Origin: a virus
Lineage: Duplodnaviria > Caudoviricetes
Virus record (IMG/VR): IMGVR_UViG_3300016484_000569
Location: 1-60,073 of that record
Direction: 5' to 3' (one strand)
DNA length: 60,073 bases
Position numbers and translations under genes: made by a program. The notes beneath the pieces are model-generated. The model did not search any database, was not told the DNA's origin, and saw only the letters and a program-made list of their open reading frames with translations. Positions within the stretch are counted from its first letter, which is position 1; every line of letters begins with the position of its first letter. This document shows positions 1-60,073 of the stretch, in pieces.

Positions 1-3000
1 CGGTGCCCGGCAGCAGGTTGCCCAGCGAGGTCCGGCCCGCGATGTCCGCCGGGACATATTCGTTCACCAGCCCCTTGAGGAGTTCCGTGGACATGCCCGG
101 CAGGATGCTGTCGATGAACTGCGCGGTCTCGTAACGCGCGCCCTGCCACCCCGAAATCTTGAGGCGCTGCGCCAGCGTGTCAGCCAAGTCCTCCAAATCC
201 TCGGCGAAGGGCAGGCCCGCGATGCCGCTGAGCAGCACAATCCCGGCGATCATGCCGACCTTGCCGTTGCGGGACAGGTTCATGAACATCTGCACCGAGG
301 TGGTCGGGAAGACCTTATACATATACATGAAGGACTGGATGCCCGAGCGCCATGCAGGCGGGCGGTTCAGCACCGAGTACTCGCCCATGGTGTACTGCAT
401 CGCCTTGACGGCGAAGGCGCGGGCGGCTGCATCCGCTTCCGTTTCGCTCATGCCTGCGGCGACCTTGCGGTCGAACTCCAGCCGGTAGGCGGCAAGGCCC
501 AGCGTCCGGCGGCTGGCCTGTTCGGTGACGTTGAAGGTCCACATCCACCCGTCTTGGAACTTCTGCATGAAGCCCGAGGTGGTGCGCCCGCGCGCCGTGC
601 CGACCAGCGCGTTCGACTGGGCCGGGATCATGGCCCCGTCCCGGATTTCCTGTGCGATGAAGGCCGCCTCGCGGGCCTTCAACCCGTACTTCGCTTCGAG
701 CGCCGGGTCGGCGGCGACCGCAGCAGCGACCCGGTCATAGAACTCCGCCGTGTTGGCCTCGCGGCTGGTGACACCGGGTGCACCGACCTGCTTGCCTGCA
801 CGGGACATCTCCGCCAGAACGCTGCCGACCGAGAAGCCACCACCGAAGGCGGTTTTCGGGTTGTAGCTGGACAGGTAGGGCACCCCGTTGGTGACCAGTG
901 ACAGCAGGTTCAGCGCCCCGGTAGCGACGGAGCCGCCCAGTTGCATCATCGAGGTGGCGGCGCGGATGCGAGACACCAGCGGGCCAGACCCAAAGTCCGA
1001 CTCGTCCACGTTGCGGTTGCCATCGAGGAAGGCGACCGTGCTGGCGGCCTCGTTGTAGAACTGGTTGCCCCGGCGTGGCAGCCCACCGCCCGGGTTGGTC
1101 TGGTTGTACATGTAGGCGTACTGCTCATAGGCCCGCTGCGCGTCGGCGATCTCCTCCTTCTTCGCGGTCGGGTTGGCTGCCAGTGCCTCGGCGCGCTCCT
1201 TCAACTTCTGCAGCGCCGCAGCGTCCCCGTTCCACAGCCGGTTGGTGGATTCCATGCTGCGGTCCATCAGTTCAGCCAGTCGCGGGCGCATCAGCACCTT
1301 GGCGACGGTGGAGGCCCGGCTCTCGATGTGGCGCATGGTCGCCATGACGCCATCCATCTTGGCCCCGGGGGTGAACGAACGCTCCAGCCGGTTGCGCGCG
1401 TTGCTGTTCTGCCGGGTCAGGGCGACGATGACGTCCTCCATCTTTTCCGGCGTCAGGGTGATGTCGAACTGGCGCAGGCCCCGGATGAACTCGTTGAGGT
1501 TCAGTTCCGGCGGCGCGGCGATGGCGTCGAGGGCGCGCTCGGACACGGCGCGCAGCTTCACCTTCTGCAGGCGATACTCCCCGGCGTCTTGGTCATAGGC
1601 CATGACCTCGAACTCGTTGTCCCCGAACAGGGCGTTCGTCTTCTGCACAGCTTCCATGGATTCGGAGGCCGTGTCGAACTGGGAGTAGACCAGTTGCTCG
1701 CGGTAGCTGTCCTGCAGCCGCACGATCTTGTTGCCGATGAAGGCCTCCACCCGCATCTGGAACTTGCCCTCGCGCAGGATCGGCGTGTAGCCCGTGGCGA
1801 TGGTGCGCTTGGTGTATTTGTCGGCGTCCTTGCTGGCGAGTTCGGACAGGATGACCTGCTTGACCTTGTTCTGGACCACGTAGCGATCCTCGCCCAGCCG
1901 CATCCGCGACTTGAATGCCTGCAGTTGGGCGATCAGATCGTCGGCCAACTGGGCTTCCATGGCGGCGGGCAGGGTCCGGCGCTCCTTGCCGTCCTTGGTC
2001 GTGAAGACCCGGTCTTCGGTCAGCAGTTGGCGCAGGGTGTCGAAGCGATCCGACTTCTCCCCGATCAGCGCCGCGTTGGCGGTGCGCAGCACGTCGTTGG
2101 CATAGGTCTGGAAGTCCACGTCCAGCACGGCCCGGCCGGTCGGGTCTTGCGTGACGTTGGACAGGTAGAGGCCGCCATAGGTCTGCGCGAGCGTGGTCAT
2201 CGCCGCGCGCTCCTCGGCGCTCAACTCCCCGTCCGGCACGGTCGCCGCGATCTGGCGGAAGGCAAGGTCCCGCTCCTGCAGGGCACCCTCATAGCGGGCG
2301 CGCAGCAGTTCGAGTTCGATGTCATCCATCGCCTCGCGCAGTTTGACGTAGCCCCGCCACTCGATGCTGTCCTTGGTCAGCCCCTTGACGCCGTCGAACC
2401 GCTCCTTCTTGGTGACGGTCTGCCCGGCCTCGTCGAAGGTCACGTCGTACTCGAATCCGTCCCGCATCTCCTCGAAGCTGCGGTGCCCGATGGCGCGCAG
2501 GCGCGCGATCTCTGGCGCGTTCTTGGTCAGCTTGCCGTCCACCATGGTGAACAGCGGCACGTTACCCAGATCGCCGATGGCGCGGGTCTGAGCCACGGCG
2601 GCGCGCTGGCCCGCATAGAGCATCCGGTTGACGGTCTCGGTCTGCTTGTCCGAGATGCCGCCCACCTCGCCCGCAATGGCGCGGTTCAGCACCAGCCGCA
2701 GGCGCTCGTTATAGCTGACCTTGAGCGACATGGAGATGTTGCGGGTCTCGTCGATCAGTTCCTCCAGCGCCGCCAGCCCGGGGTTCTGGCGCGCACGGAA
2801 GTTGGCAAGGCTGAGGAACTTGGACTTGAACCCGTCCCATGTCGTGGCCGAGTTGACACCCTGCCCCTTGAGGTAGGCCCAGCCCTCCTCGATGCTCATC
2901 GGCAACCCGCCAATGCTGTCGCGCAGCAGGCCCGCAGCGGTGTTCACGTCGCGCAGGGAGGGCGCGGTGGAGAAACGACCCGTACCGCCGAGCGACTCGA

Positions 3001-6000
3001 CCTCGTGGAGGCGGGCACCAACAGACTGTGCATCGAAGGTCGCGCCGCTTTTGGAGCGGGCGTAGCGCCGGGCCTGATCCAGCAGGTAGCGGGTCATCTC
3101 GTCGCCGGTGCGGATGTTCAGTGCGTTCAGGAAGGCCTTGATGCCATTCCACACCCGCGCCACGATGCTGGTATCCAGCACGGCGGCGTAGTCGGAGAGG
3201 TATTCCTCGACAGCCTCGGCCCGCGACAGCTTGCTGTTCGCCGCCATGGCAGCATCCACGGCGCGCTGGACGCGCGAGTCGCCTTTGTAGAGCGTCTCCA
3301 TCAGAGCATCGAACTTCGGCCCGGGCATGATGCCCCGCAGCCCGAAGTGACCCAGCGTTTCGTGGGCAAGCACGAAACGAAGCTGCTGTTCGGTGACGAT
3401 CCGGCCGGTGAAGATAATGACCTCACCCTCGCCGAAGGCGTAGCCCATGGCAGGCGCGGTGTCGAAGTCACCCTGCGGACGGGCTGCCACGGCGCGGGCA
3501 TAGAGGTCGGGGAACCGGGCTTTCAGGTCGGCTTGGTCGCGCACAACGGTCACGCGCGGAGCGCGGGCCAGCTTTGCTACGAAGTTGCGCACCAGAAGCT
3601 GCACCCGTCCCGGCGCGATGCGTGCCACGGGGCGGCCATCCAGATCGACGGCGTTGGTGACTTGGTTCATATCCGCCAGAGCGAAAGCGCCACGGGCGGT
3701 CAGCATACCCCGCTGCCAGTTCGGCTCGTTGCGGTCGTTGACATAGGCCAGCAGCGGCGCGTTGCCGCGCATTGCGGTCCGGCCCTCCTCGCCGAGACCC
3801 TTCACCTCGATGGCGGTCTTGCGGAACTCCGTCATAAACCCGGGCGGCAGGTTGTCCCGATCCTGTGCATAAGTGTCCAGCATGGCGTTGAGGCGGGTGA
3901 TGGCGCTTTCGCCCCCCACAGCCTCGTTCAGGGCTGCGGCCTCTGCCACGATCTCCTCGACCGTGCCGACCTTCTTGAAGCGTTCGAACAACTCGTCGGC
4001 CAGCGCGCGGTCTTCCTCCGGCAGGCTCTCGATGTATTTCTTCGCGGCGCGCATCTGCGCCCGCATGGCCGCCGCCAGTTCCGGGTCGGTATCGCGCAGC
4101 CCGGTGGCGCGCTGGCTGGACATTCGGCGCAGTTCGAACAGCGCGGAGTCACGGGCGAAGGTGTCGCCATCAGCGACAGCCTGCTGGACGTCGGCGATCA
4201 GTTCATCGACCTCAGCCACCATGGTGGCGGACAGGTCCTGCTTGACCTTAGCCACCCGCGCCGCTTCGGTTTCCGCGCGCTTGATGGCGTCTTCCTTGGT
4301 GACGACAGCGCGCGTCTGCGCCGCCGTCGGCGCGGCCCGCTCTGCGGTCTGCTGGGCGGCGATCTCCTCTGCGCTGCGGCGCACGGTTTTGGCGCGGGTG
4401 CCACCCTCAACCAGATCGAGGGTCTTCACGGCGTTAGCGGCAGCAGTGGCCTCTGCGCCGCCAGTTCTGGCACCGGTGATCTCGGGCACCGCCTCGGCCC
4501 GGGGCTGGGGTTTACCACGCTGGACGGCTGCCTGCTTCGGCGCGGTGGGTTTTGCGGCAGCCTGCTTCTGGACCTTCGCCTTGCCGGTCGGCGTCGTCGG
4601 CGCGGGCGGCGGTGCAATCAGGGCGGTGAACTTGTCGAGACGCGCCTGTACCTGCGCCGGGTCCTGCAGTCCAGAGGCGTTCATGAACGGGTTGTCGCTG
4701 ACGCTGAACTCGTCGCCGATCAGCGCCCACTCTGCGTCGGTGCGGGCACCCAGCCAGTCGGCGTAGTCACCAATGGTGTCACCCAGTCCGTTGCGCAGGT
4801 CCGTGCTACCACTGGTGGTGTACCCTGAGAGGAACCGGCGGATTTCTTTGAACTTGGACGCCAGTGGGTACGTCGCATCCAGTGCTGGCGCTGTGGGGGC
4901 AGGGGCAGGCGCAGTCGCTTTCGCAGCAGCCTCGCGCTGCTTCTTGGTCAGCGGTTTCCCTTTGACAGGAGCAGCGGCAGGAGCAGCGGCGGCAGCGGCA
5001 GGAGCAGCGGCAGGAGCAGCGGCAGGAGCAGCGGCAGGAGCAGCGGCAGGAGCAGCGGCAGGAGCAGCGGCAGCCATAGCGGCGTCGGCCTGCGCCTTCT
5101 TGGAGGCGTTCTTTGCTTGCTTGGCAGCCTGCGCCTTCGCTTTCAGTGGGTTCTGTGCGGTAGCCTCAGCCACGGGTGCACCCGGGCGAAGTTCATCAGC
5201 CGGTACGAACGTCTCTTGCCCGTCAGGTGTACGTACCTTCTGGTAGAAGCGGCCGTCGGGGCCAGCCTGCGCTGGCTCCGCCATAACCTCGACCGGGTAG
5301 TCATAGTCCTTACTGGCCCACGTAGCGGGTCCCGCAGGGACAGCAGGGGCGGGAGCAGCAGGGGCAGTAGGGGCAGTAGGGGCAGTAGGGGCAGTAGGGA
5401 CAGCCTCGGGCGCAGCAGGGGCAGCAGGTTGCACCATCTCACTCGGAGCCAGCAGCATCGGACGCCGCGCATCCGCCCGCTGGCTGGGGCGCAGGAGAAG
5501 TCGCTCCATGGGGGCGGGAGTGGTGGGCTGCACCATCTCGCTCGGGGCCAACAGCATCGGAGCGCGGCCATCCGCCCGCTGGCTGGGGCGCAGGATCAGG
5601 GTTTCCATGGGGGCAGGCGCAGCGGCAGGCTGCGTAGCGCCGGGGGCGAGGAGCGTGCGGCCTTTCGCCGTGTCGGCTGCGGCAGCAGCTTGGCGCATCT
5701 CCGGGGTGAGCGGCATCGGTCCAAGGGTGGACTGCCACTGGTCGGCCAGTGCCTGCTCCGAGACCCCCAGCGACGGGATCGCCGGGCCGAGCGCGTTGTT
5801 CGCCTCCCAGTTGGCAGCCAGTGCGGCTTCTTCGGGCGACAGGTTAGGGACGACCGGACCCAGCCCCGTCATCGGCGCTGTGGTAGACGCGGCCTGCTCG
5901 GCAGCCTTTGCGTTCAAGTCGACGGGTTTGTTCGGATCGACCGGGGTCTTGGGTTTACCCGCCAGCGCGCCATGCGGCATGATCGTACCAGTCAGCCCGC

Positions 6001-7105
6001 CAAGGCCGAGGCCAGCGAGGAACGACACAGCACCAGCCTCGCCGTAACGGTCGGCGATGTAGGGGAACAGCGTCTTCCAGTCCTTGGGCGACATGTTGTC
6101 CCGCACCGTCGGGTCAAACATCAACGACTCGATGGCAGTCTGCGCGGTCTCGGTTATCCCTTCGACGGCACCAGTGGCGATACCAGAGGTCAGCCGCCGC
6201 CGGATGGCGTTCTTGGCCCCGGTCTCCAGTGCGTTGCGGGCAATCGGGCTGAGGAGCCTGCTCTCGATACCCAGCGTATCGAGGTAGGAGTTCAAGGTCG
6301 CACCACCGATGATGCCCACCTTGGTCTCAAGGCTGGTCATGTCCGCGTTGTTGCTGACTGCCGCGTCGTACATACCCGCAAGATGGGTCGGGAAGTTGAA
6401 CGTCGCCGCGCCGATGGTGCCCGCCTTCGCCACGCTGCTTGCCGCCATGCCTGCACGCGAGGCCCAAGATGCCGCCCCTACGCCCCCGACCAACGAGCCG
6501 ATCAGCATAGGAATGGATTCGATACCCGCGTCGATAGCCTGCTCCCAGATACTGCTGCTCTCCGCGATCAGAGCGGAACGAAGCTGCTCGTTCTCCGAGT
6601 CCCCAAGGAGGCTCTCGACTGGTGCGCGCAGTGCGGCCCCGGTCTCCTCGAACCCAGCAAGTGACGCCGCGGTCCCCGGCAGTGTGCCTAGACCGTAAGC
6701 GAGGTTCTTGAACCCACGACCGATAAGTTCCCCCGTACCCCGGCGCTCCGAGAACGCCTTGGCCCGGGCGGCGTACTCACCCGGTGACATGACCTTCCAC
6801 TCGGGGCCGACCGGCTCGGGACCGGTCGGGGACTGCAGGTAGTCCGGCACACTGAGGACGGACTTGATGTCGTCCGCAGCAAAGGTGCGACCCCCCGCCG
6901 ACATCTCGTTGGTGACCGGGTTGAACAGCAACTGCCCAGACGGCGCGGTCGGCTGCGTCTGTTGCGTGGCAGTCTGCGGCGCGATACCGGCGAGGCCACC
7001 CTGCATCATGGTGTCAACCCGCCCAAGCGACTCCCGCCGGACCCGATCCACATCCACAGCGGTGGGCATCGGGACGGGGGCGAAGGGATCAATGAGTCCG
7101 ACCAT
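1..7105 (-). CDS. Giant internal virion/ejected polyvalent protein, N-terminal 2,368 codons (zincin metallopeptidase domain plus PLxRFG-like C-terminal region); continues at 60073..59454
   Basis: ATG at 7105 overlaps the upstream TAA (TAATG). Hand translation is open to position 1 (MVGLIDPFAPVP...AGRTSLGNLLPGT). Motifs: LAHETLGHFGLR...EEY (~3370-3200) and GYTPILREGKF (~1793-1760). Absent from the ORF track because no stop precedes the window edge. Confidence 0.9.
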   Translation of the reverse strand, partial: MVGLIDPFAPVPMPTAVDVDRVRRESLGRVDTMMQGGLAGIAPQTATQQTQPTAPSGQLLFNPVTNEMSAGGRTFAADDIKSVLSVPDYLQSPTGPEPVGPEWKVMSPGEYAARAKAFSERRGTGELIGRGFKNLAYGLGTLPGTAASLAGFEETGAALRAPVESLLGDSENEQLRSALIAESSSIWEQAIDAGIESIPMLIGSLVGGVGAASWASRAGMAASSVAKAGTIGAATFNFPTHLAGMYDAAVSNNADMTSLETKVGIIGGATLNSYLDTLGIESRLLSPIARNALETGAKNAIRRRLTSGIATGAVEGITETAQTAIESLMFDPTVRDNMSPKDWKTLFPYIADRYGEAGAVSFLAGLGLGGLTGTIMPHGALAGKPKTPVDPNKPVDLNAKAAEQAASTTAPMTGLGPVVPNLSPEEAALAANWEANNALGPAIPSLGVSEQALADQWQSTLGPMPLTPEMRQAAAAADTAKGRTLLAPGATQPAAAPAPMETLILRPSQRADGRAPMLLAPSEMVQPTTPAPMERLLLRPSQRADARRPMLLAPSEMVQPAAPAAPEAVPTAPTAPTAPTAPAAPAPAVPAGPATWASKDYDYPVEVMAEPAQAGPDGRFYQKVRTPDGQETFVPADELRPGAPVAEATAQNPLKAKAQAAKQAKNASKKAQADAAMAAAAPAAAPAAAPAAAPAAAPAAAPAAAAAAPAAAPVKGKPLTKKQREAAAKATAPAPAPTAPALDATYPLASKFKEIRRFLSGYTTSGSTDLRNGLGDTIGDYADWLGARTDAEWALIGDEFSVSDNPFMNASGLQDPAQVQARLDKFTALIAPPPAPTTPTGKAKVQKQAAAKPTAPKQAAVQRGKPQPRAEAVPEITGARTGGAEATAAANAVKTLDLVEGGTRAKTVRRSAEEIAAQQTAERAAPTAAQTRAVVTKEDAIKRAETEAARVAKVKQDLSATMVAEVDELIADVQQAVADGDTFARDSALFELRRMSSQRATGLRDTDPELAAAMRAQMRAAKKYIESLPEEDRALADELFERFKKVGTVEEIVAEAAALNEAVGGESAITRLNAMLDTYAQDRDNLPPGFMTEFRKTAIEVKGLGEEGRTAMRGNAPLLAYVNDRNEPNWQRGMLTARGAFALADMNQVTNAVDLDGRPVARIAPGRVQLLVRNFVAKLARAPRVTVVRDQADLKARFPDLYARAVAARPQGDFDTAPAMGYAFGEGEVIIFTGRIVTEQQLRFVLAHETLGHFGLRGIMPGPKFDALMETLYKGDSRVQRAVDAAMAANSKLSRAEAVEEYLSDYAAVLDTSIVARVWNGIKAFLNALNIRTGDEMTRYLLDQARRYARSKSGATFDAQSVGARLHEVESLGGTGRFSTAPSLRDVNTAAGLLRDSIGGLPMSIEEGWAYLKGQGVNSATTWDGFKSKFLSLANFRARQNPGLAALEELIDETRNISMSLKVSYNERLRLVLNRAIAGEVGGISDKQTETVNRMLYAGQRAAVAQTRAIGDLGNVPLFTMVDGKLTKNAPEIARLRAIGHRSFEEMRDGFEYDVTFDEAGQTVTKKERFDGVKGLTKDSIEWRGYVKLREAMDDIELELLRARYEGALQERDLAFRQIAATVPDGELSAEERAAMTTLAQTYGGLYLSNVTQDPTGRAVLDVDFQTYANDVLRTANAALIGEKSDRFDTLRQLLTEDRVFTTKDGKERRTLPAAMEAQLADDLIAQLQAFKSRMRLGEDRYVVQNKVKQVILSELASKDADKYTKRTIATGYTPILREGKFQMRVEAFIGNKIVRLQDSYREQLVYSQFDTASESMEAVQKTNALFGDNEFEVMAYDQDAGEYRLQKVKLRAVSERALDAIAAPPELNLNEFIRGLRQFDITLTPEKMEDVIVALTRQNSNARNRLERSFTPGAKMDGVMATMRHIESRASTVAKVLMRPRLAELMDRSMESTNRLWNGDAAALQKLKERAEALAANPTAKKEEIADAQRAYEQYAYMYNQTNPGGGLPRRGNQFYNEAASTVAFLDGNRNVDESDFGSGPLVSRIRAATSMMQLGGSVATGALNLLSLVTNGVPYLSSYNPKTAFGGGFSVGSVLAEMSRAGKQVGAPGVTSREANTAEFYDRVAAAVAADPALEAKYGLKAREAAFIAQEIRDGAMIPAQSNALVGTARGRTTSGFMQKFQDGWMWTFNVTEQASRRTLGLAAYRLEFDRKVAAGMSETEADAAARAFAVKAMQYTMGEYSVLNRPPAWRSGIQSFMYMYKVFPTTSVQMFMNLSRNGKVGMIAGIVLLSGIAGLPFAEDLEDLADTLAQRLKISGWQGARYETAQFIDSILPGMSTELLKGLVNEYVPADIAGRTSLGNLLPGT
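4966..5070. repeat. 12-bp tandem repeat CAGGAGCAGCGG (2 + 6 copies, 9-nt interruption) encoding (AAAP)n
   Basis: Read directly from the sequence. Confidence 0.95.
5361..5399. repeat. 9-bp tandem repeat GGGGCAGTA x4 encoding (PTA)n
   Basis: Read directly from the sequence. Confidence 0.95.
5427..5617. repeat. 99-bp imperfect tandem duplication (PMETLILRPSQRADGRAPMLLAPSEMVQP / PMERLLLRPSQRADARRPMLLAPSEMVQP)
   Basis: GCACCATCTC recurs at 5431 and 5530; the translated units align. Confidence 0.9.
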
Positions 7106-9480
7106 TATTGGTTTCTCCGCATATCGACGACACCCGTCTGGACAGTCTCCACTGTGCCATCCGGGTTGGTCTGCAACTGGATGACGCTCAAAGGAGTGTT
7201 CGGGTTTTTCTTGTCAAAGAGCAAGATGCTGGTGGAGTTGTCCGGGTTCTGGATCGTCTGGGTAGAGAGGTCAGGGTTGGTCCCCGCCTGCGATGCGAAG
7301 ATCGCCTTAGCCTGCTCCACCGTGACTTCGCGCTCCTGCTGCAGGGTCTGCTCAAGGATGATCTTGGTCTGCTCGGCAGCGTACTTGGCCTGCTCCGCGG
7401 CTTGCGCGACACGAGCGGCGCGTGCGGCGTCTACCTGCGCGCGGTACGCCTCATTCACCCCATACAGGTACTGCTGTACCATGAACTGCGGATCGACGCC
7501 GCTCTGTGCAACGCGCCCGTCGACGGTCACATCGTAGGTACCAGTGCCGGTAGGCGTGATGCGCACCGTCTGTCCAGTCATCCCTGACAACACTTCGGCC
7601 ATGGGGTCAAAGTTGCCGGACATCGCGGCATTGCCCGCTTTGATGTACCCGAGCGTAGTCCTCCGCGCTTGGATGAGCGCGAGTTGCCCATCGGCCTCCA
7701 TCAGGGTGGCAGCATCGCGCGTCTGTCGCGCAAACTCCATCTGGCGCAGCAAGGCTTGCTCCCGCGCGGCCAGCGCGGCTTCCTCCTGCCCGACCATGGC
7801 GGTGTCTTGGAACAGCGCGGCGAGACCCGGGAAGCTGCCTGTGTCGGTCATGACACTCGCCCCGGCGCGGATGTCACTCGTGGTGACTGAGGGCGCGGTA
7901 ACACCCGCAGCGGGCGGTGATTCGACGCCGGGACTGGTAGGCACCTGCACGCCAGCAGGCTGCTGGGGGGCAGTCGGTTCCGCAGCAGCCTGTTCGGCTG
8001 CGATCAGCGCGTCCTCGCTCTGTTGGAACGTCAGGTCTGGGCGGGCACGTGGACGCAGCGTATCGACCCCGGCCTGCTGCACAGGCAGGACCGGCGGTGC
8101 GGGCGGCGTCGGGACAGTCACACCCGCCGCCACCGTGGGCATCGGAGCCTCCCGACCAGTGGCGGCCGGACCTTCCAGCGCCAAGGTGCCTCGCTGGTTG
8201 GGGTATTGTTGCGTTGCCGAGATGAACCCAGCGACCAGCGGGGCCAGTCGGTTGACTTCCGCCCGGGCCGCCGTCGCCCGGGCAAAGGTTTCGCTCGACG
8301 GGTTGGCCACATAGGCCGCCTCCGCGTTCACCAGTTCCTCTCTGGCCAGATCAAGTTCGACAGAGGCGAACTCCGGGTTGGCCGTAGACAGCCCGGCATA
8401 CCCGGCCGTGTAGTCGGCCAGCCGTTGCGCGGTGCCACGAGCGGCGAAGTCCCCCGGTCGCCCCTGCGGTGCGGTCGGGAGAGCAATGGTACCATCGGGG
8501 TTGAACCGCACGCCGGTATCCGGGGTAGGGGCCTCCAGTGCGGCAGCGTAATCCGCCGGACGGAACCGTTGGCTCTGGTCAGGCTGCCGCGGGCCGGGCG
8601 CAACCCCCGCCTCGCCTACAGGGGAAGCCGCCGCACGCATGAGGCCGGGATCAATCTGCCCACCGGACCGGACGATGGCGGCTTCCTGCCGCCGACGTGC
8701 TGCGTTGATACCGCCGTTGTCCCCCGCCCGCGCCTCGATGGCTTGCGCGATCTGTTCGGGGTCGCCCGTCCTGACCGCCGCCACGACGCTGTCCGGCAAG
8801 CTGCCATAGTTGTAGGTGATGGAGGCCAGCGGTGCGGAGATGTGCTCGGGCAGCGTGGCCCAGAGTTGTTCCCCCACCTGCGCGGCCGCCCGCGGAATAA
8901 ACTCGGTGTTCAGGCGACGGCTAAGATCGCGCTCCGCATCCTCTTTCGTGACGCGCATACCCGGCCGGACCGGCACGACCTGACCATCCGAGAGCGTGAC
9001 GGTGTCGCTGCCAAACCCCGTGCGGAAAGCATTGACGTCCCAATAGGGTGTATCGCGGAAGCCTTCGAATTGGCGAATGAGGCCAAAGGTCAGATCGGGT
9101 GCCCCGGCTGGGCGCGGCACGTTGAGTTGGTCCGGCGCACCCAGCCGGAATCCGGGGGGAGCCACAGACGGACCTGCAAACATACCCCCGGCACGTGCGC
9201 CGGGTACTGCGGGCGCGGGCGCACCGCCTACAGCAGGAGCGCCGAACGCGTCATACGCCGCTGCAGTACGAGCGCGGTCTTCGGTATCCCAACCAAACTT
9301 CTGCCTCAGGCGCGCGGCCTCCTCCTCGCGCAGGCGCATGGCTTGCGCCCGTTCATCCATGGCCTGCCGGTTCGTCCGGTTAATGATGGACGTGTTGACG
9401 CCCGCACCGAAGGCCTCCGCAGCGCGGCTCTCAGGAGCGCCGATGCCGCCAAGAATACGGTTGCCGAACACTTGTGCCAT
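7105..9480 (-). CDS. Internal virion protein with GH24-like lysozyme domain
   Basis: LIRQFEGFRDTPYWDVNAFRTGFG...SITYNYG...INAARRRQEA matches the phage lysozyme pattern; located among ejected proteins. Confidence 0.75.
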   Translation of the reverse strand: MAQVFGNRILGGIGAPESRAAEAFGAGVNTSIINRTNRQAMDERAQAMRLREEEAARLRQKFGWDTEDRARTAAAYDAFGAPAVGGAPAPAVPGARAGGMFAGPSVAPPGFRLGAPDQLNVPRPAGAPDLTFGLIRQFEGFRDTPYWDVNAFRTGFGSDTVTLSDGQVVPVRPGMRVTKEDAERDLSRRLNTEFIPRAAAQVGEQLWATLPEHISAPLASITYNYGSLPDSVVAAVRTGDPEQIAQAIEARAGDNGGINAARRRQEAAIVRSGGQIDPGLMRAAASPVGEAGVAPGPRQPDQSQRFRPADYAAALEAPTPDTGVRFNPDGTIALPTAPQGRPGDFAARGTAQRLADYTAGYAGLSTANPEFASVELDLAREELVNAEAAYVANPSSETFARATAARAEVNRLAPLVAGFISATQQYPNQRGTLALEGPAATGREAPMPTVAAGVTVPTPPAPPVLPVQQAGVDTLRPRARPDLTFQQSEDALIAAEQAAAEPTAPQQPAGVQVPTSPGVESPPAAGVTAPSVTTSDIRAGASVMTDTGSFPGLAALFQDTAMVGQEEAALAAREQALLRQMEFARQTRDAATLMEADGQLALIQARRTTLGYIKAGNAAMSGNFDPMAEVLSGMTGQTVRITPTGTGTYDVTVDGRVAQSGVDPQFMVQQYLYGVNEAYRAQVDAARAARVAQAAEQAKYAAEQTKIILEQTLQQEREVTVEQAKAIFASQAGTNPDLSTQTIQNPDNSTSILLFDKKNPNTPLSVIQLQTNPDGTVETVQTGVVDMRRNQ

Positions 9481-9492
9481 GGATGCCTCCTA

Positions 9493-10428
9493 TCAGGCGA
9501 TGTTACCGTACATTTGCCCCGCCGCACTCGACAAGTCACGGGCGAAGTTGGCGCGGCGTTTGTACAGGTCTTCGTAGATCGTCTTGTTCAGTTCGGACGC
9601 CGAGGTCGGGACGTTGGTCGGCAGTTGCGAGAGTCCAGACGCCGTGGCCTGCGCAGCACGAGCGTTCTCGCCGGTCACAGCGGCGGTACCGAGGCGGGTG
9701 CCTTCGATGGCGGCGCGGCGGCGGTTCGCATCCTGCAGACCCGGACGGTCGGACACACCAGCGGTGCGGTTGGCTTCGGCGAGACCGCGCTGCACGCCCA
9801 GTTGGGCGGTGGCATAGGCCTGCTCCGGGTTGGCCTGCCCCTGCTGGAGCAGCGAGCGCGCAGCGTCGAGACGCTGGTTGAACACACCACGCTCAGTGGC
9901 GGCGGTCTCGGCGTTGGCGATGAGGTTCTGGCGTTCCACCTCGGTCAGGTCCTGCGGAGCCTTGCCGAACATGGCGAAGGCCAACGGCGCGAGGTTGGCG
10001 GCGGTCAGGCCCGTGCCAAGGATACCACCGCCACCAAGGAGACCGCTGCCCGCCGTGGTGAGACCTGCCGTTGCCGCTGCGCCTGCGGCAGCCGCCGTCT
10101 TGGCGGTCGTGCCGAGGATCGACGCAGTGGAGCCGGGGGCCGCGCCGCTGAACAGACTGCCGACGGAACCGGTTGCCCCCGTGGCGGCAGCCTTGCCCGC
10201 GACACCGAAGGCACCAAGCCCTCCGATGGCTGCGCCAACCAAGGGGTTCACACCTGCGGCTGCCGCCCCAAGACCACCAATCGCGGCCCCGGTCAGCGCC
10301 GTCCCCAGCGTGCTGGAGATGCCGATGGCACCTGCGATGGGCGCAGCGACGAAGGGAGCGACGACCATGGCCGCCACCCCCGCGATCTTCTTGAGACCCT
10401 TCCAGATTTTAGAACCCCAGCCCATCAC
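9493..10428 (-). CDS. Gly/Ala-rich hydrophobic internal virion (DNA ejection) protein
   Basis: Basic N-terminus, long hydrophobic Gly/Ala segments, then coiled-coil-like region; synteny. Confidence 0.6.
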   Translation of the reverse strand: MMGWGSKIWKGLKKIAGVAAMVVAPFVAAPIAGAIGISSTLGTALTGAAIGGLGAAAAGVNPLVGAAIGGLGAFGVAGKAAATGATGSVGSLFSGAAPGSTASILGTTAKTAAAAGAAATAGLTTAGSGLLGGGGILGTGLTAANLAPLAFAMFGKAPQDLTEVERQNLIANAETAATERGVFNQRLDAARSLLQQGQANPEQAYATAQLGVQRGLAEANRTAGVSDRPGLQDANRRRAAIEGTRLGTAAVTGENARAAQATASGLSQLPTNVPTSASELNKTIYEDLYKRRANFARDLSSAAGQMYGNIA

Positions 10429-12023
10429 TGTTCTCCTTTGCCATCCATGCCACGCGCCTTGGCAATCATCTTGTCGAAGTGATCCGTGCCGAGTTTGCGC
10501 GTGACATCGGCGGGGATGACATATTCGCCCTCATGGGCGTTGATCGGGATCGAGCCATCGGGGTTCTTGCTCTTAGCCGGGAGCGGCCCACCCTTGGACA
10601 TCGACATCTCAGGAGCCTGCCCCGCCGACATGGGGGCCACTTGCTGCGGCGCGGGCGTCGTTGCCGCCCCACCCGTCATGGTCTTGCCGATGATGTAGAG
10701 GATGATGAGGAAGCCCTGATCGTACTCCTCGCCGACATCCTCGGCGTCCAGTATGCCCTGCCGGATCAGGACCTGCCGCAGTTGCGGCCACATCTCGGGG
10801 TTCTGCAGCGCCGCTGTGGCGACCTGCACGAACATGTTCAGTCCTTGCTCGTCGATCTCGCCCTCAGCTATGGACTTCTGGACCTCGGCTTTGATCTGGG
10901 CGACCTGCTGGGGGTTCTGCTGCAGGAACTGCTGCGCCTGCTGGTCGATGGCGGCAAAGTTCAGCGGCCGTCCCTGCCCCCCGGGCGGGGCCATGCCCAC
11001 CACCGGGGCACCCCCCTGCTGCGCGAGGTTCATCGCCATCGGCGAAGTCATCGGGCGCTGGGGGATACCGCCGGGGCCGACCATGCCACCCTCGGCATAG
11101 GACTGCATCGGCATGTTCAGCATCCGCGCCAGAGCGGGGGGCAGATCAAGGGAGCCTGTCGAAGGGCGGATCGGCATCCCACCATCCCCCACGTAGCCCC
11201 CGGCTTCATAGGTCGGCACTTGCGACCGCGCAGCATTGCGACGACTCACTTCCGCTCCATCCTCTTGGTTACCCGAATCGACCGACACGGTAGCGGGCGG
11301 GGTTACGACCGGCAGCGTGGGCGCAGCCGAAGACAGCAGCCCCCCAATGCCATCCGGCCCCAGCAGTCCGGTCCGACCGGAGTTGTCCTCGCGCGGCGTG
11401 CCGGGGGCACCTAGACCGGGGAACTCATTCGGCCCGGGGCTGGGCGCGGGGCGCGACTCGCGCTCGCCGACGTTGATGCCCGCGATCCGGGTGATGGCTC
11501 CCGACATCGGGTCCGGCAGGCCGAGCGTGCCCGTGCCGCTGCGCGACTCCGCCGGTCTGCCCATGCTGATGCCGAAGACGCTGGTGACCCGACCCGACAT
11601 CGGGTCCGGCAGACCAAGCGAGCCGGTGCCCCCCGTGGGGCGCACGCCGACGCCGGGCATCGAGCGATCCGCGATGATCTGGTTGACCTCGTCCCGCAGG
11701 TTGGTCGGGATCGGCGTGCCTTGGCTCTGGTAGTCTTGGATGGCGTAGCGCGCCGCCGCAGCTTGGTTGCGGGCGACGTTGGCCGGATCGGTCGAGGTCA
11801 AGCCGCGCAGCGAGAAGCCGGAGTAATCCAGCGTGGACCCGCTGTTGCTGCCGCCGCCGCTGCTGCTGCCGCCACTGTTCTGGACACTCGTCCCGGCTCC
11901 CGTGCCGCTGACCTTGTCGTTGTAGGTCTTGTAGCCCTGCTTCGCCATGTCGGCGCGGGCCGCATCCGCCGAAGCGTATGACTTCTTCTCCCCACTCGGG
12001 TACGAGACTGTGACGCGCGCCAT
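10425..12023 (-). CDS. Low-complexity internal virion protein with (Y/M)xxGG motifs and C-terminal SIPINAHEGEYVIPADV motif
   Basis: ATG 12023 preceded by GAGGAG; 93-bp internal duplication (GLPDPMSG) at ~11500 and ~11593. Confidence 0.6.
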   Translation of the reverse strand: MARVTVSYPSGEKKSYASADAARADMAKQGYKTYNDKVSGTGAGTSVQNSGGSSSGGGSNSGSTLDYSGFSLRGLTSTDPANVARNQAAAARYAIQDYQSQGTPIPTNLRDEVNQIIADRSMPGVGVRPTGGTGSLGLPDPMSGRVTSVFGISMGRPAESRSGTGTLGLPDPMSGAITRIAGINVGERESRPAPSPGPNEFPGLGAPGTPREDNSGRTGLLGPDGIGGLLSSAAPTLPVVTPPATVSVDSGNQEDGAEVSRRNAARSQVPTYEAGGYVGDGGMPIRPSTGSLDLPPALARMLNMPMQSYAEGGMVGPGGIPQRPMTSPMAMNLAQQGGAPVVGMAPPGGQGRPLNFAAIDQQAQQFLQQNPQQVAQIKAEVQKSIAEGEIDEQGLNMFVQVATAALQNPEMWPQLRQVLIRQGILDAEDVGEEYDQGFLIILYIIGKTMTGGAATTPAPQQVAPMSAGQAPEMSMSKGGPLPAKSKNPDGSIPINAHEGEYVIPADVTRKLGTDHFDKMIAKARGMDGKGEQ

Positions 12024-12025
12024 GC

Positions 12026-12373
12026 TCAACTCCTCAACTGCGCAATCAGCGTGTTAACTGCCTGCCGCAGAGCGGCGACGTCATTCATCAAAAGCTGCAC
12101 ATCCTTCACCAGAAGCTGGTAGTCGGACAAAGACGCCACCTGCGCACCGCTTATCGACAGTCCAGACCCTACAGCGGAAAGGGTGCGAAGTGAAGGCTCT
12201 GGTGCCGACGGTATGCGCACGGTCGAGCGCAGTATAGCACGACTCGACAAGTCTTGCTCGCCGCGTGTTCCGATCAGCAGTTCAACATTCTGCTTGATCG
12301 CACCGAGGAAGCGGTACTGCCACTCATCGACGCCGACCTGCGGCAGGCTCGGTATACCTGTGAAGCGTGCCAT
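12026..12373 (-). CDS. Hypothetical virion protein (C-terminal coiled coil)
   Basis: 115-aa ORF coupled to the nozzle gene (TAATG). Confidence 0.7.
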   Translation of the reverse strand: MARFTGIPSLPQVGVDEWQYRFLGAIKQNVELLIGTRGEQDLSSRAILRSTVRIPSAPEPSLRTLSAVGSGLSISGAQVASLSDYQLLVKDVQLLMNDVAALRQAVNTLIAQLRS

Positions 12374-14811
12374 TACGACCTCGCCAATGATGCGGGCGTC
12401 TCGCCCAGATGGATCGAGCGAATCCGCGCCGTGCCGGTGATGCGCGCCTCATAGGTGTCGGTCTTGTAGCCCGCCGGGAGGCGGAACACCGACTTGTCGG
12501 TGAGGTTGGTGGAGAAGATCAACTCCTTGTCCGCATAGAGGAAGAAGGTGATTGGCTCCTTCACCGACCACGTGAACTCGGCGTTCTGCCACGCGACATC
12601 ATAGGTGCCCCAGACCGGCGAGACCGCGGTGTCATCATAATCCGCCACGACGCGCGCCGCCCCCATGTTGAACGGCGTCTGCGCCACGAAGACCTTGGAG
12701 CGCCATTCGTAATCGGCGTTCGGTTGGGTCGGGTCATCCCAGCGCACGATGTCGCCGCTGGTGCCGGTCACATAGTAGAGGTAGCCGTCGACCGCATCGA
12801 ACCACGTCGCGGTGAAGGTGACGTCATGGTCGATGAAGTCGCCCACGGCGGAGGGGTCCTGTCCGCGCCGGTAGAAGAAGGAGCCGGTGCCATAGGAGCC
12901 GAAATACATGCTGTCGTAGAAGGCTGCCACCACCTGCGACGGGTCCAGCTTGGCATTCCATGTGTCGGGGCTATGCGCCCCGGCGGTAGCGATCTGCACC
13001 CCGCCGGTGAAGGAGGCCACGGCCAGACCTTCATGGGTGGCATACATCACCCCAACATCGGTCTGTACGATGCTGCGCTTGCTGAGGCAGGGATAGTTGG
13101 TGGAGTAGCGACTGATCGACAGGACCGACGGGTCGGAGCCGGAGATCGCATAGGGATAGCCCTTGGTCATCACCAGCAGGTCGCTGCCCAGTGCGACCAG
13201 ACCGACCACGTCGTATTCCAGCGAAATCTTGTATTTCTCCGGCCATGCGTGGAAGGTGCCCGGCTCGGTGAAGTAGATGTCGTTGCCGACGAAGCCCACC
13301 ATGATGTTGTTCTGCAGGACGGTCAGCCCTTGCAGGTTATCTGGCGGCGGGTCGTAGTCGTTCGAGGGCAGCACATCCGTCAGACTGCGGTAGTTGAAGT
13401 TGTCCACAAAGGCGAAGGTCACCCAGCCCCAGTAGTTGGCGGCATCCACCGTCGGGTTCTCGGCGATGTCGTAATACATGATGCCATAGGCCGTCGTCTC
13501 CGGGGTGTCGGCACCGGCATGGCTATAAGTCAGCGTGAAGCGATCCGGCACCGATGCCACTTTCAGGTCGGCGACGTCAAAACCCGCGACCGTGCAGCCT
13601 GCGAGGCGGAAGCGATCATCGACCGCATATTTGTGTGCCTCTGAGAATTTGATGGTGACGGTGCCCGCTTGGCGCGCGACCGATTTGATGACTTGCGGGA
13701 ACCAGAGGGTGGCCAGCCGGAAGTAATCCGCTTCGCCGGTGTCGGCGGTCGTCGACAGCGTGCGATACAGGCGAATACCCCGGATATAGTTCACACCAGC
13801 AGGCGGGGCGGACGGAAGATCGGAGACCGTGACGACCTGACCTTCCTTGATGAACAGGGCGGTGGAGGGGGCGGAGCCAATCGACTCCTCCTCCCATGGG
13901 GTATACCACGTGTAGAGGTAGTTGCGTGCCTGCACCAAGCCGCCGAGATCGACCTTGCCATCGGTGTTGGCCGTCGTCCCGACCTGCGCGCCGGGCGAGT
14001 AATAGGTCAGCGTGGTGGGATTGATGACCGTCACCTCGGTGGTGACGTTCAGGTCGCGGATGTCCCAGCGGCAGTCGCCCGAGGTCGCCCCGGAGACCGT
14101 GTCGATGAGGGTGATGGTGTTGGTGCCGGTGACCGTCACGGTATAGGCCCCGGTGGTCGCCGTGCCCGAGGTGAACTCGATGTAGATGCGCGTGCCGGTC
14201 ACCAGTCCGTGATCGCTGATCGTGACGGTGATGGTGGTGCCCGTGCGCGAATAGGTGCCAGTCCGGTAAGAGAAGCCGGAGATCGTCGCCAAGGCCCCGT
14301 CCTTGAGATTGTGCGGCGCGCTGGTAACCAGCGTGACGTTGCCACCGCCATCGCGGGCGAAGCTGGCCGAAGTCAGGGTGGTGAAGGTGCTGGGCACCGC
14401 CGTCGGCTTGACCGTCGGCAGCGGCAGGCCGAGTTCGTAATAGCCCCCGGCGGCCGGGTAGGGCGCGGCCCCGGCCGTCGCCAGCGCATAGGTGCTGACC
14501 TTGGGTGCACCGTCCCCGGTGTAATAGAAGCGCTGCTCATCCAGCGCGTCTGCTGCCGGGGTGACGATGTCCACCTCTTGCGACCATGTCAGCCACTTGA
14601 GGTCCGCCGTGGCCGGATCGCGCAGCGCGTAGAGCGTGCGGATCGTGCCCGTGCGGCCTGCTGCCGCGGCCACCGCCGGAGTCGGGATCGGGATCAGGTC
14701 CCCCGAGTAGAGTTTGACGTTGCGCGCCACCTGTGCGGAGGTCCCCGGCAGCAACTCCGGGGAAACGCGCGGCAATGTCCCTTTGAACTCGGCGATCTTG
14801 GTGGTGGTCAC
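12373..14811 (-). CDS. Tail nozzle/stabilization protein (tail tubular B-like) with FCCH-like beta-domain insertions
   Basis: YLYTWYTPWEEESIGSAPS and PPDNLQGL...IYFTEPGTFHAWP segments are typical of podovirus tail stabilization proteins; 812 aa; precedes the internal proteins. Confidence 0.7.
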   Translation of the reverse strand: MTTTKIAEFKGTLPRVSPELLPGTSAQVARNVKLYSGDLIPIPTPAVAAAAGRTGTIRTLYALRDPATADLKWLTWSQEVDIVTPAADALDEQRFYYTGDGAPKVSTYALATAGAAPYPAAGGYYELGLPLPTVKPTAVPSTFTTLTSASFARDGGGNVTLVTSAPHNLKDGALATISGFSYRTGTYSRTGTTITVTISDHGLVTGTRIYIEFTSGTATTGAYTVTVTGTNTITLIDTVSGATSGDCRWDIRDLNVTTEVTVINPTTLTYYSPGAQVGTTANTDGKVDLGGLVQARNYLYTWYTPWEEESIGSAPSTALFIKEGQVVTVSDLPSAPPAGVNYIRGIRLYRTLSTTADTGEADYFRLATLWFPQVIKSVARQAGTVTIKFSEAHKYAVDDRFRLAGCTVAGFDVADLKVASVPDRFTLTYSHAGADTPETTAYGIMYYDIAENPTVDAANYWGWVTFAFVDNFNYRSLTDVLPSNDYDPPPDNLQGLTVLQNNIMVGFVGNDIYFTEPGTFHAWPEKYKISLEYDVVGLVALGSDLLVMTKGYPYAISGSDPSVLSISRYSTNYPCLSKRSIVQTDVGVMYATHEGLAVASFTGGVQIATAGAHSPDTWNAKLDPSQVVAAFYDSMYFGSYGTGSFFYRRGQDPSAVGDFIDHDVTFTATWFDAVDGYLYYVTGTSGDIVRWDDPTQPNADYEWRSKVFVAQTPFNMGAARVVADYDDTAVSPVWGTYDVAWQNAEFTWSVKEPITFFLYADKELIFSTNLTDKSVFRLPAGYKTDTYEARITGTARIRSIHLGETPASLARS

Positions 14812-14821
14812 GGGCAGGTCC

Positions 14822-15004
14822 TCAGTATTTCTTCCCCACAGGCGTGGAGGTGAGCAGGCGCAGGCCCATGTTGACCACGGCCACGATGATGACAGCGGCG
14901 GTCGGGCTGACGTGATCCGCCCAGTTGACCCCGGCTGCCCATGTCAGCAGCGCGGAGGTCACGACCACGGCGGCGTTCCATCCCAGAGTGCGGAATCCCT
15001 TCAT
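14822..15004 (-). CDS. Putative holin (60 aa, two TM helices, basic C-terminus)
   Basis: ATG 15004 with GAGGAG RBS; directly downstream of the endolysin. Confidence 0.65.
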   Translation of the reverse strand: MKGFRTLGWNAAVVVTSALLTWAAGVNWADHVSPTAAVIIVAVVNMGLRLLTSTPVGKKY

Positions 15005-15014
15005 GACAGTCTCC

Positions 15015-15422
15015 TCAGGCCGGGTAAATCCGGCGATCCAGTTCGAAGTGGGGCAGGTCCTTGAAGGTGCGCCAGTCGCCGCCCCACACAATGGCGACCA
15101 TCTCGCGGTCCGCCGCCGCCTTGATGGCATCGGCGATCTGGGTCAGCAGGCGCGGGTTCGCCATCTCGACGAACTCAACCTTGCCGTCGACATCGAGGTC
15201 CACCCATGCGTACAGGTCCACCGCGTGACCCGTCAGGTGGCGACTCTTGAGCGTCGTCGACGCGCCCTTGGCGAGAAGCTGCCGCTGGCGCTCCAGCGTG
15301 CGCAGTCCCTCGGTGATGACGAAGTCATGCGGGCTTTCCTGCAGTGCCCGGTCCAGCACGCGGCGCAGGGCCGGATGGATGCCCGTCAGATTCTTCAAGC
15401 TGCGTTCGGACCACGTTCTCAT
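15015..15422 (-). CDS. Endolysin, peptidase M15 (L-Ala-D-Glu peptidase-like)
   Basis: ITEGLRT..RQ, SRHLTGHAVD and WGGDW...DLPHFEL zinc-ligand motifs. Confidence 0.9.
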   Translation of the reverse strand: MRTWSERSLKNLTGIHPALRRVLDRALQESPHDFVITEGLRTLERQRQLLAKGASTTLKSRHLTGHAVDLYAWVDLDVDGKVEFVEMANPRLLTQIADAIKAAADREMVAIVWGGDWRTFKDLPHFELDRRIYPA

Positions 15423-15429
15423 GTCAACC

Positions 15430-15750
15430 TCAGGCGATGTCGTCGACGATCTTGACCTTGATGTAGGAAGCGTTCGGGAAGGTCTCGACGGTATTGTCGG
15501 TATAGGTCACCTCAAACTCGGCATTGTATGTGCCGACCGTGTCAGTGTTCGAAGCAGTCCAGTTATACCGCACAATGCCGGAGGCGGCGCTGACGATGGT
15601 CGCGGCTGCGTCCACCTTGGCAGTCGTCGCCCCCTGCTTGCGCATATGGAAACGAACTATCGCCCCCAACAGGTTGACGGGATTGCCGTCGGTGTCTTTC
15701 AGCGTGGCTTGGATCGCCGGGCTGGTGTCATTCTGCTTGATATAGAACAT
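15430..15750 (-). CDS. BppU N-terminal-like Ig-fold fibre adaptor
   Basis: IKQNDT...PVNL...GIVRYNW...GTYNAEFEVTY...ETFPN pattern. Confidence 0.65.
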   Translation of the reverse strand: MFYIKQNDTSPAIQATLKDTDGNPVNLLGAIVRFHMRKQGATTAKVDAAATIVSAASGIVRYNWTASNTDTVGTYNAEFEVTYTDNTVETFPNASYIKVKIVDDIA

Positions 15751-15753
15751 CGG

Positions 15754-16590
15754 TCACTCCGCCTGAGTCTGCCCAACATACGCACCAACTGCAGAGTTGG
15801 CATTATCTGCCGCAGCAAAGTTGGCACCACCATACACTTCGACGACGCTTCCGTCGACCTCTATTGCCACGGCATTCGTGCTGCTCATGACCATGACATC
15901 GGAGGTCAGGTCCGCGACGGGCTGGACATCGTCGCTGAGCGTGACAGAGACATGCCTGCGCCGGGTCGCATAGAACTCACCCAAGGTGACCGCCGACAGC
16001 ACCGGTGCCCCGGCGGTGAGGGTGACAGCGGTGAGTGCCCAGCGGTTACGCAGGCGCGGCCCGGGCGGCAGGAAAGTCGCCGCGGCCCCGGTCAAGGCGA
16101 CACTGGTCAGGTTGTGGATTTGCTTGACGGCGAGCGGACTCACCGTGGCGGGTCCTGCCGCGATCCCCGTGGAGCCGAACGTATGGGTCTGGGCGATCTG
16201 AGGCGTGGCGAGGACGACCGCGCTGGAGGTCACCGCAGCCGCAGAGAGCGCATGCTCCTGTCCGAGGCTGGCCGCCCCGACCGTTGCTGCGGTCGCCACG
16301 ATGGCTGCGCTGGACAGGCCATGCGTCTGCTGGATGGCCGGGGTGCCAAGGTCCGGTGCTCCGGTGACGACAGCCGTGGCGGCGAAACTTTTGACCTCGG
16401 ACAAGGCGACCGCAGTGGCGACTGCGGCACCGGACGCGACTGCCGCCGCGCCAAGCGCATGCTCCTGCCCAAGGCTGGCACTGCCGACGACCGCCGCACC
16501 TGCGACAATGCTGGCCGCAAACAGTCCGCCGCCCTCGGTCCCTCCATCATCGCCGAAAGGGGCATAGGTTAGGGGGTAGAAACCGAGCAC
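15754..16590 (-). CDS. Repetitive fibre/appendage protein
   Basis: GTG start; ~25-aa Ala/Val/Thr repeats (ASLGQEHAL twice). Confidence 0.55.
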   Translation of the reverse strand: MLGFYPLTYAPFGDDGGTEGGGLFAASIVAGAAVVGSASLGQEHALGAAAVASGAAVATAVALSEVKSFAATAVVTGAPDLGTPAIQQTHGLSSAAIVATAATVGAASLGQEHALSAAAVTSSAVVLATPQIAQTHTFGSTGIAAGPATVSPLAVKQIHNLTSVALTGAAATFLPPGPRLRNRWALTAVTLTAGAPVLSAVTLGEFYATRRRHVSVTLSDDVQPVADLTSDVMVMSSTNAVAIEVDGSVVEVYGGANFAAADNANSAVGAYVGQTQAE

Positions 16591-16603
16591 TTAGTCGCCC
16601 CCT

Positions 16604-16981
16604 TTAGAACGGGTTTGTCGGCGGAACCGGCCACGCAATAGCAAACGGGTTGGGTTGTGTCGTCACATCCCGCAAGTCTTGGCGGTACTGTACCGTCTCT
16701 TGCGGTACAGGCTCGCCCCTCTCATACGCGCGAACGACGTAGACGTCAGACTGCGACAGCAGTCTGTTGCGCTGCTCGCGTACAGCGGTCCACTGGATCG
16801 CGGTCTCCGCCTCGTTTGGATCGCGGACGTACCAGCCGGTGCCGGTCCACTCCAAGACTTGGCCGGACTGCATTGGCGGGATCGGTCCAGCCAGCATGAA
16901 GTCGTTGATGTCGTACTTCGACATGTCCTCGGGCAGAGGATGCGGATACGCGCCCTTGTAGCTGTAGAGATCGGTCATCAC
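16604..16981 (-). CDS. Tail fibre assembly chaperone
   Basis: [13 protein letters not shown]...YRQDLRDV...AIAWP motif; follows a Gly-rich fibre gene. Confidence 0.8.
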
Positions 16982-18099
16982 AGGTCTCCCGTGTTAGTGG
17001 ACGGGAACGCCCGGTTCGGACCCCAGATGATGCGAACAGCACCGGAGCCACCGGAACCGGCGAAGTAGCCCGTAATGTCGGCACCAGCGCCACCGCCGCC
17101 ATAAGCGCCACCGAACCCATTAGCGGTTCCGCTTGCACCGCCCGATCCACCACCGCCACCGCCTGCCACACCACTAGTTGCGCCGCCAGTGCCGCTGGTC
17201 CCTTGGCCAAGGATTCCAACACCGCCGCCACCGCCGCCGCGACCGTTGGAAATGTTCGACCCGCCGCCACCGCCGCCAGCGCCTCCTGTCCCGGATGAGC
17301 CAGCAGTAGCAGTGCCGCCGCCAGCGCCACCGTTTCCGCTATACCCACCAGCGCCGCCACCACCAACGCCAGCATTGTTTGTCGATGCGCCGCTGCCGCC
17401 CTGCCCGCCTTGAGTAGATGGAAAACATGCGCCGCCAGAGCCACCGGGACCGGGAATAGTGATCGACGCCGCCCCACCACCAAAACCACAGACAGTGCTG
17501 GTGTTGACGAAGTAACTGTTGCCGCCCGCAGTAGGGGTTGCGGAATTCCCAGCAGCACCACCTGCGCCAACGACAACCGTATAAGCCGTGCCGGGAGTGA
17601 CAGCATAATTGTTGATCCAGCCAAGACCACCGCCACCACCACCGTGTCCGCCAGCGGCGGCGGCGAAGCCACCGCCGCCACCACCAACAGCGACCACGTT
17701 CACGTAGTAGACACCAGCAGGGCAGACCCATGAATAGGTTCCGGGGCTGGTGTATGCGGTCTGACCCGTGGTGGTGGTCGGGTTGACAAAGGGGCTGGCA
17801 GGAACGGGAATATCTTGTGCTGCGACAGTACCGTAGATGACTGCGCTGCCAGACAGGTTCAACAAAGAGCCGGTGCTGGACTCGGTGAGTACCCGCGTGA
17901 GGACCCCGGTGGAGGCGGTGTAGACACCCTCCCCGATCTCCCAGTTGTTGCCGTCCTCGATGGCGTAGCGAATGGTGTCGCCGTTAACCGCGCCAGCGGC
18001 GGCAAAAGACTGGAAGCCAGTAACCACAGACCCGAGCGTGACAGCGCCCGTGCCGGTCGTGGTAGTGGACATCTTGGCGCGGTTAATGAGCTTCGGCAC
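16978..18099 (-). CDS. Glycine-rich tail fibre/receptor-binding protein
   Basis: N-terminal anchor ([15 protein letters not shown]...WEIGEG) followed by [15 protein letters not shown]...VGGGGGG...GAVRIIW Gly-rich domain. Confidence 0.75.
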
Positions 18100-18109
18100 G
18101 GGTCAGCCC

Positions 18110-18490
18110 TCACGCGGGGTCAGGGAAGCGGATGACCGCGGAGGTCAATGTGAAGCTGTTGCCACTGGTCACAACCTGCGTGGCGGACAGGGACCCGGTT
18201 GCCAGCAGACGCGAGTTCACCGTGTCGGTGATGGCGTAGAAGGCAGCCGTACCGTTGCCGGTGACCGACCCGTTGGTCACAGCATTGACCGTGACCTGCC
18301 GTCCATTGGGCGTGCCGTCCGTCGGCGAGCCGATACCCGGGTAGTTCGCGCCGCTGGCAAAGCCCAGCGAATAGGTCACAGTCGCCTGCGTGAAGGTGGT
18401 CGGCTCGGTCGAACAGATGTCGATGCGGTTGGCTTCGGTGTCGAGGACGGTCAGGCCGTTGTCGAACACGCGGTCTCCGATAGATGCCAT
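18110..18490 (-). CDS. Small tail fibre-associated structural protein
   Basis: 126 aa beta-rich ORF with GAGGA RBS, within the fibre cluster. Confidence 0.55.
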   Translation of the reverse strand: MASIGDRVFDNGLTVLDTEANRIDICSTEPTTFTQATVTYSLGFASGANYPGIGSPTDGTPNGRQVTVNAVTNGSVTGNGTAAFYAITDTVNSRLLATGSLSATQVVTSGNSFTLTSAVIRFPDPA

Positions 18491-18518
18491 GGTCAGGTCC
18501 TCGCTTGGTTACGGGAGG

Positions 18519-18773
18519 TCATTTGCGAAGCGCCTCCTCAATGCTGTCGAGCTTCGACATGACAGCCTTGAAGCTATCCCGAAGCTCCTTGAACTCCCGG
18601 TCGTGCGCTTGCTTGTTCGCCACGGCCTCAGCCTTGAGGACGGCAAGATCGGTGCGGTGATCTTGCTGGGTCTTGTGTAGCATCCAGAGCACCCCCGCCA
18701 TCGGCGCGACGAGCCATTTCAGCAGCGTGTCCGCGATCTTCATAAGTTCTACCCAAGCGCCTGTATCCTGCAT
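18519..18773 (-). CDS. Membrane-anchored coiled-coil protein (possibly lysis-associated)
   Basis: AAGGAG RBS; one TM segment (LLKWLVAPMAGVLWML) then coiled coil. Confidence 0.6.
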   Translation of the reverse strand: MQDTGAWVELMKIADTLLKWLVAPMAGVLWMLHKTQQDHRTDLAVLKAEAVANKQAHDREFKELRDSFKAVMSKLDSIEEALRK

Positions 18774-18783
18774 CACCGTCTCC

Positions 18784-19554
18784 TTATGCGAACTTGGGCG
18801 CGCGGACGAGGAGCGTCCCACGCGCATTGCCGAGATTGGCTCGCGCCCGACGCTCGATGAGGCTGAACAGTGCCTGCTTCGCATGGTATGCTGCCGCCTG
18901 CCGGTCAGCCCACGTGACATTGGGCATGACCAGAAGGTTCTGGAGCGCGAGATGAAAGATCGCATCTTCCAGATCGTTGAATGTCGCTTCGTCCATGCCA
19001 GCCGCGTCACGGGATGGCTTCAATGCGTAGAACATACGCACGGTATAGGTCTGCACATCGTCCGGCATCGGCAGAACGATGAACTTGTCCGGGTTGACCT
19101 GCGTGATGGCGCGCGGCTGCGAAGCCATCTCGACGAACTCCGGCGGCGTGACCAGCGGGTAGCTCTCGTTGAACTCCTGTTGGTTATACTCGTCGGTGTT
19201 GATGGTGCCTGAGGGGGTGATACTCCACAGGGTGTCGGGGTCCAGCCCGCCGAACATGTCGGCCCAGAGCGGGAACTGCGTGAGCGCCTGTTCCAGCGTC
19301 AGCACATCCATCGGGAACCCGTTCATCTGCACCCCGAGCACCGCGTGCACATCGGAGCCTGCAGGCTTGATGAAGTCGTACTCGTGGATGCCGGGGGTCA
19401 GGTTGAATTGCGACTGCGCAAGCCTCCACGCCAGCGTCCGCTCGCACACCTTGATCGCCGCCTCGCGGATATGCGAGATCAACACCGGCGCGGGGCACCC
19501 GGGGGTATAAGCGTTCACCCGGTTGACGAGGGTCGTGAAGTTGCGCGTTGCCAT
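18784..19554 (-). CDS. Head-tail adaptor-like protein
   Basis: YTPGCPAPV...IREAAIKVCERT..W N-terminus; synteny. Confidence 0.6.
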   Translation of the reverse strand: MATRNFTTLVNRVNAYTPGCPAPVLISHIREAAIKVCERTLAWRLAQSQFNLTPGIHEYDFIKPAGSDVHAVLGVQMNGFPMDVLTLEQALTQFPLWADMFGGLDPDTLWSITPSGTINTDEYNQQEFNESYPLVTPPEFVEMASQPRAITQVNPDKFIVLPMPDDVQTYTVRMFYALKPSRDAAGMDEATFNDLEDAIFHLALQNLLVMPNVTWADRQAAAYHAKQALFSLIERRARANLGNARGTLLVRAPKFA

Positions 19555-19555
19555 G

Positions 19556-20200
19556 TCAGATCACCTGTTTCGGGTCGAGGCCCGACGCTGGGGTGTCGGT
19601 CACGGTCCGCACCTTGAGCGACAGGTCCAGTTGCTGGATCATGGAGTCGTAGAACAACTTGGCCCGACCAGAGTTGACATGCTCGTCGTCAATCGACTGC
19701 GCCAGAAACACGGTCCCGTCAATGACGGCTGGCATGTACGATGCGGGCGGGTGCGTGATCTCGTCGGTCATCGCATAGTAATCCGGCGTGCGGGCGTACT
19801 CAGCGATCAGCACGACGCCTGCGGAAGGCTTGGGGTACAGGAAGAACTGCGTGGCGTTCTTCGGGTGCCGCATGAAGTTGATGGGCGTACCGGACGCCTC
19901 AGCCATCCATCCGGGGTAGCTGCGGCTCATGGTCTCGCGGTTCACCTCGACGACGACATCGCCATTCTTGACCTGAAAGACGTCAAGCAAGCGAATCGCA
20001 TCGTCGGGCAGCGTCTGCACTGCGGAGTCCTGCACAGTCTCCACCTCAGCGATGGTGGAGAACAGGTCCGGCCGCAGTGCCGCGATGCGCTTGAGCGATT
20101 GGTTGACATAACCGAGCAGCACCACATCGGTATAACGATATGGTGTGAACTGATCTTGAACGAGGCGTCGGACCTCGGTTATGACATCCGCTGGTGTCAT
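19556..20200 (-). CDS. Head-tail adaptor (tail tubular A-like)
   Basis: VRRLVQD...RYTD..LLGYVN...LRPD and FFLYPKP motifs. Confidence 0.65.
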   Translation of the reverse strand: MTPADVITEVRRLVQDQFTPYRYTDVVLLGYVNQSLKRIAALRPDLFSTIAEVETVQDSAVQTLPDDAIRLLDVFQVKNGDVVVEVNRETMSRSYPGWMAEASGTPINFMRHPKNATQFFLYPKPSAGVVLIAEYARTPDYYAMTDEITHPPASYMPAVIDGTVFLAQSIDDEHVNSGRAKLFYDSMIQQLDLSLKVRTVTDTPASGLDPKQVI

Positions 20201-20442
20201 TCAGACAATCCCCTCGCCGCATCTGCCGCCAATTCGGGCGGAGTATACGGAGTATTCTCGCCCGTGTCATCACCGCTGAGGTCGAGCTTCTTGGTACGGC
20301 GCTTGGCCTTCTCGACGGCGGGGGTGACAAAGCGTTCGGGGAAGGCTTCCTCCTCGGTCACTTCTTCGCACTTTGGGTTCTTGGCGAGGATTTCATTCCA
20401 CTCGTAGATGAAACCGTCGACCTTGTTTTTCAGATAGCGCAT
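20197..20442 (-). CDS. Hypothetical protein
   Basis: 81-aa ORF overlapping both neighbours. Confidence 0.7.
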   Translation of the reverse strand: MRYLKNKVDGFIYEWNEILAKNPKCEEVTEEEAFPERFVTPAVEKAKRRTKKLDLSGDDTGENTPYTPPELAADAARGLSE

Positions 20443-20618
20443 TACTTCTTCCTCTTTGAGATGCCTGCCTCGCTCAGTGCGATGGCTATGGCTTGCTTGC
20501 GGTTCTTCACGACAGGTGCCTTCTTCTTCCCCTTGGGGTCAATGCCGCCATGGAGCGTGCCGGTCTTGTACTCGTGCATGACCTTGGCGACCTTGGCTTG
20601 CTGGGCTTTCGTCGGCAT
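20442..20618 (-). CDS. Small basic protein (DUF6496-like)
   Basis: KVAKVMHEYKTGTLH...VKNRKQAIAIALSEA; ATG 20618 with GAGGAGG RBS. Confidence 0.7.
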   Translation of the reverse strand: MPTKAQQAKVAKVMHEYKTGTLHGGIDPKGKKKAPVVKNRKQAIAIALSEAGISKRKK

Positions 20619-20619
20619 A

Positions 20620-20976
20620 TCAGTCCTCCTCACCTTCCGGGGGATAGTAGTCTTTCTTCTCCCATGCCTGACACGTGCGCAGGTTATGGCAGATGAACTC
20701 GAACTTATGACACCAGCCGCGCCCCCCGCCGTCCCGGTCGAGTGCGTTGATCGGGATGGACTCCATCTCCTTCAACATCTCCGGGGTATTGTCGAAGTAT
20801 TCGCAGTTGGCGCAGAAGCGCCGACGGGCCTCCTCCTCGGAGATGCCCCATGCTTTGGCGATGCCGGACCAGTACGCCTTGTTGGCGTACTTGTCGACGG
20901 ATGTGGTCGTCGGACCCAATCGCCAGTCTTGGACCAGTCGGTTCACGACGTCCGTATTTTGCTTCGCTGTAATCAT
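20620..20976 (-). CDS. Cys-rich small protein with HiPIP-like spacing
   Basis: CANCEYF...GWCHKF...TCQAW; TGATG coupling at 20976. Confidence 0.6.
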   Translation of the reverse strand: MITAKQNTDVVNRLVQDWRLGPTTTSVDKYANKAYWSGIAKAWGISEEEARRRFCANCEYFDNTPEMLKEMESIPINALDRDGGGRGWCHKFEFICHNLRTCQAWEKKDYYPPEGEED

Positions 20977-21236
20977 CACCACTTCACCTTGTCTGCCCAG
21001 TACGCCGCCGACATCTTGCCTTTGGCGATGTTGCTCGCGTGCCGGGCCTTGAACGCCTTGTTCCGCGCCGACCCGTCGGGCGAACCGCTGACGCCCTGCT
21101 GCCCGAAGCGGATGGTCTTGACCTGATCGCCGCTCTTGGCGACGACCACATGGCTCTTTGTGGGGTGGTTGGGCGTGCGCTTCGGCTGGTTATAGCCGCT
21201 CACCCCAGCGCGTTCGAGACGAGGGTCCTTGGCCAT
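20976..21236 (-). CDS. Small basic hypothetical protein
   Basis: 86 aa; IRFGQQG...FKARH...SAAYWA..VKW motif recurrent in phage head modules. Confidence 0.7.
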   Translation of the reverse strand: MAKDPRLERAGVSGYNQPKRTPNHPTKSHVVVAKSGDQVKTIRFGQQGVSGSPDGSARNKAFKARHASNIAKGKMSAAYWADKVKW

Positions 21237-22264
21237 TACGACGTGGTTCCCTTGATGACGACGAAATTGATGACCACGGCCTCGGAGTAATCGACCGACG
21301 CCATATGATTGCGCAGCGACAGAGTGAAGGACCCGGCCGCTACAGCATCGACGTCCAGTTCGTAGACACCGATGGTCGCGCCGGAGTGGATGCAGGCCAC
21401 GACTACATCCGTGGCAGCTACGAGGCTGTTATTTACCACGAAGCTGACAGTGGTGTCGCGGTCCAACTGCGCGGCACTCGTGGTGATCTGGCCGGTCAAC
21501 TTATTGATGGTGACAGCAGTCGACTTGCTGGTGGTCTGGGTGACCGAACCGCCTGCACCCGCGCTGTTCGCATACCCAATGCTGACCTCAGCCAACATGT
21601 TGTCCGCCTGCACGGTGGTCATACCTGAGAACGACCCGGTGAACGTGACGTTCGAGATCGCGCCGCCCGTGATGTTGACGTTGTTGGAGTCCTGCGTAGC
21701 GATGGTTCCGAGACCAAGGTTGGTCCGCGCAGCGGAAGCGGTGGACGCGCCCGTACCGCCGTCGGCGACGGCGAGGTCCGTGATCCCAGTGATCGAGCCG
21801 CCGGTGATCGAGACGCTGTCGCTGGCCTGCGTGGAGATCGTCCCCAGCCCCAGCGTCGTGCGCGCAGCAGCGGCGCTGGCGGTGGTGAACAGGGCGACCC
21901 CGGTGGTAGTGCCCCCAAGGCTGGTGCGGGCTGCTGCCGCCGTCGTTGCGCCCGTACCGCCGTCGGCGATGGCGAGCGCGGTGATGCCGGATATCGAGCC
22001 GCCGGTGATTGCCGCCTTGGCGATGGTCACCGAGCCGGTCCCGTTGGGGGCCAGCACCAGATCGCCATTGGTGTTGGTCGTCGAGATCGTCGAGCCGTCG
22101 AGGCGGATGTTGTCCACCTCGATGTTGGCTGTGCCCACCTTGAGGGCGGTCGCCGTGCCAGTCGCGCTGTAGACGACCTTGGGGGTAGCCTCGGGGCCAC
22201 CATCGACATGAAGCAGTTGGGGGAACGTGTCCTTGATCTTCAATGTGGTCAGGTTGGTAGCCAC
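21236..22264 (-). CDS. Fibre-like structural protein (head or tail fibre)
   Basis: GTG 22264 after AAAGGAGG; repeated LAxADGGTGAxTAxAARTxLG and ARTxLGLGTIxTQ units. Confidence 0.7.
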   Translation of the reverse strand: MATNLTTLKIKDTFPQLLHVDGGPEATPKVVYSATGTATALKVGTANIEVDNIRLDGSTISTTNTNGDLVLAPNGTGSVTIAKAAITGGSISGITALAIADGGTGATTAAAARTSLGGTTTGVALFTTASAAAARTTLGLGTISTQASDSVSITGGSITGITDLAVADGGTGASTASAARTNLGLGTIATQDSNNVNITGGAISNVTFTGSFSGMTTVQADNMLAEVSIGYANSAGAGGSVTQTTSKSTAVTINKLTGQITTSAAQLDRDTTVSFVVNNSLVAATDVVVACIHSGATIGVYELDVDAVAAGSFTLSLRNHMASVDYSEAVVINFVVIKGTTS

Positions 22265-22284
22265 GGGGATGCCTCCTTTGGGGA

Positions 22285-22306
22285 GCGGGGGCCGCGAGGC
22301 CCCCGC
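22285..22306 (-). terminator. GC-rich hairpin after the capsid/decoration genes (weak terminator or stabiliser; no U-tract)
   Basis: GCGGGGGCC-N4-GGCCCCCGC perfect 9-bp stem. Confidence 0.5.
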
Positions 22307-22314
22307 AGTTGTCA

Positions 22315-22800
22315 TCAGGTGATGTCGGCGACGATGGCCCAGACCGTCACGACAGCGGCATCTGCCGCGTTGACGGTCGTGACGTCGATGGTGTCCGCGG
22401 CATGGTAGTATTTGCCGAAGCCCAGCGCCGGGGAGATCGTGTTCGGCGTGCCTTCCACGATGGTCACAGTGGTCGAGGAATACCCGGCCACGGTGTTGGC
22501 GTTGACGCCGTCGAGGAAGCCATCCGGGTCGGTGCCGTCACCGATGTCGAGGGTCAGCGTGCCGCCCTCGGCCTTGGTCACGTCCGCGCCCACGGCGAGG
22601 ACCTGCGTCTTGGCCGGGATGCGCAGCACTTCGAGCACGTCGCCAGCGCCCAGTGCCGTGGCACCAGCCGCGGCGCGTGCCGCCGCGATGGCCGCGAAGT
22701 CCAGCGTCACGGCCAGACGGGTCAGGTGGTAGCGGCCAGCGTCAGGATACGCAGCAGCGGTCCCTTTGTTGAAGCCGAGCGAGTCGGTGTAGGTAGCCAT
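22315..22800 (-). CDS. Capsid decoration/cement protein
   Basis: Beta-rich 161 aa directly after the MCP; LDIGDGTDPDGF motif. Confidence 0.6.
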   Translation of the reverse strand: MATYTDSLGFNKGTAAAYPDAGRYHLTRLAVTLDFAAIAAARAAAGATALGAGDVLEVLRIPAKTQVLAVGADVTKAEGGTLTLDIGDGTDPDGFLDGVNANTVAGYSSTTVTIVEGTPNTISPALGFGKYYHAADTIDVTTVNAADAAVVTVWAIVADIT

Positions 22801-22812
22801 GGATCATCCTCC

Positions 22813-23721
22813 TCAGGCGAACGAGATGACGGCTTGCGCCAGTGCCTGCGGCTTCACGACCTTGTAGCCGTACACCTGCAGGCCGCGGACGATGTTGCCG
22901 AAGGTCGATTCAGCGCGGATGGATTCCATCTCCGTCATCTGCGATGCGAAGGTGAAGCCCATCTTGTGCCCGGCGATCAGCGAGGTCTTGCCCGACGTGA
23001 CGTACAGGTTGTGCGACACGTAGAGCGTGAACCGGTCGATCATGCCGAGGCGGCCGTTGCGGAGCGGGGTGGTGCCGTCGCCGGTCAGCGAGGCATCCTT
23101 GAGGTCCGACTTCTTGATGAGACCAGCCATCTTGGCCGGGATCACGAGGAAGCGGTCGGTCTCGGGGACGTTGGCTTCGTCAAGGACGGTGCCGATGTCC
23201 ACGATCAGGTCGACGACGTTGGTCTTGTCCAGCGCCACCGGGGTGCCGGTCGTGCCGAGGTTGAACGACGCCGACTTCTCACCAGCGGTCGCGCCTTTGT
23301 TGAACGCGCCGATGTCCGGCAGGATGTCGGTCAGGACACGACGGTCGATTTTCAGCTTCATCTGCTCCGAAGCGTCTTTCGACCACATGTCCATCATCTT
23401 CACGTCCGACTGGATGCGATCCACGTCGTCTTCGACACAGGCGAAGTAGTCGCCCTTGTCGATCAGAAGCTGCAGCTTCGGCGCTTCCGGCTGTTCCACG
23501 GTCAGGGACTGACCCTTCACGTAGTCACGGATGGTGATGTTGGGCTGGGTGCGGATGTTCACCGTATCGCCCATGCGGCGGATTTCGCCTTCGTAGTCGG
23601 TGTTCGAGATCGCTGCGAGCACGGTGGCGTCGTAGAAGTTCTCGATCAGCTTGCCGCTCCAGATTTCGGGGATGAAGGTCCCCGAGAAGTTGGGACGACC
23701 GCCAGAGACAGGGTAGGTCAT
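22813..23721 (-). CDS. Major capsid protein (HK97 fold)
   Basis: FIPEIWSGKL...NTDYEGEI...GDTVNI and RGLQVYGYKVVKP motifs. Confidence 0.9.
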   Translation of the reverse strand: MTYPVSGGRPNFSGTFIPEIWSGKLIENFYDATVLAAISNTDYEGEIRRMGDTVNIRTQPNITIRDYVKGQSLTVEQPEAPKLQLLIDKGDYFACVEDDVDRIQSDVKMMDMWSKDASEQMKLKIDRRVLTDILPDIGAFNKGATAGEKSASFNLGTTGTPVALDKTNVVDLIVDIGTVLDEANVPETDRFLVIPAKMAGLIKKSDLKDASLTGDGTTPLRNGRLGMIDRFTLYVSHNLYVTSGKTSLIAGHKMGFTFASQMTEMESIRAESTFGNIVRGLQVYGYKVVKPQALAQAVISFA

Positions 23722-23736
23722 GGTCTAAGCCTTTCC

Positions 23737-24744
23737 TTAGCTTGGTTCACGGATGCGACCCTCGCGCTGTGCGGCGAAGATGTCGCGCTCGATCCGGTCA
23801 CGCTCCTGCTCCCGACCCTTATACAGACCCTTGCGCACGTCGTCGAAGAACTTCGACACATCCCCCCGGGTGTAGACCTTGGTCTCCCCCGCGGTGGTGG
23901 TGGCGTTCGAAGTCCGCCCACGACCGGGCGCGATCTGCTTTTCGAGTTGGGACGCGGCGGCGTTCCGAGTTTGTTGAGCAGCAGAATTGCCATTCAAGGA
24001 CTGCCACGTCTTGAAGAACCCTGCGACACGAGCGGCGTCCAACTGTCCCTGCGCAGCGTCGAGGAAGGTCTGGCGGGGAACCCCGGCCAGAGGGTCAACC
24101 TCAAGCAGCCAGCTATGGAACTGCTGGTCAGCGTTGATCTCCCGCCAATCGGGGACTTGTGCCGTCAAGTCGGACCAGAACATCTGCTCCGCATTGAGGG
24201 CTTGGCGCTGGGCAACGCTCTCCACCTTGGGGACGATGTTGGCCTGCAACTGCGCGATCACCTTCTTGAGTTCGGCAATCTCGCGGTGGGCAGCCGAGGC
24301 TTCCTCGCGTGCGGCACGCCGCATCACGTCGATGGAATCCCCGTATTCTTCCACGTCCTTGTCGGTAATCAGCCGCTCCGCCGCGGTCTGTGCAGGGGTC
24401 TGCTGGGGGGCGGACAGCGTCGAGATCAACTGCTCCAGTTGGCTGACGCGCTGGCTGAGTTGGGCGTTCTCCGCGCGAAGGCGGGTGGTGTCAGCATTGT
24501 ACATCCCCTGCAGGGAACGCCAACGCTGCTCGAACGTCTGGTCTTCTTCGGTGTTGCCGACTCGCCTTTGCTCGGCAGGCGACGGCGCAGCAGCAGCCGG
24601 AACGGTACCGTCGGCAGGCGCAGCCGTATCGACCACAGGCTCCTCAGTCACGGTCACGGCGTCCGTGATCTGATCGGAGTTCAGGTCTTCGTACAGCTTT
24701 GCAACAGCCTCGGACTGTTTGCGGACTTGCTCTGGGATGGCCAT
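23737..24744 (-). CDS. Capsid scaffolding protein
   Basis: Acidic N-terminus, coiled coil, ends AQREGRI; lies between portal and MCP. Confidence 0.75.
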   Translation of the reverse strand: MAIPEQVRKQSEAVAKLYEDLNSDQITDAVTVTEEPVVDTAAPADGTVPAAAAPSPAEQRRVGNTEEDQTFEQRWRSLQGMYNADTTRLRAENAQLSQRVSQLEQLISTLSAPQQTPAQTAAERLITDKDVEEYGDSIDVMRRAAREEASAAHREIAELKKVIAQLQANIVPKVESVAQRQALNAEQMFWSDLTAQVPDWREINADQQFHSWLLEVDPLAGVPRQTFLDAAQGQLDAARVAGFFKTWQSLNGNSAAQQTRNAAASQLEKQIAPGRGRTSNATTTAGETKVYTRGDVSKFFDDVRKGLYKGREQERDRIERDIFAAQREGRIREPS

Positions 24745-24776
24745 TATGAACGCTCCTCTCGGGTGTGCGTGTTGGA

Positions 24777-25007
24777 TCAGCTACCCCTACGGGGTTGTGC
24801 TGCTAAGTCAGGGGACTCGATGACGAGCTTGTAAAGCTCTGCCAGAACCTGACACCGCCCCTGTGCAAGTGCCACGTTCTGCTGACCCACGCTCGGGAGG
24901 CGCTCCAGTTCAGACATGCGCCACTCTCCCAGCCATTCGGCGATGACCGGGTGTTGACGCACGCTGCTCGCCAGCGCGTGGATGACTTCCGGGGTGGGCT
25001 GCTTCAT
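24777..25007 (-). CDS. Hypothetical protein
   Basis: 76 aa coupled to the portal gene (ATGA). Confidence 0.65.
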   Translation of the reverse strand: MKQPTPEVIHALASSVRQHPVIAEWLGEWRMSELERLPSVGQQNVALAQGRCQVLAELYKLVIESPDLAAQPRRGS

Positions 25008-27031
25008 TGCGGCCCCCCGTTGATGAGATTGGTGCCACCAGCCGGTGCTCCGGCGAGGTCGGTGTTCTCCATGGTGGGCTGGCCGCCGCCGGGCGCGGGC
25101 ATCTGCTGCGCCGCCGCGGACATCCGCCCCATGGTTGCCAGCCGCTCGCGCGACGGGACGATGTCGTCGACCGGCATCTGCAGCCCCTTGGCCACCTCGC
25201 GCAGCAGCGCGGCGCGGCCCTCCGGCCCGATAATACCCATGTCGAACTCGTTCGCGGTGGCGTTGAGGAACTCCACCCGGCGGACGTTGATCGTCTCCTT
25301 GACCGCGAGGTTGACCGCGCCCTTGGCGACGATCTGGGCATCGCCCTTGATCGACTCGTCTGGATCGTACCGCATGTTGTAGACGTACTGCCGGTGCACG
25401 ATTGGCTTGATGACATCGCTGTCGATGTGCATCACCACCTGCCGGATGCCCTTGCCTGCCGACCCCATCAGCATGGAGAGGCCCGAGGCGGTGCGCCCGG
25501 CCCCCTGCACGTTGGTGTCACCGTAGATATAGGCCGGGATGCCGCTGTGGTCGTCGGCCAGACGCGAGAAGCGGTCATAGACACCCATCAGGGTGTTGGC
25601 GTTGTCGTTCGGCTGGTTGAACCGGACAGCCGGAGCGGACGACCCGAGCGGATCGTTCAGCACCTGCCAGATTTTCCACGGCTGGAGTTGGGTGATGTCC
25701 TCGTTCGGCGGGATGCGCTCAAGGTTGACCTCGACCTGCGGGCCGGAGGCCACAGCCATGTTGTTCACCAGCGCGCGAGCGGCGGCGTTGCAGACGTTCT
25801 GGATGTCCTCGATGATCTCGGGGATACCGCGACCCCAGAACGACCCGGGCTGCTTGATGAACGACGTCTTGGCGTAGGGCTTCTCACCCAGCGGGTCGTA
25901 GTTCAGGACGGCCTTGATGACGAAGTTGCCGACGACCCATACGTTGGCGTCGTACTCGGTATCCTCGTCCGGCACCTCATCTTCGTCCATGCCCCACTCG
26001 CGGAGCATGCGACCGCTGACCTTGCCCCAGAACTCCAGCGCGTCATAGACATCCGTCGGGCGCAGTTCTGTGTGGAACTTGCGCTCCTCAGTCTCGCGCG
26101 CTGTCTTCTGCCATTCCTGCACCCATGACTGGGTGTTCCCGATGCGCAGCACCTCGCGGATCGCGGCGTCGTCATACCCGGGCACGCCGATCAGGTCGGC
26201 CAGTTGCGTGCGGGTCATCTCGTGGTATTCGAACAGATACCCATCATTGATCCGGGTCACGCCCGGCTCGGGGTAGATGTTGAACGGGCTGACGCGCTCG
26301 TATTCCGGGGCGATGCGCTCGCCCGGCTGCAGCGTCTGGCCTTCCCATTTCAGGTAGCGCTGCCGCCGCACAATCGGCCCCTTCACGAAGGCGGCCGGGA
26401 AGGTGACGACATCGGTGATGAAGTCGTTGAAGGCGTCGGCCCAGCCGCCTTGGGCGAACTGATCCTCGATCTTGATCTTCATCCGGTCAGAGCGGTTCTG
26501 CGCGGCCTGCAGAATCTTGAAGCGGAACTCCTGCGCCACGGTCTCCTTGAGTTCGGACATCTGCGCCTTGTTCGGTGCAGTGCCGGTAGCCTGCAGGATG
26601 TCCATCACGCGCTCGGCGAAGGCCATCTGTAGTTCCCCGGCTTCGGCCGGTGACAGGTCTGGGATCGGCGAGGGCTGGATGTCCCATGGCGGGGAGCCGT
26701 TGTCGAGGAGGATGTCCCGCAACCAGCTTTCGGCAGCGCGGCACTTCACCTCGGTCAGCATCATGTAGACCTCGGAGCCACCCTGCGACTTGATCGCCTG
26801 CAGCTTGTCGGCCTCATATTCGCCATTGCGCTGGCGCATGGCCTTGAGCATGACATCGGTAATCGGGTCACGCGCGATGCGTGCCGCATCCCAGCATTGC
26901 TTGAGATAGGCGGTGATGCCGAGCATCACCGGGCTGGCTTGGCGGGCGGCAAGTTCTTGCGCGGCCTGCTCGCGCTCAGCGCGAACAAGTTCCTCGTTGC
27001 CGACTACACGCAGTATGGTAAGACCTGCCAT
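25004..27031 (-). CDS. Portal protein
   Basis: ~675 aa; SFWGRGIPE...ARALVNN...SGPQ and GRTASGLSMLM motifs; AGGAG RBS. Confidence 0.85.
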   Translation of the reverse strand: MAGLTILRVVGNEELVRAEREQAAQELAARQASPVMLGITAYLKQCWDAARIARDPITDVMLKAMRQRNGEYEADKLQAIKSQGGSEVYMMLTEVKCRAAESWLRDILLDNGSPPWDIQPSPIPDLSPAEAGELQMAFAERVMDILQATGTAPNKAQMSELKETVAQEFRFKILQAAQNRSDRMKIKIEDQFAQGGWADAFNDFITDVVTFPAAFVKGPIVRRQRYLKWEGQTLQPGERIAPEYERVSPFNIYPEPGVTRINDGYLFEYHEMTRTQLADLIGVPGYDDAAIREVLRIGNTQSWVQEWQKTARETEERKFHTELRPTDVYDALEFWGKVSGRMLREWGMDEDEVPDEDTEYDANVWVVGNFVIKAVLNYDPLGEKPYAKTSFIKQPGSFWGRGIPEIIEDIQNVCNAAARALVNNMAVASGPQVEVNLERIPPNEDITQLQPWKIWQVLNDPLGSSAPAVRFNQPNDNANTLMGVYDRFSRLADDHSGIPAYIYGDTNVQGAGRTASGLSMLMGSAGKGIRQVVMHIDSDVIKPIVHRQYVYNMRYDPDESIKGDAQIVAKGAVNLAVKETINVRRVEFLNATANEFDMGIIGPEGRAALLREVAKGLQMPVDDIVPSRERLATMGRMSAAAQQMPAPGGGQPTMENTDLAGAPAGGTNLINGGPQ

Positions 27032-27049
27032 GGCCACTCCTGTTTGCGT

Positions 27050-27080
27050 GACTATACACTCTATAGTCGTTTCGCGTCAA
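27050..27080 (-). promoter_or_regulatory. Sigma70-like promoter for the portal/head operon, overlapped by an inverted repeat
   Basis: TTGACG (27080-27075), 18 nt, TATAGT (27056-27051); GACTATA-N5-TATAGTC at 27050-27068. Confidence 0.6.
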
Positions 27081-27583
27081 CGGGACGCAAGTTCGTCCAT
27101 TATGGCGATGATCGCCTCGAACGCCGCCGTCGCACCGGCGGCTGCGTGCGATATATCGCGCAGTGCCACGATATAGTCGTTCGCGTCTTTTGCCTGTGCA
27201 AACCTGAGGTGGTTGCAGGGCAGGCCCTTGGGTTCAAGTCGCTTGCGGATCACCGCGCCGCCACGCAGATGCGCGCCCATGAAGATATAGGCGGCACCGA
27301 TGACGCGGTCCGGGTCGATCAAGGAGTTGGCGAATTTTGCTGCGGAGGCGGCAGCGATTCCGCGGACAGGAAGTAGCAAACCGAGGTCGAGGAGTAACTC
27401 TCCGCGACGGTCAAGGCAGGGTGGAAGCTGGGGATCGAGGACAGTGTGGACTTGACGGAGTGAAGCCACCCAGTCAGCCCATTCCACAGGCGTGACATCC
27501 CCACTCGACATCTTGGTGCCGAACGGGTGCTGTTCTGCTGCATGGTGCAGTTCCCTTGTGAGTTCTCTCAGGTCCATCGTCAC
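27077..27583 (-). CDS. Heme oxygenase-like protein
   Basis: LRELTRELHHAAE parallels the proximal-His helix of HO (LKEATKEVHTQAE); GAAYIFMGAHLRGG is distal-helix-like. Confidence 0.75.
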   Translation of the reverse strand: MTMDLRELTRELHHAAEQHPFGTKMSSGDVTPVEWADWVASLRQVHTVLDPQLPPCLDRRGELLLDLGLLLPVRGIAAASAAKFANSLIDPDRVIGAAYIFMGAHLRGGAVIRKRLEPKGLPCNHLRFAQAKDANDYIVALRDISHAAAGATAAFEAIIAIMDELASR

Positions 27584-29217
27584 ACCGTGCTATACTCGGA
27601 AGTCCGCAGAGTGGACCAGTTGCTGTACTTGCCGTCGGCATCTTTGTGTCGTGCCCGCCAGTACATCGTGCCGGAGAACAGCGGGTAGCGGATGATGACG
27701 ATTCCATCGCCGCCCTTACCGGTGGCACTAACATCAGTGTAGGCACCCGCGCCGCCAGAGCCGCCTCCGGAACCGTTGGTAGCGGCAAGTGCACTGTTGC
27801 CGTTGGTACCGCCGCCCAGACCCCCTACACCGGGGGAGCCTGCACTGCGCCGTCCGCCACCACCGCCGCCGCCAAAGTACACTGATCCGGTTGGTAGTAT
27901 GTTCAACGAAACGCCATTGCCGCCGTTGCCGCCGTTGCCGCCGCTGGCTGCCCCACCAGCAGTACCAGCTTGACCGGCACCACCACCGCCACCGCCGTAC
28001 CAGCCGGATGGTTGTCCGTTACCACCGTTGTTACCCTGTCCAGCAGTTCCTGCACCGCCGAAGTTGTTGTCGCTACCACCGCCACCAGAGCCGCCACTCC
28101 CCCCGTTACCGGCACCACCGCCGACTGCGGTCAGTCCGCGAAACGTAGTGTTGGTCCCGGGGTTTCCTACTATACTTCCGTTTACGCCTGCCCCACCTGT
28201 GCCAATAACGATTGGGTACGCACCCTGCGCCAATATGATAGGCGCACCCACATTATGGAGTACGCCACCAGCGCCACCGCCGCCACCTGTTACGGTGGTT
28301 GGACCGTTAGCACTAGCACCGGAGCCACCACCGGCTACCATGACATACTCTAGGTTGTTAAGTGTGCCGCTTGCGGTAAACGTAGCATCATCTACGAAGA
28401 CGTGATACCGGTACACTTGACCGTCTATTTCGGCGTCGAACGTGTTATTGGTAGCTACGTTAATAGCCGGGTAGCGGATCATAACAATACCGTCGCCGCC
28501 TCTATCACTAGAGGCACCGGATTTCGTACCACCGCCGCCATTACCCGTACCATTAGCGCCTGCACCGGTAGCGACGTCACTACCGCCGCCGCCTGTGGCG
28601 TATGTGGTTTTTACACCGCTAAAGGTGAACGAACCCCCCAAGCCTCCGACGCCACCAGTATAGCTGGGGGACCCGCCGCCACCTGCACCCGCATACCCGC
28701 CGCCGCCGCCGCCGTTACCGACTGACGGATTAGCATTGATATAAGAACCGGGACCGCCTGCACTACCTTGCCCCGTAGTACCTGAACCGGCTGTGGTACC
28801 ACCGCTAGCACCCGAGCCGCCACCGCCTGAACCGCCGCTTCTGTTCGTGGTAGATGTTGAACCGCCACCAGCGCCGCCTCCGAGTGCGGAGACGCCGTTG
28901 AATGTCGAATTAGTACCCTTGTTGCCGTTACCTGTAACGGTTACGCCAGCGCCGCCTACCCCTACAACTACAGGGAAGGTACCGGCAGCTAGTGTTATGG
29001 GTGCGCCAATGTTGTGCACCAGACCGCCAGCGCCACCGCCCCCGCCACCGACCGAAGTACGTCCACCAGAGCCGCCACCGGCGACAAGGAAGTACTCGAT
29101 GTCGGAACCACCAGACGTTACGGTCAGTGCGCCATCAGCCGTAAATGTGTGTACACGCCACAGTTTACCTGCGTCCCACATATTCGAAACGGTTCCACCG
29201 GTAGCAGATGTCATCAT
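27580..29217 (-). CDS. Double glycine-rich-domain adhesin/fibre with an FN3-like C-terminal fragment
   Basis: Two VHxF...VAGGGSG...GDGIVxIRYP domains, then MYWRARHKD...SNWS. Confidence 0.75.
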   Translation of the reverse strand: MMTSATGGTVSNMWDAGKLWRVHTFTADGALTVTSGGSDIEYFLVAGGGSGGRTSVGGGGGGAGGLVHNIGAPITLAAGTFPVVVGVGGAGVTVTGNGNKGTNSTFNGVSALGGGAGGGSTSTTNRSGGSGGGGSGASGGTTAGSGTTGQGSAGGPGSYINANPSVGNGGGGGGYAGAGGGGSPSYTGGVGGLGGSFTFSGVKTTYATGGGGSDVATGAGANGTGNGGGGTKSGASSDRGGDGIVMIRYPAINVATNNTFDAEIDGQVYRYHVFVDDATFTASGTLNNLEYVMVAGGGSGASANGPTTVTGGGGGAGGVLHNVGAPIILAQGAYPIVIGTGGAGVNGSIVGNPGTNTTFRGLTAVGGGAGNGGSGGSGGGGSDNNFGGAGTAGQGNNGGNGQPSGWYGGGGGGAGQAGTAGGAASGGNGGNGGNGVSLNILPTGSVYFGGGGGGGRRSAGSPGVGGLGGGTNGNSALAATNGSGGGSGGAGAYTDVSATGKGGDGIVIIRYPLFSGTMYWRARHKDADGKYSNWSTLRTSEYSTV

Positions 29218-29414
29218 TCAGCCTCTTGCGGCGGGGCTACAAATCCAGTCTGCTCGGACCAAGTCCACCCAAGTGCGGGGTACGAATCCATATCCGTAAC
29301 CTGTACCCATGTGCCGGGATACCAATCAGGGTACTGGTCCATGTGCTCTTTAGACACGCGACGGATGTCGGTAACGACACCATCGGTCACTTGTGCATGA
29401 TAGGGAGTGCTCAT
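29214..29414 (-). CDS. Small fibre-associated (chaperone-like) protein
   Basis: HAQV.DGVV...YPALGWTW...FVAPP pattern commonly paired with Gly-rich fibres. Confidence 0.55.
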   Translation of the reverse strand: MSTPYHAQVTDGVVTDIRRVSKEHMDQYPDWYPGTWVQVTDMDSYPALGWTWSEQTGFVAPPQEAE

Positions 29415-29416
29415 AT

Positions 29417-31381
29417 CTAGACCTCCGTTATAGCAGGCAACGCCACTGTTAGCCCAGAAGTGGTAACGACAAGAAGCGGTGTGTCACCGTTACTCGGACC
29501 CAGCGGGCTAGCGTAGAATTGCCACTCGGTGTTCGTGTAGGCAACACCGAAGTTACTCGTGAATCCGCTCACCTCAAAGACCGTACCCTCTGTGGAGGCA
29601 CCGCCCTCAGCCGGAGCGACGTGCGTCGGCATTGCGCTGTACGGCGGGAAGGTCTGAACCGCAACGTCAGACCAGTCAGACCAGTCGTTGAAGTTGTCCT
29701 TGTACCGGATGCGCCAGTACACCGTCGCGCCGGGGGTGAAGCCGGTGACCTGCGTCGGGACGTAGGTGTTCCGCAGCGACCATGTGATGACCGACCCCGT
29801 CGTCACGTCCACCTCTGGTGCGGACAGAAGCTGCGCCGGGCTGACGACGCTGGCTTGGAACTGGGTCGCCACATGGGTTGCGCCGCGCACCGACTGGAAG
29901 GCGTCTGCCGTCAGCGATGCCCGGCCCAAGTCTGTGGTCGGTACGACGGGCACAGGCTTCTTGATGACGTCAGGATACACCCGTTGCGCCAGATCGCTCC
30001 ATGGGCCGTAGAAGCCGCCCTGATCGCGGTACCGCGCCCGCCACCACGTAACATCGCCGGACGTCAGTCCGCGCCCAGAAAGCGTGGTGCTGACCGCGCT
30101 CAGACTCTCGACAGTCTCCGTGAAGCGCGAGGTCACCATCGACTCGTCTTCGTAGGCTTGGAACTGGATGGCGGCTTGTCCTCGCCCGTAGTTGCTAACG
30201 AAGGGCGTGATCTGCAGCAGCAACTGCTCTGCCAGCGTGGTCGGCACCACCGGGGTGGGTTTGACCGTCACCGGCGCAAAGGTGTGGCTGGCGGGGCTGG
30301 AATAGGCGCTCTCGACGAGCGTGGCCCCGTTCAGCGCGCCGTACTTGACCTTCCAGTAGATGGTCTGCTCGGCAGCGTAGGGCGTATCCGCCAGCAGCGC
30401 CTCGGTCAGCGGGCCGTTCAGCGTGGCCGTGAACAGGTTCCCGTCGTTGGGGAACGAGATGCTGGTCGGGTGGCACATGATCGTGGTCTGCAGGTGGGTC
30501 AGACCGAAGGCGGAGACGTAGTCTGAGGCGCGCAGCTTCGCCGCCTGCAGCGCCGTCGTGGGCGCAAGGATCGTCGGAGTCGAGACGAAGGGTGGGAAGC
30601 TGTGCTGGGCGATGTCCGAGTACTGCGACCAGACGAAGGATGAATCCTGATACCGCACCCGCCAATAGACCGTGTCCCCCGCAGTGTAGGGCTGGCCGGG
30701 GATCGAAGTCAGGTTCAGCGAGGTCAACGGTACGCCGGAGGTATAGGTCACCCGCCCGGCGTCGTCGGGGATCAGCGGGTTGGTGTGGATCAGGTATTCG
30801 GTGCGGTAATGCGCCCGGCCGTAGATCGACAGGAAGGGGGTGGAGCGCAGGCTGATGGCCTCGATGTCGCTCGTTGGCGGAATTGCGGCGGGTTTGGCCA
30901 CCTCACCGGGGAAGGTCTGGGCCAGCGGCGCGGACCAGCGGGAGACGGCGTCCTGCTCGCCGAAGTAGCGCACGCGCCAGTAATAGGTCACGCCCGGGCC
31001 GAGGTCTCGGCCGAGCAGCGACAGCGAGTTGATCGGGTTGCCGGTCACGGTGATGTCGAGCAGCACCGATCCTGTGAAGTTGTTCTCCGTATGCAGTTGG
31101 AACTGCGCCCCGGTCTGGGCAAGCTGGTAGAGCGAGAGATATTCCGAGGCCAGCAGGGTGGCCGCCTCGAACTCGCTGGTCGGCGGGATACCCTCGGGGC
31201 GCTCGATGAGCGGCGCGCGGATGGTGATCCACTCGTTGCCGTCCGAATACTGCAGGTCGCCATCGTCGGTGTAGAGCACCGCGCCCTCATAGACCTCCGG
31301 GTCTAGTGCGACCGGGAAGGTCTGCGGGAAGCCGTGCCCGATGAGCGGGGACCTGCCCCGAACGGTCTTAAAGGACATCAT
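29417..31381 (-). CDS. FN3/Ig-like repeat structural protein (5 complete ~105-aa repeats plus one truncated)
   Basis: Recurring P..P...S.F.S.YG..H...QFQ...YWRxRY...WS units. Confidence 0.75.
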   Translation of the reverse strand: MMSFKTVRGRSPLIGHGFPQTFPVALDPEVYEGAVLYTDDGDLQYSDGNEWITIRAPLIERPEGIPPTSEFEAATLLASEYLSLYQLAQTGAQFQLHTENNFTGSVLLDITVTGNPINSLSLLGRDLGPGVTYYWRVRYFGEQDAVSRWSAPLAQTFPGEVAKPAAIPPTSDIEAISLRSTPFLSIYGRAHYRTEYLIHTNPLIPDDAGRVTYTSGVPLTSLNLTSIPGQPYTAGDTVYWRVRYQDSSFVWSQYSDIAQHSFPPFVSTPTILAPTTALQAAKLRASDYVSAFGLTHLQTTIMCHPTSISFPNDGNLFTATLNGPLTEALLADTPYAAEQTIYWKVKYGALNGATLVESAYSSPASHTFAPVTVKPTPVVPTTLAEQLLLQITPFVSNYGRGQAAIQFQAYEDESMVTSRFTETVESLSAVSTTLSGRGLTSGDVTWWRARYRDQGGFYGPWSDLAQRVYPDVIKKPVPVVPTTDLGRASLTADAFQSVRGATHVATQFQASVVSPAQLLSAPEVDVTTGSVITWSLRNTYVPTQVTGFTPGATVYWRIRYKDNFNDWSDWSDVAVQTFPPYSAMPTHVAPAEGGASTEGTVFEVSGFTSNFGVAYTNTEWQFYASPLGPSNGDTPLLVVTTSGLTVALPAITEV

Positions 31382-31790
31382 CCTGCTCCGCTTGGCCGAC
31401 GGTATACGACATGGTCACGTCGAGGATGCTGTTGGCCGAGGCCTTGATCTGCAGCACGTCGTCAGTCAGCAGGAACTGCCCGTTGATGGGCAGCGCCAGC
31501 GCGTCATTGGGAGGGACGGGCAGGGCATTGGCGAGCATGGAGGTCGCGCCGCTGCTGCGCACGATGCGGACGCTCAGTGCGGCGGTGACAGTCCCGGTGT
31601 TGGCGCACATCAGCGGGGTAATCATCTCCGCCACCCCGGGCACCACGGCATCGCCGCTGCCGAAGTAGCCGCTGGAGGGCACCTGATATTGCGGCACCGT
31701 GACGATGGTGACCCATGCCGTGGTGGCCGTGATGGAGACGGTCACGGGCTTGGCGTCGGGGGCCGCGCTGGTGATGATGGTTTCGGTCAT
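31368..31790 (-). CDS. Beta-sandwich structural protein
   Basis: 140 aa; VPPNDAL...LLTDDVLQIKAS pattern; coupled to both neighbours. Confidence 0.55.
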   Translation of the reverse strand: MTETIITSAAPDAKPVTVSITATTAWVTIVTVPQYQVPSSGYFGSGDAVVPGVAEMITPLMCANTGTVTAALSVRIVRSSGATSMLANALPVPPNDALALPINGQFLLTDDVLQIKASANSILDVTMSYTVGQAEQDDVL

Positions 31791-33796
31791 GACGACACCC
31801 TGCTGTTGGCAGCCCGGCGCGCATAGCGGCGCACGGATGAGGTAAAGGGCCGTCCCTCCAGCCTGCCGGTGATGCCATTGATGCGCAACCCGCCAGCGAA
31901 GAAGACGTTGTTAAGTTCGTCGGAGCCGGACCAACGCACGCGCCCTCCGTCCTCCTCCAGCACCGAGCCGTTTGCCGACACAGGACGGCCAGTCCGACGG
32001 AAGTTCAGCGGCAAGGCGTTCTTGTTGACGCCCGAACCGGCAAGGTTGAACTGGTGGGAGATGCTCTCGACGAGGCTGCCGAACCGGATTCTCTGTGGGT
32101 CCTGCAGCGTGGTGATGACGATGTCGACCAAGGCGGCCAGCATGGCCTTGCCCTCGGCCGACGTGATGTAGGGGTCCATTAGGTCCTGCAGAATCTCGAA
32201 GGACCGGATGAATGCGCCGAGCAACTGGACGTCCGTGCCGTTGAAGGCATAGTTGCCCTGATAATCGAAGAACCCTGCGGCAAAGGCGCGGGTCACCGAC
32301 TGGGTGCCAGTCTTGAAGTCGTTGGAGATCGACTGGACGAAGTTCTGCGCATCGCGCTTGGTCAGGTCTTGGAAGGTGTCCGGCCATGAGGTGGTGTAGC
32401 CCTCCAGCACCAACTGGTTCCACAGGCTGTTGGCGATGCTGGCCTTGTTGGTCTGCAGGCTGGCCGCGAAAGTGTCGTTCTCGATCAGCGGCACCGTGGT
32501 GATGGTCGGCTCCACCACCTCCATGTAGCCCTTGGCGCGCATCGAGATGTCGCCGAACTGGGTGCCGGAGTTGTTGAGCGTGATCTGCCCGCCGTTCAGC
32601 GCGTAGAAGGCGCACCGCTGGAAGATCGTCATCGAGGAGATGCCGTTGATGCCTGCCCCGTTTTTGGCGACATATCCCAGCCCGTTGGGCGAGCGCGGCG
32701 TGGCGGCGAAGGCCAGCATGTAGGGGAAGATCGAGTCCTTGTCGAGCACGGCGCGGTCCGCCAGCAGCACACCCCCGCCGCGGCCGACGTCGGCGTTGGG
32801 TGGGGTAGCCAGTGGGCTGAGAGGCGGTGCGATGGTCTCGGAATAGTAGTTCGAGACCTGACTGATGTCGCGGATGTAGGGGCTGCGGCGGATCACAGCG
32901 CCCGGCCGGAATGCTACAGCGAAGCCCTTGGTCGGGTTATCGAAGTCGTCCACTCGCAGGTTGCGGAAGCCAAAGCCCTGCACATAGCTCCCCGACCCAA
33001 CGAGGAACATGTTCGTCTCCTCGTTCCCCGCGGAGGCATGGACCTCACAGATGTACTGACCGCCGGTGCTGACGACACCGCACTGGTCGGGGACCTCAAG
33101 CTCGCCGTCTTCGACGTAGACCCCGGGGTAGACCGAGACCAGAATCGGCGTGGTGGGGTAATCCGCCCGGAAGTCGCGGGCAACCTGCAGCCCCCGCGCG
33201 ATGGTGAGCACCGCGGTCTGCATCGACCGGCCGGTGCGCAGATCGTCGCCGTCCTTGGCGACATAGATCACATTGGCGACCGGCGCATGCTCCGGCGTGG
33301 TGAAGTCGGCGACCTGATTCCACTGGTTATTGGCCCAGAGATAGAGGCTGCTGCTGTAGGGCGGGCCGACGACATAGCCCTCGCCGTTGGCCGCGGCGGC
33401 GGGCAGGTCGAACTCGGTGGCGACATAGCCCTTGATGTCGAGGTAGACGTTCAGCCCCGGGTCACCCTGCAGGCCCTGCGGCCCGCGCTCGCCGGTGTTG
33501 CCGGTGGCGAGGTTGGCCACGGTGACGCGCAGTTCGACCAGCGATCCGGCAGTGAAGTTGCGCGCCGAGGTGCCCTCTTGGGCACGGATGACGGTGAAGG
33601 TGTCGTTGTAGCGGGCGGTGACGCGGACAATCTCGAACATCCCGTTGGGATGGACGAGTGTGACGTTGAAGTGGTCCCCCGGATAGAGGATGGGAAAGCG
33701 TGCGCCGGTCCCAGCGTGAACGGTCAGCGTCGTCGCAGTCTGGTTGATCCCGACAGCGAGCGTGGTGGCTGCGTTGTTTGCCAGTCGCAGTGTCAT
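31787..33796 (-). CDS. Tail fibre/tailspike-like protein
   Basis: LANNAATTLA...EIVRVTAR...RAQEGT...VELRVT anchor, short collagen Gly-X-Y run, IYVAKDGDD beta-helix-like domain. Confidence 0.75.
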   Translation of the reverse strand: MTLRLANNAATTLAVGINQTATTLTVHAGTGARFPILYPGDHFNVTLVHPNGMFEIVRVTARYNDTFTVIRAQEGTSARNFTAGSLVELRVTVANLATGNTGERGPQGLQGDPGLNVYLDIKGYVATEFDLPAAAANGEGYVVGPPYSSSLYLWANNQWNQVADFTTPEHAPVANVIYVAKDGDDLRTGRSMQTAVLTIARGLQVARDFRADYPTTPILVSVYPGVYVEDGELEVPDQCGVVSTGGQYICEVHASAGNEETNMFLVGSGSYVQGFGFRNLRVDDFDNPTKGFAVAFRPGAVIRRSPYIRDISQVSNYYSETIAPPLSPLATPPNADVGRGGGVLLADRAVLDKDSIFPYMLAFAATPRSPNGLGYVAKNGAGINGISSMTIFQRCAFYALNGGQITLNNSGTQFGDISMRAKGYMEVVEPTITTVPLIENDTFAASLQTNKASIANSLWNQLVLEGYTTSWPDTFQDLTKRDAQNFVQSISNDFKTGTQSVTRAFAAGFFDYQGNYAFNGTDVQLLGAFIRSFEILQDLMDPYITSAEGKAMLAALVDIVITTLQDPQRIRFGSLVESISHQFNLAGSGVNKNALPLNFRRTGRPVSANGSVLEEDGGRVRWSGSDELNNVFFAGGLRINGITGRLEGRPFTSSVRRYARRAANSRVSS

Positions 33797-33825
33797 GTGC
33801 CCTACACCTCAGCCTCTGCGCGGGC

Positions 33826-33854
33826 ATGATACACAGCATGGGGTATAGCGGCAA
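33826..33854 (-). promoter_or_regulatory. Sigma70-like promoter for the fibre/heme oxygenase operon
   Basis: TTGCCG (33854-33849), 17 nt, TATCAT (33831-33826), preceded by TG. Confidence 0.55.
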
Positions 33855-33887
33855 GAGAAACCCCGCCGGGGGAGGACCGGCGGGGTT
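33853..33887 (-). terminator. Intrinsic terminator after terL
   Basis: AACCCCGCCGG-N7-CCGGCGGGGTT followed by TCTCTT on the minus strand. Confidence 0.75.
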
Positions 33888-33940
33888 GGTCGAGCAAGTT
33901 GCGTGAGGGTGAACACGCTGGTAGGTGTCCCAAGTGTATA

Positions 33941-35338
33941 TCAGGACCATCCGCGTGCGTCAACGCGCTTGATCTCACGGCGTTGTGCAAGGTGGGTGCT
34001 GTTATCCAGCGTACCGATGTGCAGCATGAGGTACGTCAGAGCATCGCCGATGTGGCTGTGCTTACCCGCGTCACCCGACTTCTCCAGCCCCTCGCCGTTC
34101 TTCTTGAACCGGTATCCCCCCATCAGCGCGGCCTTGAGTCGCGGGCATGACGGGTCGAGCAGGAAGGCCGGGTCTCCGTCGACCTGCCGCATCAGGTAGT
34201 CGTCCACCGCGGCGATGCGCGCCGTGATGCTGTTGGTCCTCGCCGGTATCACCCGCATCCCCTCCGCCTTGATGATGTCGACCGCGCTGCGCTCGTCGGT
34301 CTGCGCCCGCTGGATACCGGCCGGGTCGACCACCACGATGACCGGTGCCCCGCTGAACCGCTCGTAGAGCAGGGGCTTGAGTACGGTCCTGACGAAGCGC
34401 TGGATGCCCATGTCGAAGCTGACCGCCTCGGCGAGCACGAGCGCCCGCCCCCGGGGGTCCTGCTGCCCAATCACGGCTGCCGGAGTAAGACCCAAATCCA
34501 TGCCCACAATGACAGGACGGGTGCCGTTGATGACAGGTCGAAGGGGAGTCCGCGCCATGTGATATTCGGGGCGGAAGTATTTGAACACCGGGGTGCCTGC
34601 GAGGGAATGGCCGTATTCGCCATCAATGAACACCCGGATGTACTCCTCCGAGCGACCTTGGGTGTCATAGTATCCCTCCGGTAGGTTCTCGATGTTCTCG
34701 GCATAGGGACTCCGTCCTGACGGTTGCTTGAACACATCCCACCCATTCTCGTTGGGCGAGACCCCATCCTTGGGGTCGATCTTCTCCATCTGGTAGTACC
34801 ACCACGTGTCCATGGTGGGCGGGTTGGTGTCGCCCCACATGCCGTGCCACGTCGCGCCGCCGTCCTTGGCGGAGGGGTATCGCCCGACCCGCTTGGACAT
34901 GGCGTCCACGATGTCGGGGTGGATGTCCCGGCACTCGTTGAACCATGCGAAGGTCAGTTCGAGTGAGTTCAGGTTGGCCACGTCATCCGCGTCGTCCAGC
35001 GCGCGGAACATGATCTCGCACTCCACGTCACCCACCTTGAAGAAGTAGGTCTTGGTGGTGCGCATGAACGTCCCGCAGACACCCGGCGGGAACCAATCGA
35101 GGAACGTCTTGATCGTGGTGTCGGAGAGTTGGCGCACGGTCTCGCGGACCACGGCGCAGCGGCTCTTGCGGATGCCGTTGGCATTGGGCTTCTGCATGCT
35201 GGCCCGGCGGATGATCTCAAAGCAGCAGGCCACGCTCTTGCCCGAGCCGACCGGCCCCATGATGACCCGCATCTTCTTGTCCGACCGCATGAACCGGTCG
35301 ACCGTGGGCGTCGGTGTGTAGGAGATGTCGAGTGGCAT
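33941..35338 (-). CDS. terL: Terminase large subunit
   Basis: Walker A GPVGSGKS, Walker B-like AWFNE, DTNPP coupling motif, nuclease GMDLG...DPAG...SHIGDALTY; ATG 35338 overlaps the upstream TGA. Confidence 0.95.
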   Translation of the reverse strand: MPLDISYTPTPTVDRFMRSDKKMRVIMGPVGSGKSVACCFEIIRRASMQKPNANGIRKSRCAVVRETVRQLSDTTIKTFLDWFPPGVCGTFMRTTKTYFFKVGDVECEIMFRALDDADDVANLNSLELTFAWFNECRDIHPDIVDAMSKRVGRYPSAKDGGATWHGMWGDTNPPTMDTWWYYQMEKIDPKDGVSPNENGWDVFKQPSGRSPYAENIENLPEGYYDTQGRSEEYIRVFIDGEYGHSLAGTPVFKYFRPEYHMARTPLRPVINGTRPVIVGMDLGLTPAAVIGQQDPRGRALVLAEAVSFDMGIQRFVRTVLKPLLYERFSGAPVIVVVDPAGIQRAQTDERSAVDIIKAEGMRVIPARTNSITARIAAVDDYLMRQVDGDPAFLLDPSCPRLKAALMGGYRFKKNGEGLEKSGDAGKHSHIGDALTYLMLHIGTLDNSTHLAQRREIKRVDARGWS

Positions 35339-35763
35339 CAGTCCTCCTTCGGCGCGGTCGGCGGCCGCAGCAGGTCCAGCGACTCTGCGAACCTCCGCCC
35401 GGCCCAATCCACCTGCTCGTTCGTCTCGAGGTTGGACCACGTGTGGATGGCCCCGCCCTCACGCAGCACGACCACCGCGACGACGTCCGGGTGCTCGATC
35501 CGGCGCATCGTGACGCGCTTGGCGAAGTCAGGATCACCATTGCCCCCGATCTGCCGCACTGGCGGCAGCCGGTCCGCGCCCCAGTCAGGGTCCGTGTCCT
35601 TCCGGTACCACCCGCCAAGCGGGGTGTCGTCAATTCGTTGGGTGCCGCACAGCGCGCATACTGCCGTGTCGTCCGACATCAGTTCGAACGACGTGCAGCC
35701 GCAGTCGCAGACCCAGATGTAGGTCTCTTGGGTGGTGGAGGGGAGTGGGATGACCTCAGCCAT
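35338..35763 (-). CDS. Hypothetical protein with Zn-ribbon (CxC...CxxC)
   Basis: WVCDCGC...CALCG; coupled to terL. Confidence 0.6.
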   Translation of the reverse strand: MAEVIPLPSTTQETYIWVCDCGCTSFELMSDDTAVCALCGTQRIDDTPLGGWYRKDTDPDWGADRLPPVRQIGGNGDPDFAKRVTMRRIEHPDVVAVVVLREGGAIHTWSNLETNEQVDWAGRRFAESLDLLRPPTAPKED

Positions 35764-35914
35764 AGACAAACACCATGTAAAGCGGTTTTCCCGCCTTTGG
35801 GCGGGGTGATCTTATCAGGCGGAAGGGTTTCTTGGCGGCTTTCAGGGTGGCGATGAACGCCTGCGCCGCAAAGAGGCTGTAAAACTGGTGCGCCTTAGTC
35901 GTGGTCGACAACAT
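35756..35914 (-). CDS. Small basic hypothetical protein (52 aa, below the ORF-track cut-off)
   Basis: Hand translation MLSTTTKAHQFYSLFAAQAF...YMVFVYG; fills the gap and overlaps both neighbours. Confidence 0.45.
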   Translation of the reverse strand: MLSTTTKAHQFYSLFAAQAFIATLKAAKKPFRLIRSPRPKAGKPLYMVFVYG

Positions 35915-36371
35915 CGGCGTCATCCATGGGCAACGCAGGCGGTTTCGCCGTCACATCGAGGGTCTGACCCCCCAGATTGATGCTGATCGTGACCCCACCG
36001 GCCGCGCCTTGGCCGTCATTGGCCGGTCCGGTGTCCAATCCGGCCCATTTCACCGTCGATTTGATGAGATCAGCCTTCACCGCGGGGGAAACCACGGGGT
36101 CGTGGATCAACAACCAGCTTGTCTGGAGCAATTCCTCGGCCTGCGCCCGGGCTTTGACCCGAAAAGTCAGCCCTTTGGTGCGAACTTCTTCCCTGTAGGC
36201 GTCGACTTTCTTGAGAAACGTCGGATCGGCCTTGAAAATCAGCAGTTCGGAGGCGCTGACTTCGTGCCGGTCGAGCATTTCGTCGAGTTTTTCCCCGCTC
36301 CCTTCAAGGAGCAAGGCGAGATCGAAGGCAAAACGATCTGTCCAGCGGGGGGATACGGGGTTCATGTACAT
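35895..36371 (-). CDS. Putative terminase small subunit
   Basis: Helical protein ending in a GVTISINLG beta-strand; first gene of the operon containing terL. Confidence 0.6.
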   Translation of the reverse strand: MYMNPVSPRWTDRFAFDLALLLEGSGEKLDEMLDRHEVSASELLIFKADPTFLKKVDAYREEVRTKGLTFRVKARAQAEELLQTSWLLIHDPVVSPAVKADLIKSTVKWAGLDTGPANDGQGAAGGVTISINLGGQTLDVTAKPPALPMDDADVVDHD

Positions 36372-36378
36372 GTGGATA

Positions 36379-36407
36379 AAGGTAACGCGGGGAAATTGAG
36401 TCGTCAA
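36379..36407 (-). promoter_or_regulatory. Sigma70-like promoter for the terS-terL operon (possibly leaderless)
   Basis: TTGACG, 17 nt, TACCTT, 7 nt, ATG. Confidence 0.55.
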
Positions 36408-36576
36408 GTGTTATATAACGTGATGATTTGATGGCTGGAACGGTGTAAAAATGTAAAGTTTTGGTTTTTAGGGTCTTGTTATACGCGCTATACTACAATA
36501 CCGGGGGGTCAGAAAAGTTCAGTCCAACCCCCCACCCCCCCTCCCTGCCTGCTATAGGGCAGGATTTGCGCTTAGA

Positions 36577-36605
36577 TTGACGTTTTCGGCGTCCTATGCC
36601 ATAAA
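36577..36605 (+). promoter_or_regulatory. Sigma70-like early promoter
   Basis: TTGACG, 17 nt, CATAAA. Confidence 0.5.
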
Positions 36606-36639
36606 GAAAGGGTAGCAAGTGACCAAGTAAACAGTAACC

Positions 36640-36667
36640 GGACGGCGACGTCCACGCTCTTTGACAT
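36640..36667 (+). promoter_or_regulatory. boxB-like GNRA hairpin plus boxA (rrn-type antitermination site)
   Basis: GGACG-GCGA-CGTCC then GCTCTTTGACAT. Confidence 0.7.
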
Positions 36668-36735
36668 CGTAGCAAGACTGACATCTGAAACAGTGGTGTC
36701 GCGTCGACACCACATATGCCATATGGAGATATGCA

Positions 36736-37128
36736 ATGGCTATGATTGCTCGGGACCACGTCGAACTGATCGTTCGTTTGGTTGTCACCAAGGAAACCGC
36801 TGGCGGCTTGCTCGGCGGGATTACCGAAGTGGAAGTCCTCACTGCGAATGGTGAGGTTGACGGTCGCTTCTACGGCTTTGCCGACCCGACTGGTCGCATG
36901 GTCCTGAACTATAAGGCCGGTGGCCGCCCGGCGAAACCGGTTCGGGAAGAAAAGCCCGCACCGAAGCCGCTGACCACGGCGCAGAAGGCCGCTATCCCGG
37001 CCAATGGCACGAAAGGCAAACCCAAGGCGAAAGCCGCGGCAAAGCCCGAAGCCGAAGCGCCAAGCGAAATGGAACTGATGCTCGAGCGGATGCTCGAGAA
37101 AAAGCTCAAAGAGATGCTTGGCAAGTAA
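36736..37128 (+). CDS. First early protein, hypothetical, with a Lys/Ala/Pro-rich linker
   Basis: 130 aa; GGAG RBS. Confidence 0.8.
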   Translation: MAMIARDHVELIVRLVVTKETAGGLLGGITEVEVLTANGEVDGRFYGFADPTGRMVLNYKAGGRPAKPVREEKPAPKPLTTAQKAAIPANGTKGKPKAKAAAKPEAEAPSEMELMLERMLEKKLKEMLGK

Positions 37129-37134
37129 GAACCG

Positions 37135-37154
37135 GGCGGGCCGCAAGGCCCGCC
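37135..37154 (+). other. Intergenic GNRA hairpin
   Basis: GGCGGGCC-GCAA-GGCCCGCC. Confidence 0.7.
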
Positions 37155-37182
37155 TCCACCCTCTCTCACAAGGAACCTTAAC

Positions 37183-37347
37183 ATGCAGAAGATCGACGAT
37201 ATCCAGCGCGCCTCCATCCGCCGCAGCGAAGCCTACCTGCGCAAGAAGGCGCTGCAGCGCCCGACAGGCTTTATCCGCGAGTTCCTCGCCGGTGCCCTGT
37301 TCGCCCTCTTTACACTCGCCGTCCTCATCGTGCTCCTCGCCCTGTAA
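37183..37347 (+). CDS. 54-aa early membrane protein (C-terminal TM helix; not in the ORF track)
   Basis: AAGGA RBS; MQKIDDIQRASIRR...FLAGALFALFTLAVLIVLLAL. Confidence 0.7.
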   Translation: MQKIDDIQRASIRRSEAYLRKKALQRPTGFIREFLAGALFALFTLAVLIVLLAL

Positions 37348-37354
37348 ACCCCAC

Positions 37355-37386
37355 AACCCGCCCGGTCACCACCGGGCGGGTTTTTT
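37355..37386 (+). terminator. Intrinsic terminator
   Basis: AACCCGCCCGGT-CACC-ACCGGGCGGGTT plus T-run. Confidence 0.9.
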
Positions 37387-37389
37387 CAT

Positions 37390-38088
37390 GTCTGCTTTAC
37401 ACCGCAAGAGCCGCACAGCGATAGCGGTAGCGTGTAAAGGTAGTTAGTCTGCTCGCTGTCGCTCGCCATACGTCGGGGGGCTGTAGCTCCTCTACACGAA
37501 GTGGCCTGACATCTCACGCTCTACCTTTACACTGCGTCGGGGGGGACTGCCACCTTTACACAGCTAAGTCATTGATATTAAACGGGTATCTAAATTTACC
37601 TTTACATTCGCTTTACACTCGCACCGTAAAGCGAATATGTTCCGTATAATGTAAAGTTTGGGCTAACCCATTGATTCCATTGGGTTTCCCGCTGTAAACC
37701 AACGGCTCACTAGTGTATAAATATATATACTATCTAATTTATCTAAGAAAAAATAATAAACGGCTACTGAAAAACGCTGAGAGCACTGAGGCGAGTTTAC
37801 ACACTGTAAACACAACCCGTAGTTAGCGCGTTTTTAGGGGCCTCTTTTCTGAAAAATCTTAGATAGTTGAGATACCGCCTCACAACCCATTGATTTCCCA
37901 TCACTTTCTCTATACATTTACAAAACCTTTTCGAGATACATCTGCTCAAATTCTTAGATACTTTACACGTATCTTCCCCCTTGACCCCCAAATTTGACAC
38001 CCGAAACCGGATCGGCTAGGTTGTTTGGGCTGGCCGAGGTCACCCCGAATACCTCCGGTTTCCGGCGATCCAACCCATCTTTACACCT
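37390..38088. repeat. AT-rich non-coding region with iterated motifs (putative replication origin)
   Basis: 13 TTTACA/TGTAAA copies, 3 CATTGAT boxes, opposed TATCTAA/TTAGATA sets, AT-rich core ~37715-37760. Confidence 0.65.
37994..38022 (+). promoter_or_regulatory. Sigma70-like early promoter
   Basis: TTGACA, 17 nt, TAGGTT. Confidence 0.65.
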
Positions 38089-38379
38089 ATGGAGTATACC
38101 ACAATGACCTCTCGCTGGACCAAACTCGCCGACCTTTCCGCCAAGGTTAACAAGAAGACCTTGACGGTCCGTCCTCTGACCCGTCCTTACATCTCCATGT
38201 CCGCCGTGGTTTATGACTACCACGTTGGCCATGAGTTCGTGGTTGTGGACCAGTCCTCCCCGCTTAACAACTGCCGTGTCACTGTCTGTGACCGTCACAC
38301 TCTCAAGTCCCACTACGACTTGACCCACCTTAACATCCAGTTCAACCCCGGTCTGTCCCCGGTAGAGGTGGCTCTGTGA
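38089..38379 (+). CDS. Hypothetical early protein
   Basis: ORF after the promoter; the start may be ATG 38104 (GGAG upstream). Confidence 0.7.
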   Translation: MEYTTMTSRWTKLADLSAKVNKKTLTVRPLTRPYISMSAVVYDYHVGHEFVVVDQSSPLNNCRVTVCDRHTLKSHYDLTHLNIQFNPGLSPVEVAL

Positions 38380-38582
38380 TGCGGCTCGGTTTCTCTCAGC
38401 CCGACTACCTCGTCTTTGTCCCTGACTATCATCCAGCCTACGGGTTGGATGATAACACGAGAGCCGAAGTGCTGCGCCTCGTCATGGTAGACAAGCTGCC
38501 TGTAAAGGTGGCTGCCCGTCGTCATCGTCTTGCCAAGTCCACTGTCTACAAGTGGCTGGCTGCTATCAAGAAGGACCTCTGA
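38379..38582 (+). CDS. Small helix-turn-helix protein
   Basis: VKVAARRHRLAKSTVYKW recognition-helix pattern. Confidence 0.65.
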   Translation: MRLGFSQPDYLVFVPDYHPAYGLDDNTRAEVLRLVMVDKLPVKVAARRHRLAKSTVYKWLAAIKKDL

Positions 38583-38583
38583 T

Positions 38584-39390
38584 ATGTTCTCTGCCTCGTT
38601 CAAACTCCTTCACATCCACTCCTATGAGCAGGCTCACACCCTCTGGGAGTCCATCACCCCGATCCGTGGTCGGTCCACTGATGTCCGTCCTCTGTTCCGT
38701 CGGTCCAACGACAATGCCATTGTCCACAAGAACGACCGTGACCAGTCGGTCCGGTTCCGGCTCTATCAGACCGATGTCGTGACGTTTAACACCGATGGCA
38801 CTGTGGACCTCGAACCCTATGCCAGCCGCAGCACTAACAACTTCGCTTGGGCTGTCCTCCGTGGTCGCACTGTCCGCACTCACTGGGCCGACCGTCACCA
38901 CCCCTGTCCCGACCATGTCACCGAGATCGGCGGTCGGTTCTACCACACCCCGGACTTCGTCACTGTCCAGTGGGACAAGGACGCCTATGACTGGTCCTAT
39001 GTGGCCGGTGCTGTGCCGTTCGAGGTCCCTACTCTGAACATGTCCCTTACAAGGGAGGCTCGGAAGGACAGCCGCTATGACGAGTTCGCCCTGTGGATCA
39101 AGACCCAGCTTCGCCTCGGGGTCGATCCGAGGATGGGTGACACATGGCGGGTCAAGCCCTACGACTGGTCCACTCGTGAGGTCAGTCAGTATCTGGCTGT
39201 CGGTCCTGAGGGCTGGTCAGAGATGACCCGCCGGATGTCCCGTTGGACCAACATCGACGCTGACTTGGAGGCTCTGCGGATGGCTGTCTACAAGTGGGCT
39301 GGGTATTGCCTCGACGAGACCGAGGTGCCCTACTTCAACAGCTTCTCTGAGATGACTGCGGCCTTCGCCAAGATGCGTAAGTATGGCTGA
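38584..39390 (+). CDS. Hypothetical early protein (268 aa)
   Basis: AAGGA RBS, ATG 38584. Confidence 0.8.
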   Translation: MFSASFKLLHIHSYEQAHTLWESITPIRGRSTDVRPLFRRSNDNAIVHKNDRDQSVRFRLYQTDVVTFNTDGTVDLEPYASRSTNNFAWAVLRGRTVRTHWADRHHPCPDHVTEIGGRFYHTPDFVTVQWDKDAYDWSYVAGAVPFEVPTLNMSLTREARKDSRYDEFALWIKTQLRLGVDPRMGDTWRVKPYDWSTREVSQYLAVGPEGWSEMTRRMSRWTNIDADLEALRMAVYKWAGYCLDETEVPYFNSFSEMTAAFAKMRKYG

Positions 39391-39393
39391 CAA

Positions 39394-39461
39394 GCTGTCG
39401 AAACAGGGGGTTCGCCCCCTGTCTGCCATGGCTGGCTACCATGGCACTGATGAGACAAGCC
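39394..39461 (+). ncRNA. Type II hammerhead ribozyme
   Basis: UGUC-GAAA-CAGGGGG(UUCG)CCCCCUG-UC^-UGCCAUGG(CUGGCUA)CCAUGGCA-CUGAUGA-GACA-AGCC: complete catalytic core, GUC cleavage triplet, three paired stems. Confidence 0.92.
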
Positions 39462-39479
39462 CTATGGAGAACATACACA

Positions 39480-40472
39480 ATGCGTCCTTCTCTGCTTTCC
39501 GACACCCTCAAGGACCTCATCTCGATCCGTCGCACCGTGGCTATCGAAGGTGCGCCGGGGGGTGGCAAGACCTCGTTGATCCGGTCCGTCGCTGACTACC
39601 TCGGGCTGCACTACATCGAGCGGCACTTGCCCACCATGCTGGTCGAGGACTTCGGCATCCCTGTCATCGGCTCTGACACCCTGCGTTACATGATCCCCGA
39701 CTGGTTCCCCGCCAAGGGGTCCAAGTGGGACGATGGCATCGGTGGGGTCCTCTGCTTCGACGACCGGAACCAAGCCCCGGCTGACATCCAGAAGGTGCTG
39801 GCTAACATCCAGCAGGCTCGGAACCTCCACGGCATCCCGATGGCTGATGGCTGGACTGTCGTGTCCACTGGCAACAGGCAGGAGGATCGGGCTGGTGCCA
39901 ACCGCGTCCTGTCGCACCTCTCTGACCGTGAGACCACGCTGGTCTACGAGACCAACCTCGATGACTGGTCGTCGTGGGCACTGACCAACGGGGTCAAGCC
40001 TGAGGTCGTGGCCTTCATCCGCTTCCGTCCCGGTCTGCTGCACGACTTCGACCCCAACCGCAACAAGAACTCCACGCCCCGTGGCTGGGTCGAAGGTGTC
40101 AGTGCTGTCCTCGGTGCCGTCCCGGCCGAGGCTGAGTATGAGTGCTTCAAGGGTGCCGTCGGTGAGGGGGCTGCTGCTGAGTTCGTTGGCTTCCTCAAGA
40201 TTTACCGAAAGCTGCCCAACCCCGACGCCATCCTGCTTAACCCCGACACCGCGGATGTCCCCTCTGATCCGGCCACCCTCTACGCCCTGTCCGGTGCCAT
40301 CTCCAGCCGCATCTCCGGGGCCAACATCGACCGGGCTGTGACCTACCTGTCCCGCTGCCCCGCGGAGTTCTCTGTGCTGGCCATGTCGATGGCTGTCCGC
40401 CGTGACCCGATGGTGACCTCCACCAAGGGGTTCATCGACTGGTCCATCAAGCACCAGTCGGTGCTGTTCTGA
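39480..40472 (+). CDS. MoxR-like AAA+ ATPase
   Basis: Walker A GAPGGGKT, Walker B-like LCFDD, STGN sensor, STPRGW. Confidence 0.85.
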   Translation: MRPSLLSDTLKDLISIRRTVAIEGAPGGGKTSLIRSVADYLGLHYIERHLPTMLVEDFGIPVIGSDTLRYMIPDWFPAKGSKWDDGIGGVLCFDDRNQAPADIQKVLANIQQARNLHGIPMADGWTVVSTGNRQEDRAGANRVLSHLSDRETTLVYETNLDDWSSWALTNGVKPEVVAFIRFRPGLLHDFDPNRNKNSTPRGWVEGVSAVLGAVPAEAEYECFKGAVGEGAAAEFVGFLKIYRKLPNPDAILLNPDTADVPSDPATLYALSGAISSRISGANIDRAVTYLSRCPAEFSVLAMSMAVRRDPMVTSTKGFIDWSIKHQSVLF

Positions 40473-40488
40473 GTAAGTTCAACACAAC

Positions 40489-40509
40489 GGGGTGGCATGG
40501 TGCCACCCC
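40489..40509 (+). other. Intergenic hairpin flanked by AACACAA direct repeats
   Basis: GGGGTGGCA-TGG-TGCCACCCC. Confidence 0.65.
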
Positions 40510-40530
40510 ACAACACAAGGACACATGACT

Positions 40531-41388
40531 ATGACCACACATCTCTCCGACCGCGCTCTGCTGGTGCAACTCAACGTCTCCCAGTGGACAGCCCGCCGCC
40601 TTGATAAGCGGGCGACCAGTGAAGTCATCAACAATAACAACGCCACCGTGGACTCGGGCCGCTTCCATAAGCGGCTGCTGCCCATGAGCGACAGCCTCGC
40701 CAACATCCACACCATGACGGGTGACATCCGGCGGGAGTTCTACGCCAACACCCTGCCGTGGGGGCTGGAGAATACCCACATGCTGCCGACCGCCAACTAC
40801 CTCAACTTCATGACCACCTTCCGCAAGCGGAAGTCTGAGTGGGAGGCTGTGGTGCGCAAGTTCCTCAGTGACTACCCCTACCTCCAGACCAACGCCCAGC
40901 GGTTCCTCGGCAAGCTCTACGATCCGGCCGACTACCCCGATGTCAACGATCTGCGGCACAAGTTCAGCATGGACCTCGTCGTCATGCCGGTCCCGACCAA
41001 TGACTTCCGTGTCCAACTGGCCGACGATGAACTGTCCACCATCCACGCTGACATCCAGCGCCGGGTGCAGGAGAGCAGCGGGCTGGCCATGAAAGAGGCT
41101 TGGCAGCGGCTTTACAGTCATGTTAAGCTGATGTCCGAGCGGTTGGGCAACACCGAGGGTCGGCTCTATGACAGCCTGTTCGACAACGCCATCGAACTGT
41201 GCCGCATCCTGCCGCGCCTCAACTTCTCTGACGATCCCAACCTTGAGGCGATGCGTCAGGAGGTGGAGACCAAGCTGGTGGGTCACAGCAAGGAGGCTAT
41301 CAAGGGCAGCCCGGTGCTTCGTAAACAGGTGGCTGACGAGGCTGCCGACATCATGGCCCGTATGGGCGCTTTCATGGGAGGGGTGTGA
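40531..41388 (+). CDS. DUF3150-like protein
   Basis: LVQLNVSQWTARRLDK...TLPW...LPRLNF pattern; context with AAA and vWA genes. Confidence 0.55.
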   Translation: MTTHLSDRALLVQLNVSQWTARRLDKRATSEVINNNNATVDSGRFHKRLLPMSDSLANIHTMTGDIRREFYANTLPWGLENTHMLPTANYLNFMTTFRKRKSEWEAVVRKFLSDYPYLQTNAQRFLGKLYDPADYPDVNDLRHKFSMDLVVMPVPTNDFRVQLADDELSTIHADIQRRVQESSGLAMKEAWQRLYSHVKLMSERLGNTEGRLYDSLFDNAIELCRILPRLNFSDDPNLEAMRQEVETKLVGHSKEAIKGSPVLRKQVADEAADIMARMGAFMGGV

Positions 41389-41389
41389 G

Positions 41390-41833
41390 ATGGGGTATCG
41401 CAGCGACGTGGCCATCGGCATGTCGTTCAAGAACAGGGAGGCGCTCGTCGCCTTCCTGTCGGCTGTCCGGTTGGGTGACGCTATACCGTCTGAGGAACTC
41501 GATCAATACGAGGTGACCGATGCGGGGGAGTTGGGTGTCCTGCTCCACGCCAACTTCTTGGGTGTCAAGTGGTATGACAGCTACCCCGATGTGAAGTGTC
41601 ACCATAACCTGTTGGACATGGCAGCGGAGCGTGGTGCAGGCACGGCATTCATCCGCATCGGGGAGGAATATAACGACATCACCTACGAGATCGACACGGC
41701 CGACGTTGACCTCGATCTATATGACTTCTTCGGTGTCAGCCGTCAGGTTACCTATCCCGAGGATGGCACCGCTATCGCAGACTACATGAAGGACACGACA
41801 TGTCAGACATCTACAGCAACATCGACGAGATGA
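41390..41833 (+). CDS. Hypothetical protein
   Basis: MGYRSDV...VKWYDSY...FIRIGEEYND; GGAGG RBS. Confidence 0.7.
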   Translation: MGYRSDVAIGMSFKNREALVAFLSAVRLGDAIPSEELDQYEVTDAGELGVLLHANFLGVKWYDSYPDVKCHHNLLDMAAERGAGTAFIRIGEEYNDITYEIDTADVDLDLYDFFGVSRQVTYPEDGTAIADYMKDTTCQTSTATSTR

Positions 41834-42129
41834 TCGACCTGTATGGTCGCAAGATCGAGTTGCTCCGGCAACTCAAGAAGGGACTGATGCTGGCAGAGAT
41901 GATCGGCATCCCTGCCAAGGACATCAAGGGGAAGCTGTCGCATGGTGTCACCAGCTACGGCACCCCGCTATACGCCAGACCATGGAAGACGGAGGAGTTC
42001 GTTATCCGTCTCGATGGCGAGGAGGTGTATAGGAAGAAGCTGATCGACGTGCCGCAGGATTTCTGGCCCGTCGAAGTGCTTGCCGAGTATAAGCGTTACG
42101 TTAAGCGCACTCAGAAACCCAAGGAGTAA
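41800..42129 (+). CDS. Hypothetical protein
   Basis: 109 aa; AAGGA RBS. Confidence 0.7.
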   Translation: MSDIYSNIDEMIDLYGRKIELLRQLKKGLMLAEMIGIPAKDIKGKLSHGVTSYGTPLYARPWKTEEFVIRLDGEEVYRKKLIDVPQDFWPVEVLAEYKRYVKRTQKPKE

Positions 42130-42134
42130 GACAC

Positions 42135-43256
42135 ATGCAGTCCATGGAAACCCTCAAGACCCGCCTCGCCAAGGCCAAGACCAGCCTCGTGCTGGAGCAC
42201 CCCTTCGTCGGCACCATCGCACTGGGTATGCCGCACACCTACTCTGATGCGGTGCCCACCGCTGCCACCAACGGCAAACGTGTGCTCTATAACCCGGCCT
42301 TCGTCTCCGATCTGACCGATGAGGAACTCAAGTTCCTTGTGGCCCATGAGTGCATGCACCCCATGCTGGAGCACAACTTCCGTCGTCAGTCCCGCGACCC
42401 CAAGAAGTGGAACATGGCGGCTGACTATGTCATCAACCAACTGCTGACCGACGAGGGCATCGGCAAGTTCATCGAGGGCGGCTGCCTCAACAAGGCGCTC
42501 TACGATGCAGGTCAGGGTGTGTCCGAGCAGATTTATACCCTGCTGCCGGAGCAAGACGGTGACGGCGACGGCATCGGTGGTGCAGGTCAGGACCTTGAGG
42601 ATGGCGAAGGCACCGCACAGGACCAAGCCCAAGAGGCTGCCGAGTGGAAGGTCAAGGTGGCTCAAGCTGCACAGGCTGCCAAGATGATGGGCAAGTTGTC
42701 GGCAGGCATGGCCCGCCTCGTTGACAGCATCCTCAACCCCACCGTTGACTGGCGTGATGTGCTCCAGAAGTTCGTCATCAAGCACAAGACCGACGAGCGC
42801 AGCTTCTCCCGGCCTAACCGTCGCTTCATGTCGCAGGGTCTCTACATGCCGAGCCGCAGCGGTGAGCGGATGGGTCCGATTGCCTTCCTTGTGGACTGCT
42901 CCGGCTCTGTCGACGACGCCCAGCTTGCCCAGATGGCAGCCGAGGTGCGCACGGTGCATGAGGACCTGCGTCCTGAGAAGCTGCACGTGGTATACTTCGA
43001 CGCCGAGGTCACCCACTACGACTGCTTCCTGCCCGACGACACGGTGTCGATCAGCTTCCATGGTGGCGGTGGCACCGATGTCCGCGCAGCCTTCGACTAC
43101 CTCGATGCCGAGGGTCATGCTGACGGACTGGCTTGCACCATCGTGCTGACTGACGGCTACACCCCCTACCCCGAGGGCTGCTCCACCCCGGTCATCTGGG
43201 CCATGACCACTGACATGAACGCCCCGTTCGGTGAGCACTGCCGGGTCAAGGTGTGA
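42135..43256 (+). CDS. DUF2201-type metallopeptidase plus vWA domain protein
   Basis: TAATNG...AHECMH (HExxH)...WNMAADYVIN; MIDAS DCSGS...GGGGTD...LTDG. Confidence 0.88.
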   Translation: MQSMETLKTRLAKAKTSLVLEHPFVGTIALGMPHTYSDAVPTAATNGKRVLYNPAFVSDLTDEELKFLVAHECMHPMLEHNFRRQSRDPKKWNMAADYVINQLLTDEGIGKFIEGGCLNKALYDAGQGVSEQIYTLLPEQDGDGDGIGGAGQDLEDGEGTAQDQAQEAAEWKVKVAQAAQAAKMMGKLSAGMARLVDSILNPTVDWRDVLQKFVIKHKTDERSFSRPNRRFMSQGLYMPSRSGERMGPIAFLVDCSGSVDDAQLAQMAAEVRTVHEDLRPEKLHVVYFDAEVTHYDCFLPDDTVSISFHGGGGTDVRAAFDYLDAEGHADGLACTIVLTDGYTPYPEGCSTPVIWAMTTDMNAPFGEHCRVKV

Positions 43257-43257
43257 C

Positions 43258-46200
43258 ATGGAGACTGTTCGCACAGCACCGTTCGCCGACACCCCGCTTG
43301 AGGCGGGGTGCATCCTTGTCGCTATGGACGAAGGCGGTCTCATCGCCAACCTCTGGCAGATCGTCAGGCTCTATGATGACGGGAAATGTGATGCCCGCTG
43401 CCCGTTCAATCCCGCAAGGACAGACACCTTCTCGGTCGCCCTCAGCGACACCGAGTGGGTCGGACCGGACCTGCAATCGGTGCTGACCTACCTCAAGCTG
43501 ATGGGGATCGAAGCGCGATGAGCAAGGCACAGAAGACCACGACGGGGTGGCGGCGGCGCTACCTCGTCAACGTCTGGCACAGGCAGAAGGTCGTCGAAGT
43601 GGTGCTGGCCCGAGGTAGGGTCAGACGCAAGCCGGACGGGGATCACCACATCCTCATCTCCTCCAAGCGGGACGGCAAGTGGGACTGGTATGTCCTGCCG
43701 GACCACCAGTTCCTGCACCAGCGGAACATGTTCGAAGCAAGTGAGAGGGACCAGATGCTGGCTCATGTCGCAGCCATTCGGCTGGGTGGATACAGCCTGA
43801 TCGGAGAGGTGCCGTCATGGTAACATTCCCCGAAGGCTATGGGTTCGAGCCGGGCGACAAGGCCCTGCTTATGCAGGGCGAGTTCCTGATATCGGTCGGG
43901 CACTTTGTCTGGATCGGAAACGAGTGGGTGGGCTACGGCAAGAAGCGCAACCGTTCGCCGTGGGGGTTCCATCCTTTCGGCGCAGTCGAGAAGAAGAAGG
44001 GCGAACCCAAGGTCAAGGGTCTGTTCTCAGTGGATATGGACACACCGCCCATCGAAGGATCGTTACAACAGGTGGTGACTGCCATGTGCACCATCCACCG
44101 TATGAAGGGAGTGAAGTAGTGGACCCATCAATCGTCGTCGCAATGGTCGCACTGATCGTGGCAGCAGGTTATATCATATACATCCATCACCAGTTGGATG
44201 AGGCAGAGGAGGCCTGCGGTGAGGCAGAGGAAGCGTTGGAGAACGCCGACCGTGCCGTCACCATATATCAACAAGTCTTGACTGATGTTGCCTATGGCAA
44301 CGCTATTCTGGAGGTATCCCCTAATGGTCAAATCGTCGCAACGAAACTCGCTGATCGAGAAGTATCGCTACATTAACGTCGAGTATATCGACTGGTGGGA
44401 CTGTGTTGAGTCCGACTTCGTCGATGACATGAAGAAGGTGGGCATAGAGGTATCGAAGCTATACTTCTCCGGCTTCTGGTCGCAGGGTGATGGTGCCTGC
44501 TTCACTGGCTCCCTCCGTGACGCCAAGGTCTATCTTGACCACCATCATCAGGATCAGTTCCCCATGATCCGCAAGCTGTTGGAACATGGCGGTGATGTCT
44601 GGGCAACCAGCAGGCACAGCGGACGCTACTACCACCACATGTCCACCATCATCAGCGCCGAGAGCGACACGTTCTACAACGTGATGGCCCAGCCGACCGA
44701 GTTCCATGCTGCCGTCGTCGAGCAGTGGGACGAGGCGCTCACCAAGGAGATGTCCGAGTTCGAGACGGCACTGACCGAGCAGTGGCGCACCTATATGCAG
44801 GATGTCTACCGCAAACTAGAGGAGGAGTATGACCATCTGACCAGCGACGAGGCGGTGTGGGATACCATCGAAGCCAACGAGTTGGAGGAGGATGTCGATG
44901 ATGACGAGGATGATTATGATCGAGCCGCCTAAGATACTGGCAGTATGCGACATGTGCTGGGAACATAACCAAGAGGCGTCGTGTTTCCCAATCAAGGACA
45001 TCATGTGGTCCAACATGCACAGCAAGTGGCTCTGTGATTGTTGTTGGGAGGAGCATGACTACGATGATGCCGAGGTGGTAAATGATCTGCCACCACGGGT
45101 CGATGCCTATGCCAGTGATGTCGTGGACAACTATGAAACTATGAAGCAACGGCTGATCGTTGCCGTAACAGCAAGACGTTTGGGAGTATAACACATGACA
45201 CAACTGACCTCATACAAACAGGCGGCAGATTTCTTCGCCAAGGCCCGCAACAAGGAGGCGGGTCGGCCCATCGGCCCGTCCGGCTGGCGTCTCTACAAGG
45301 ACAACGACATCTTCCGCATCACCATCCACGCCAGCGATGTCGCCTATATCATGCCCGATGATACGCTCGTCATGCGGATGGATGACCCTCCGGCCGGGGT
45401 CTCCATGGTGGTGCAGCATATCCTGCCCATCATGATCCAGCGCCGAGGCAAGGACCACTACCGCCTGCACATCCGCAAGCAGGGTGGCAAGCCGCAAGAC
45501 CTCAAGGCCTATGGCCTGACCGACTGGGCAGAACTGCGCACCAAGGGACTGCGCCTGTCGGTCGGGCTGACCATCGACCTCAAGACCCGGCAGCCGGTGG
45601 GCTATGTCGAGCCGGTGCAGGTGGTGGACAGCGATAGGCGCAAGGTCTGGCTGGCGCAGTCTCGCAAGGTCAAGCGCACCCTCAAGACCGTCGCCAAGCT
45701 GGGCGGGTTCCAGCCTCGGATCGACAAGCTGACGGAGAACCGCTGGACATACCAGTCTTTGTTCAGCGCCAGCGAAGCCGACATCCAGATCATCATCGAC
45801 GCCATGCTCAACGACAACATCGAGCCGTTGATCCAGCGCATGGCGGAGACGTTCAAGAAGCATTCCTACTACGAACTTAACGCAACGGAGATGGAGCGTA
45901 TCATCGACCAGATGTTCACATCCAACAGTCTCGCCCTGCGTAAAGCACTCGGCGTTATCGAAATCAAACAGTAAGGTTATACAATGAACCAGACCTACGC
46001 TATCCCGACCCGTGTCAATGTGGTCATCGCCAACGTCCTGTCATCCGGCGCAGCATTCGCCTGCCGGATGGATGATGGTGTCAACTGCTATGTCCCTGTC
46101 AATGTGTCGAACTCGGTCAATGCCAAGATCGGCGACCAGCTTGTCGCCATGATCGTGCCCAACCGCTATACCGACAAGATCGACCGGACCCCGTGGCTCG

Positions 46201-48258
46201 TCGTCCACCTGTCTGTGCCGGAGCAGGGCACCCTGCCCCTGCCCCCGCCGCCCGTCCAGCCCAAGCCTGTCACCCCCGTCCTGTCTGTCTATGACCGGGT
46301 CGCTGCGACCATGAAGGCGGGCGGGGTGTGGACCGTGGCCTCCATGTTCGAGGAGTTGTTCCCCGATGGGACACGGGAGGGCAACCTGCAGGACTACAAC
46401 GCCGTGTCCTCCGCTCTGCGGAAGATGTTTGAGGAAGGGAACTGCGCCAAGTTCGCCATGTGGCGGACCTCTGGGCAGAGCAAGGCCAGCCGGGAGTGGT
46501 TCACCTGCTACCCGGAGAAGGCGGATGTGGACGAATGGGAGGAGTGAGATGAAGCGATACGAACTCAAGCTGGAACTTTACCAGATCATCGAGGCGACCA
46601 GCCTGACCGACGCAGAGGAGAAGGCTGACTACGAGGTCAGCCGTCTCACTGCCAACGGACTGGCCGGGGACTTGGGCTACACCGAGGCGGTGTGGACTGT
46701 GAAACTTATCAAGAGCAAGAAGGAAGACTGACATGGAGTTTTGGACAATCCTGTGGGTGACTGTGATCGGCGGCATCTATGATGGGGAGAACTCCTTCAT
46801 GGTCTACCCGTCGATGGACAGTTGCCGGGCGGCGCTCTCTGTCCTCAGCGACACGCTGCCCTATGACCATGGCATGCTGTGCGAAGAGACCACGGCGATG
46901 TCTAAATCGCTGCGGCCGAAGCGCCGACCGGAGGGACTGACCCAATGACTGACCACGGTAAGAGAGCGAAAGACGCAGAGCGCTATATGCAGGCTGGGCA
47001 CCGGGTGCAGACCGCCATCGGGTTCAAGCCGGAGCGTCCACATGACCCCTACAAGGACCTGCGGACAGGGCTGGACATGTCGAAGGCGGATCAAGCTGGT
47101 CTTGTCACGCTGCTGATCGCCAAGGGGGTGTTCACCATGGACGAATACCTCGCCGCTGTCGCCGATTCGGCCGAGACCGAGGCGAACCGACACGAAGATG
47201 AACTCTCTGTGCGGTATGGTCTCAACGTGAAGACAGTATGAGCAACGGCTCCGAACTGAAATCACCGGGCGCTGCGGCGCTGCGGGCGGCGGGGTTCAAA
47301 CCCTGCCCCCGCTGGTGGCTGACAGCAGAGCAGTTGGAACTGGTGGAATACATGGCGTTGCAGAACGCGGCCGAGGTGAACCGGATCAGGGCGGCCGCCT
47401 ATCCAGAGGGGCGAGAGGCATGGACGAAGCAACAGGAGATCGAGCGGGCATGGGCGATGATTGGAAAGGTGAGGGCCGCATCCGAGGACTGAGACCCAAG
47501 ACAGGACAGAACGAGACCAAGCGACTGGTGAACGTGATCTACCACGCCAACCGACGTAAGCAGGGCTTGCCCGCTCCGGCAGCGAAGCGGCATAGTGGCA
47601 TGATGAAGGGGGTGTTCATCGAGGTGCACAACCCATGAAGCGGTCCGCCCTCAAGCCCCTGCACACCAAGGTGACAGGGGACCTGCCCCGCATGATGCGG
47701 GTCAGCCTGCCTTGTGAGCCATGGGAGAAGCCCGATGAACCGGAACCTGATCCGCCTCCTGAACCTAAGGAAAAGATTGCGGGAACAGATCAGGACAAGC
47801 GGCGGCAGCGGCGTTCCGCCCGCCATCTTGGACCTTATACACGACATCGAAAAGACAACGGACCTTCTGCTCCATGAAACATACGCCAACGGAACTGCAC
47901 CTCCGCAAGGAACTGGGCAAGCTGACCCATCGCATCCATGAGATGATCGACGAGCGGCGCAAGATGCATGCCGATCTGGTGGCCCAGCGGGCAGACATGA
48001 CCACCGCCATCAACCTGTTGGACCGGGGCTGCACCCGGGACGCCATCCAAGTCCTGAAAGACTCCATCGCTTACCGGGAGAGGAACCGTGAACCCCGAAA
48101 GAACCCCGCTCCAAGAGACCCTGACGGGCCTGTCTAAGGCCCAACTTGTGGTGCTGCACCGCATCGCCAAGGACCCGCACAAGGGGCTGCGCCCCTTCTT
48201 CACTAACCCCCATCACATGATCGCCCTGCGCCGGGCCACGGAGGACAAGCATGACTGA
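43258..48258 (+). other. Run of roughly 16 tightly packed small early ORFs of unknown function (e.g. 43258-43521, 43518-43823, 43817-44119, 44119-44376, 44916-45191, 45195-45974, 45984-46547, 46549-46731, 46733-46948, 46945-47241, 47238-47492, 47874-48137)
   Basis: Consecutive plus-strand ORFs with ATGA-type overlaps and purine-rich RBSs. Confidence 0.7.
44324..44932 (+). CDS. Acidic protein with FSGFWSQGDGA motif (mobile-element family)
   Basis: YFSGFWSQGDGACF...RYYH...YRKLEEEYDHLTSDE; GGAGG RBS. Confidence 0.7.
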   Translation: MVKSSQRNSLIEKYRYINVEYIDWWDCVESDFVDDMKKVGIEVSKLYFSGFWSQGDGACFTGSLRDAKVYLDHHHQDQFPMIRKLLEHGGDVWATSRHSGRYYHHMSTIISAESDTFYNVMAQPTEFHAAVVEQWDEALTKEMSEFETALTEQWRTYMQDVYRKLEEEYDHLTSDEAVWDTIEANELEEDVDDDEDDYDRAA

Positions 48259-48607
48259 GCATGAACCCCGCATCCACATCGAAGGCGTCAAGTTCGACGA
48301 GGCCAAGGCCCGCTACGATCTGATCCCGCCCGAACTGCTGGAGCAGACAGCCATCGTCCTGACCTATGGTGCACACAAGTACAGCGGCCGGGACTGGGAG
48401 AAGGGGATGAAGTGGGGCCGCTACTTCGGTGCCCTGATGCGCCACATGTGGGCGTGGTGGCGGGGACAGGACCGTGACCCGGAGACCGGCTTCTCCCACC
48501 TGTCCCATGCTGCCTGCTGCATTGCGTTCTTGATCGCATATGAACATCGTTGTATAGGTGAGGATGATCGTCATAAGCTGGGAGGCAGGGGTGGTGAAAC
48601 GCCTTGA
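48251..48607 (+). CDS. dATP/dGTP diphosphohydrolase domain protein (DUF5664-like)
   Basis: GVKFD..K.RYDLIP...VLTYGAHKY...W.KG...ALMRH...DPETG.SHL.HAAC. Confidence 0.85.
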   Translation: MTEHEPRIHIEGVKFDEAKARYDLIPPELLEQTAIVLTYGAHKYSGRDWEKGMKWGRYFGALMRHMWAWWRGQDRDPETGFSHLSHAACCIAFLIAYEHRCIGEDDRHKLGGRGGETP

Positions 48608-48896
48608 TGGTATTACAGACACGTTTGTGAAAGCATATGCTGCGCGGAGTATAGGTATGGAGGAGATCAACGCCGACGCCTACATGGACACCGCCGCATA
48701 TGCGATGAAGGTGAGGGCAGAGATGGAGACGCAGGTCGTCCGTGAGGTAGGCAAGCAAGCAGTGCGTCATCTGTCAAACAAGTGTGGTATGGCAGAGTCA
48801 GAACTCATCGAGTTCATCAGGTTCCTGCGGGAGGACCCTGAAATCCACAGTAAATACATAGCGTATAAGACAGCCAAGCGGCTGAGAGGGGAATAA
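48591..48896 (+). CDS. Hypothetical protein
   Basis: GGAGG then GTG; start uncertain. Confidence 0.55.
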   Translation: MVKRLDGITDTFVKAYAARSIGMEEINADAYMDTAAYAMKVRAEMETQVVREVGKQAVRHLSNKCGMAESELIEFIRFLREDPEIHSKYIAYKTAKRLRGE

Positions 48897-48897
48897 C

Positions 48898-49410
48898 ATG
48901 GGCGGGCACTTGCTCATACCCCGCAAGGAACTGGCAGGGTATCTCGGGCGCACCGAAGACGACACACAGACAATAGTAGACCTAGACCACACCTTTCCAA
49001 AACCCGTTAGGTTGGGTGGAGCCAGAGGTAAGGTGTACTTCAACCGAGCCGAAGTGGATGCTTGGAAACTGCAGCAGGGGTACATCGGTAGCGCGTATAC
49101 AAGTTTGGGAGAACTCCTGAGCAAGTACGGCACCGACATAACCAAACCGCTGGAGATGACATGCGGCGTCTACCTTCTGTATAGGTCGGGTTCCCTAATC
49201 TACATCGGCCAGTCTATGAATGTGTACGCACGTGTTACGCAGCACCGTGACAAGGCGTTCGACAAGGTGATGTTTATACCGTGCAAGCGTGAGGTGCTGG
49301 ACGTAGTGGAGTCAGTACTGATAACCACACTGCGACCAGAGTTGAACGGACCGCCGCCGCTAAGGGACGTACAGCTTAGCGACATAACAGCAATAACGAG
49401 GGTAGCGTAA
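48898..49410 (+). CDS. AlpA/excisionase-like HTH fused to a GIY-YIG nuclease domain
   Basis: KELAGYLG...FPKPVRLG...FNRAEVDAW then GVYLL...IYIGQS...R..QH...E..LI...PELN. Confidence 0.75.
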   Translation: MGGHLLIPRKELAGYLGRTEDDTQTIVDLDHTFPKPVRLGGARGKVYFNRAEVDAWKLQQGYIGSAYTSLGELLSKYGTDITKPLEMTCGVYLLYRSGSLIYIGQSMNVYARVTQHRDKAFDKVMFIPCKREVLDVVESVLITTLRPELNGPPPLRDVQLSDITAITRVA

Positions 49411-49411
49411 C

Positions 49412-51289
49412 ATGGACATCGTCACTATCGACTTCGAGACATACTACGACAAGGACTACTCCCTTTCGAAGATCACCACTGAGAAGTATATCCGTTCGCC
49501 TCTGTTCGAGGTGATCGGTGTGGGCGTCAAGGTCAACGACGGACCTGTGGATACCTACAGTGGGGACAACCCCGGCAAGTTCCTCAAGTCTCTGGACTAC
49601 AGCGACAAGGCGATCCTCTGTCACAACACCCTGTTCGACGGGGCCATCTTGTCGTGGAAGTTCGGGATCAAGCCCAAGCTATGGCTGGACACCCTGTCGA
49701 TGGCGCGGCCGACCCACCAGTCCACCGTGGGCGGCAGCCTCAAGGCGCTGGCTCAGTTCTACGGGCTGGGACAGAAGGGTGAGGAGGTCGTCCATGCACT
49801 GGGTAAACGGCGGGCTGACTTCTCTCCGGCTGAACTGTCGGCCTACATGAAGTATTGCGCCAACGACATCGACCTGACCTACGGTCTGTTCAAGAAGCTG
49901 CGCAAGGGCTACCCGGTGGAGGAACTGCGGATCATCGACGCCACGATCCGCATGTACACAGAGCCGTCCATCGAACTGGACCATGACATGCTGGAGACCC
50001 ACCTCGCCCGGGTCATCGCCAGCAAGGAGGCGCTGATGGACAGCCTCGGCGGCAAGGGCAAAGAGATGCTCATGTCCAACGAGAAGTTCGCCAAGCTGCT
50101 CAAGCGGCGTGGTGTAGATGTGCCGATGAAGACCAGCGCCAGCACAGGCAAGGAGACCTATGCCTTTGCCAAGACGGACCTGCCCTTCCTCGCCCTGCAA
50201 GAACACCCCGACCCCGTGGTGCAGACCCTCGTCGCCGCACGGCTGGGCCTCAAGTCCACGCTGGAGGAGACGCGCACCAAGGGGCTGATCGAGGTGTCGC
50301 AGCGGGGCAGGCTGCCCATCATGCTGAACTACTACGGCGCGCACACAGGGCGCTTCTCAGGGGGCGACAAGCTGAACCTGCAGAACCTGCCCAGCCGTGG
50401 TGACAACACCATCCGCCGCGCCCTCCGTGCGCCTGCTGGGTACAAGATCGTCAGTTGCGACAGCAGTCAGATCGAAGCCCGCATGGTGGCCTACCTCGCA
50501 GGGCAGACCGATCTGGTGCAGCAGTTCCGTGAAGGTCGGGACGTGTACTCGGAGTTCGCCTCCGAGGTCTACCAGCGCAAGATCACCAAGGCTGACAAGG
50601 TGGAACGCTTCGTCGGTAAGACCTGCATCCTCGGGCTGGGCTACATGACCGGCGCACCCAAGCTGCGCGATACTCTCAAGCGGGGACAGGGAGACATCTC
50701 CGTGGACCTGACGCCGGAGGAAGCGGCAGACATCGTCGCCATCTACCGCCGCAAGAACCACAACATCGTCAAGCTGTGGAGCGAGTGCGGCTACGCCCTG
50801 TCCAACATGGTGTCAGGGCGCGGTGGTCAGATCGGCACCCTCCTGACCTACAGCCCCGATGGTATCCTCCTGCCCAACGGGATGAAGCTGCGCTACCACG
50901 GGCTGTCGGCCAACGACCGGAAGTTCTTCTACATCTCTGACAAGCGCATGTTTGACAGAGCGATGAAGGCCCGCCTCGAAGGCAGCAAGGCGGATGTGGG
51001 CGAAGGACTGGTGCCCGGCCAGTCCCACCTCTACGGCGGCAAGGTCACAGAGAATGTGGTGCAGGCGCTGGCTCGGATCGTGGTGGCTGGACAGATGCTG
51101 GCTATCCGTGACGCTGGCTACCACGTCGCCTTCCAAGTCCATGACGAGAACGTCTGCGTGGTGCCCGAGGACAAGGCCGATCAGGCAGTCAAGGACATCG
51201 TGGAGATCATGTCCACCGCCCCGGCGTGGGCACCCGACCTGCCCGTGGCCTGCGAGGCTGGCGTGGCTGACACCTATGGAGATGCGTGA
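49412..51289 (+). CDS. polA: DNA polymerase family A with 3'-5' exonuclease
   Basis: Exonuclease DFET/HNTLFD/YCAND; HTGRFS, motif A DSSQIEAR, motif B RFVGKTCILGLGY, motif C QVHDE. Confidence 0.95.
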   Translation: MDIVTIDFETYYDKDYSLSKITTEKYIRSPLFEVIGVGVKVNDGPVDTYSGDNPGKFLKSLDYSDKAILCHNTLFDGAILSWKFGIKPKLWLDTLSMARPTHQSTVGGSLKALAQFYGLGQKGEEVVHALGKRRADFSPAELSAYMKYCANDIDLTYGLFKKLRKGYPVEELRIIDATIRMYTEPSIELDHDMLETHLARVIASKEALMDSLGGKGKEMLMSNEKFAKLLKRRGVDVPMKTSASTGKETYAFAKTDLPFLALQEHPDPVVQTLVAARLGLKSTLEETRTKGLIEVSQRGRLPIMLNYYGAHTGRFSGGDKLNLQNLPSRGDNTIRRALRAPAGYKIVSCDSSQIEARMVAYLAGQTDLVQQFREGRDVYSEFASEVYQRKITKADKVERFVGKTCILGLGYMTGAPKLRDTLKRGQGDISVDLTPEEAADIVAIYRRKNHNIVKLWSECGYALSNMVSGRGGQIGTLLTYSPDGILLPNGMKLRYHGLSANDRKFFYISDKRMFDRAMKARLEGSKADVGEGLVPGQSHLYGGKVTENVVQALARIVVAGQMLAIRDAGYHVAFQVHDENVCVVPEDKADQAVKDIVEIMSTAPAWAPDLPVACEAGVADTYGDA

Positions 51290-51525
51290 TGTCGGCGATC
51301 ATCGGCCGACGCATTGTCGCCCCCAGACACACCCTGACCCATGGCATCATCGAGGTGATACGCTTCCAGTTCCGCTGCCTCACCTGTGGTAACGCAATGG
51401 AGGCGGACGAGGGTGACGTCATGAACCACGGCTACACCGCAGATGAACAGCCCTATGTGCTAACCTTTTGCTCCTGCGAAGCCGATCTTTTCGTCCCTGT
51501 CACCATGATCGAAGGTGCCCCATGA
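51286..51525 (+). CDS. Small Cys-rich hypothetical protein
   Basis: CLTC...CSC; overlaps both neighbours. Confidence 0.55.
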   Translation: MMSAIIGRRIVAPRHTLTHGIIEVIRFQFRCLTCGNAMEADEGDVMNHGYTADEQPYVLTFCSCEADLFVPVTMIEGAP

Positions 51526-52193
51526 CTGTCAAACTTGCGCACTCCTACACCGCGCTCAAGATGTACGAGAACTGCCCGAAGCGTTACTACCACCAGCGCG
51601 TCACCAAGGAAGTCGTGGACCAGCCGGGGACGGCGACGGTCTACGGTGAGCGGGTGCACAAGCAGTTGGAGGAATACCTCAAGGCTCCGGCCACCGGCCT
51701 GCCCGAGGAGACGGCTGCGCTGCAGCCCCTCTGCGACAGCGTGATGAACGGCGTCAAGGGTGGTGGGATGCTGCTGATCGAGCAGGAGTACACCCTGACC
51801 AGCGACCTCAAGCCGACCTCGTGGTTCGCGCCGGACGCATGGCTGCGCTTCAAGCTGGACGTACTGGCGATCCGCGGCAACAACACCGCCATGGTGCTGG
51901 ACTGGAAGACTGGTAAGCGCCGTCCCGACTTCGACCAGTTGGAGATGTTCGCCCTTGCGGTCTTCTCGTTCTGGCCTTCGATCAGCAAGGTCTCCTCCAT
52001 GTTCGTCTGGACCAAGGAGAACGCCATCGACAAGGAGACCTATCGGGTCGAGCACAAGGACGAGATGTGGACCCGGCTGCTGACCCGCATCCATCGGGTG
52101 GAGAAGTCCTTGGAGACGGACAACTGGCCCGCCAAGCCGAGCGGGCTGTGCAAGTTCTGCCCCTGCCGGGAGTTCTGCGAGTTCGCTGCTTGA
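51522..52193 (+). CDS. Cas4/RecB-like PD-(D/E)XK exonuclease
   Basis: SYT..K.YENCP, G..VH..LE, KLD, DWKTGK, QL.MF, CKFCP...C. Confidence 0.88.
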   Translation: MTVKLAHSYTALKMYENCPKRYYHQRVTKEVVDQPGTATVYGERVHKQLEEYLKAPATGLPEETAALQPLCDSVMNGVKGGGMLLIEQEYTLTSDLKPTSWFAPDAWLRFKLDVLAIRGNNTAMVLDWKTGKRRPDFDQLEMFALAVFSFWPSISKVSSMFVWTKENAIDKETYRVEHKDEMWTRLLTRIHRVEKSLETDNWPAKPSGLCKFCPCREFCEFAA

Positions 52194-52216
52194 CCGACTG
52201 CCTGTGAGGTGACACG

Positions 52217-52546
52217 ATGGCTACTCCAGAGGGCCGTATCAAAGCGGCGCTGGACCGGATGTTGAAGGCAGAGCGGGTGTGGTTTTACCCCCCGCAAGCC
52301 GGACCATTTGGTAGTGCTGGCATCCCAGACAGGGTCGCCATCGTGGCAGGCATCTTCGTCGGCATAGAATGTAAAGCCGACCGGACCAAGAAACCGACCG
52401 CCTTGCAGATGAAGTGCATGGCGGACATCGAGGCTGCGGGCGGCAAGTGCTTCGTGGTCTACGACAAAGAAACCATCGAGCATGTGAGGGAGTGGATACA
52501 TGCTTGTCGTCGAGTCCGCGAGGGCAGTAGCCCTCAAGCTGAGTGA
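52217..52546 (+). CDS. VRR-NUC nuclease
   Basis: TPEG.IK...GIPD...IECKA...PT.LQ...AGG. Confidence 0.88.
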   Translation: MATPEGRIKAALDRMLKAERVWFYPPQAGPFGSAGIPDRVAIVAGIFVGIECKADRTKKPTALQMKCMADIEAAGGKCFVVYDKETIEHVREWIHACRRVREGSSPQAE

Positions 52547-54047
52547 CCCCAACCGGGTCCTTGAGTGCATCCCCAAAGCCCGACAACTGCCCTCGGACCC
52601 ACGCATCGTCGTGGTGCCGCACCGGGTGCGGGAGATGCAGCGCCTCAAGGAACTGGGGTTCAACCCGCCATCGCCTATTGGCTACCAGTACGACTGGCCC
52701 GGCCGCTTTACGCCGTTCGACCACCAGCGGGAGACCGCAGGGTTCCTGACTCTGCACAAGCGGTGTCTTGTGCTGAACTCGATTGGCACAGGCAAGACCG
52801 TCAGTTCCCTCTGGGCTGCCGACTACCTGATGAACGCAGGTGTGGTGAAGAAGGTGCTGATCCTGTCGCCCCTGTCCACACTGGAGCGGGTGTGGGGTGA
52901 CGCCATCTTCAAGGAGTTCTACCACCGCAAGTCGGTGACCCTCTATGGCGATGCGAAGCGCAGGCTCAAGCTGCTCAAGACCGACGCCGACTTCTACATC
53001 ATCAACCACGACGGCTTCCCAATCATCGCCAAGGAGACGCTGGACATGTTCGATCTCGTCATCATCGACGAGGCGGCGGTCTACCGGAACCCATCGACTA
53101 AGCGGTTCAAGCAGTTCTACCGCTGGCTCCAAGTCCAGCCGAACCTGCGCCTGTGGCTGATGACCGGGACGCCCACCCCCAACGAGCCGACCGACGCATG
53201 GGCGCTGGCCAAGCTGGTGGACAGCCCTCACATGAGCAAGTCCTACACAGCGTTCCGCGAACAGGTCATGACCAAGATCGGCCAGTGGAAGTTCGTCCCT
53301 CGGCCGGACAGCGTGGACATTGTGAAGCACGTGCTCCAGCCATCCATCCGCTTCACACGCGAGGACTGTCTGGACCTGCCGGACACCATCACCCAGACCC
53401 GCAAGGTCGAGATGACCCCGGAGCAGTCGAAGCACTTCAAGCAGATGGTCAAACAGCTTGTCACCGAGGTGGCGGGCGGCACGATCACCGCCGTGAACGA
53501 GGCGGTGAAGGCGCAGAAGCTGATCCAGATCGCCTTGGGTGTGGCCTATGGCGAGAACGGGGAACTTCTGGAACTGGACTGCACACCACGGATCAACGCT
53601 GTGAAGGAGGTCATCGAGGAGGCGGGCGAGAAGGTCATCCTGTTCGTCCCGCTGACCGGCACCCTGCGGATGCTGGAGCGTGAACTGTCCAAACAGTGGA
53701 CGGTGGGTGTGGTGAATGGCGAAGTGTCGTCAGCGAAGCGCAATGACATCTTCCATAACTTCCAACATGCGCGTGATCCCCGTATCTTGATCGCACATCC
53801 GGCGACAATGGCGCACGGATTGACCTTGACAGCGGCGTCAACCGTTGTATGGTATGGTCCCATAACCAGTAACGAACAGTATGTTCAGGCCAATGGTCGT
53901 GTAGAGCGTATCGGCAAGAAGCATGTGTCGAACGTAGTACACATCGAAGCAACCGAAGTAGAGCATCGCATCTATGAACGTCTGCAGAATAAGCAGAAGT
54001 TACAGGGTGTGTTGCTAGACCTTATCGCCCAGATGGGAAAGGGATAA
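52500..54047 (+). CDS. SNF2-like SF2 helicase
   Basis: GTGKT, IIDEA, MTGTP, HGLTLT, QANGRVERIG. Confidence 0.9.
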   Translation: MLVVESARAVALKLSDPNRVLECIPKARQLPSDPRIVVVPHRVREMQRLKELGFNPPSPIGYQYDWPGRFTPFDHQRETAGFLTLHKRCLVLNSIGTGKTVSSLWAADYLMNAGVVKKVLILSPLSTLERVWGDAIFKEFYHRKSVTLYGDAKRRLKLLKTDADFYIINHDGFPIIAKETLDMFDLVIIDEAAVYRNPSTKRFKQFYRWLQVQPNLRLWLMTGTPTPNEPTDAWALAKLVDSPHMSKSYTAFREQVMTKIGQWKFVPRPDSVDIVKHVLQPSIRFTREDCLDLPDTITQTRKVEMTPEQSKHFKQMVKQLVTEVAGGTITAVNEAVKAQKLIQIALGVAYGENGELLELDCTPRINAVKEVIEEAGEKVILFVPLTGTLRMLERELSKQWTVGVVNGEVSSAKRNDIFHNFQHARDPRILIAHPATMAHGLTLTAASTVVWYGPITSNEQYVQANGRVERIGKKHVSNVVHIEATEVEHRIYERLQNKQKLQGVLLDLIAQMGKG

Positions 54048-54048
54048 C

Positions 54049-54276
54049 ATGACGTTTGTGATCGAGAAGAACGTGCCGCTGCCGGAGAAGAACATCCGGT
54101 GGAAGTACCCGTTCGATCAGATGGAAGTGGGCGACAGCTTCTTCGTCCCGAACAAGGAGAGCACCCAGATGTCGGCGCTGTGCAAGCGCGCCAGCAAGCG
54201 TCTGGAAGCCCGCTTCGTGACGGCGAAGGCAGAGACCGCAGACGCCAAGGGCGTCCGGGTGTGGAGGGTGGAATGA
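54049..54276 (+). CDS. Small conserved phage protein
   Basis: IEKNVPLP...KYPF..MEVGDSFFVP...GVRVWR. Confidence 0.7.
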   Translation: MTFVIEKNVPLPEKNIRWKYPFDQMEVGDSFFVPNKESTQMSALCKRASKRLEARFVTAKAETADAKGVRVWRVE

Positions 54277-54674
54277 GCCTTACAGTCGAGCAGGTGGTAG
54301 GCACCTACATGAAACTTCGGCGCAAGAAAGAGGCGCTGGAGAACCAAGTGAAGGAAGACCTCGCCGACATCAAAGCCAAGATGACCAAGCTGGAGTCGTG
54401 GCTGATGCAGAAGGCGGACGAGGATGGCGTCACGTCGTTCAAGACCGCCGCCGGGACGGCCTTCGTCACCACCACGGACTTCGCCAACGTCGCTGACTGG
54501 GACGCCGTGCTGACCTTCATCCGGGAACAGGAAGCCTTCGACATGCTGGAGAAGCGCGTGTCCAAGACGGCGGTGCGGGCCTATATGGACGAGACTGGCG
54601 AGGTTCCGCCGGGCATCACCTATGGCAGCAAGCTGGGCATCAACGTCCGCAAGCCGACTGGCGGTGACGAATGA
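54273..54674 (+). CDS. Coiled-coil replication-module protein
   Basis: MSLTVEQVVGTYMKLRR...DWDA...LEKRVSKTAV...VPPGI. Confidence 0.7.
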   Translation: MSLTVEQVVGTYMKLRRKKEALENQVKEDLADIKAKMTKLESWLMQKADEDGVTSFKTAAGTAFVTTTDFANVADWDAVLTFIREQEAFDMLEKRVSKTAVRAYMDETGEVPPGITYGSKLGINVRKPTGGDE

Positions 54675-54955
54675 AGTGGCTGCGGGAACTGGCCCTGCGC
54701 TGGCTGGGGTTCCACACCCCGACCGCGCTCGGCGCGGGCAACGGCAACGGCAACGTCAACCCGCTCCCAATGATGACGCATTGGGAGAACCCGAAGTCGC
54801 TCACTGTGGTGCAGGTGCGGAACGGGTTTCTGATCTGCCACCGCATCTACAACCCGAATGGACCGGACAGCGTCGATGCGATCTTCGCCCCCGACGCAGA
54901 CAGTCTCGGACCCATGCTCATCGCCGAGATGACGGCGATGCGCCTCAAGAAGTAA
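54671..54955 (+). CDS. Hypothetical protein
   Basis: 94 aa, ATGA overlap. Confidence 0.6.
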   Translation: MKWLRELALRWLGFHTPTALGAGNGNGNVNPLPMMTHWENPKSLTVVQVRNGFLICHRIYNPNGPDSVDAIFAPDADSLGPMLIAEMTAMRLKK

Positions 54956-54976
54956 CCGCAACCACAGGAGACCCCT

Positions 54977-55243
54977 ATGACCAAAGGTGAATACCGGGTC
55001 GGGATCAACTTCAATCCGTCGAACGACGACATGGTGGGCAAGATCAAGCGGGCCGCCGCCGATCTGATCGACCTGATCGAGGCGATCCCGATGCCGGAGG
55101 TGGCCGACGATATGACCGATGCGGAGTGGGCCAAGACCATGGACCACACCAGCGAGATCGTCCGTCTCAAGTCGCTGGCCCAGAACCACGTCGAAGACGC
55201 CGCAATGTGGGCAGTGAAAGCTGCCACGAAACCCGCTCAGTGA
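54977..55243 (+). CDS. Acb2/Tad1-like helical hairpin protein (candidate immune-signal sponge)
   Basis: FNPS...IK..AA.LID...RLKSLAQNHVEDAAMWAVKAAT; AGGAG RBS. Confidence 0.6.
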   Translation: MTKGEYRVGINFNPSNDDMVGKIKRAAADLIDLIEAIPMPEVADDMTDAEWAKTMDHTSEIVRLKSLAQNHVEDAAMWAVKAATKPAQ

Positions 55244-55252
55244 GAGGATGAC

Positions 55253-56266
55253 ATGAGCAACATCGTTCCCAGCAATATCCAAATCCCGGCCCACCTCGCC
55301 CGTGTGGTCGGTCAGCCCTCGGCCCTGTCGGCCGCTCTGGCTGGTGGTCTGTCCGGCGGTGCGAACTACCCCCGCATCTCCATCAAGGGTGCGCGGTTCC
55401 GCATCGTGGAAGACGGCACGGAGACCGTGCTCGAAGACACCAAGCTGTCGGTCGTGATCGTGGGTGCCAACCCCCGTCTGTCGAAGACGTACTACGCAAA
55501 GCAGTGGACCCCCGACAGTGAGCCGGTCTCGCCGGACTGCTACTCGCTGGATGGCATCCGCCCCGCTGCCGACAGCACCACGCCGCAGCATGACATCTGC
55601 GCCTCCTGCCCGATGAACGCATGGGGGTCCAAGGTCACGCCGCTCGGCCAGCAGATCAAGGCCTGCGCCGACCAGAAGCGTCTGGCTGTCGTGGCGTCCA
55701 ATGATCCGACCGGGCCGACCTACCTGCTGCAGGTCACGCCCGCCGCGCTCAAGGGGCTGGCGGCCTACCAGAAGGAACTGTCGCACCGTGGCATCCCGGT
55801 CGAGGCGGTCAAGACCGTGGTGACCTTCGACACCGACGCCAGCTTCCCCAAGCTGCTGTTCAAGTTCGGCGGCTTCCTCGATGAGGAAGAATACGCCGCC
55901 GTGGAAGAACTGTTCGGCTCGGACAAGGTGCTGGAGATCACCGGCGAGAAGGCCGCTGCCGCGCCGGAGGAGGAAGCCCCGGCTCCCAAGCCCGCTGCCA
56001 AGGTGGCTGCCAAGCCCGCTGTGAAGGCCGCGCCGGAGCCGGAGCCGGAGCCGGAAGCGCCGAAGCGTGGGTTCGGTGCCAAGGCTGCGCCGAAGGCGGC
56101 CCCGGTCGCGGAGGAAGACGAAGCCCCGGCCGCGAAGCCGAAGGCGGCCGCCAAGCCCGCTGCCAAGCCCGCTGCCAAGGCTGCGCCGAAGGTCGAGAAG
56201 GCCGGGACGACGTCGCTGGCAGACGAGATCGCCGCTCTGATGGAGGATATGGACGAAGATGACTGA
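55253..56266 (+). CDS. Putative single-stranded DNA-binding protein
   Basis: RISIKG..FR, PDCYS.DG..P, CxxC...KAC domain, (AKPA)n linker, acidic tail EDMDEDD. Confidence 0.65.
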   Translation: MSNIVPSNIQIPAHLARVVGQPSALSAALAGGLSGGANYPRISIKGARFRIVEDGTETVLEDTKLSVVIVGANPRLSKTYYAKQWTPDSEPVSPDCYSLDGIRPAADSTTPQHDICASCPMNAWGSKVTPLGQQIKACADQKRLAVVASNDPTGPTYLLQVTPAALKGLAAYQKELSHRGIPVEAVKTVVTFDTDASFPKLLFKFGGFLDEEEYAAVEELFGSDKVLEITGEKAAAAPEEEAPAPKPAAKVAAKPAVKAAPEPEPEPEAPKRGFGAKAAPKAAPVAEEDEAPAAKPKAAAKPAAKPAAKAAPKVEKAGTTSLADEIAALMEDMDEDD

Positions 56267-56543
56267 GCCAAAGGCGATCCCCTTCGAACGGATCGACTCC
56301 CTCAGACGTCACATGATGCTCACCAAAGGGCAGATGGCACGGTTACTCGGGGTATCCCGAGTAACCTACTACAACTGGCGGGCAGCCGGGCAGGTAGCAC
56401 CACGAAATATGGTGTATACACGGAAGGTGCTCAAGGAACTGCTTAGGATCATGGTCGATCATGAGTGGCCTTCCCCCCGTGTGGTAGCCATGGAGAGCGA
56501 CGAGCGTCTGGTGGAACTACAAAAACTGGTCCACATAGTGTAA
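56259..56543 (+). CDS. XRE/Cro-like HTH regulator
   Basis: LTKGQMARLLGVSRVTYYNW. Confidence 0.8.
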   Translation: MTEPKAIPFERIDSLRRHMMLTKGQMARLLGVSRVTYYNWRAAGQVAPRNMVYTRKVLKELLRIMVDHEWPSPRVVAMESDERLVELQKLVHIV

Positions 56544-56567
56544 GGGTGGGGGTTCACGCCCCCATTC
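56544..56567 (+). other. Intergenic hairpin before the primase gene
   Basis: GGGTGGGGG-TTCACG-CCCCCATTC. Confidence 0.5.
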
Positions 56568-56586
56568 ATCCGAGCAGGGTAGGGAT

Positions 56587-59457
56587 ATGGACACAGCAGG
56601 GTTCTTGGGCAGAGTGCTGCCTGACGTTGGGTATTATGTAGCGACTGTTATTAACCCGGATCGTCGCGCGCAGAAGTTTTATGAGAGCATTGATGCTCTT
56701 GCGAACGCAGTGCTTCGCATCGACATGGCAGGCAGCAACGTATACTATGCCATGTCGTCGTTCATCGACACGACCAGTCGAAAACAGGTCAACGTCCTCA
56801 AGACCAAGGCGCTATTCATCGACGTCGATTGTGGTGAGGACAAACCCTTCGCAGATCAGCGCGCTGGTGCCAAGGCCCTCCGCGCCTTCCTCAAGGCCAG
56901 CGGCATGCCCGCCCCCCTCATCGTCTCGTCTGGTCGTGGTCTCCATGTCTACTGGCCGCTGACCGAGGCGCTGGACCCGGCCGACTGGCAGCCGCTGGCT
57001 GACGCCCTGAAAACATGTGCCCAGCATCACGGGTTCGAGATCGACCCCACGGTGACCGCGGACAGTGCCCGGGTGCTGCGCCCGGTGGGCACCCACAATC
57101 CCAAGAACGGCGCAGAGGTGATGATCCTCAAGGACGCGCCAGACTATGACCCGGAAGACCTGCGGCAGGTGCTGGCCCAGTTCATGGGCGTGTCGATGCC
57201 GAAGAAGGCGGCAGCCCGTGGCCTTGCCGCGCAGACCAAGGTTTCCAGCATCACGGCATCGCTGTCGTCCGGTCAGCAATACGCGCCCGCCTCTGCTGGG
57301 AACATCGTCCAAGGATGCGCCCAGATCGCATGGGGTGTGAACCATCAGGGTGATGTCGAGGAGCCGTTCTGGTACGCCATGCTGGGTATCGCTGCCTACT
57401 GCGACGACGCCGAAGGGACGGCCGTCGCATGGTCGGACCAGCACCCCGAATACGACTACTCCAACACCATCACCAAGATGGAGCAGTGGCGGCGGCAGTC
57501 GACCGGCCCGGCCACTTGCAAACGCTTCAAGGAGATGCGCAAGTCCGGCTGCGACAAGTGCCCCTTTGCCAACAAGCTGACCAGCCCGGCCCAGATCGGG
57601 CAGCGGTTCGCTGAGGCCGAGGGTCCGGTAGAAGATGTGTTGGACACCGTCGCCCACGACGTGCCCATGCCCAAGGGCTACAAGCGGATGGCAAGCGGCG
57701 GCATTGCACAGGACGTCGAGGGCACCGACATCGAGGTGACCACCTTCGACATCTACCCGGTGGGCTATGGGCGCGACGAGGCGCTGGGCTACGAGGTGGT
57801 GCGCTACCACTGGAAGCGCCCGCACAAGGGCTGGCAGGAACTCAAGTTCCGGCAGGCTTACCTCGCCGACGGCAACCGCGAGTTCCCCACCGCCATCGCA
57901 GACCAAGGTATCGTTCTCAGCCACAAGGTTCACACCGAAAGGTTCCAGATGATGTTGCGCTCTTACATGGACGAACTGCGCAAGATGCGGACCACCACCA
58001 ACCTCTACACCTCACTCGGCTGGAAGGAGGACAACACCATCTTCCTGCTCGGCACGAAGCAGGTGCGGAAGGACGAACAAGGGCAGACGGTCACCGAGGA
58101 TGTGGTGCTGTCGTCGTCGGTCCAGCGCACGGGCGCAGGGATGTACGTCACCAAGGGTGAACATGCGAAGTGGCTCAAGGTCACCAAGCTGATGCAACTG
58201 GCTGGTCTCAAGGCGCACAAGTTCGCCCTCGGCGTCTCCATGTCCGCGCCGCTCTACCAGTTCACCGGTCTCAAGGGTGCGGTGCTGTCCCTCTACGGGC
58301 CGACCGGCAGCGGCAAGTCGCTGGCCCAGCTTGCGATGCAGTCCGTCTGGGGCGACCCGGTCGAGTTGCACTTCCAGTCGAAGTACACCCAGAACGCCCT
58401 GTTCACCCGCCTGTCGTTCTACTGCAACCTGCCCATGACCATCGACGAGACCACCATGATGCCCGACAAGGAGGTCGGGGACTTCATCTACGGGGTCACA
58501 CAGGGTCGGGACAAGAGCCGCCTCAATGCCAGAGCCGAGGAGCGTGATGCCCGCACATGGGCCGCGCCCGTGGCGCTGTCGACCAACCGCCCGATGGGCG
58601 GCAAGCTGCTGGCTGCCTCGTTCGAGACGGATGCGCAGATGGCGCGGATGCTGGAACTGGCGCTCGATGCGTCAGACATATTCTCAGAAGGCACCGAGAC
58701 AGGACGCAAGTTCTACGAGACCATCACCCGCAACCACGGGCACGTCGGCCCGAAGGTGATCCACTACCTTGTGGAGATGGGTGAAGACGCTGCACGGAAG
58801 CTGGTCACGGACCACATGAGCAACTTCCAGAAGAAGTACAAGGTACGGTTCACTGGTGAGGAGCGGTACTGGGAGGTGATGATCGTCCTTGCCGATCTGA
58901 TGAACAAGATCGCCGTGGAGAAAGGGTGGGTGGAGTACGAGTACGAAGACGCCACCGAGTTCGCCCTGCTGCAGGCTGGCATGATCCGGCGCAGCATCGC
59001 CGCCACCAAGGTGGACGAGTTCGATATGCTGGCAGAGTTCCTGAACGAGATGCGGGATGCCACGGTCGTCATGATGAACACCGATGGCGGCGGCACCTAT
59101 TACGATCCGCTTCGGCTTCCTCGGGGAGAGGTGCGGGTGCGTATGGACCTATACCGCAAGACCATGCAGTCCCCCTTCGACCGCGGCATCCTGCTGGTGG
59201 ACCGGGTCTTCTTCCGCAAGTGGCTGTCCAGCAAGGGCGGCGACTTCAAGCGGCTGGTGGACATCCTTGCTGCGGACGCAGCCGACGCCACCCCGCACTC
59301 CAAGAAGGCCATGCTCGGGCGCGGCACAGAACTCCGCCTGCCACAGACCTATGTGCTGGGCATCAACCTCAGCCACGACCGACTGAGGGACATGCTCAAC
59401 AACCAAGACTCTCGGCCGGAGAACATGACCCTCGGTCAGTTGCGCGCGGTGCCCTAA
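56587..59457 (+). CDS. Primase-helicase (AEP/RepB-like primase, Cys cluster, DUF927-like ATPase)
   Basis: FIDVD, SSGRGLHVYW, RVLRPVGT.N.K; C...PATC...CDKCP; GPTGSGKS, TIDE, GRDKSR. Confidence 0.88.
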   Translation: MDTAGFLGRVLPDVGYYVATVINPDRRAQKFYESIDALANAVLRIDMAGSNVYYAMSSFIDTTSRKQVNVLKTKALFIDVDCGEDKPFADQRAGAKALRAFLKASGMPAPLIVSSGRGLHVYWPLTEALDPADWQPLADALKTCAQHHGFEIDPTVTADSARVLRPVGTHNPKNGAEVMILKDAPDYDPEDLRQVLAQFMGVSMPKKAAARGLAAQTKVSSITASLSSGQQYAPASAGNIVQGCAQIAWGVNHQGDVEEPFWYAMLGIAAYCDDAEGTAVAWSDQHPEYDYSNTITKMEQWRRQSTGPATCKRFKEMRKSGCDKCPFANKLTSPAQIGQRFAEAEGPVEDVLDTVAHDVPMPKGYKRMASGGIAQDVEGTDIEVTTFDIYPVGYGRDEALGYEVVRYHWKRPHKGWQELKFRQAYLADGNREFPTAIADQGIVLSHKVHTERFQMMLRSYMDELRKMRTTTNLYTSLGWKEDNTIFLLGTKQVRKDEQGQTVTEDVVLSSSVQRTGAGMYVTKGEHAKWLKVTKLMQLAGLKAHKFALGVSMSAPLYQFTGLKGAVLSLYGPTGSGKSLAQLAMQSVWGDPVELHFQSKYTQNALFTRLSFYCNLPMTIDETTMMPDKEVGDFIYGVTQGRDKSRLNARAEERDARTWAAPVALSTNRPMGGKLLAASFETDAQMARMLELALDASDIFSEGTETGRKFYETITRNHGHVGPKVIHYLVEMGEDAARKLVTDHMSNFQKKYKVRFTGEERYWEVMIVLADLMNKIAVEKGWVEYEYEDATEFALLQAGMIRRSIAATKVDEFDMLAEFLNEMRDATVVMMNTDGGGTYYDPLRLPRGEVRVRMDLYRKTMQSPFDRGILLVDRVFFRKWLSSKGGDFKRLVDILAADAADATPHSKKAMLGRGTELRLPQTYVLGINLSHDRLRDMLNNQDSRPENMTLGQLRAVP

Positions 59458-60073
59458 TTCGCGGTGAGCAGGTCAACCATCCGCTGCAGATCGGCCTCAG
59501 CAGCATCCGGGGCGGACCGCAGGGTCCGCTCCACCGCCGGGCGACGGGCTTCTTTCAGCGCCTTCTGGGAGTTCTTGACGAAGTTCCGCACCTCCAGCGC
59601 CGTGCCCTTGGCCCCGGCGTTCCAGTCCTCCACGGCTGCCTCGATCTCGCGCGCCCGGGCGCGATCTCCGCGCATCGTCGCCTTGATCCATGCCGTGCGG
59701 AACCCGGTCGCAACCTCCCGCTGGTAGTCGGTCATCCGCTTGGCAGAGCGGATCATCTCATACTGCTTGGCCGCTTCGGACGGGTAGAAGCCCAGCGCCC
59801 GGGCAACCACGGTGCCAGTGGTCATTTGGTCCGAGACGACATAGCCGCGCCGATCCACGATGGCCCCGTTCTGCAGGTAGGCATAGGTGTCCCCCAGCGC
59901 GCGAGCCATGGTGATGGGCGACTCCCGAAACACATCCTCCAGCGACGTCGTGGTGGAGAATGGCGCAGCGATGGCGTCCGCCGCGAACTGCGCGGTGCCG
60001 ATCAGCATCGACGGTGCCGGTCCGAAGATTTCCCCCAGACCACGCAGTGAGTCGCTTCCAGCCAGCAGGATGT
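59454..60073 (-). CDS. C-terminal 206 aa of the giant internal virion protein (continuation of 7105..1)
   Basis: Base 1 plus bases 60073-60072 form codon GAC; the frame reads ...LLPGT-D-ILLAGSDSLRGLGEIFGPAPSM, in frame with the 59454..60008 ORF. Confidence 0.9.
   Translation of the reverse strand, partial: ILLAGSDSLRGLGEIFGPAPSMLIGTAQFAADAIAAPFSTTTSLEDVFRESPITMARALGDTYAYLQNGAIVDRRGYVVSDQMTTGTVVARALGFYPSEAAKQYEMIRSAKRMTDYQREVATGFRTAWIKATMRGDRARAREIEAAVEDWNAGAKGTALEVRNFVKNSQKALKEARRPAVERTLRSAPDAAEADLQRMVDLLTAN

Follow-up and report, generated by a model that had tools for sequence, protein, structure and literature searches.

Organization of the locus

The window analyzed here is an entire IMG/VR record of an uncultured phage (60 kb; 60,073 nt). 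The part of interest begins at a promoter-like element ahead of two small genes and extends across a non-coding spacer to an AAA (MoxR-like) ATPase gene, whose product is ~30% identical to ATPases of N4-like phages, and to a downstream metallopeptidase-like/vWA-like gene (Table 1). A sequence-only reading of this DNA had listed six RNA elements in these intergenic gaps, namely a boxB-boxA pair, a hairpin with a GCAA loop, a terminator, a pseudoknot, a hammerhead and a repeat-flanked hairpin, and had taken them for a single control system on one antiterminated transcript. Four of the six (the hairpin-boxA pair, the hairpin, which covaries, the terminator and the hammerhead) are real and kept in relatives. 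They are divided between two units that each have a conserved sigma-70-like -35 hexamer, with the terminator and 0.6 kb of conserved DNA-repeat spacer in between.

Table 1. Coordinates of features in the early region, in nucleotides from the first letter of the window.
Feature	Position	Strand	Description
P1 promoter-like element	36577-36605	+	TTGACG (-35), 17-nt spacer, TGn + CATAAA (extended -10 type)
boxB-like hairpin	36640-36653	+	5-bp stem, GCGA loop, ends 2 nt before boxA
boxA-like 11-mer GCTCTTTGACA	36656-36666	+	unchanged in 7/7 close leaders
Second leader hairpin	36693-36713	+	9-bp stem, 3-nt loop
Gene A	36736-37128	+	130 aa, no family match; variable cargo gene
Intercistronic hairpin, GCAA loop	37134-37155	+	between genes A and B; U-tract absent 3'
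Gene B	37183-37347	+	54 aa, C-terminus hydrophobic
Intrinsic terminator T1	37355-37386	+	12-bp GC-rich stem (9 GC pairs) + T6
Variable segment between two CTTTACA-family repeats (alleged pseudoknot)	37392-37446	+	RNA structure unsupported
Non-coding spacer	37395-38085		CTTTACA repeat array + AT-rich core
Highly conserved 28-nt element	37462-37489	+	just 3' of T1
P2 promoter-like element	37994-38022	+	TTGACA, 17-nt spacer, TAGGTT
268-aa gene	38584-39390	+	no assigned family; stop 3 nt 5' of ribozyme
Type II hammerhead ribozyme	39394-39467	+	full core, pseudoknot, covariation
Hammerhead stem II	39397-39399/39454-39456
Hammerhead GAAA	39400-39403
Hammerhead stem III hairpin	39403-39422
Hammerhead GUC	39421-39423		predicted cleavage after C39423
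Hammerhead stem I hairpin	39424-39446
Hammerhead CUGAUGA	39447-39453
Hammerhead pseudoknot	39434-39437 with 39458-39461		4 bp
ATPase gene ribosome-binding site	39466-39469		GGAG
AAA (MoxR-like) ATPase gene	39480-40472	+	phrog_1297, E = 2.5e-64
Hairpin 3' of ATPase gene	40489-40509	+	9-bp stem, 3-nt loop, U-tract absent
DUF2201 metallopeptidase-like + vWA-like gene	42135-43256	+	PF13203 E = 7e-51, PF09967 E = 1.2e-19

The leader and genes of the first unit

The TTGAC of P1 is unchanged in 7/7 aligned leaders and lies 80 nt 5' of boxA, with extended -10-like spacing in the window. TTGAY occurs 52-100 nt (mostly 61-83) 5' of boxA in 21 of 25 boxA leaders, compared with 24% of random 130-nt windows. 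A consensus promoter scan flagged neither P1 nor P2; conserved hexamers and their spacing are the evidence on which both are designated promoter-like.

The boxB-boxA pair is real; its hairpin is a different one from that proposed at the very start of the region, which (36579-36593) sits within the 17-nt spacer of P1 and is not retained in relatives. A stem of 4-5 bp with a 4-nt loop ends 2 nt 5' of boxA in the window and in relatives L003, L005, L006, L008 and L011, and 1 nt 5' of it in L041; the sequence of the stem is different in every leader compared. The boxA itself is invariant in the close leaders, though the surrounding sequence is only about 70% identical. On the plus strand of the upstream flank YTCTTTRACA is found in 27 of 54 relatives, the other half having no recognisable boxA, and plus-strand boxA occurs in the leaders of 24 distinct relatives, compared with four minus-strand matches. 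The minus-strand matches number five when the window's own is included.

The boxA consensus given in the available part of Baniulyte et al. (2017; PMC5725501), GYTCTTTAANA, is gamma-proteobacterial and may not be that of the host; the window boxA agrees with it at 10/11 positions, with G for A at position 8, and 14 distinct contexts in relatives match it at 11/11. The exact rrn 12-mer is present in many relatives, and the early leader of a cultured phage, Rhizobium phage RHph_TM3_14A, has the same hairpin, 2-nt gap and 14-mer. Past boxA, the hairpin found in relatives at the position of the second leader hairpin shows a compensatory change (GGCAC/GTGCC in several, GACAC/GTGTC in L007).

The two genes that follow are variable, with three mutually unrelated types at the position of gene A among seven close relatives and two unrelated types at that of gene B among close relatives. 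The hairpin with a GCAA loop, which the sequence-only reading had placed at 37135, is well supported (z = -3.5, with 0/200 shuffles folding as well). It is retained in 6/6 close relatives, with compensatory changes in L003 and L007 that amount to three double-sided changes and zero broken pairs (the L003 pair list having been manually re-registered). The strong terminator claimed at 37355 is confirmed: T1 is a GC-rich hairpin followed directly by a U-tract, as expected of an intrinsic terminator, folds with z = -6.1, and is nearly invariant among relatives. By a crude detector, many relatives have a terminator-like hairpin and T-run 5' of the 28-nt element, often by 30-100 nt, and the order boxA, terminator, 28-nt element is kept among them.

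The spacer between the units

The heptamer CTTTACA occurs 16 times in the window, compared with 1.5 expected, and 11 of these copies lie within 36452-38085. The spacer repeats are conserved in relatives, and the repeat-rich spacer is a candidate origin or operator region. The pseudoknot that had been suggested at 37392 is rejected here: its fold is weak (z = -1.4; 19/200 shuffles fold as well), the segment is variable among relatives, related contigs having other letters in its place, and its arms are copies of the DNA repeat CTTTACA. A match to JUMPstart/ops (RF01707) at 37416-37434 was likewise set aside, scoring 18.1 bits against a gathering score of 35 (E = 2.2), with the motif altered in 4/4 aligned relatives. 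The 14-nt core of the 28-nt element is found with at most one mismatch in 47 of the 54 relatives; a search for a stable RNA fold in the element found none (z = +0.25), and it is probably a DNA site. In P2 the TTGAC is invariant in 5/5 aligned sequences, as is a GCTA whose last two letters (TA) open the proposed -10 hexamer.

A type II hammerhead at the ATPase gene junction

The RNA upstream of the ATPase gene contains all parts of the hammerhead catalytic core, CUGAUGA, GAAA and GUC (a NUH triplet), and its minimum-energy fold and the Rfam alignment agree on an arrangement in which stems I and III are loop-closed and stem II is open. Its score against the Rfam model Hammerhead_II (RF02276) is 33.2 bits, which falls short of the gathering score (37); the E-value is 4.5e-4 for the stretch searched and 1.4e-6 for the genome. 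The same model matches 17 of 50 related virus records, nine of them above the gathering score and up to 53.2 bits; none of 14 control genomes gave a match when the E-value cut-off was likewise 0.01. With a purpose-built model 26 copies were found in 20 of 66 sources, every one on the coding strand. In the alignment of these copies, which was fitted to the model and includes six sequences used to build it, 98.9% of cells are paired (31-48% in slid controls) and double-sided changes occur at 15 of 19 pairs. In the pseudoknot every cell that holds a letter is paired (100%), and a single compensatory change is seen, in L025. The complete core, the hammerhead minimum-energy fold and the strong covariation bear out the self-cleaving hammerhead claimed at 39394; judged by its sequence, the element at 39394-39467 is a genuine type II hammerhead, and cleavage is predicted.

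The position of the ribozyme relative to genes is precise. For 24 of the 26 copies, the start of the ribozyme is within a few nucleotides of the end of an open frame that spans 45 codons or more from stop to stop; for 23, a real gene follows, with its ribosome-binding site and start codon 9-47 nt beyond the end of the ribozyme. The hammerhead stands directly 5' of the ATPase gene in 15 of the 66 sources. At the same junction L013-L020 have TTGACA-N14-TGn-AATGAT in its place (TGCGAT in L020), and in most of the remote relatives there is no gap. At the level of sequence, then, the proposals of a Nus-type (boxA) signal on the early leader and of a self-cleaving ribozyme in front of the AAA ATPase gene both hold.

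The last of the six listed elements, the hairpin at 40489, does exist (z = -2.8). It is common to L003 and L005 only, where its stem is unvarying and there is no covariation, and the repeats said to flank it consist of CA-rich linker and of leader sequence belonging to the ribosome-binding site of the gene that follows.

Interpretation of the arrangement

Among 54 non-identical relatives, 11 have boxA and hammerhead, 16 boxA only, 8 hammerhead only and 19 neither (a raw count that ignores kinship), so that boxA is present in 27 and the hammerhead in 19, and their occurrence is independent of each other. Co-occurrence in relatives, which had been proposed as a check on the idea of a single system, is seen in the eight nearest non-identical relatives, where boxA, hairpin, terminator and hammerhead are found together, as shared descent explains; across the 54, boxA and hammerhead vary independently.

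According to that idea a boxB-boxA-modified transcript from P1 would cross T1 and the spacer, to be cut by the hammerhead and capped by the hairpins. All elements do share one strand and a constant order, they accompany each other in the nearest relatives, and the succession of promoter, nut-like site, small gene(s) and strong terminator mirrors the early layout of phage lambda, pL-nutL-N-tL1, a layout with which some read-through into unit 2 would be compatible. However, the boxA leader belongs to a small two-gene unit closed by a strong terminator, and it is chiefly Rho-dependent termination that rrn-type antitermination complexes counteract; three unrelated types of first gene exist, so that a fixed boxB-binding protein is absent; and the ribozyme operon is preceded by the conserved 0.6-kb repeat spacer and by a conserved -35/-10-like element of its own (37994-38022). 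Because of this arrangement, because boxA and hammerhead occur independently among the 54 relatives, and because the list of six includes one element that is spurious and another that is poorly conserved, a single system on one antiterminated transcript is unsupported, and we consider such a programme quite unlikely.

Two further alternatives concern the individual elements. The boxA might, like that of suhB, serve for Nus-dependent repression or attenuation of the first gene rather than for antitermination; a Nus complex near the ribosome-binding site would cut translation, permit Rho termination and hold down the output of the cargo genes. In many remote relatives boxA is only 26-43 nt 5' of the start codon, inside the 50-nt limit applied to suhB-type sites in the available part of Baniulyte et al. 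(2017; PMC5725501). However, the distance to the first start codon is 78 nt in the window and 78-90 nt in the window and close relatives, with the second hairpin intervening, and rrn leaders show a similar order (boxB before boxA) and a similar spacing from the promoter; we consider repression an unlikely role. The hammerheads, in turn, might be passengers, selfish or neutral punctuation that rides gene cassettes without regulatory gain for the ATPase/vWA module. Their patchy presence (19/54 relatives) is consistent with this, as are an additional 148-aa gene in L003 with a hammerhead on either side, the different genes found 3' of different copies, and the relatives whose junction is tight or has a promoter-like element instead, no other Rfam ribozyme having been found in a search of 13 hammerhead-less loci. 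An intact core and pervasive compensatory changes nevertheless imply selection for the fold, the register to stop codon and ribosome-binding site is fixed, and the copy at the ATPase junction has persisted in lineages with just 69-89% identity between their ATPase proteins; we consider passenger status very unlikely.

The reading we prefer, and consider reasonably probable, is that the region controls early expression in a phage of lytic type, with separate cis elements of known kinds distributed over two transcription units. Unit 1 would be transcribed by host RNA polymerase starting from P1, a promoter of sigma-70 type, to give a leader of ~120 nt in which a hairpin is followed directly by boxA, in the order of rRNA operons. 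Through Nus binding this leader would recruit an elongation complex of the host based on NusB/NusE, so that transcription would be rapid and resistant to Rho; with three unrelated types of gene A and two of gene B, a conserved N-like partner is absent. The unit would yield two small exchangeable cargo genes, with a stabilising hairpin between them, and end at T1. Unit 2 would begin at P2, past the 0.6-kb repeat-rich spacer, and the hammerhead would cut itself after C39423 during transcription. In vivo, such cleavage would give the upstream mRNA a hairpin and a 2',3'-cyclic phosphate at its 3' end, and the ATPase/vWA mRNA a 5'-hydroxyl within an 8-bp hairpin together with a short fixed leader; the two halves may thereby become independent of each other in stability and translation, and the ATPase gene may be insulated from the upstream gene cassette.

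A bolder version, which we regard as improbable, would make the hammerhead of this widespread phage clade a portable, host-independent substitute for a promoter, one ATPase junction being served by a ribozyme, a sigma-70 promoter or tight translational coupling, and would add a boxA-modified early transcript that crosses the terminator. If true, the ribozyme would serve to give the downstream mRNA a standard leader and a defined 5'-OH end shielded by a hairpin; together with the boxA-modified transcript this would constitute a lambda-like antitermination cascade in which RNA catalysis, instead of host RNases, fixes where each message begins and ends.

Comparison with known systems

The leader most resembles that of rrn antitermination (boxB-boxA-boxC; NusA/B/E/G, SuhB, S4), sharing a hairpin directly before a boxA of GCTCTTT(A/G)ACA type, in that order in six close sequences, and a boxA a few tens of nucleotides past what would be a sigma-70-type promoter. 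Unlike rrn leaders it is a phage mRNA leader ahead of two small protein genes rather than rRNA, and the window boxA has G at consensus position 8. With lambda nutL and nutR it has in common an early leader with boxA and a GNRA-like hairpin, followed by small gene(s) and a strong terminator. The lambda order, however, is boxA then boxB, whereas here boxB precedes boxA; given this reversal, and a first gene that has no family match and is non-homologous among close relatives, a lambda-type nut site was rejected.

Early mRNA of T7 is a polycistronic RNA processed between genes at RNase III sites, which leaves hairpin-protected ends; cutting of an early polycistronic RNA between genes would be shared here, with the difference that cleavage would be autocatalytic. 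Typical RNase III substrates are long duplexes of roughly two turns, often with an internal loop, whereas the plain hairpin stems here are shorter (9-12 bp); those at 37134 and 40489 have only 9 bp and were rejected as RNase III hairpins of T7 type. In synthetic insulators of the RiboJ type a ribozyme directly before the ribosome-binding site standardises the 5' leader, and the hammerhead has the same placement.

Like the suhB-type BoxA described in the available part of Baniulyte et al. (2017; PMC5725501), the present boxA lies in the 5' UTR of a protein-coding gene, less than 50 nt from the start codon in remote relatives; unlike it, the window boxA is 78 nt upstream with a hairpin intervening. 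The hammerhead shares with the type II hammerheads (RF02276) in the available part of Perreault et al. (2011; PMC3088659) its core, the permuted topology with stem II open, the pseudoknot between loop I and the 3' tail, and a context of single genes or short gene blocks flanked in phage-derived operons. There, hammerheads flank genes in prophages and are proposed to process long phage transcripts, so that the T7-like processing put forward in the sequence-only reading had, in essence, already been suggested; the present ones belong to a clade of uncultured phages whose genome layout is of lytic type rather than that of a prophage. The hammerhead and the boxA leader are fresh examples of element kinds already known. 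What is new is the exact register of stop codon, ribozyme and ribosome-binding site, together with the finding that relatives may have, where the ribozyme would stand, a promoter-like element or no element at all.

Genome organization and relatives

The window is a complete IMG/VR record of 60,073 bases (100% complete by CheckV) with two arms (see table) that diverge at ~36.4–36.7 kb, and the stretch analyzed here therefore takes in the control region between the arms together with the beginning of the rightward operon. Over this stretch GC content drops from ~64% to 50%. The same two-armed layout is found in Rhizobium phage RHph_TM3_14A and Pseudomonas phage KPP25, whose DNA polymerases are 37–39% identical to that of the window. 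The window ATPase is ~30% identical to MoxR-like ATPases of N4-like phages, and has 186 relatives in IMG/VR, from which 80 loci (designated L003, L013 and so on) were fetched; blastn found no DNA-level match to the region in cultured phages. A search of genome contigs for a host gave one match, to a contig of 7.4 kb from a MAG labelled "uncultured actinobacterium", and this contig is possibly mis-binned; the boxA pattern occurs once in this MAG, as does its reversed-pattern control, and not beside an rRNA gene.

The giant minus-strand protein (2368+ aa) has no Pfam family and no meaningful sequence match in the PDB, and thus no tie to RNA polymerases with solved structures, for example the N4 virion enzyme. 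Its reading frame (2–7105, minus) runs past the left edge, and on the same strand an open frame (59454–60071) comes in from the right; probably the assembly is circularly permuted and encodes one protein of ~2570 aa, for which PHROG 11358 (unknown function) is the only match.

Features of the divergent control region and rightward operon (window coordinates)
Feature	Position	Strand	Description
Structural/packaging arm	~36.4 kb leftwards	minus	terminase, portal, internal virion proteins, tail fibre, giant protein >2368 aa
Early/replication arm	from ~36.7 kb	plus	AAA ATPase, DUF2201 peptidase-like/vWA protein, DNA polymerase, helicase, primase
TTGAC of P1 (promoter-like)	36577–81		
boxA-like 11-mer	36656–66		GCTCTTTGACA
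Second leader hairpin	36693–36713		
Genes A and B	36736–37347		
Terminator T1	37355–37386		12 bp + T6
28-nt element	37462–37489		
Partial second copy of 28-nt element	37535–37561		
P2 (promoter-like)	37994–38022		TTGACA-N17-TAGGTT
Hammerhead	39394–39467		
Stem II	39397–99 with 39454–56		core read directly from sequence
GAAA	39400–03		core read directly
Stem III hairpin	between GAAA and GUC		8 bp
GUC	39421–23		predicted cleavage after C39423
Stem I hairpin	39424–46		8 bp
CUGAUGA	39447–53		
Pseudoknot	39434–37 (loop I) with 39458–61 (tail)		4 bp

The hammerhead and the ATPase junction

Direct reading of the sequence upstream of the ATPase gene shows a complete hammerhead catalytic core, and all three helices are recovered by an unconstrained minimum-energy fold. 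Rfam at gathering thresholds reported nothing in the whole window; with permissive filters Hammerhead_II matches 39396–39465 at 33.2 bits (gathering score 37; E = 4.5e-4). RF02276 was run on records for 50 of the 80 loci and matched 17 of them, with 9 exceeding the gathering score and up to 3 copies per record; none of 14 control genomes gave a match at the same E-value limit. With a covariance model derived from six close copies, 26 copies were found in 20 of 66 sources, every one on the coding strand (66 of 81 sources were searched, the apparent duplicates or short loci L004, L009, L010, L022, L024, L030, L034, L040, L047, L049, L063, L065, L071, L080 and L081 being left out). In the alignment of these 26 copies 98.9% of cells pair, compared with 31–48% in slid controls, and 15 of the 19 nested pairs show double-sided changes; fitting the alignment to the model biases it towards pairing, but the raw rows plainly show diverse stem sequences. 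The pseudoknot is paired wherever letters are present, with one compensatory change. The core and its covariation thus bear out the hammerhead proposed in the sequence-only reading, and self-cleavage is predicted from them.

The position of the ribozyme is regular. In 24 of the 26 copies its first base lies within a few nucleotides of the end of an open frame that spans at least 45 codons from stop to stop, and in 23 its own end is followed, after 9–47 nt, by a ribosome-binding site of GGAG type with the start codon of a real gene. In 15 sources the ATPase gene lies next downstream; elsewhere the ribozyme precedes a 105-aa gene, a homologue of the 268-aa gene or some other gene, and in locus L003 (4387–4954) two hammerheads bracket an extra 148-aa gene (139 aa from an alternative start codon). 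In L026 and L028 a stretch of ~1.4–1.6 kb of the early operon holds three hammerheads.

At the same ATPase junction loci L013–L020 carry, in the hammerhead's place, the promoter-like element TTGACA-N14-TGn-AATGAT (TGCGAT in L020), which is of the extended -10 type and lies ~90–50 nt before the ATPase start, and in most of the remote relatives the previous gene ends a few nucleotides from that start; only these promoter-like and tight classes were used, ORF-gap classes being confounded by spurious open frames through the ribozyme. The clade therefore provides a natural comparison at one gene junction, occupied by a ribozyme, a promoter-like element or nothing. Thirteen hammerhead-less loci contain no other Rfam ribozyme at gathering thresholds. 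The first 50 kb of KPP25 and RHph_TM3_14A gave no Rfam match at these thresholds, and the covariance model found no hammerhead copy there or in L083.

The boxA leader

When the leader was aligned with those of six close relatives, TTGAC was invariant at P1 and followed, after a 17-nt spacer, by TGn-CATAAA; a consensus promoter scan called neither P1 nor P2. The hairpin at 36579–93, probably the boxB candidate of the earlier reading, lies inside this promoter spacer and is not kept as a hairpin in relatives. The conserved hairpin–boxA pair is formed instead by a hairpin of 4–5 bp with a four-base loop (GCGA, GGAA, GAAA, GAAG or AGAC) that stands 2 nt before the boxA-like 11-mer; the 11-mer is invariant across the aligned leaders and the stem differs in every one of them. 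The second leader hairpin shows a compensatory change in L007. The motif YTCTTTRACA is found on the plus strand in leaders from 24 distinct relatives, compared with 4 minus-strand matches (5 with one on the window's own minus strand). Of 25 leaders, 21 have TTGAY 52–100 nt ahead of boxA; in random windows the frequency is 24%. In many relatives boxA reads GCTCTTTAACAA or GTTCTTTAACAA, which fit the consensus GYTCTTTAANA given in a passage of PMC5725501. A literature search gave no relevant paper on the G-variant motif and found none on such leaders in non-lambdoid phages; the supplementary tables of PMC5725501 may list boxA sites.

The same hairpin, 2-nt gap and a 14-mer boxA are present at 17740–17777 in the divergent early region of RHph_TM3_14A (L086, MN988472.1), a possible laboratory model for this leader; in that phage a terminator lies ~1.35 kb downstream, followed by an AT-rich spacer. 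Upstream of P1 the window holds a conserved block (36442–36555) with TGTAAAG, an invariant TACTACAAT, a G6...C6 hairpin and a C-rich run, recognisable even in the distant loci L029, L033 and L038; the block may represent an additional promoter or else a structured 5' end.

Cargo genes, hairpins and terminator

In seven close relatives (L003–L011) there are three types of gene A and two of gene B, mutually unrelated, around which leader, hairpin and terminator stay unchanged. The two genes behave as exchangeable cargo, in a slot like those that commonly house genes for host takeover or anti-defence; no conserved N-like partner was found among the first two genes of these relatives. Two of the proposed elements of this unit hold up well: the GCAA hairpin between the genes (z = -3.5 relative to shuffled sequences) is conserved, with three double-sided changes, no disruption (after re-registering of the pair lists) and no U-tract after it, and T1 (z = -6.1) is a nearly invariant terminator of textbook form.

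Other candidates fared less well. The segment proposed as a pseudoknot, which is bounded by CTTTACA copies, has an unexceptional fold energy (z = -1.4), falls in a variable part of the region in relatives, and was rejected as an RNA structure. The hairpin after the ATPase gene is present (z = -2.8) and is common to L003 and L005 only, with its stem unchanged; its supposed flanking repeats are CA-rich linker of a kind also found after hammerheads. A JUMPstart/ops-like match at 37416–37434 (11/12 to ops, 18 bits, E = 2.2) is not conserved and probably due to chance. Across the whole rightward arm perfect stems of at least 8 bp number 28, about twice the 12.3 (sd 4.1) in shuffles. Perfect GC-rich hairpins without U-tracts also lie at 43290–43310, 56341–56366 and 56544–56567, apparently later gene junctions by the ORF list; such stems are thus not special to the first genes.

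The conserved spacer

About 700 nt of conserved non-coding sequence, including the conserved promoter-like element P2, separate T1 from the gene that opens the ribozyme-bearing operon. Here the 28-nt element is far better conserved than its surroundings: its 14-nt core occurs with at most one mismatch in 47 of 54 relatives, whose ATPases are only ~65–89% identical. It has no predicted RNA fold (z = +0.25), and may be a DNA site, e.g. an origin, a packaging site or the target of a regulator. A repeated phage-polymerase promoter was considered and rejected, the single good copy in the window being what chance gives for a short pattern. The window contains 16 copies of CTTTACA, against an expected 1.5, and 11 of these fall within 36452–38085, where CTTTACA(C) forms an array in both orientations; this stretch looks like an origin or operator region and not an RNA structure. 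The same interval holds an AT-rich core (~37700–37760), CTTAGATA repeats and two copies of AACCCATTGATT, which is also present in the AT-rich spacer of RHph_TM3_14A (~19762).

One system or several

The sequence-only reading had joined six RNA elements (36577–40520) into one antiterminated, self-processed early transcript. A single antiterminated transcript is conceivable because boxA stands ahead of a strong terminator, a lambda-like layout; it has no positive support, and the spacer and P2 lie between the units. Contigs of relatives from four sequencing runs, two of them guessed to be RNA, display no transcript ends. Co-occurrence in relatives, proposed as a check, does not favour one system either. 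In 54 of the 81 sources (those with less than 3.5 kb upstream or with identical upstream sequence were dropped), boxA was found in 27 and the hammerhead in 19. Both were present in 11, boxA alone in 16 and only a hammerhead in 8, while 19 had neither; these counts ignore kinship, and 9 of the 11 sources with both are the window itself and its closest relatives. From its sequence the region appears instead to be divided into two transcription units that have separate signals of ordinary kinds.

Discussion

The observations concern sequence, conservation, covariation and junction anatomy, and the following scheme is built on them. In the first of the two units host polymerase would start at P1 and the nascent hairpin–boxA would recruit NusB/NusE and partners; the two cargo genes would be expressed, the intercistronic hairpin protecting or partitioning the message, and T1 would end it. 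In the second unit the hammerhead would cleave during transcription, leaving an upstream message that ends in stem III with a cyclic phosphate and an ATPase/vWA message that begins with a 5'-OH, its first base paired in stem I, and a fixed leader of ~55 nt. With such a paired 5'-OH end and fixed leader, the message is expected to be a poor substrate for 5'-end-dependent decay and independent of the upstream cassette; effects on message stability are expected from what is generally known of RNase E and synthetic ribozyme insulators. The fixed register between stop codon and ribosome-binding site lends itself to direct reporter tests of whether the ribozyme makes mRNA ends or acts as an insulator.

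The mechanisms here are of no new kind, and the proposed six-part system is not supported. As far as the sections consulted of Perreault et al., 2011 (PMC3088659) go, type II hammerheads with the same pseudoknot were already described there, multiple hammerheads flank single genes or short blocks in prophages, and processing of long phage transcripts was proposed; related hammerheads may already be in its Dataset S1. A passage of a 2019 review (PMC6765202) still calls the role of bacterial and phage hammerheads undetermined. The presence of an rrn-type boxB-boxA leader in a cultured Rhizobium phage as well suggests that phages well beyond the lambdoid group borrow host Nus machinery for their first transcripts. 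In the window leader the hairpin comes before boxA, which is the order of rRNA operons and differs from that of lambda nut.

What the first reader, a model, noticed from the sequence alone, without database searches (positions are those of the whole stretch)
39394..39461. Intact type II hammerhead ribozyme between two early genes
Seen: stem II UGUC (39396-99)/GACA (39454-57); GAAA (39400-03); stem III CAGGGGG-UUCG-CCCCCUG; GUC cleavage after C39423; stem I UGCCAUGG/CCAUGGCA; CUGAUGA (39447-53). Loop I GGCU can pair with 3' AGCC (39458-61), the pseudoknot typical of type II hammerheads. Cleavage would fall 56 nt before the AAA ATPase start, leaving a 5'-OH hairpin-capped mRNA. Known: hammerheads occur in some phage intergenic regions, but their role is largely unresolved.
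Basis: partly seen in the sequence, partly recalled or inferred. Interest (0 to 1): 0.9.

Follow-up and report, generated by a model that had tools for sequence, protein, structure and literature searches.

The report
Type II hammerhead ribozyme in phage
A small self-cutting RNA (a type II hammerhead ribozyme) sits in the gap between two genes of an uncultured phage and probably cuts the shared transcript in two; it looks real and conserved, but it belongs to a kind already known from phages.

Summary
Window 39396-39461 (+) carries a complete type II hammerhead: all 13 core nucleotides, three helices, and a 4-bp pseudoknot between loop I and the 3' tail.

Statistics:
- The linear core motif alone is expected about once by chance.
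- The motif with its helices occurs in 0 of 300 shuffles.
- Rfam Hammerhead_II scores 33.2 bits, below its cut-off of 37. It is still the best RNA hit in the window (E 0.0063).

Comparative evidence:
- Relatives of this phage in IMG/VR carry the element at the same place, directly upstream of the MoxR-like ATPase gene. Helices I and III covary heavily, II and the pseudoknot less.
- Across 131 phage copies it fills the gap from a stop codon to the next ribosome-binding site.
- One sister clade has a sigma-70-like promoter at that spot instead.

Most likely it cuts the polycistronic transcript after C39423. That leaves an upstream mRNA ending in a hairpin and an ATPase mRNA starting with a 5'-OH hairpin. 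Cleavage itself is untested.

Type II hammerheads in phage gene clusters, and this processing idea, were published in 2011. This is a new member of a known kind, of modest interest.

The parts
38584..39390 (+). Upstream gene: a 268-aa viral hypothetical protein, stop TGA 39388-90. Its mRNA would become the 5' cleavage product.
   Evidence: ORF list and translation. No Pfam or PHROG hit. The Atlas finds only viral hypothetical clusters. Homologues at 34-56% identity in 16 of 80 related loci.
39396..39461 (+). The whole type II hammerhead ribozyme, including the pseudoknot tail.
   Evidence: (89.8 bits with the clade model R1).
39396..39399 (+). Stem II 5' strand (UGUC). C39399 is position 11.1. 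The outermost U39396-A39457 pair is not conserved in relatives.
   Evidence: In one search the outermost pair (columns 1/75) is unpaired in 12 of 25 rows, while the inner three pairs are kept in 26 of 26.
39400..39402 (+). Core nucleotides G12 A13 A14.
   Evidence: Invariant in alignments A1 and A2.
39403..39422 (+). Stem III hairpin: 8 bp from A15.1 (39403)-U16.1 (39422), with UUCG loop 39411-14. It becomes the 3'-terminal hairpin of the upstream mRNA.
   Evidence: The hairpin alone folds at -14.6 kcal/mol. 6 of 7 counted pairs show changes on both sides.
39423..39424 (+). Cleavage site: C17 (39423), with the scissile bond before U39424 (position 1.1).
   Evidence: Position inferred from hammerhead geometry (numbering from PMC3088659). 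Cleavage is not tested.
39424..39446 (+). Stem I hairpin: 8 bp with loop CUGGCUA 39432-38. It becomes the 5'-terminal hairpin of the ATPase mRNA.
   Evidence: Folds at -12.0 kcal/mol alone. 8 of 8 pairs show changes on both sides and 100% of cells are paired.
39434..39437 (+). Loop I nucleotides GGCU, the pseudoknot partner of 39458-61.
   Evidence: The pseudoknot helix has 97.2% of cells paired, and 2 of 5 pairs change on both sides, e.g. GGUU/AACC in L025.
39447..39453 (+). Core nucleotides C3 U4 G5 A6 U7 G8 A9 (CUGAUGA).
   Evidence: Conserved in the alignments.
39454..39457 (+). Stem II 3' strand (GACA). G39454 is position 10.1.
39458..39461 (+). 3' tail AGCC, the pseudoknot strand. It gives 4 bp here; most relatives have 5 bp (UGGCU/AGCCA).
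39467..39470 (+). Shine-Dalgarno-like GGAG of the ATPase gene, 5 nt after the pseudoknot.
   Evidence: The same GGAG-to-ATG arrangement is seen in relatives.
39480..40472 (+). MoxR-like AAA ATPase gene (330 aa). Its mRNA would be the 3' cleavage product.
   Evidence: phrog_1297 ATPase, E 2.5e-64. Relatives align from residue 1. Homologues in Schitoviridae are annotated ATPase or MoxR-like.

Best explanation
Window 39396-39461 encodes a genuine, evolutionarily maintained type II hammerhead ribozyme. It lies in the 89-nt gap between a 268-aa hypothetical gene and the MoxR-like ATPase gene of an uncultured phage.

Proposed mechanism:
1. The genes around it are tightly packed on the + strand and are read as one transcript (inferred).
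2. Once the 3' strand of stem II and the tail AGCC are transcribed, the RNA folds. Stems I and III are hairpins. Stem II closes the junction. The tail pairs with loop I to hold stems I and II parallel.
3. The RNA cuts itself after C39423 without any protein (inferred from the class; not tested).

Products:
- An upstream mRNA whose 33-nt 3' UTR ends in the GC-rich stem III hairpin with a 2',3'-cyclic phosphate.
- An ATPase mRNA that begins exactly at the base of the 8-bp stem I hairpin with a 5'-OH, 56 nt before its ATG.

Proposed role (inferred): the cut separates the two cistrons. Their stability and translation are then set independently, and the ATPase/replication module gets a defined, hairpin-protected 5' end that does not depend on host RNases. 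This is the same job a promoter does at this spot in a sister clade.
For: Anatomy:
- All 13 core nucleotides are present, as are the three core-adjacent pairs: G39454-C39399, U39424-A39446 and A39403-U39422. These are the criteria in PMC3088659.

Statistics:
- 0 of 300 shuffles give a core plus helices.
- RF02276 scores 33.2 bits with E 1.4e-6 per genome. It is the top hit of the whole window.

Conservation:
- A clade model (R1) finds exactly one copy in the window (89.8 bits).
- It finds 34 copies in 25 of 80 related loci, all on the gene strand.
- 19 of the 80 loci have it directly before the ATPase start.

Covariation:
- On the model-fitted alignment A3, 96.4% of cells pair against 34-45% with slid partners. 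18 of 24 pairs change on both sides. 0 of 500 shuffles reach this.
- On the structure-blind MAFFT alignment A2, 94.2% pair against 33-46%, and 14 of 24 pairs change on both sides.
- RNAalifold predicts the same junction unaided, with 12 of 18 pairs compensatory.
- The pseudoknot covaries (GGUU/AACC in L025).

Placement rule, among 131 distinct copies with at least 400 nt of flank on both sides:
- 123 have a same-strand stop codon within 40 nt upstream (median 1 nt), against 33 in mirror controls.
- 117 have an SD plus start within 60 nt downstream (median 29 nt), against 8 in mirror controls.
- The window fits, with 5 nt and 26 nt.

Interchange with a promoter:
- L013-L020 form one clade (support 97) nested among hammerhead-bearing lineages on the ATPase tree.
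- At the same spot they carry TTGACA-17-TGnGATGAT, matching 10 of 12.

Other points:
- No terminator-like site lies at the element.
- Literature: type II hammerheads with this pseudoknot are active in vitro, the pseudoknot is needed for fast cleavage, clustered phage copies cut about 2-kb transcripts, and processing into gene-length mRNAs was proposed (PMC3088659, passages; PMC6765202, passages).
Against: - Cleavage was not and cannot be tested here. No RNA data were available.
- The Rfam score is below the gathering cut-off (33.2 against 37).
- Of the 13 ATPase-adjacent relatives given, only 3 reach the cut-off (L006, L007, L026).
- The pseudoknot is 4 bp here against 5 bp in most relatives. 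In the construct of PMC3088659, shortening it from 6 to 4 bp slowed cleavage about 20-fold.
- With 11 nt of 5' flank, an alternative pairing of GGCUGACA (39385-92) with UGUC and AGCC is predicted more stable than the active secondary structure. The values are -34.8 against -30.0 kcal/mol, with the pseudoknot energy not counted.
- The element is dispensable in the family. Complete relatives carry 1, 3, 1, 0 and 0 copies.
- The stabilising or insulating role is inference from end chemistry and hairpin positions, not from data.
Confidence: 0.8

Rival explanations
1. It is an active hammerhead, but a conditional one. Cleavage would be gated by translation of the upstream gene, or by ion or temperature conditions, so that ATPase expression is timed rather than constitutively processed.

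The stop codon lies 5 nt before the ribozyme (median 1 nt in other phages). A terminating ribosome would therefore cover stem II and the GAAA core. The upstream GGCUGACA could also trap an inactive fold.
For: - Stop-to-ribozyme distance: median 1 nt across 131 copies, 5 nt in the window.
- An alternative fold with the 5' flank is predicted at -34.8 against -30.0 kcal/mol.
- PMC3088659 discusses regulated hammerheads as a possibility.
Against: - The GGCUGACA competitor is not conserved. The closest relative with the same upstream gene end (L012) lacks it.
- No ligand-binding extension is present; the element is a minimal 66 nt.
- The pseudoknot energy that favours the active fold is not counted in the comparison.
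Confidence: 0.1
2. The hammerhead marks the border of a mobile or exchangeable gene cassette. Its main significance would then be modular gene exchange, or excision and circularisation of an RNA, rather than expression of the ATPase.
For: - In L025, L026, L028 and L030 the homologue of the upstream gene is flanked by two hammerheads.
- The upstream gene is far more diverged (34-56%) than the ATPase (64-89%).
- Some unrelated viral contigs carry 10-13 copies punctuating small genes.
Against: - The window has a single copy, so nothing can be excised.
- Six loci keep the ribozyme before the ATPase without the upstream gene.
- PMC3088659 looked for spliced or circular products and found none.
Confidence: 0.05
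3. It is a decayed or inactive hammerhead-like relic. Its two strong hairpins would serve only as structural elements, such as a nuclease barrier or a processing site for a host enzyme.
For: - Sub-threshold Rfam score.
- Shorter pseudoknot than in relatives.
- An extra outer stem II pair; stem II lengthening reduced activity in one published construct.
Against: - Every core nucleotide is intact.
- 9 U-A and 4 G-C instances of the outer stem II pair occur among 25 relatives.
- Core positions are invariant while the helices covary. That pattern is expected only if catalysis is selected.
Confidence: 0.04
4. It is a chance match to a short motif in a GC-rich genome.
For: The linear core motif alone is expected 1.17 times per window.
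Against: - 0 of 300 shuffles give the core plus helices.
- The element is conserved at the same position with compensatory changes.
Confidence: 0.01

Closest known systems
Type II hammerhead ribozymes with a pseudoknot between loop I and the 3' tail (Perreault et al. 2011, PMC3088659; Rfam RF02276 Hammerhead_II)
   Same: - Same permuted topology, same core, and a pseudoknot of at least 4 bp directly after stem II.
- Same setting between phage or prophage genes, sometimes several per gene cluster.
- Same proposed role of cutting long phage transcripts into gene-length mRNAs.
- The Rfam consensus aligns over all 66 positions.
   Different: - Scores 33.2 bits, under the curated cut-off of 37.
- Stem II is 3-4 bp with no linker before the pseudoknot.
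- The host phage lineage is uncultured and unnamed.
HHphage of haloarchaeal viruses HF1/HF2 (described in PMC3088659; passage read)
   Same: - A hammerhead in the early region, a few nucleotides upstream of the start of a replication-type gene (a helicase there, 13 nt upstream).
- The mapped 5' end of the major transcript lies within 3 nt of the cleavage site. That is the in vivo precedent for 'the ribozyme makes the mRNA 5' end'.
   Different: - Archaeal virus and a variant core, upstream of a different gene.
- The type of that hammerhead was not checked here.
Clustered hammerheads of Agrobacterium, Azorhizobium and Clostridium prophage regions (PMC3088659)
   Same: Ribozymes flank single genes in one transcript. 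All copies cleave during in vitro transcription of about 2-kb fragments. The Agrobacterium ones also cleave in E. coli.
   Different: - The window has one copy, not a cluster. Relatives of the window have up to 3.
- Different genes are flanked.
RiboJ-type synthetic ribozyme insulators (recalled from memory; no call)
   Same: A self-cleaving hammerhead placed before a ribosome-binding site. It removes upstream RNA context and leaves a 5' hairpin on the expressed mRNA. This is what the element would work like.
   Different: RiboJ is an engineered part derived from a plant satellite RNA hammerhead. There is no evolutionary relation, and it is not a family to which membership applies.

Membership tests
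Hammerhead ribozyme (criteria of Perreault et al. 2011, PMC3088659) | Core C3 U4 G5 A6 N7 G8 A9 | tested here: met
   CUGAUGA at 39447-53. Criteria read.
Hammerhead ribozyme (criteria of Perreault et al. 2011, PMC3088659) | Core G12 A13 A14, the A15.1-U16.1 pair, and H17 at the cleavage site | tested here: met
   G39400 A39401 A39402; A39403 pairs with U39422; C39423.
Hammerhead ribozyme (criteria of Perreault et al. 2011, PMC3088659) | No mispair next to the core in stems I and II (1.1-2.1 and 10.1-11.1) | tested here: met
   U39424-A39446 and G39454-C39399.
Hammerhead ribozyme (criteria of Perreault et al. 2011, PMC3088659) | Three helices around the core, supported by comparative data | tested here: met
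   - 96.4% of cells paired, and 18 of 24 pairs with changes on both sides.
- The structure-blind alignment gives 94.2% and 14 of 24.
- RNAalifold finds the junction unaided.
Hammerhead ribozyme, type II | Stems I and III closed by loops, stem II open (5' and 3' ends leave through stem II) | tested here: met
   The order along the strand is: stem II 5' strand, GAAA, stem III hairpin, GUC, stem I hairpin, CUGAUGA, stem II 3' strand.
Hammerhead ribozyme, type II | Pseudoknot of at least 4 bp between loop I and the nucleotides just after stem II (typical of most members, not obligatory) | tested here: met
   GGCU 39434-37 pairs with AGCC 39458-61, giving 4 bp. In relatives 97.2% of cells pair, and 2 of 5 pairs change on both sides.
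Hammerhead ribozyme, type II | Site-specific self-cleavage giving 2',3'-cyclic phosphate and 5'-OH ends | not testable with these tools
   No RNA run holds the sequence. A bench assay is needed.
Rfam RF02276 automatic annotation (an operational threshold, not a property of the RNA) | Bit score at or above the gathering score of 37 | tested here: not met
   - The window scores 33.2 bits.
- Of 13 ATPase-adjacent relatives given to, 3 pass: L006 at 41.2, L007 at 39.2 and L026 at 40.6.
- Other copies in the same loci also pass (L028 at 46.4 and 41.0; L026 at 45.8 and 37.7).

The most novel reading that the evidence does not exclude
In this phage lineage a self-cleaving ribozyme and a sigma-70-type promoter are interchangeable devices for giving the ATPase/replication module its own mRNA 5' end.

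More generally, type II hammerheads in phages would form a compact 'stop codon, ribozyme, ribosome-binding site' cassette. That cassette turns operons into hairpin-capped monocistronic mRNAs without any host RNase.

The rule (median 1 nt after the stop, 29 nt before the start) and the ribozyme-to-promoter swap on the ATPase tree would make the long-open question of what bacterial and phage hammerheads are for directly testable with simple swap constructs.
Probability: 0.4. Interest if true: 0.5.

Novelty: new member of a known kind. Interest (0 to 1): 0.3.

Why it matters
The biological role of genome-encoded hammerheads in bacteria and phages is still described as open (PMC6765202, passages read).

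This element adds nothing new in kind. The lineage around it does offer a clean natural comparison:
- the same gene junction carries a ribozyme in some phages (19 of 75 scorable rows);
- it carries a promoter in one nested clade (8 rows);
- it carries neither in the rest (48 rows).

Across 131 phage copies the ribozyme also occupies a very regular stop-to-RBS position. These two observations suggest concrete swap experiments on mRNA stability and translation.

Practically, it shows that Rfam's default threshold misses real members of this clade. Ten of the 13 ATPase-adjacent relatives, and the window itself, fall below the cut-off.

Tried and rejected
Searches and checks that led nowhere:
- Nucleotide searches of the region against 50,697 cultured-phage records found nothing. 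The nearest cultured relatives of the ATPase are N4-like Schitoviridae at 31% identity or less.
- I asked whether cultured relatives carry the ribozyme, which would give a bench model. RF02276 over 5 whole Schitoviridae records found 0 of 5 at E <= 0.01 (Achromobacter Axy11, Rhizobium RHEph16, Pseudomonas inbricus and KPP21, Sulfitobacter phiCB2047-B). The tool's 14 control genomes also gave no match, so this shows little.
- No tRNA or tmRNA in the window. No other Rfam family reached E <= 0.1. No second hammerhead was found with Rfam or with the clade model.
- The identity of the upstream 268-aa protein is unresolved. There is no Pfam or PHROG hit, and the Atlas gives only viral hypothetical clusters with a weak, sub-threshold lead to PF23790.
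- Promoter and terminator scans of 35400-43500 gave only weak promoter-like sites (4 found, 2.5 expected) and no terminator at the ribozyme. So I cannot show where the transcript starts, or that the genes are 'early'.
- The alternative pairing of GGCUGACA 39385-92 looked like a possible switch. It is absent from the closest relative with the same gene end, so I treat it as chance.
- Expression data: no RNA holder listed. Read laying was not used because only DNA contig runs were offered.
They may already contain relatives of this element.
- I read only passages of PMC3088659 and PMC6765202. All other papers were seen only as search listings. I make no claim that the stop-to-RBS placement rule or the promoter swap is unpublished.
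- Correction: my notebook entry overstated array sizes 'at the Rfam cut-off'. My note gave the loop partner as 39433-36; the correct range is 39434-37.

Full report
**What is there.** The window is one complete IMG/VR virus record of 60,073 bp, estimated 100% complete by CheckV.
- GC content is 54-68% in 3-kb windows.
- Structural and packaging genes lie on the - strand up to about 35.4 kb. They include terminase, portal/adaptor, an internal virion protein and tail fibre genes.
- A replication-type block lies on the + strand from about 38 kb. It holds a MoxR-like ATPase, a DUF2201 metallopeptidase/VWA protein, a family A DNA polymerase, an SNF2 helicase and a primase-helicase.
- The ATPase followed by the VWA/'HNH' gene is the arrangement seen in N4-like Schitoviridae. 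Those are the nearest cultured relatives, at only 31% identity or less.

**Gene packing around the finding.** The + strand genes here are tightly packed:
- 38089-38379, then 38376-38582, which overlaps it.
- 38584-39390, after a 1-nt gap.
- 39480-40472, after an 89-nt gap.
- 40492-41388, after a 19-nt gap.

The finding sits in the 89-nt gap.

**The observation.**
- In standard numbering the core is C3-A9 = 39447-53, G12-A14 = 39400-02, A15.1-U16.1 = 39403/39422, and C17 = 39423.
- The helices next to the core start with correct pairs: G10.1-C11.1 = 39454/39399, and U1.1-A2.1 = 39424/39446.
- These are exactly the acceptance criteria written in Perreault et al. 2011 (PMC3088659, methods passage).
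- Stems I and III are capped and stem II is open, so the topology is type II.
- Loop I GGCU (39434-37) pairs with the tail AGCC (39458-61) directly after stem II. That is the pseudoknot the same paper describes for most type II members.

**Is it more than chance?**
- The bare gapped motif is not. It is expected 1.17 times per window, and 67 of 100 shuffles have one.
- With the helices required, 0 of 300 shuffles have any match against 1 observed.
- Rfam's Hammerhead_II model aligns end to end at 33.2 bits. E is 2.7e-5 locally, 1.4e-6 per genome and 0.0063 for the whole window against all families. It is the best RNA-family hit in the window.
- It is below the curated cut-off of 37, so a default scan is blank.
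- The 66-nt RNA on its own has the hammerhead junction as its minimum-free-energy structure.

**Relatives.**
- The ATPase protein retrieved 186 relatives in IMG/VR. The best 80 were kept as loci L003-L082, at 64-89% identity.
- Reading the 140 nt before each ATPase start showed a type II hammerhead at the same place in 19 loci.
- A covariance model built from 10 of them finds one copy in the window (89.8 bits). It finds 34 copies in 25 of the 80 loci, all on the coding strand.
- On the resulting alignment (26 distinct rows), 96.4% of pair cells are standard pairs against 34-45% when partners are slid. 18 of 24 pairs show changes on both sides. No shuffle in 500 reaches any of the five measures.
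- That alignment is fitted to the model, so I repeated the count on the structure-blind MAFFT alignment. It gave 94.2% against 33-46%, with 14 of 24 pairs.
- RNAalifold predicts the three-way junction by itself, including A15.1-U16.1, with 12 of 18 pairs compensatory.
- The pseudoknot covaries too (GGUU/AACC in L025).
- The outermost stem II pair of the window (U39396-A39457) is not conserved; the conserved stem II is 3 bp.
- The Rfam cut-off is marginal for this clade. Of the 13 ATPase-adjacent copies given, three pass (L006, L007, L026). Other copies in the same loci also pass.

**How common, and where.**
- The clade model found 184 copies in the 100 of those loci that I searched.
- I pooled these with the ATPase loci and removed duplicates. 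That left 131 distinct copies with at least 400 nt of flank on both sides, and they show a strict placement:
  - 123 have a same-strand stop codon within 40 nt upstream (median distance 1 nt), against 33 for mirror-image controls.
  - 117 have an SD-preceded start of an ORF of at least 40 aa within 60 nt of the end of CUGANGA (median 29 nt), against 8 for controls.
- The window conforms, with 5 nt and 26 nt.
- So the ribozyme is an intercistronic cassette that fills the space from a stop codon to the next ribosome-binding site.

**Evolution at this junction.**
- On a quick maximum-likelihood tree of 78 ATPases, one clade of 23 rows (support 94) contains 15 ribozyme-bearing rows and 8 rows (L013-L020) that form a single nested clade (support 97).
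- Those 8 have, at the same spot, a sigma-70-like promoter: TTGACA, a 17-nt spacer, TG, then GATGAT, matching 10 of 12.
- With midpoint rooting, the simplest reading is one replacement of the ribozyme by a promoter. The root is not established.
- The remaining 48 scorable rows have an upstream gene abutting the ATPase.
- Complete relatives carry 1, 3, 1, 0 and 0 copies, always in the stretch upstream of the ATPase. The element is therefore useful but dispensable.
- The window's upstream gene has diverged homologues (34-56%) in 16 of 80 loci. In four of them it is flanked by two ribozymes.

**Mechanism.**
- Shown by sequence and comparison: the fold and the selection on it.
- Established for the class (PMC3088659): protein-free cleavage 3' of position 17, dependence of fast cleavage on the pseudoknot, and cleavage of clustered phage copies within about 2-kb transcripts in vitro and in E. 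coli.
- Inferred for this element: it cuts the + strand polycistronic RNA after C39423.
- The upstream mRNA then ends 33 nt after its stop codon, in the stem III hairpin (-14.6 kcal/mol) with a cyclic phosphate.
- The ATPase mRNA then starts with a 5'-OH at the first nucleotide of the stem I hairpin (-12.0 kcal/mol), 56 nt before the ATG.
- From general knowledge of bacterial mRNA decay (recalled, not from a call), both products should be protected. A 3' hairpin hinders 3' exonucleases. A 5'-terminal hairpin without a 5' monophosphate hinders 5'-end-dependent RNase E or RNase J entry.
- The promoter swap supports the idea that what matters is an independent 5' end for the ATPase module.

**Weak points.**
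- There is no activity or RNA data.
- The pseudoknot is one pair shorter than in most relatives. In one published construct, shortening it from 6 to 4 bp cost about 20-fold in rate.
- A non-conserved competing pairing with the 5' flank is predicted slightly more stable when the pseudoknot is ignored.

**Comparison with the known, and verdict.**
- This is a member of the type II hammerhead class as defined in 2011. It is found in the setting (phage intergenic, before a replication-type gene) and with the suggested role (processing of polycistronic phage RNA) that are already in print (PMC3088659; review PMC6765202).
- The closest functional precedent is the halovirus HF1/HF2 hammerhead just upstream of a helicase gene, where the mapped transcript 5' end coincides with the cleavage site.
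- It works like a synthetic ribozyme insulator (recalled).
- It is therefore a new member of a known kind.
- Three comparative observations may be worth a specialist's look: the stop-to-RBS rule, the ribozyme/promoter interchange, and the large arrays noted in passing.

Noticed in passing
L169 (IMG/VR contig of 52.7 kb), about 1137-10061, - strand; also L129 and L141: Dense arrays of type II hammerheads in unrelated viral contigs.
- L169 has 11 copies at Rfam's cut-off. Adding the clade-model hits gives 13 distinct positions in about 8.9 kb, all on one strand.
- L129 has 10 at the cut-off (11 in the union), including two back to back at 13869-13934 and 13936-14004.
- L141 has 7 at the cut-off (10 in the union).
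Nearly every small gene there seems to be bracketed by a ribozyme.
   Followed up: partly
L013-L020, e.g. L015:2923-2951 (+): At the position where the window has the ribozyme, this sister clade has a strong sigma-70-like promoter: TTGACA, a 17-nt spacer, an extended -10 TG, then GATGAT, about 50 nt before the ATPase start. The clade is nested among ribozyme-bearing lineages.
   Followed up: yes
L167:3189-3266 and 2813-2889, L180:10691-10766, L175:5559-5631, L165:8273-8345 (and their duplicates in L172 and L170): Eight model hits (5 distinct sequences) have CCGAUGA instead of CUGAUGA, i.e. a U4C core variant, with otherwise intact helices and pseudoknot. PMC3088659 mentions U4C as a variant of reduced activity that is tolerated in a viroid.
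   Followed up: no
window 39385-39392 (+): GGCUGACA spans the upstream stop codon. It can pair with both UGUC (39396-99) and AGCC (39458-61), giving a predicted inactive alternative fold (-34.8 against -30.0 kcal/mol). It is not conserved in L012.
   Followed up: partly
window 2-7105 (-) and 59454-60071 (-): A giant ORF of at least 2368 aa runs off the start of the record. Another - strand frame runs in from the end of the record, so the two may be one gene split by the linearisation point. Its C-terminal part matches the 3431-position family phrog_11358, of unknown function. Whether it is an N4-type virion RNA polymerase was not tested.
   Followed up: no
window 37355-37382 (+): A 12-bp GC-rich hairpin followed by a T run: a terminator-like site in the low-GC divergent region between the structural and replication blocks.
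   Followed up: no
window 33854-33948 (-): A sub-threshold Rfam match to the alphaproteobacterial sRNA ar14 (29 bits against a cut-off of 58.8, E 0.16). It lies in the gap between the terminase gene and the next - strand gene, and is probably noise.
   Followed up: no
L021:2915-2985, L023:2905-2975, L045:2909-2984: A second hammerhead subtype occurs at the same ATPase junction. It has GGCC/GGCC for stem II and a short stem I loop (UAACG or UCAUG), with no obvious partner for a loop I pseudoknot in the tail. Its tertiary contact is unexplained.
   Followed up: no
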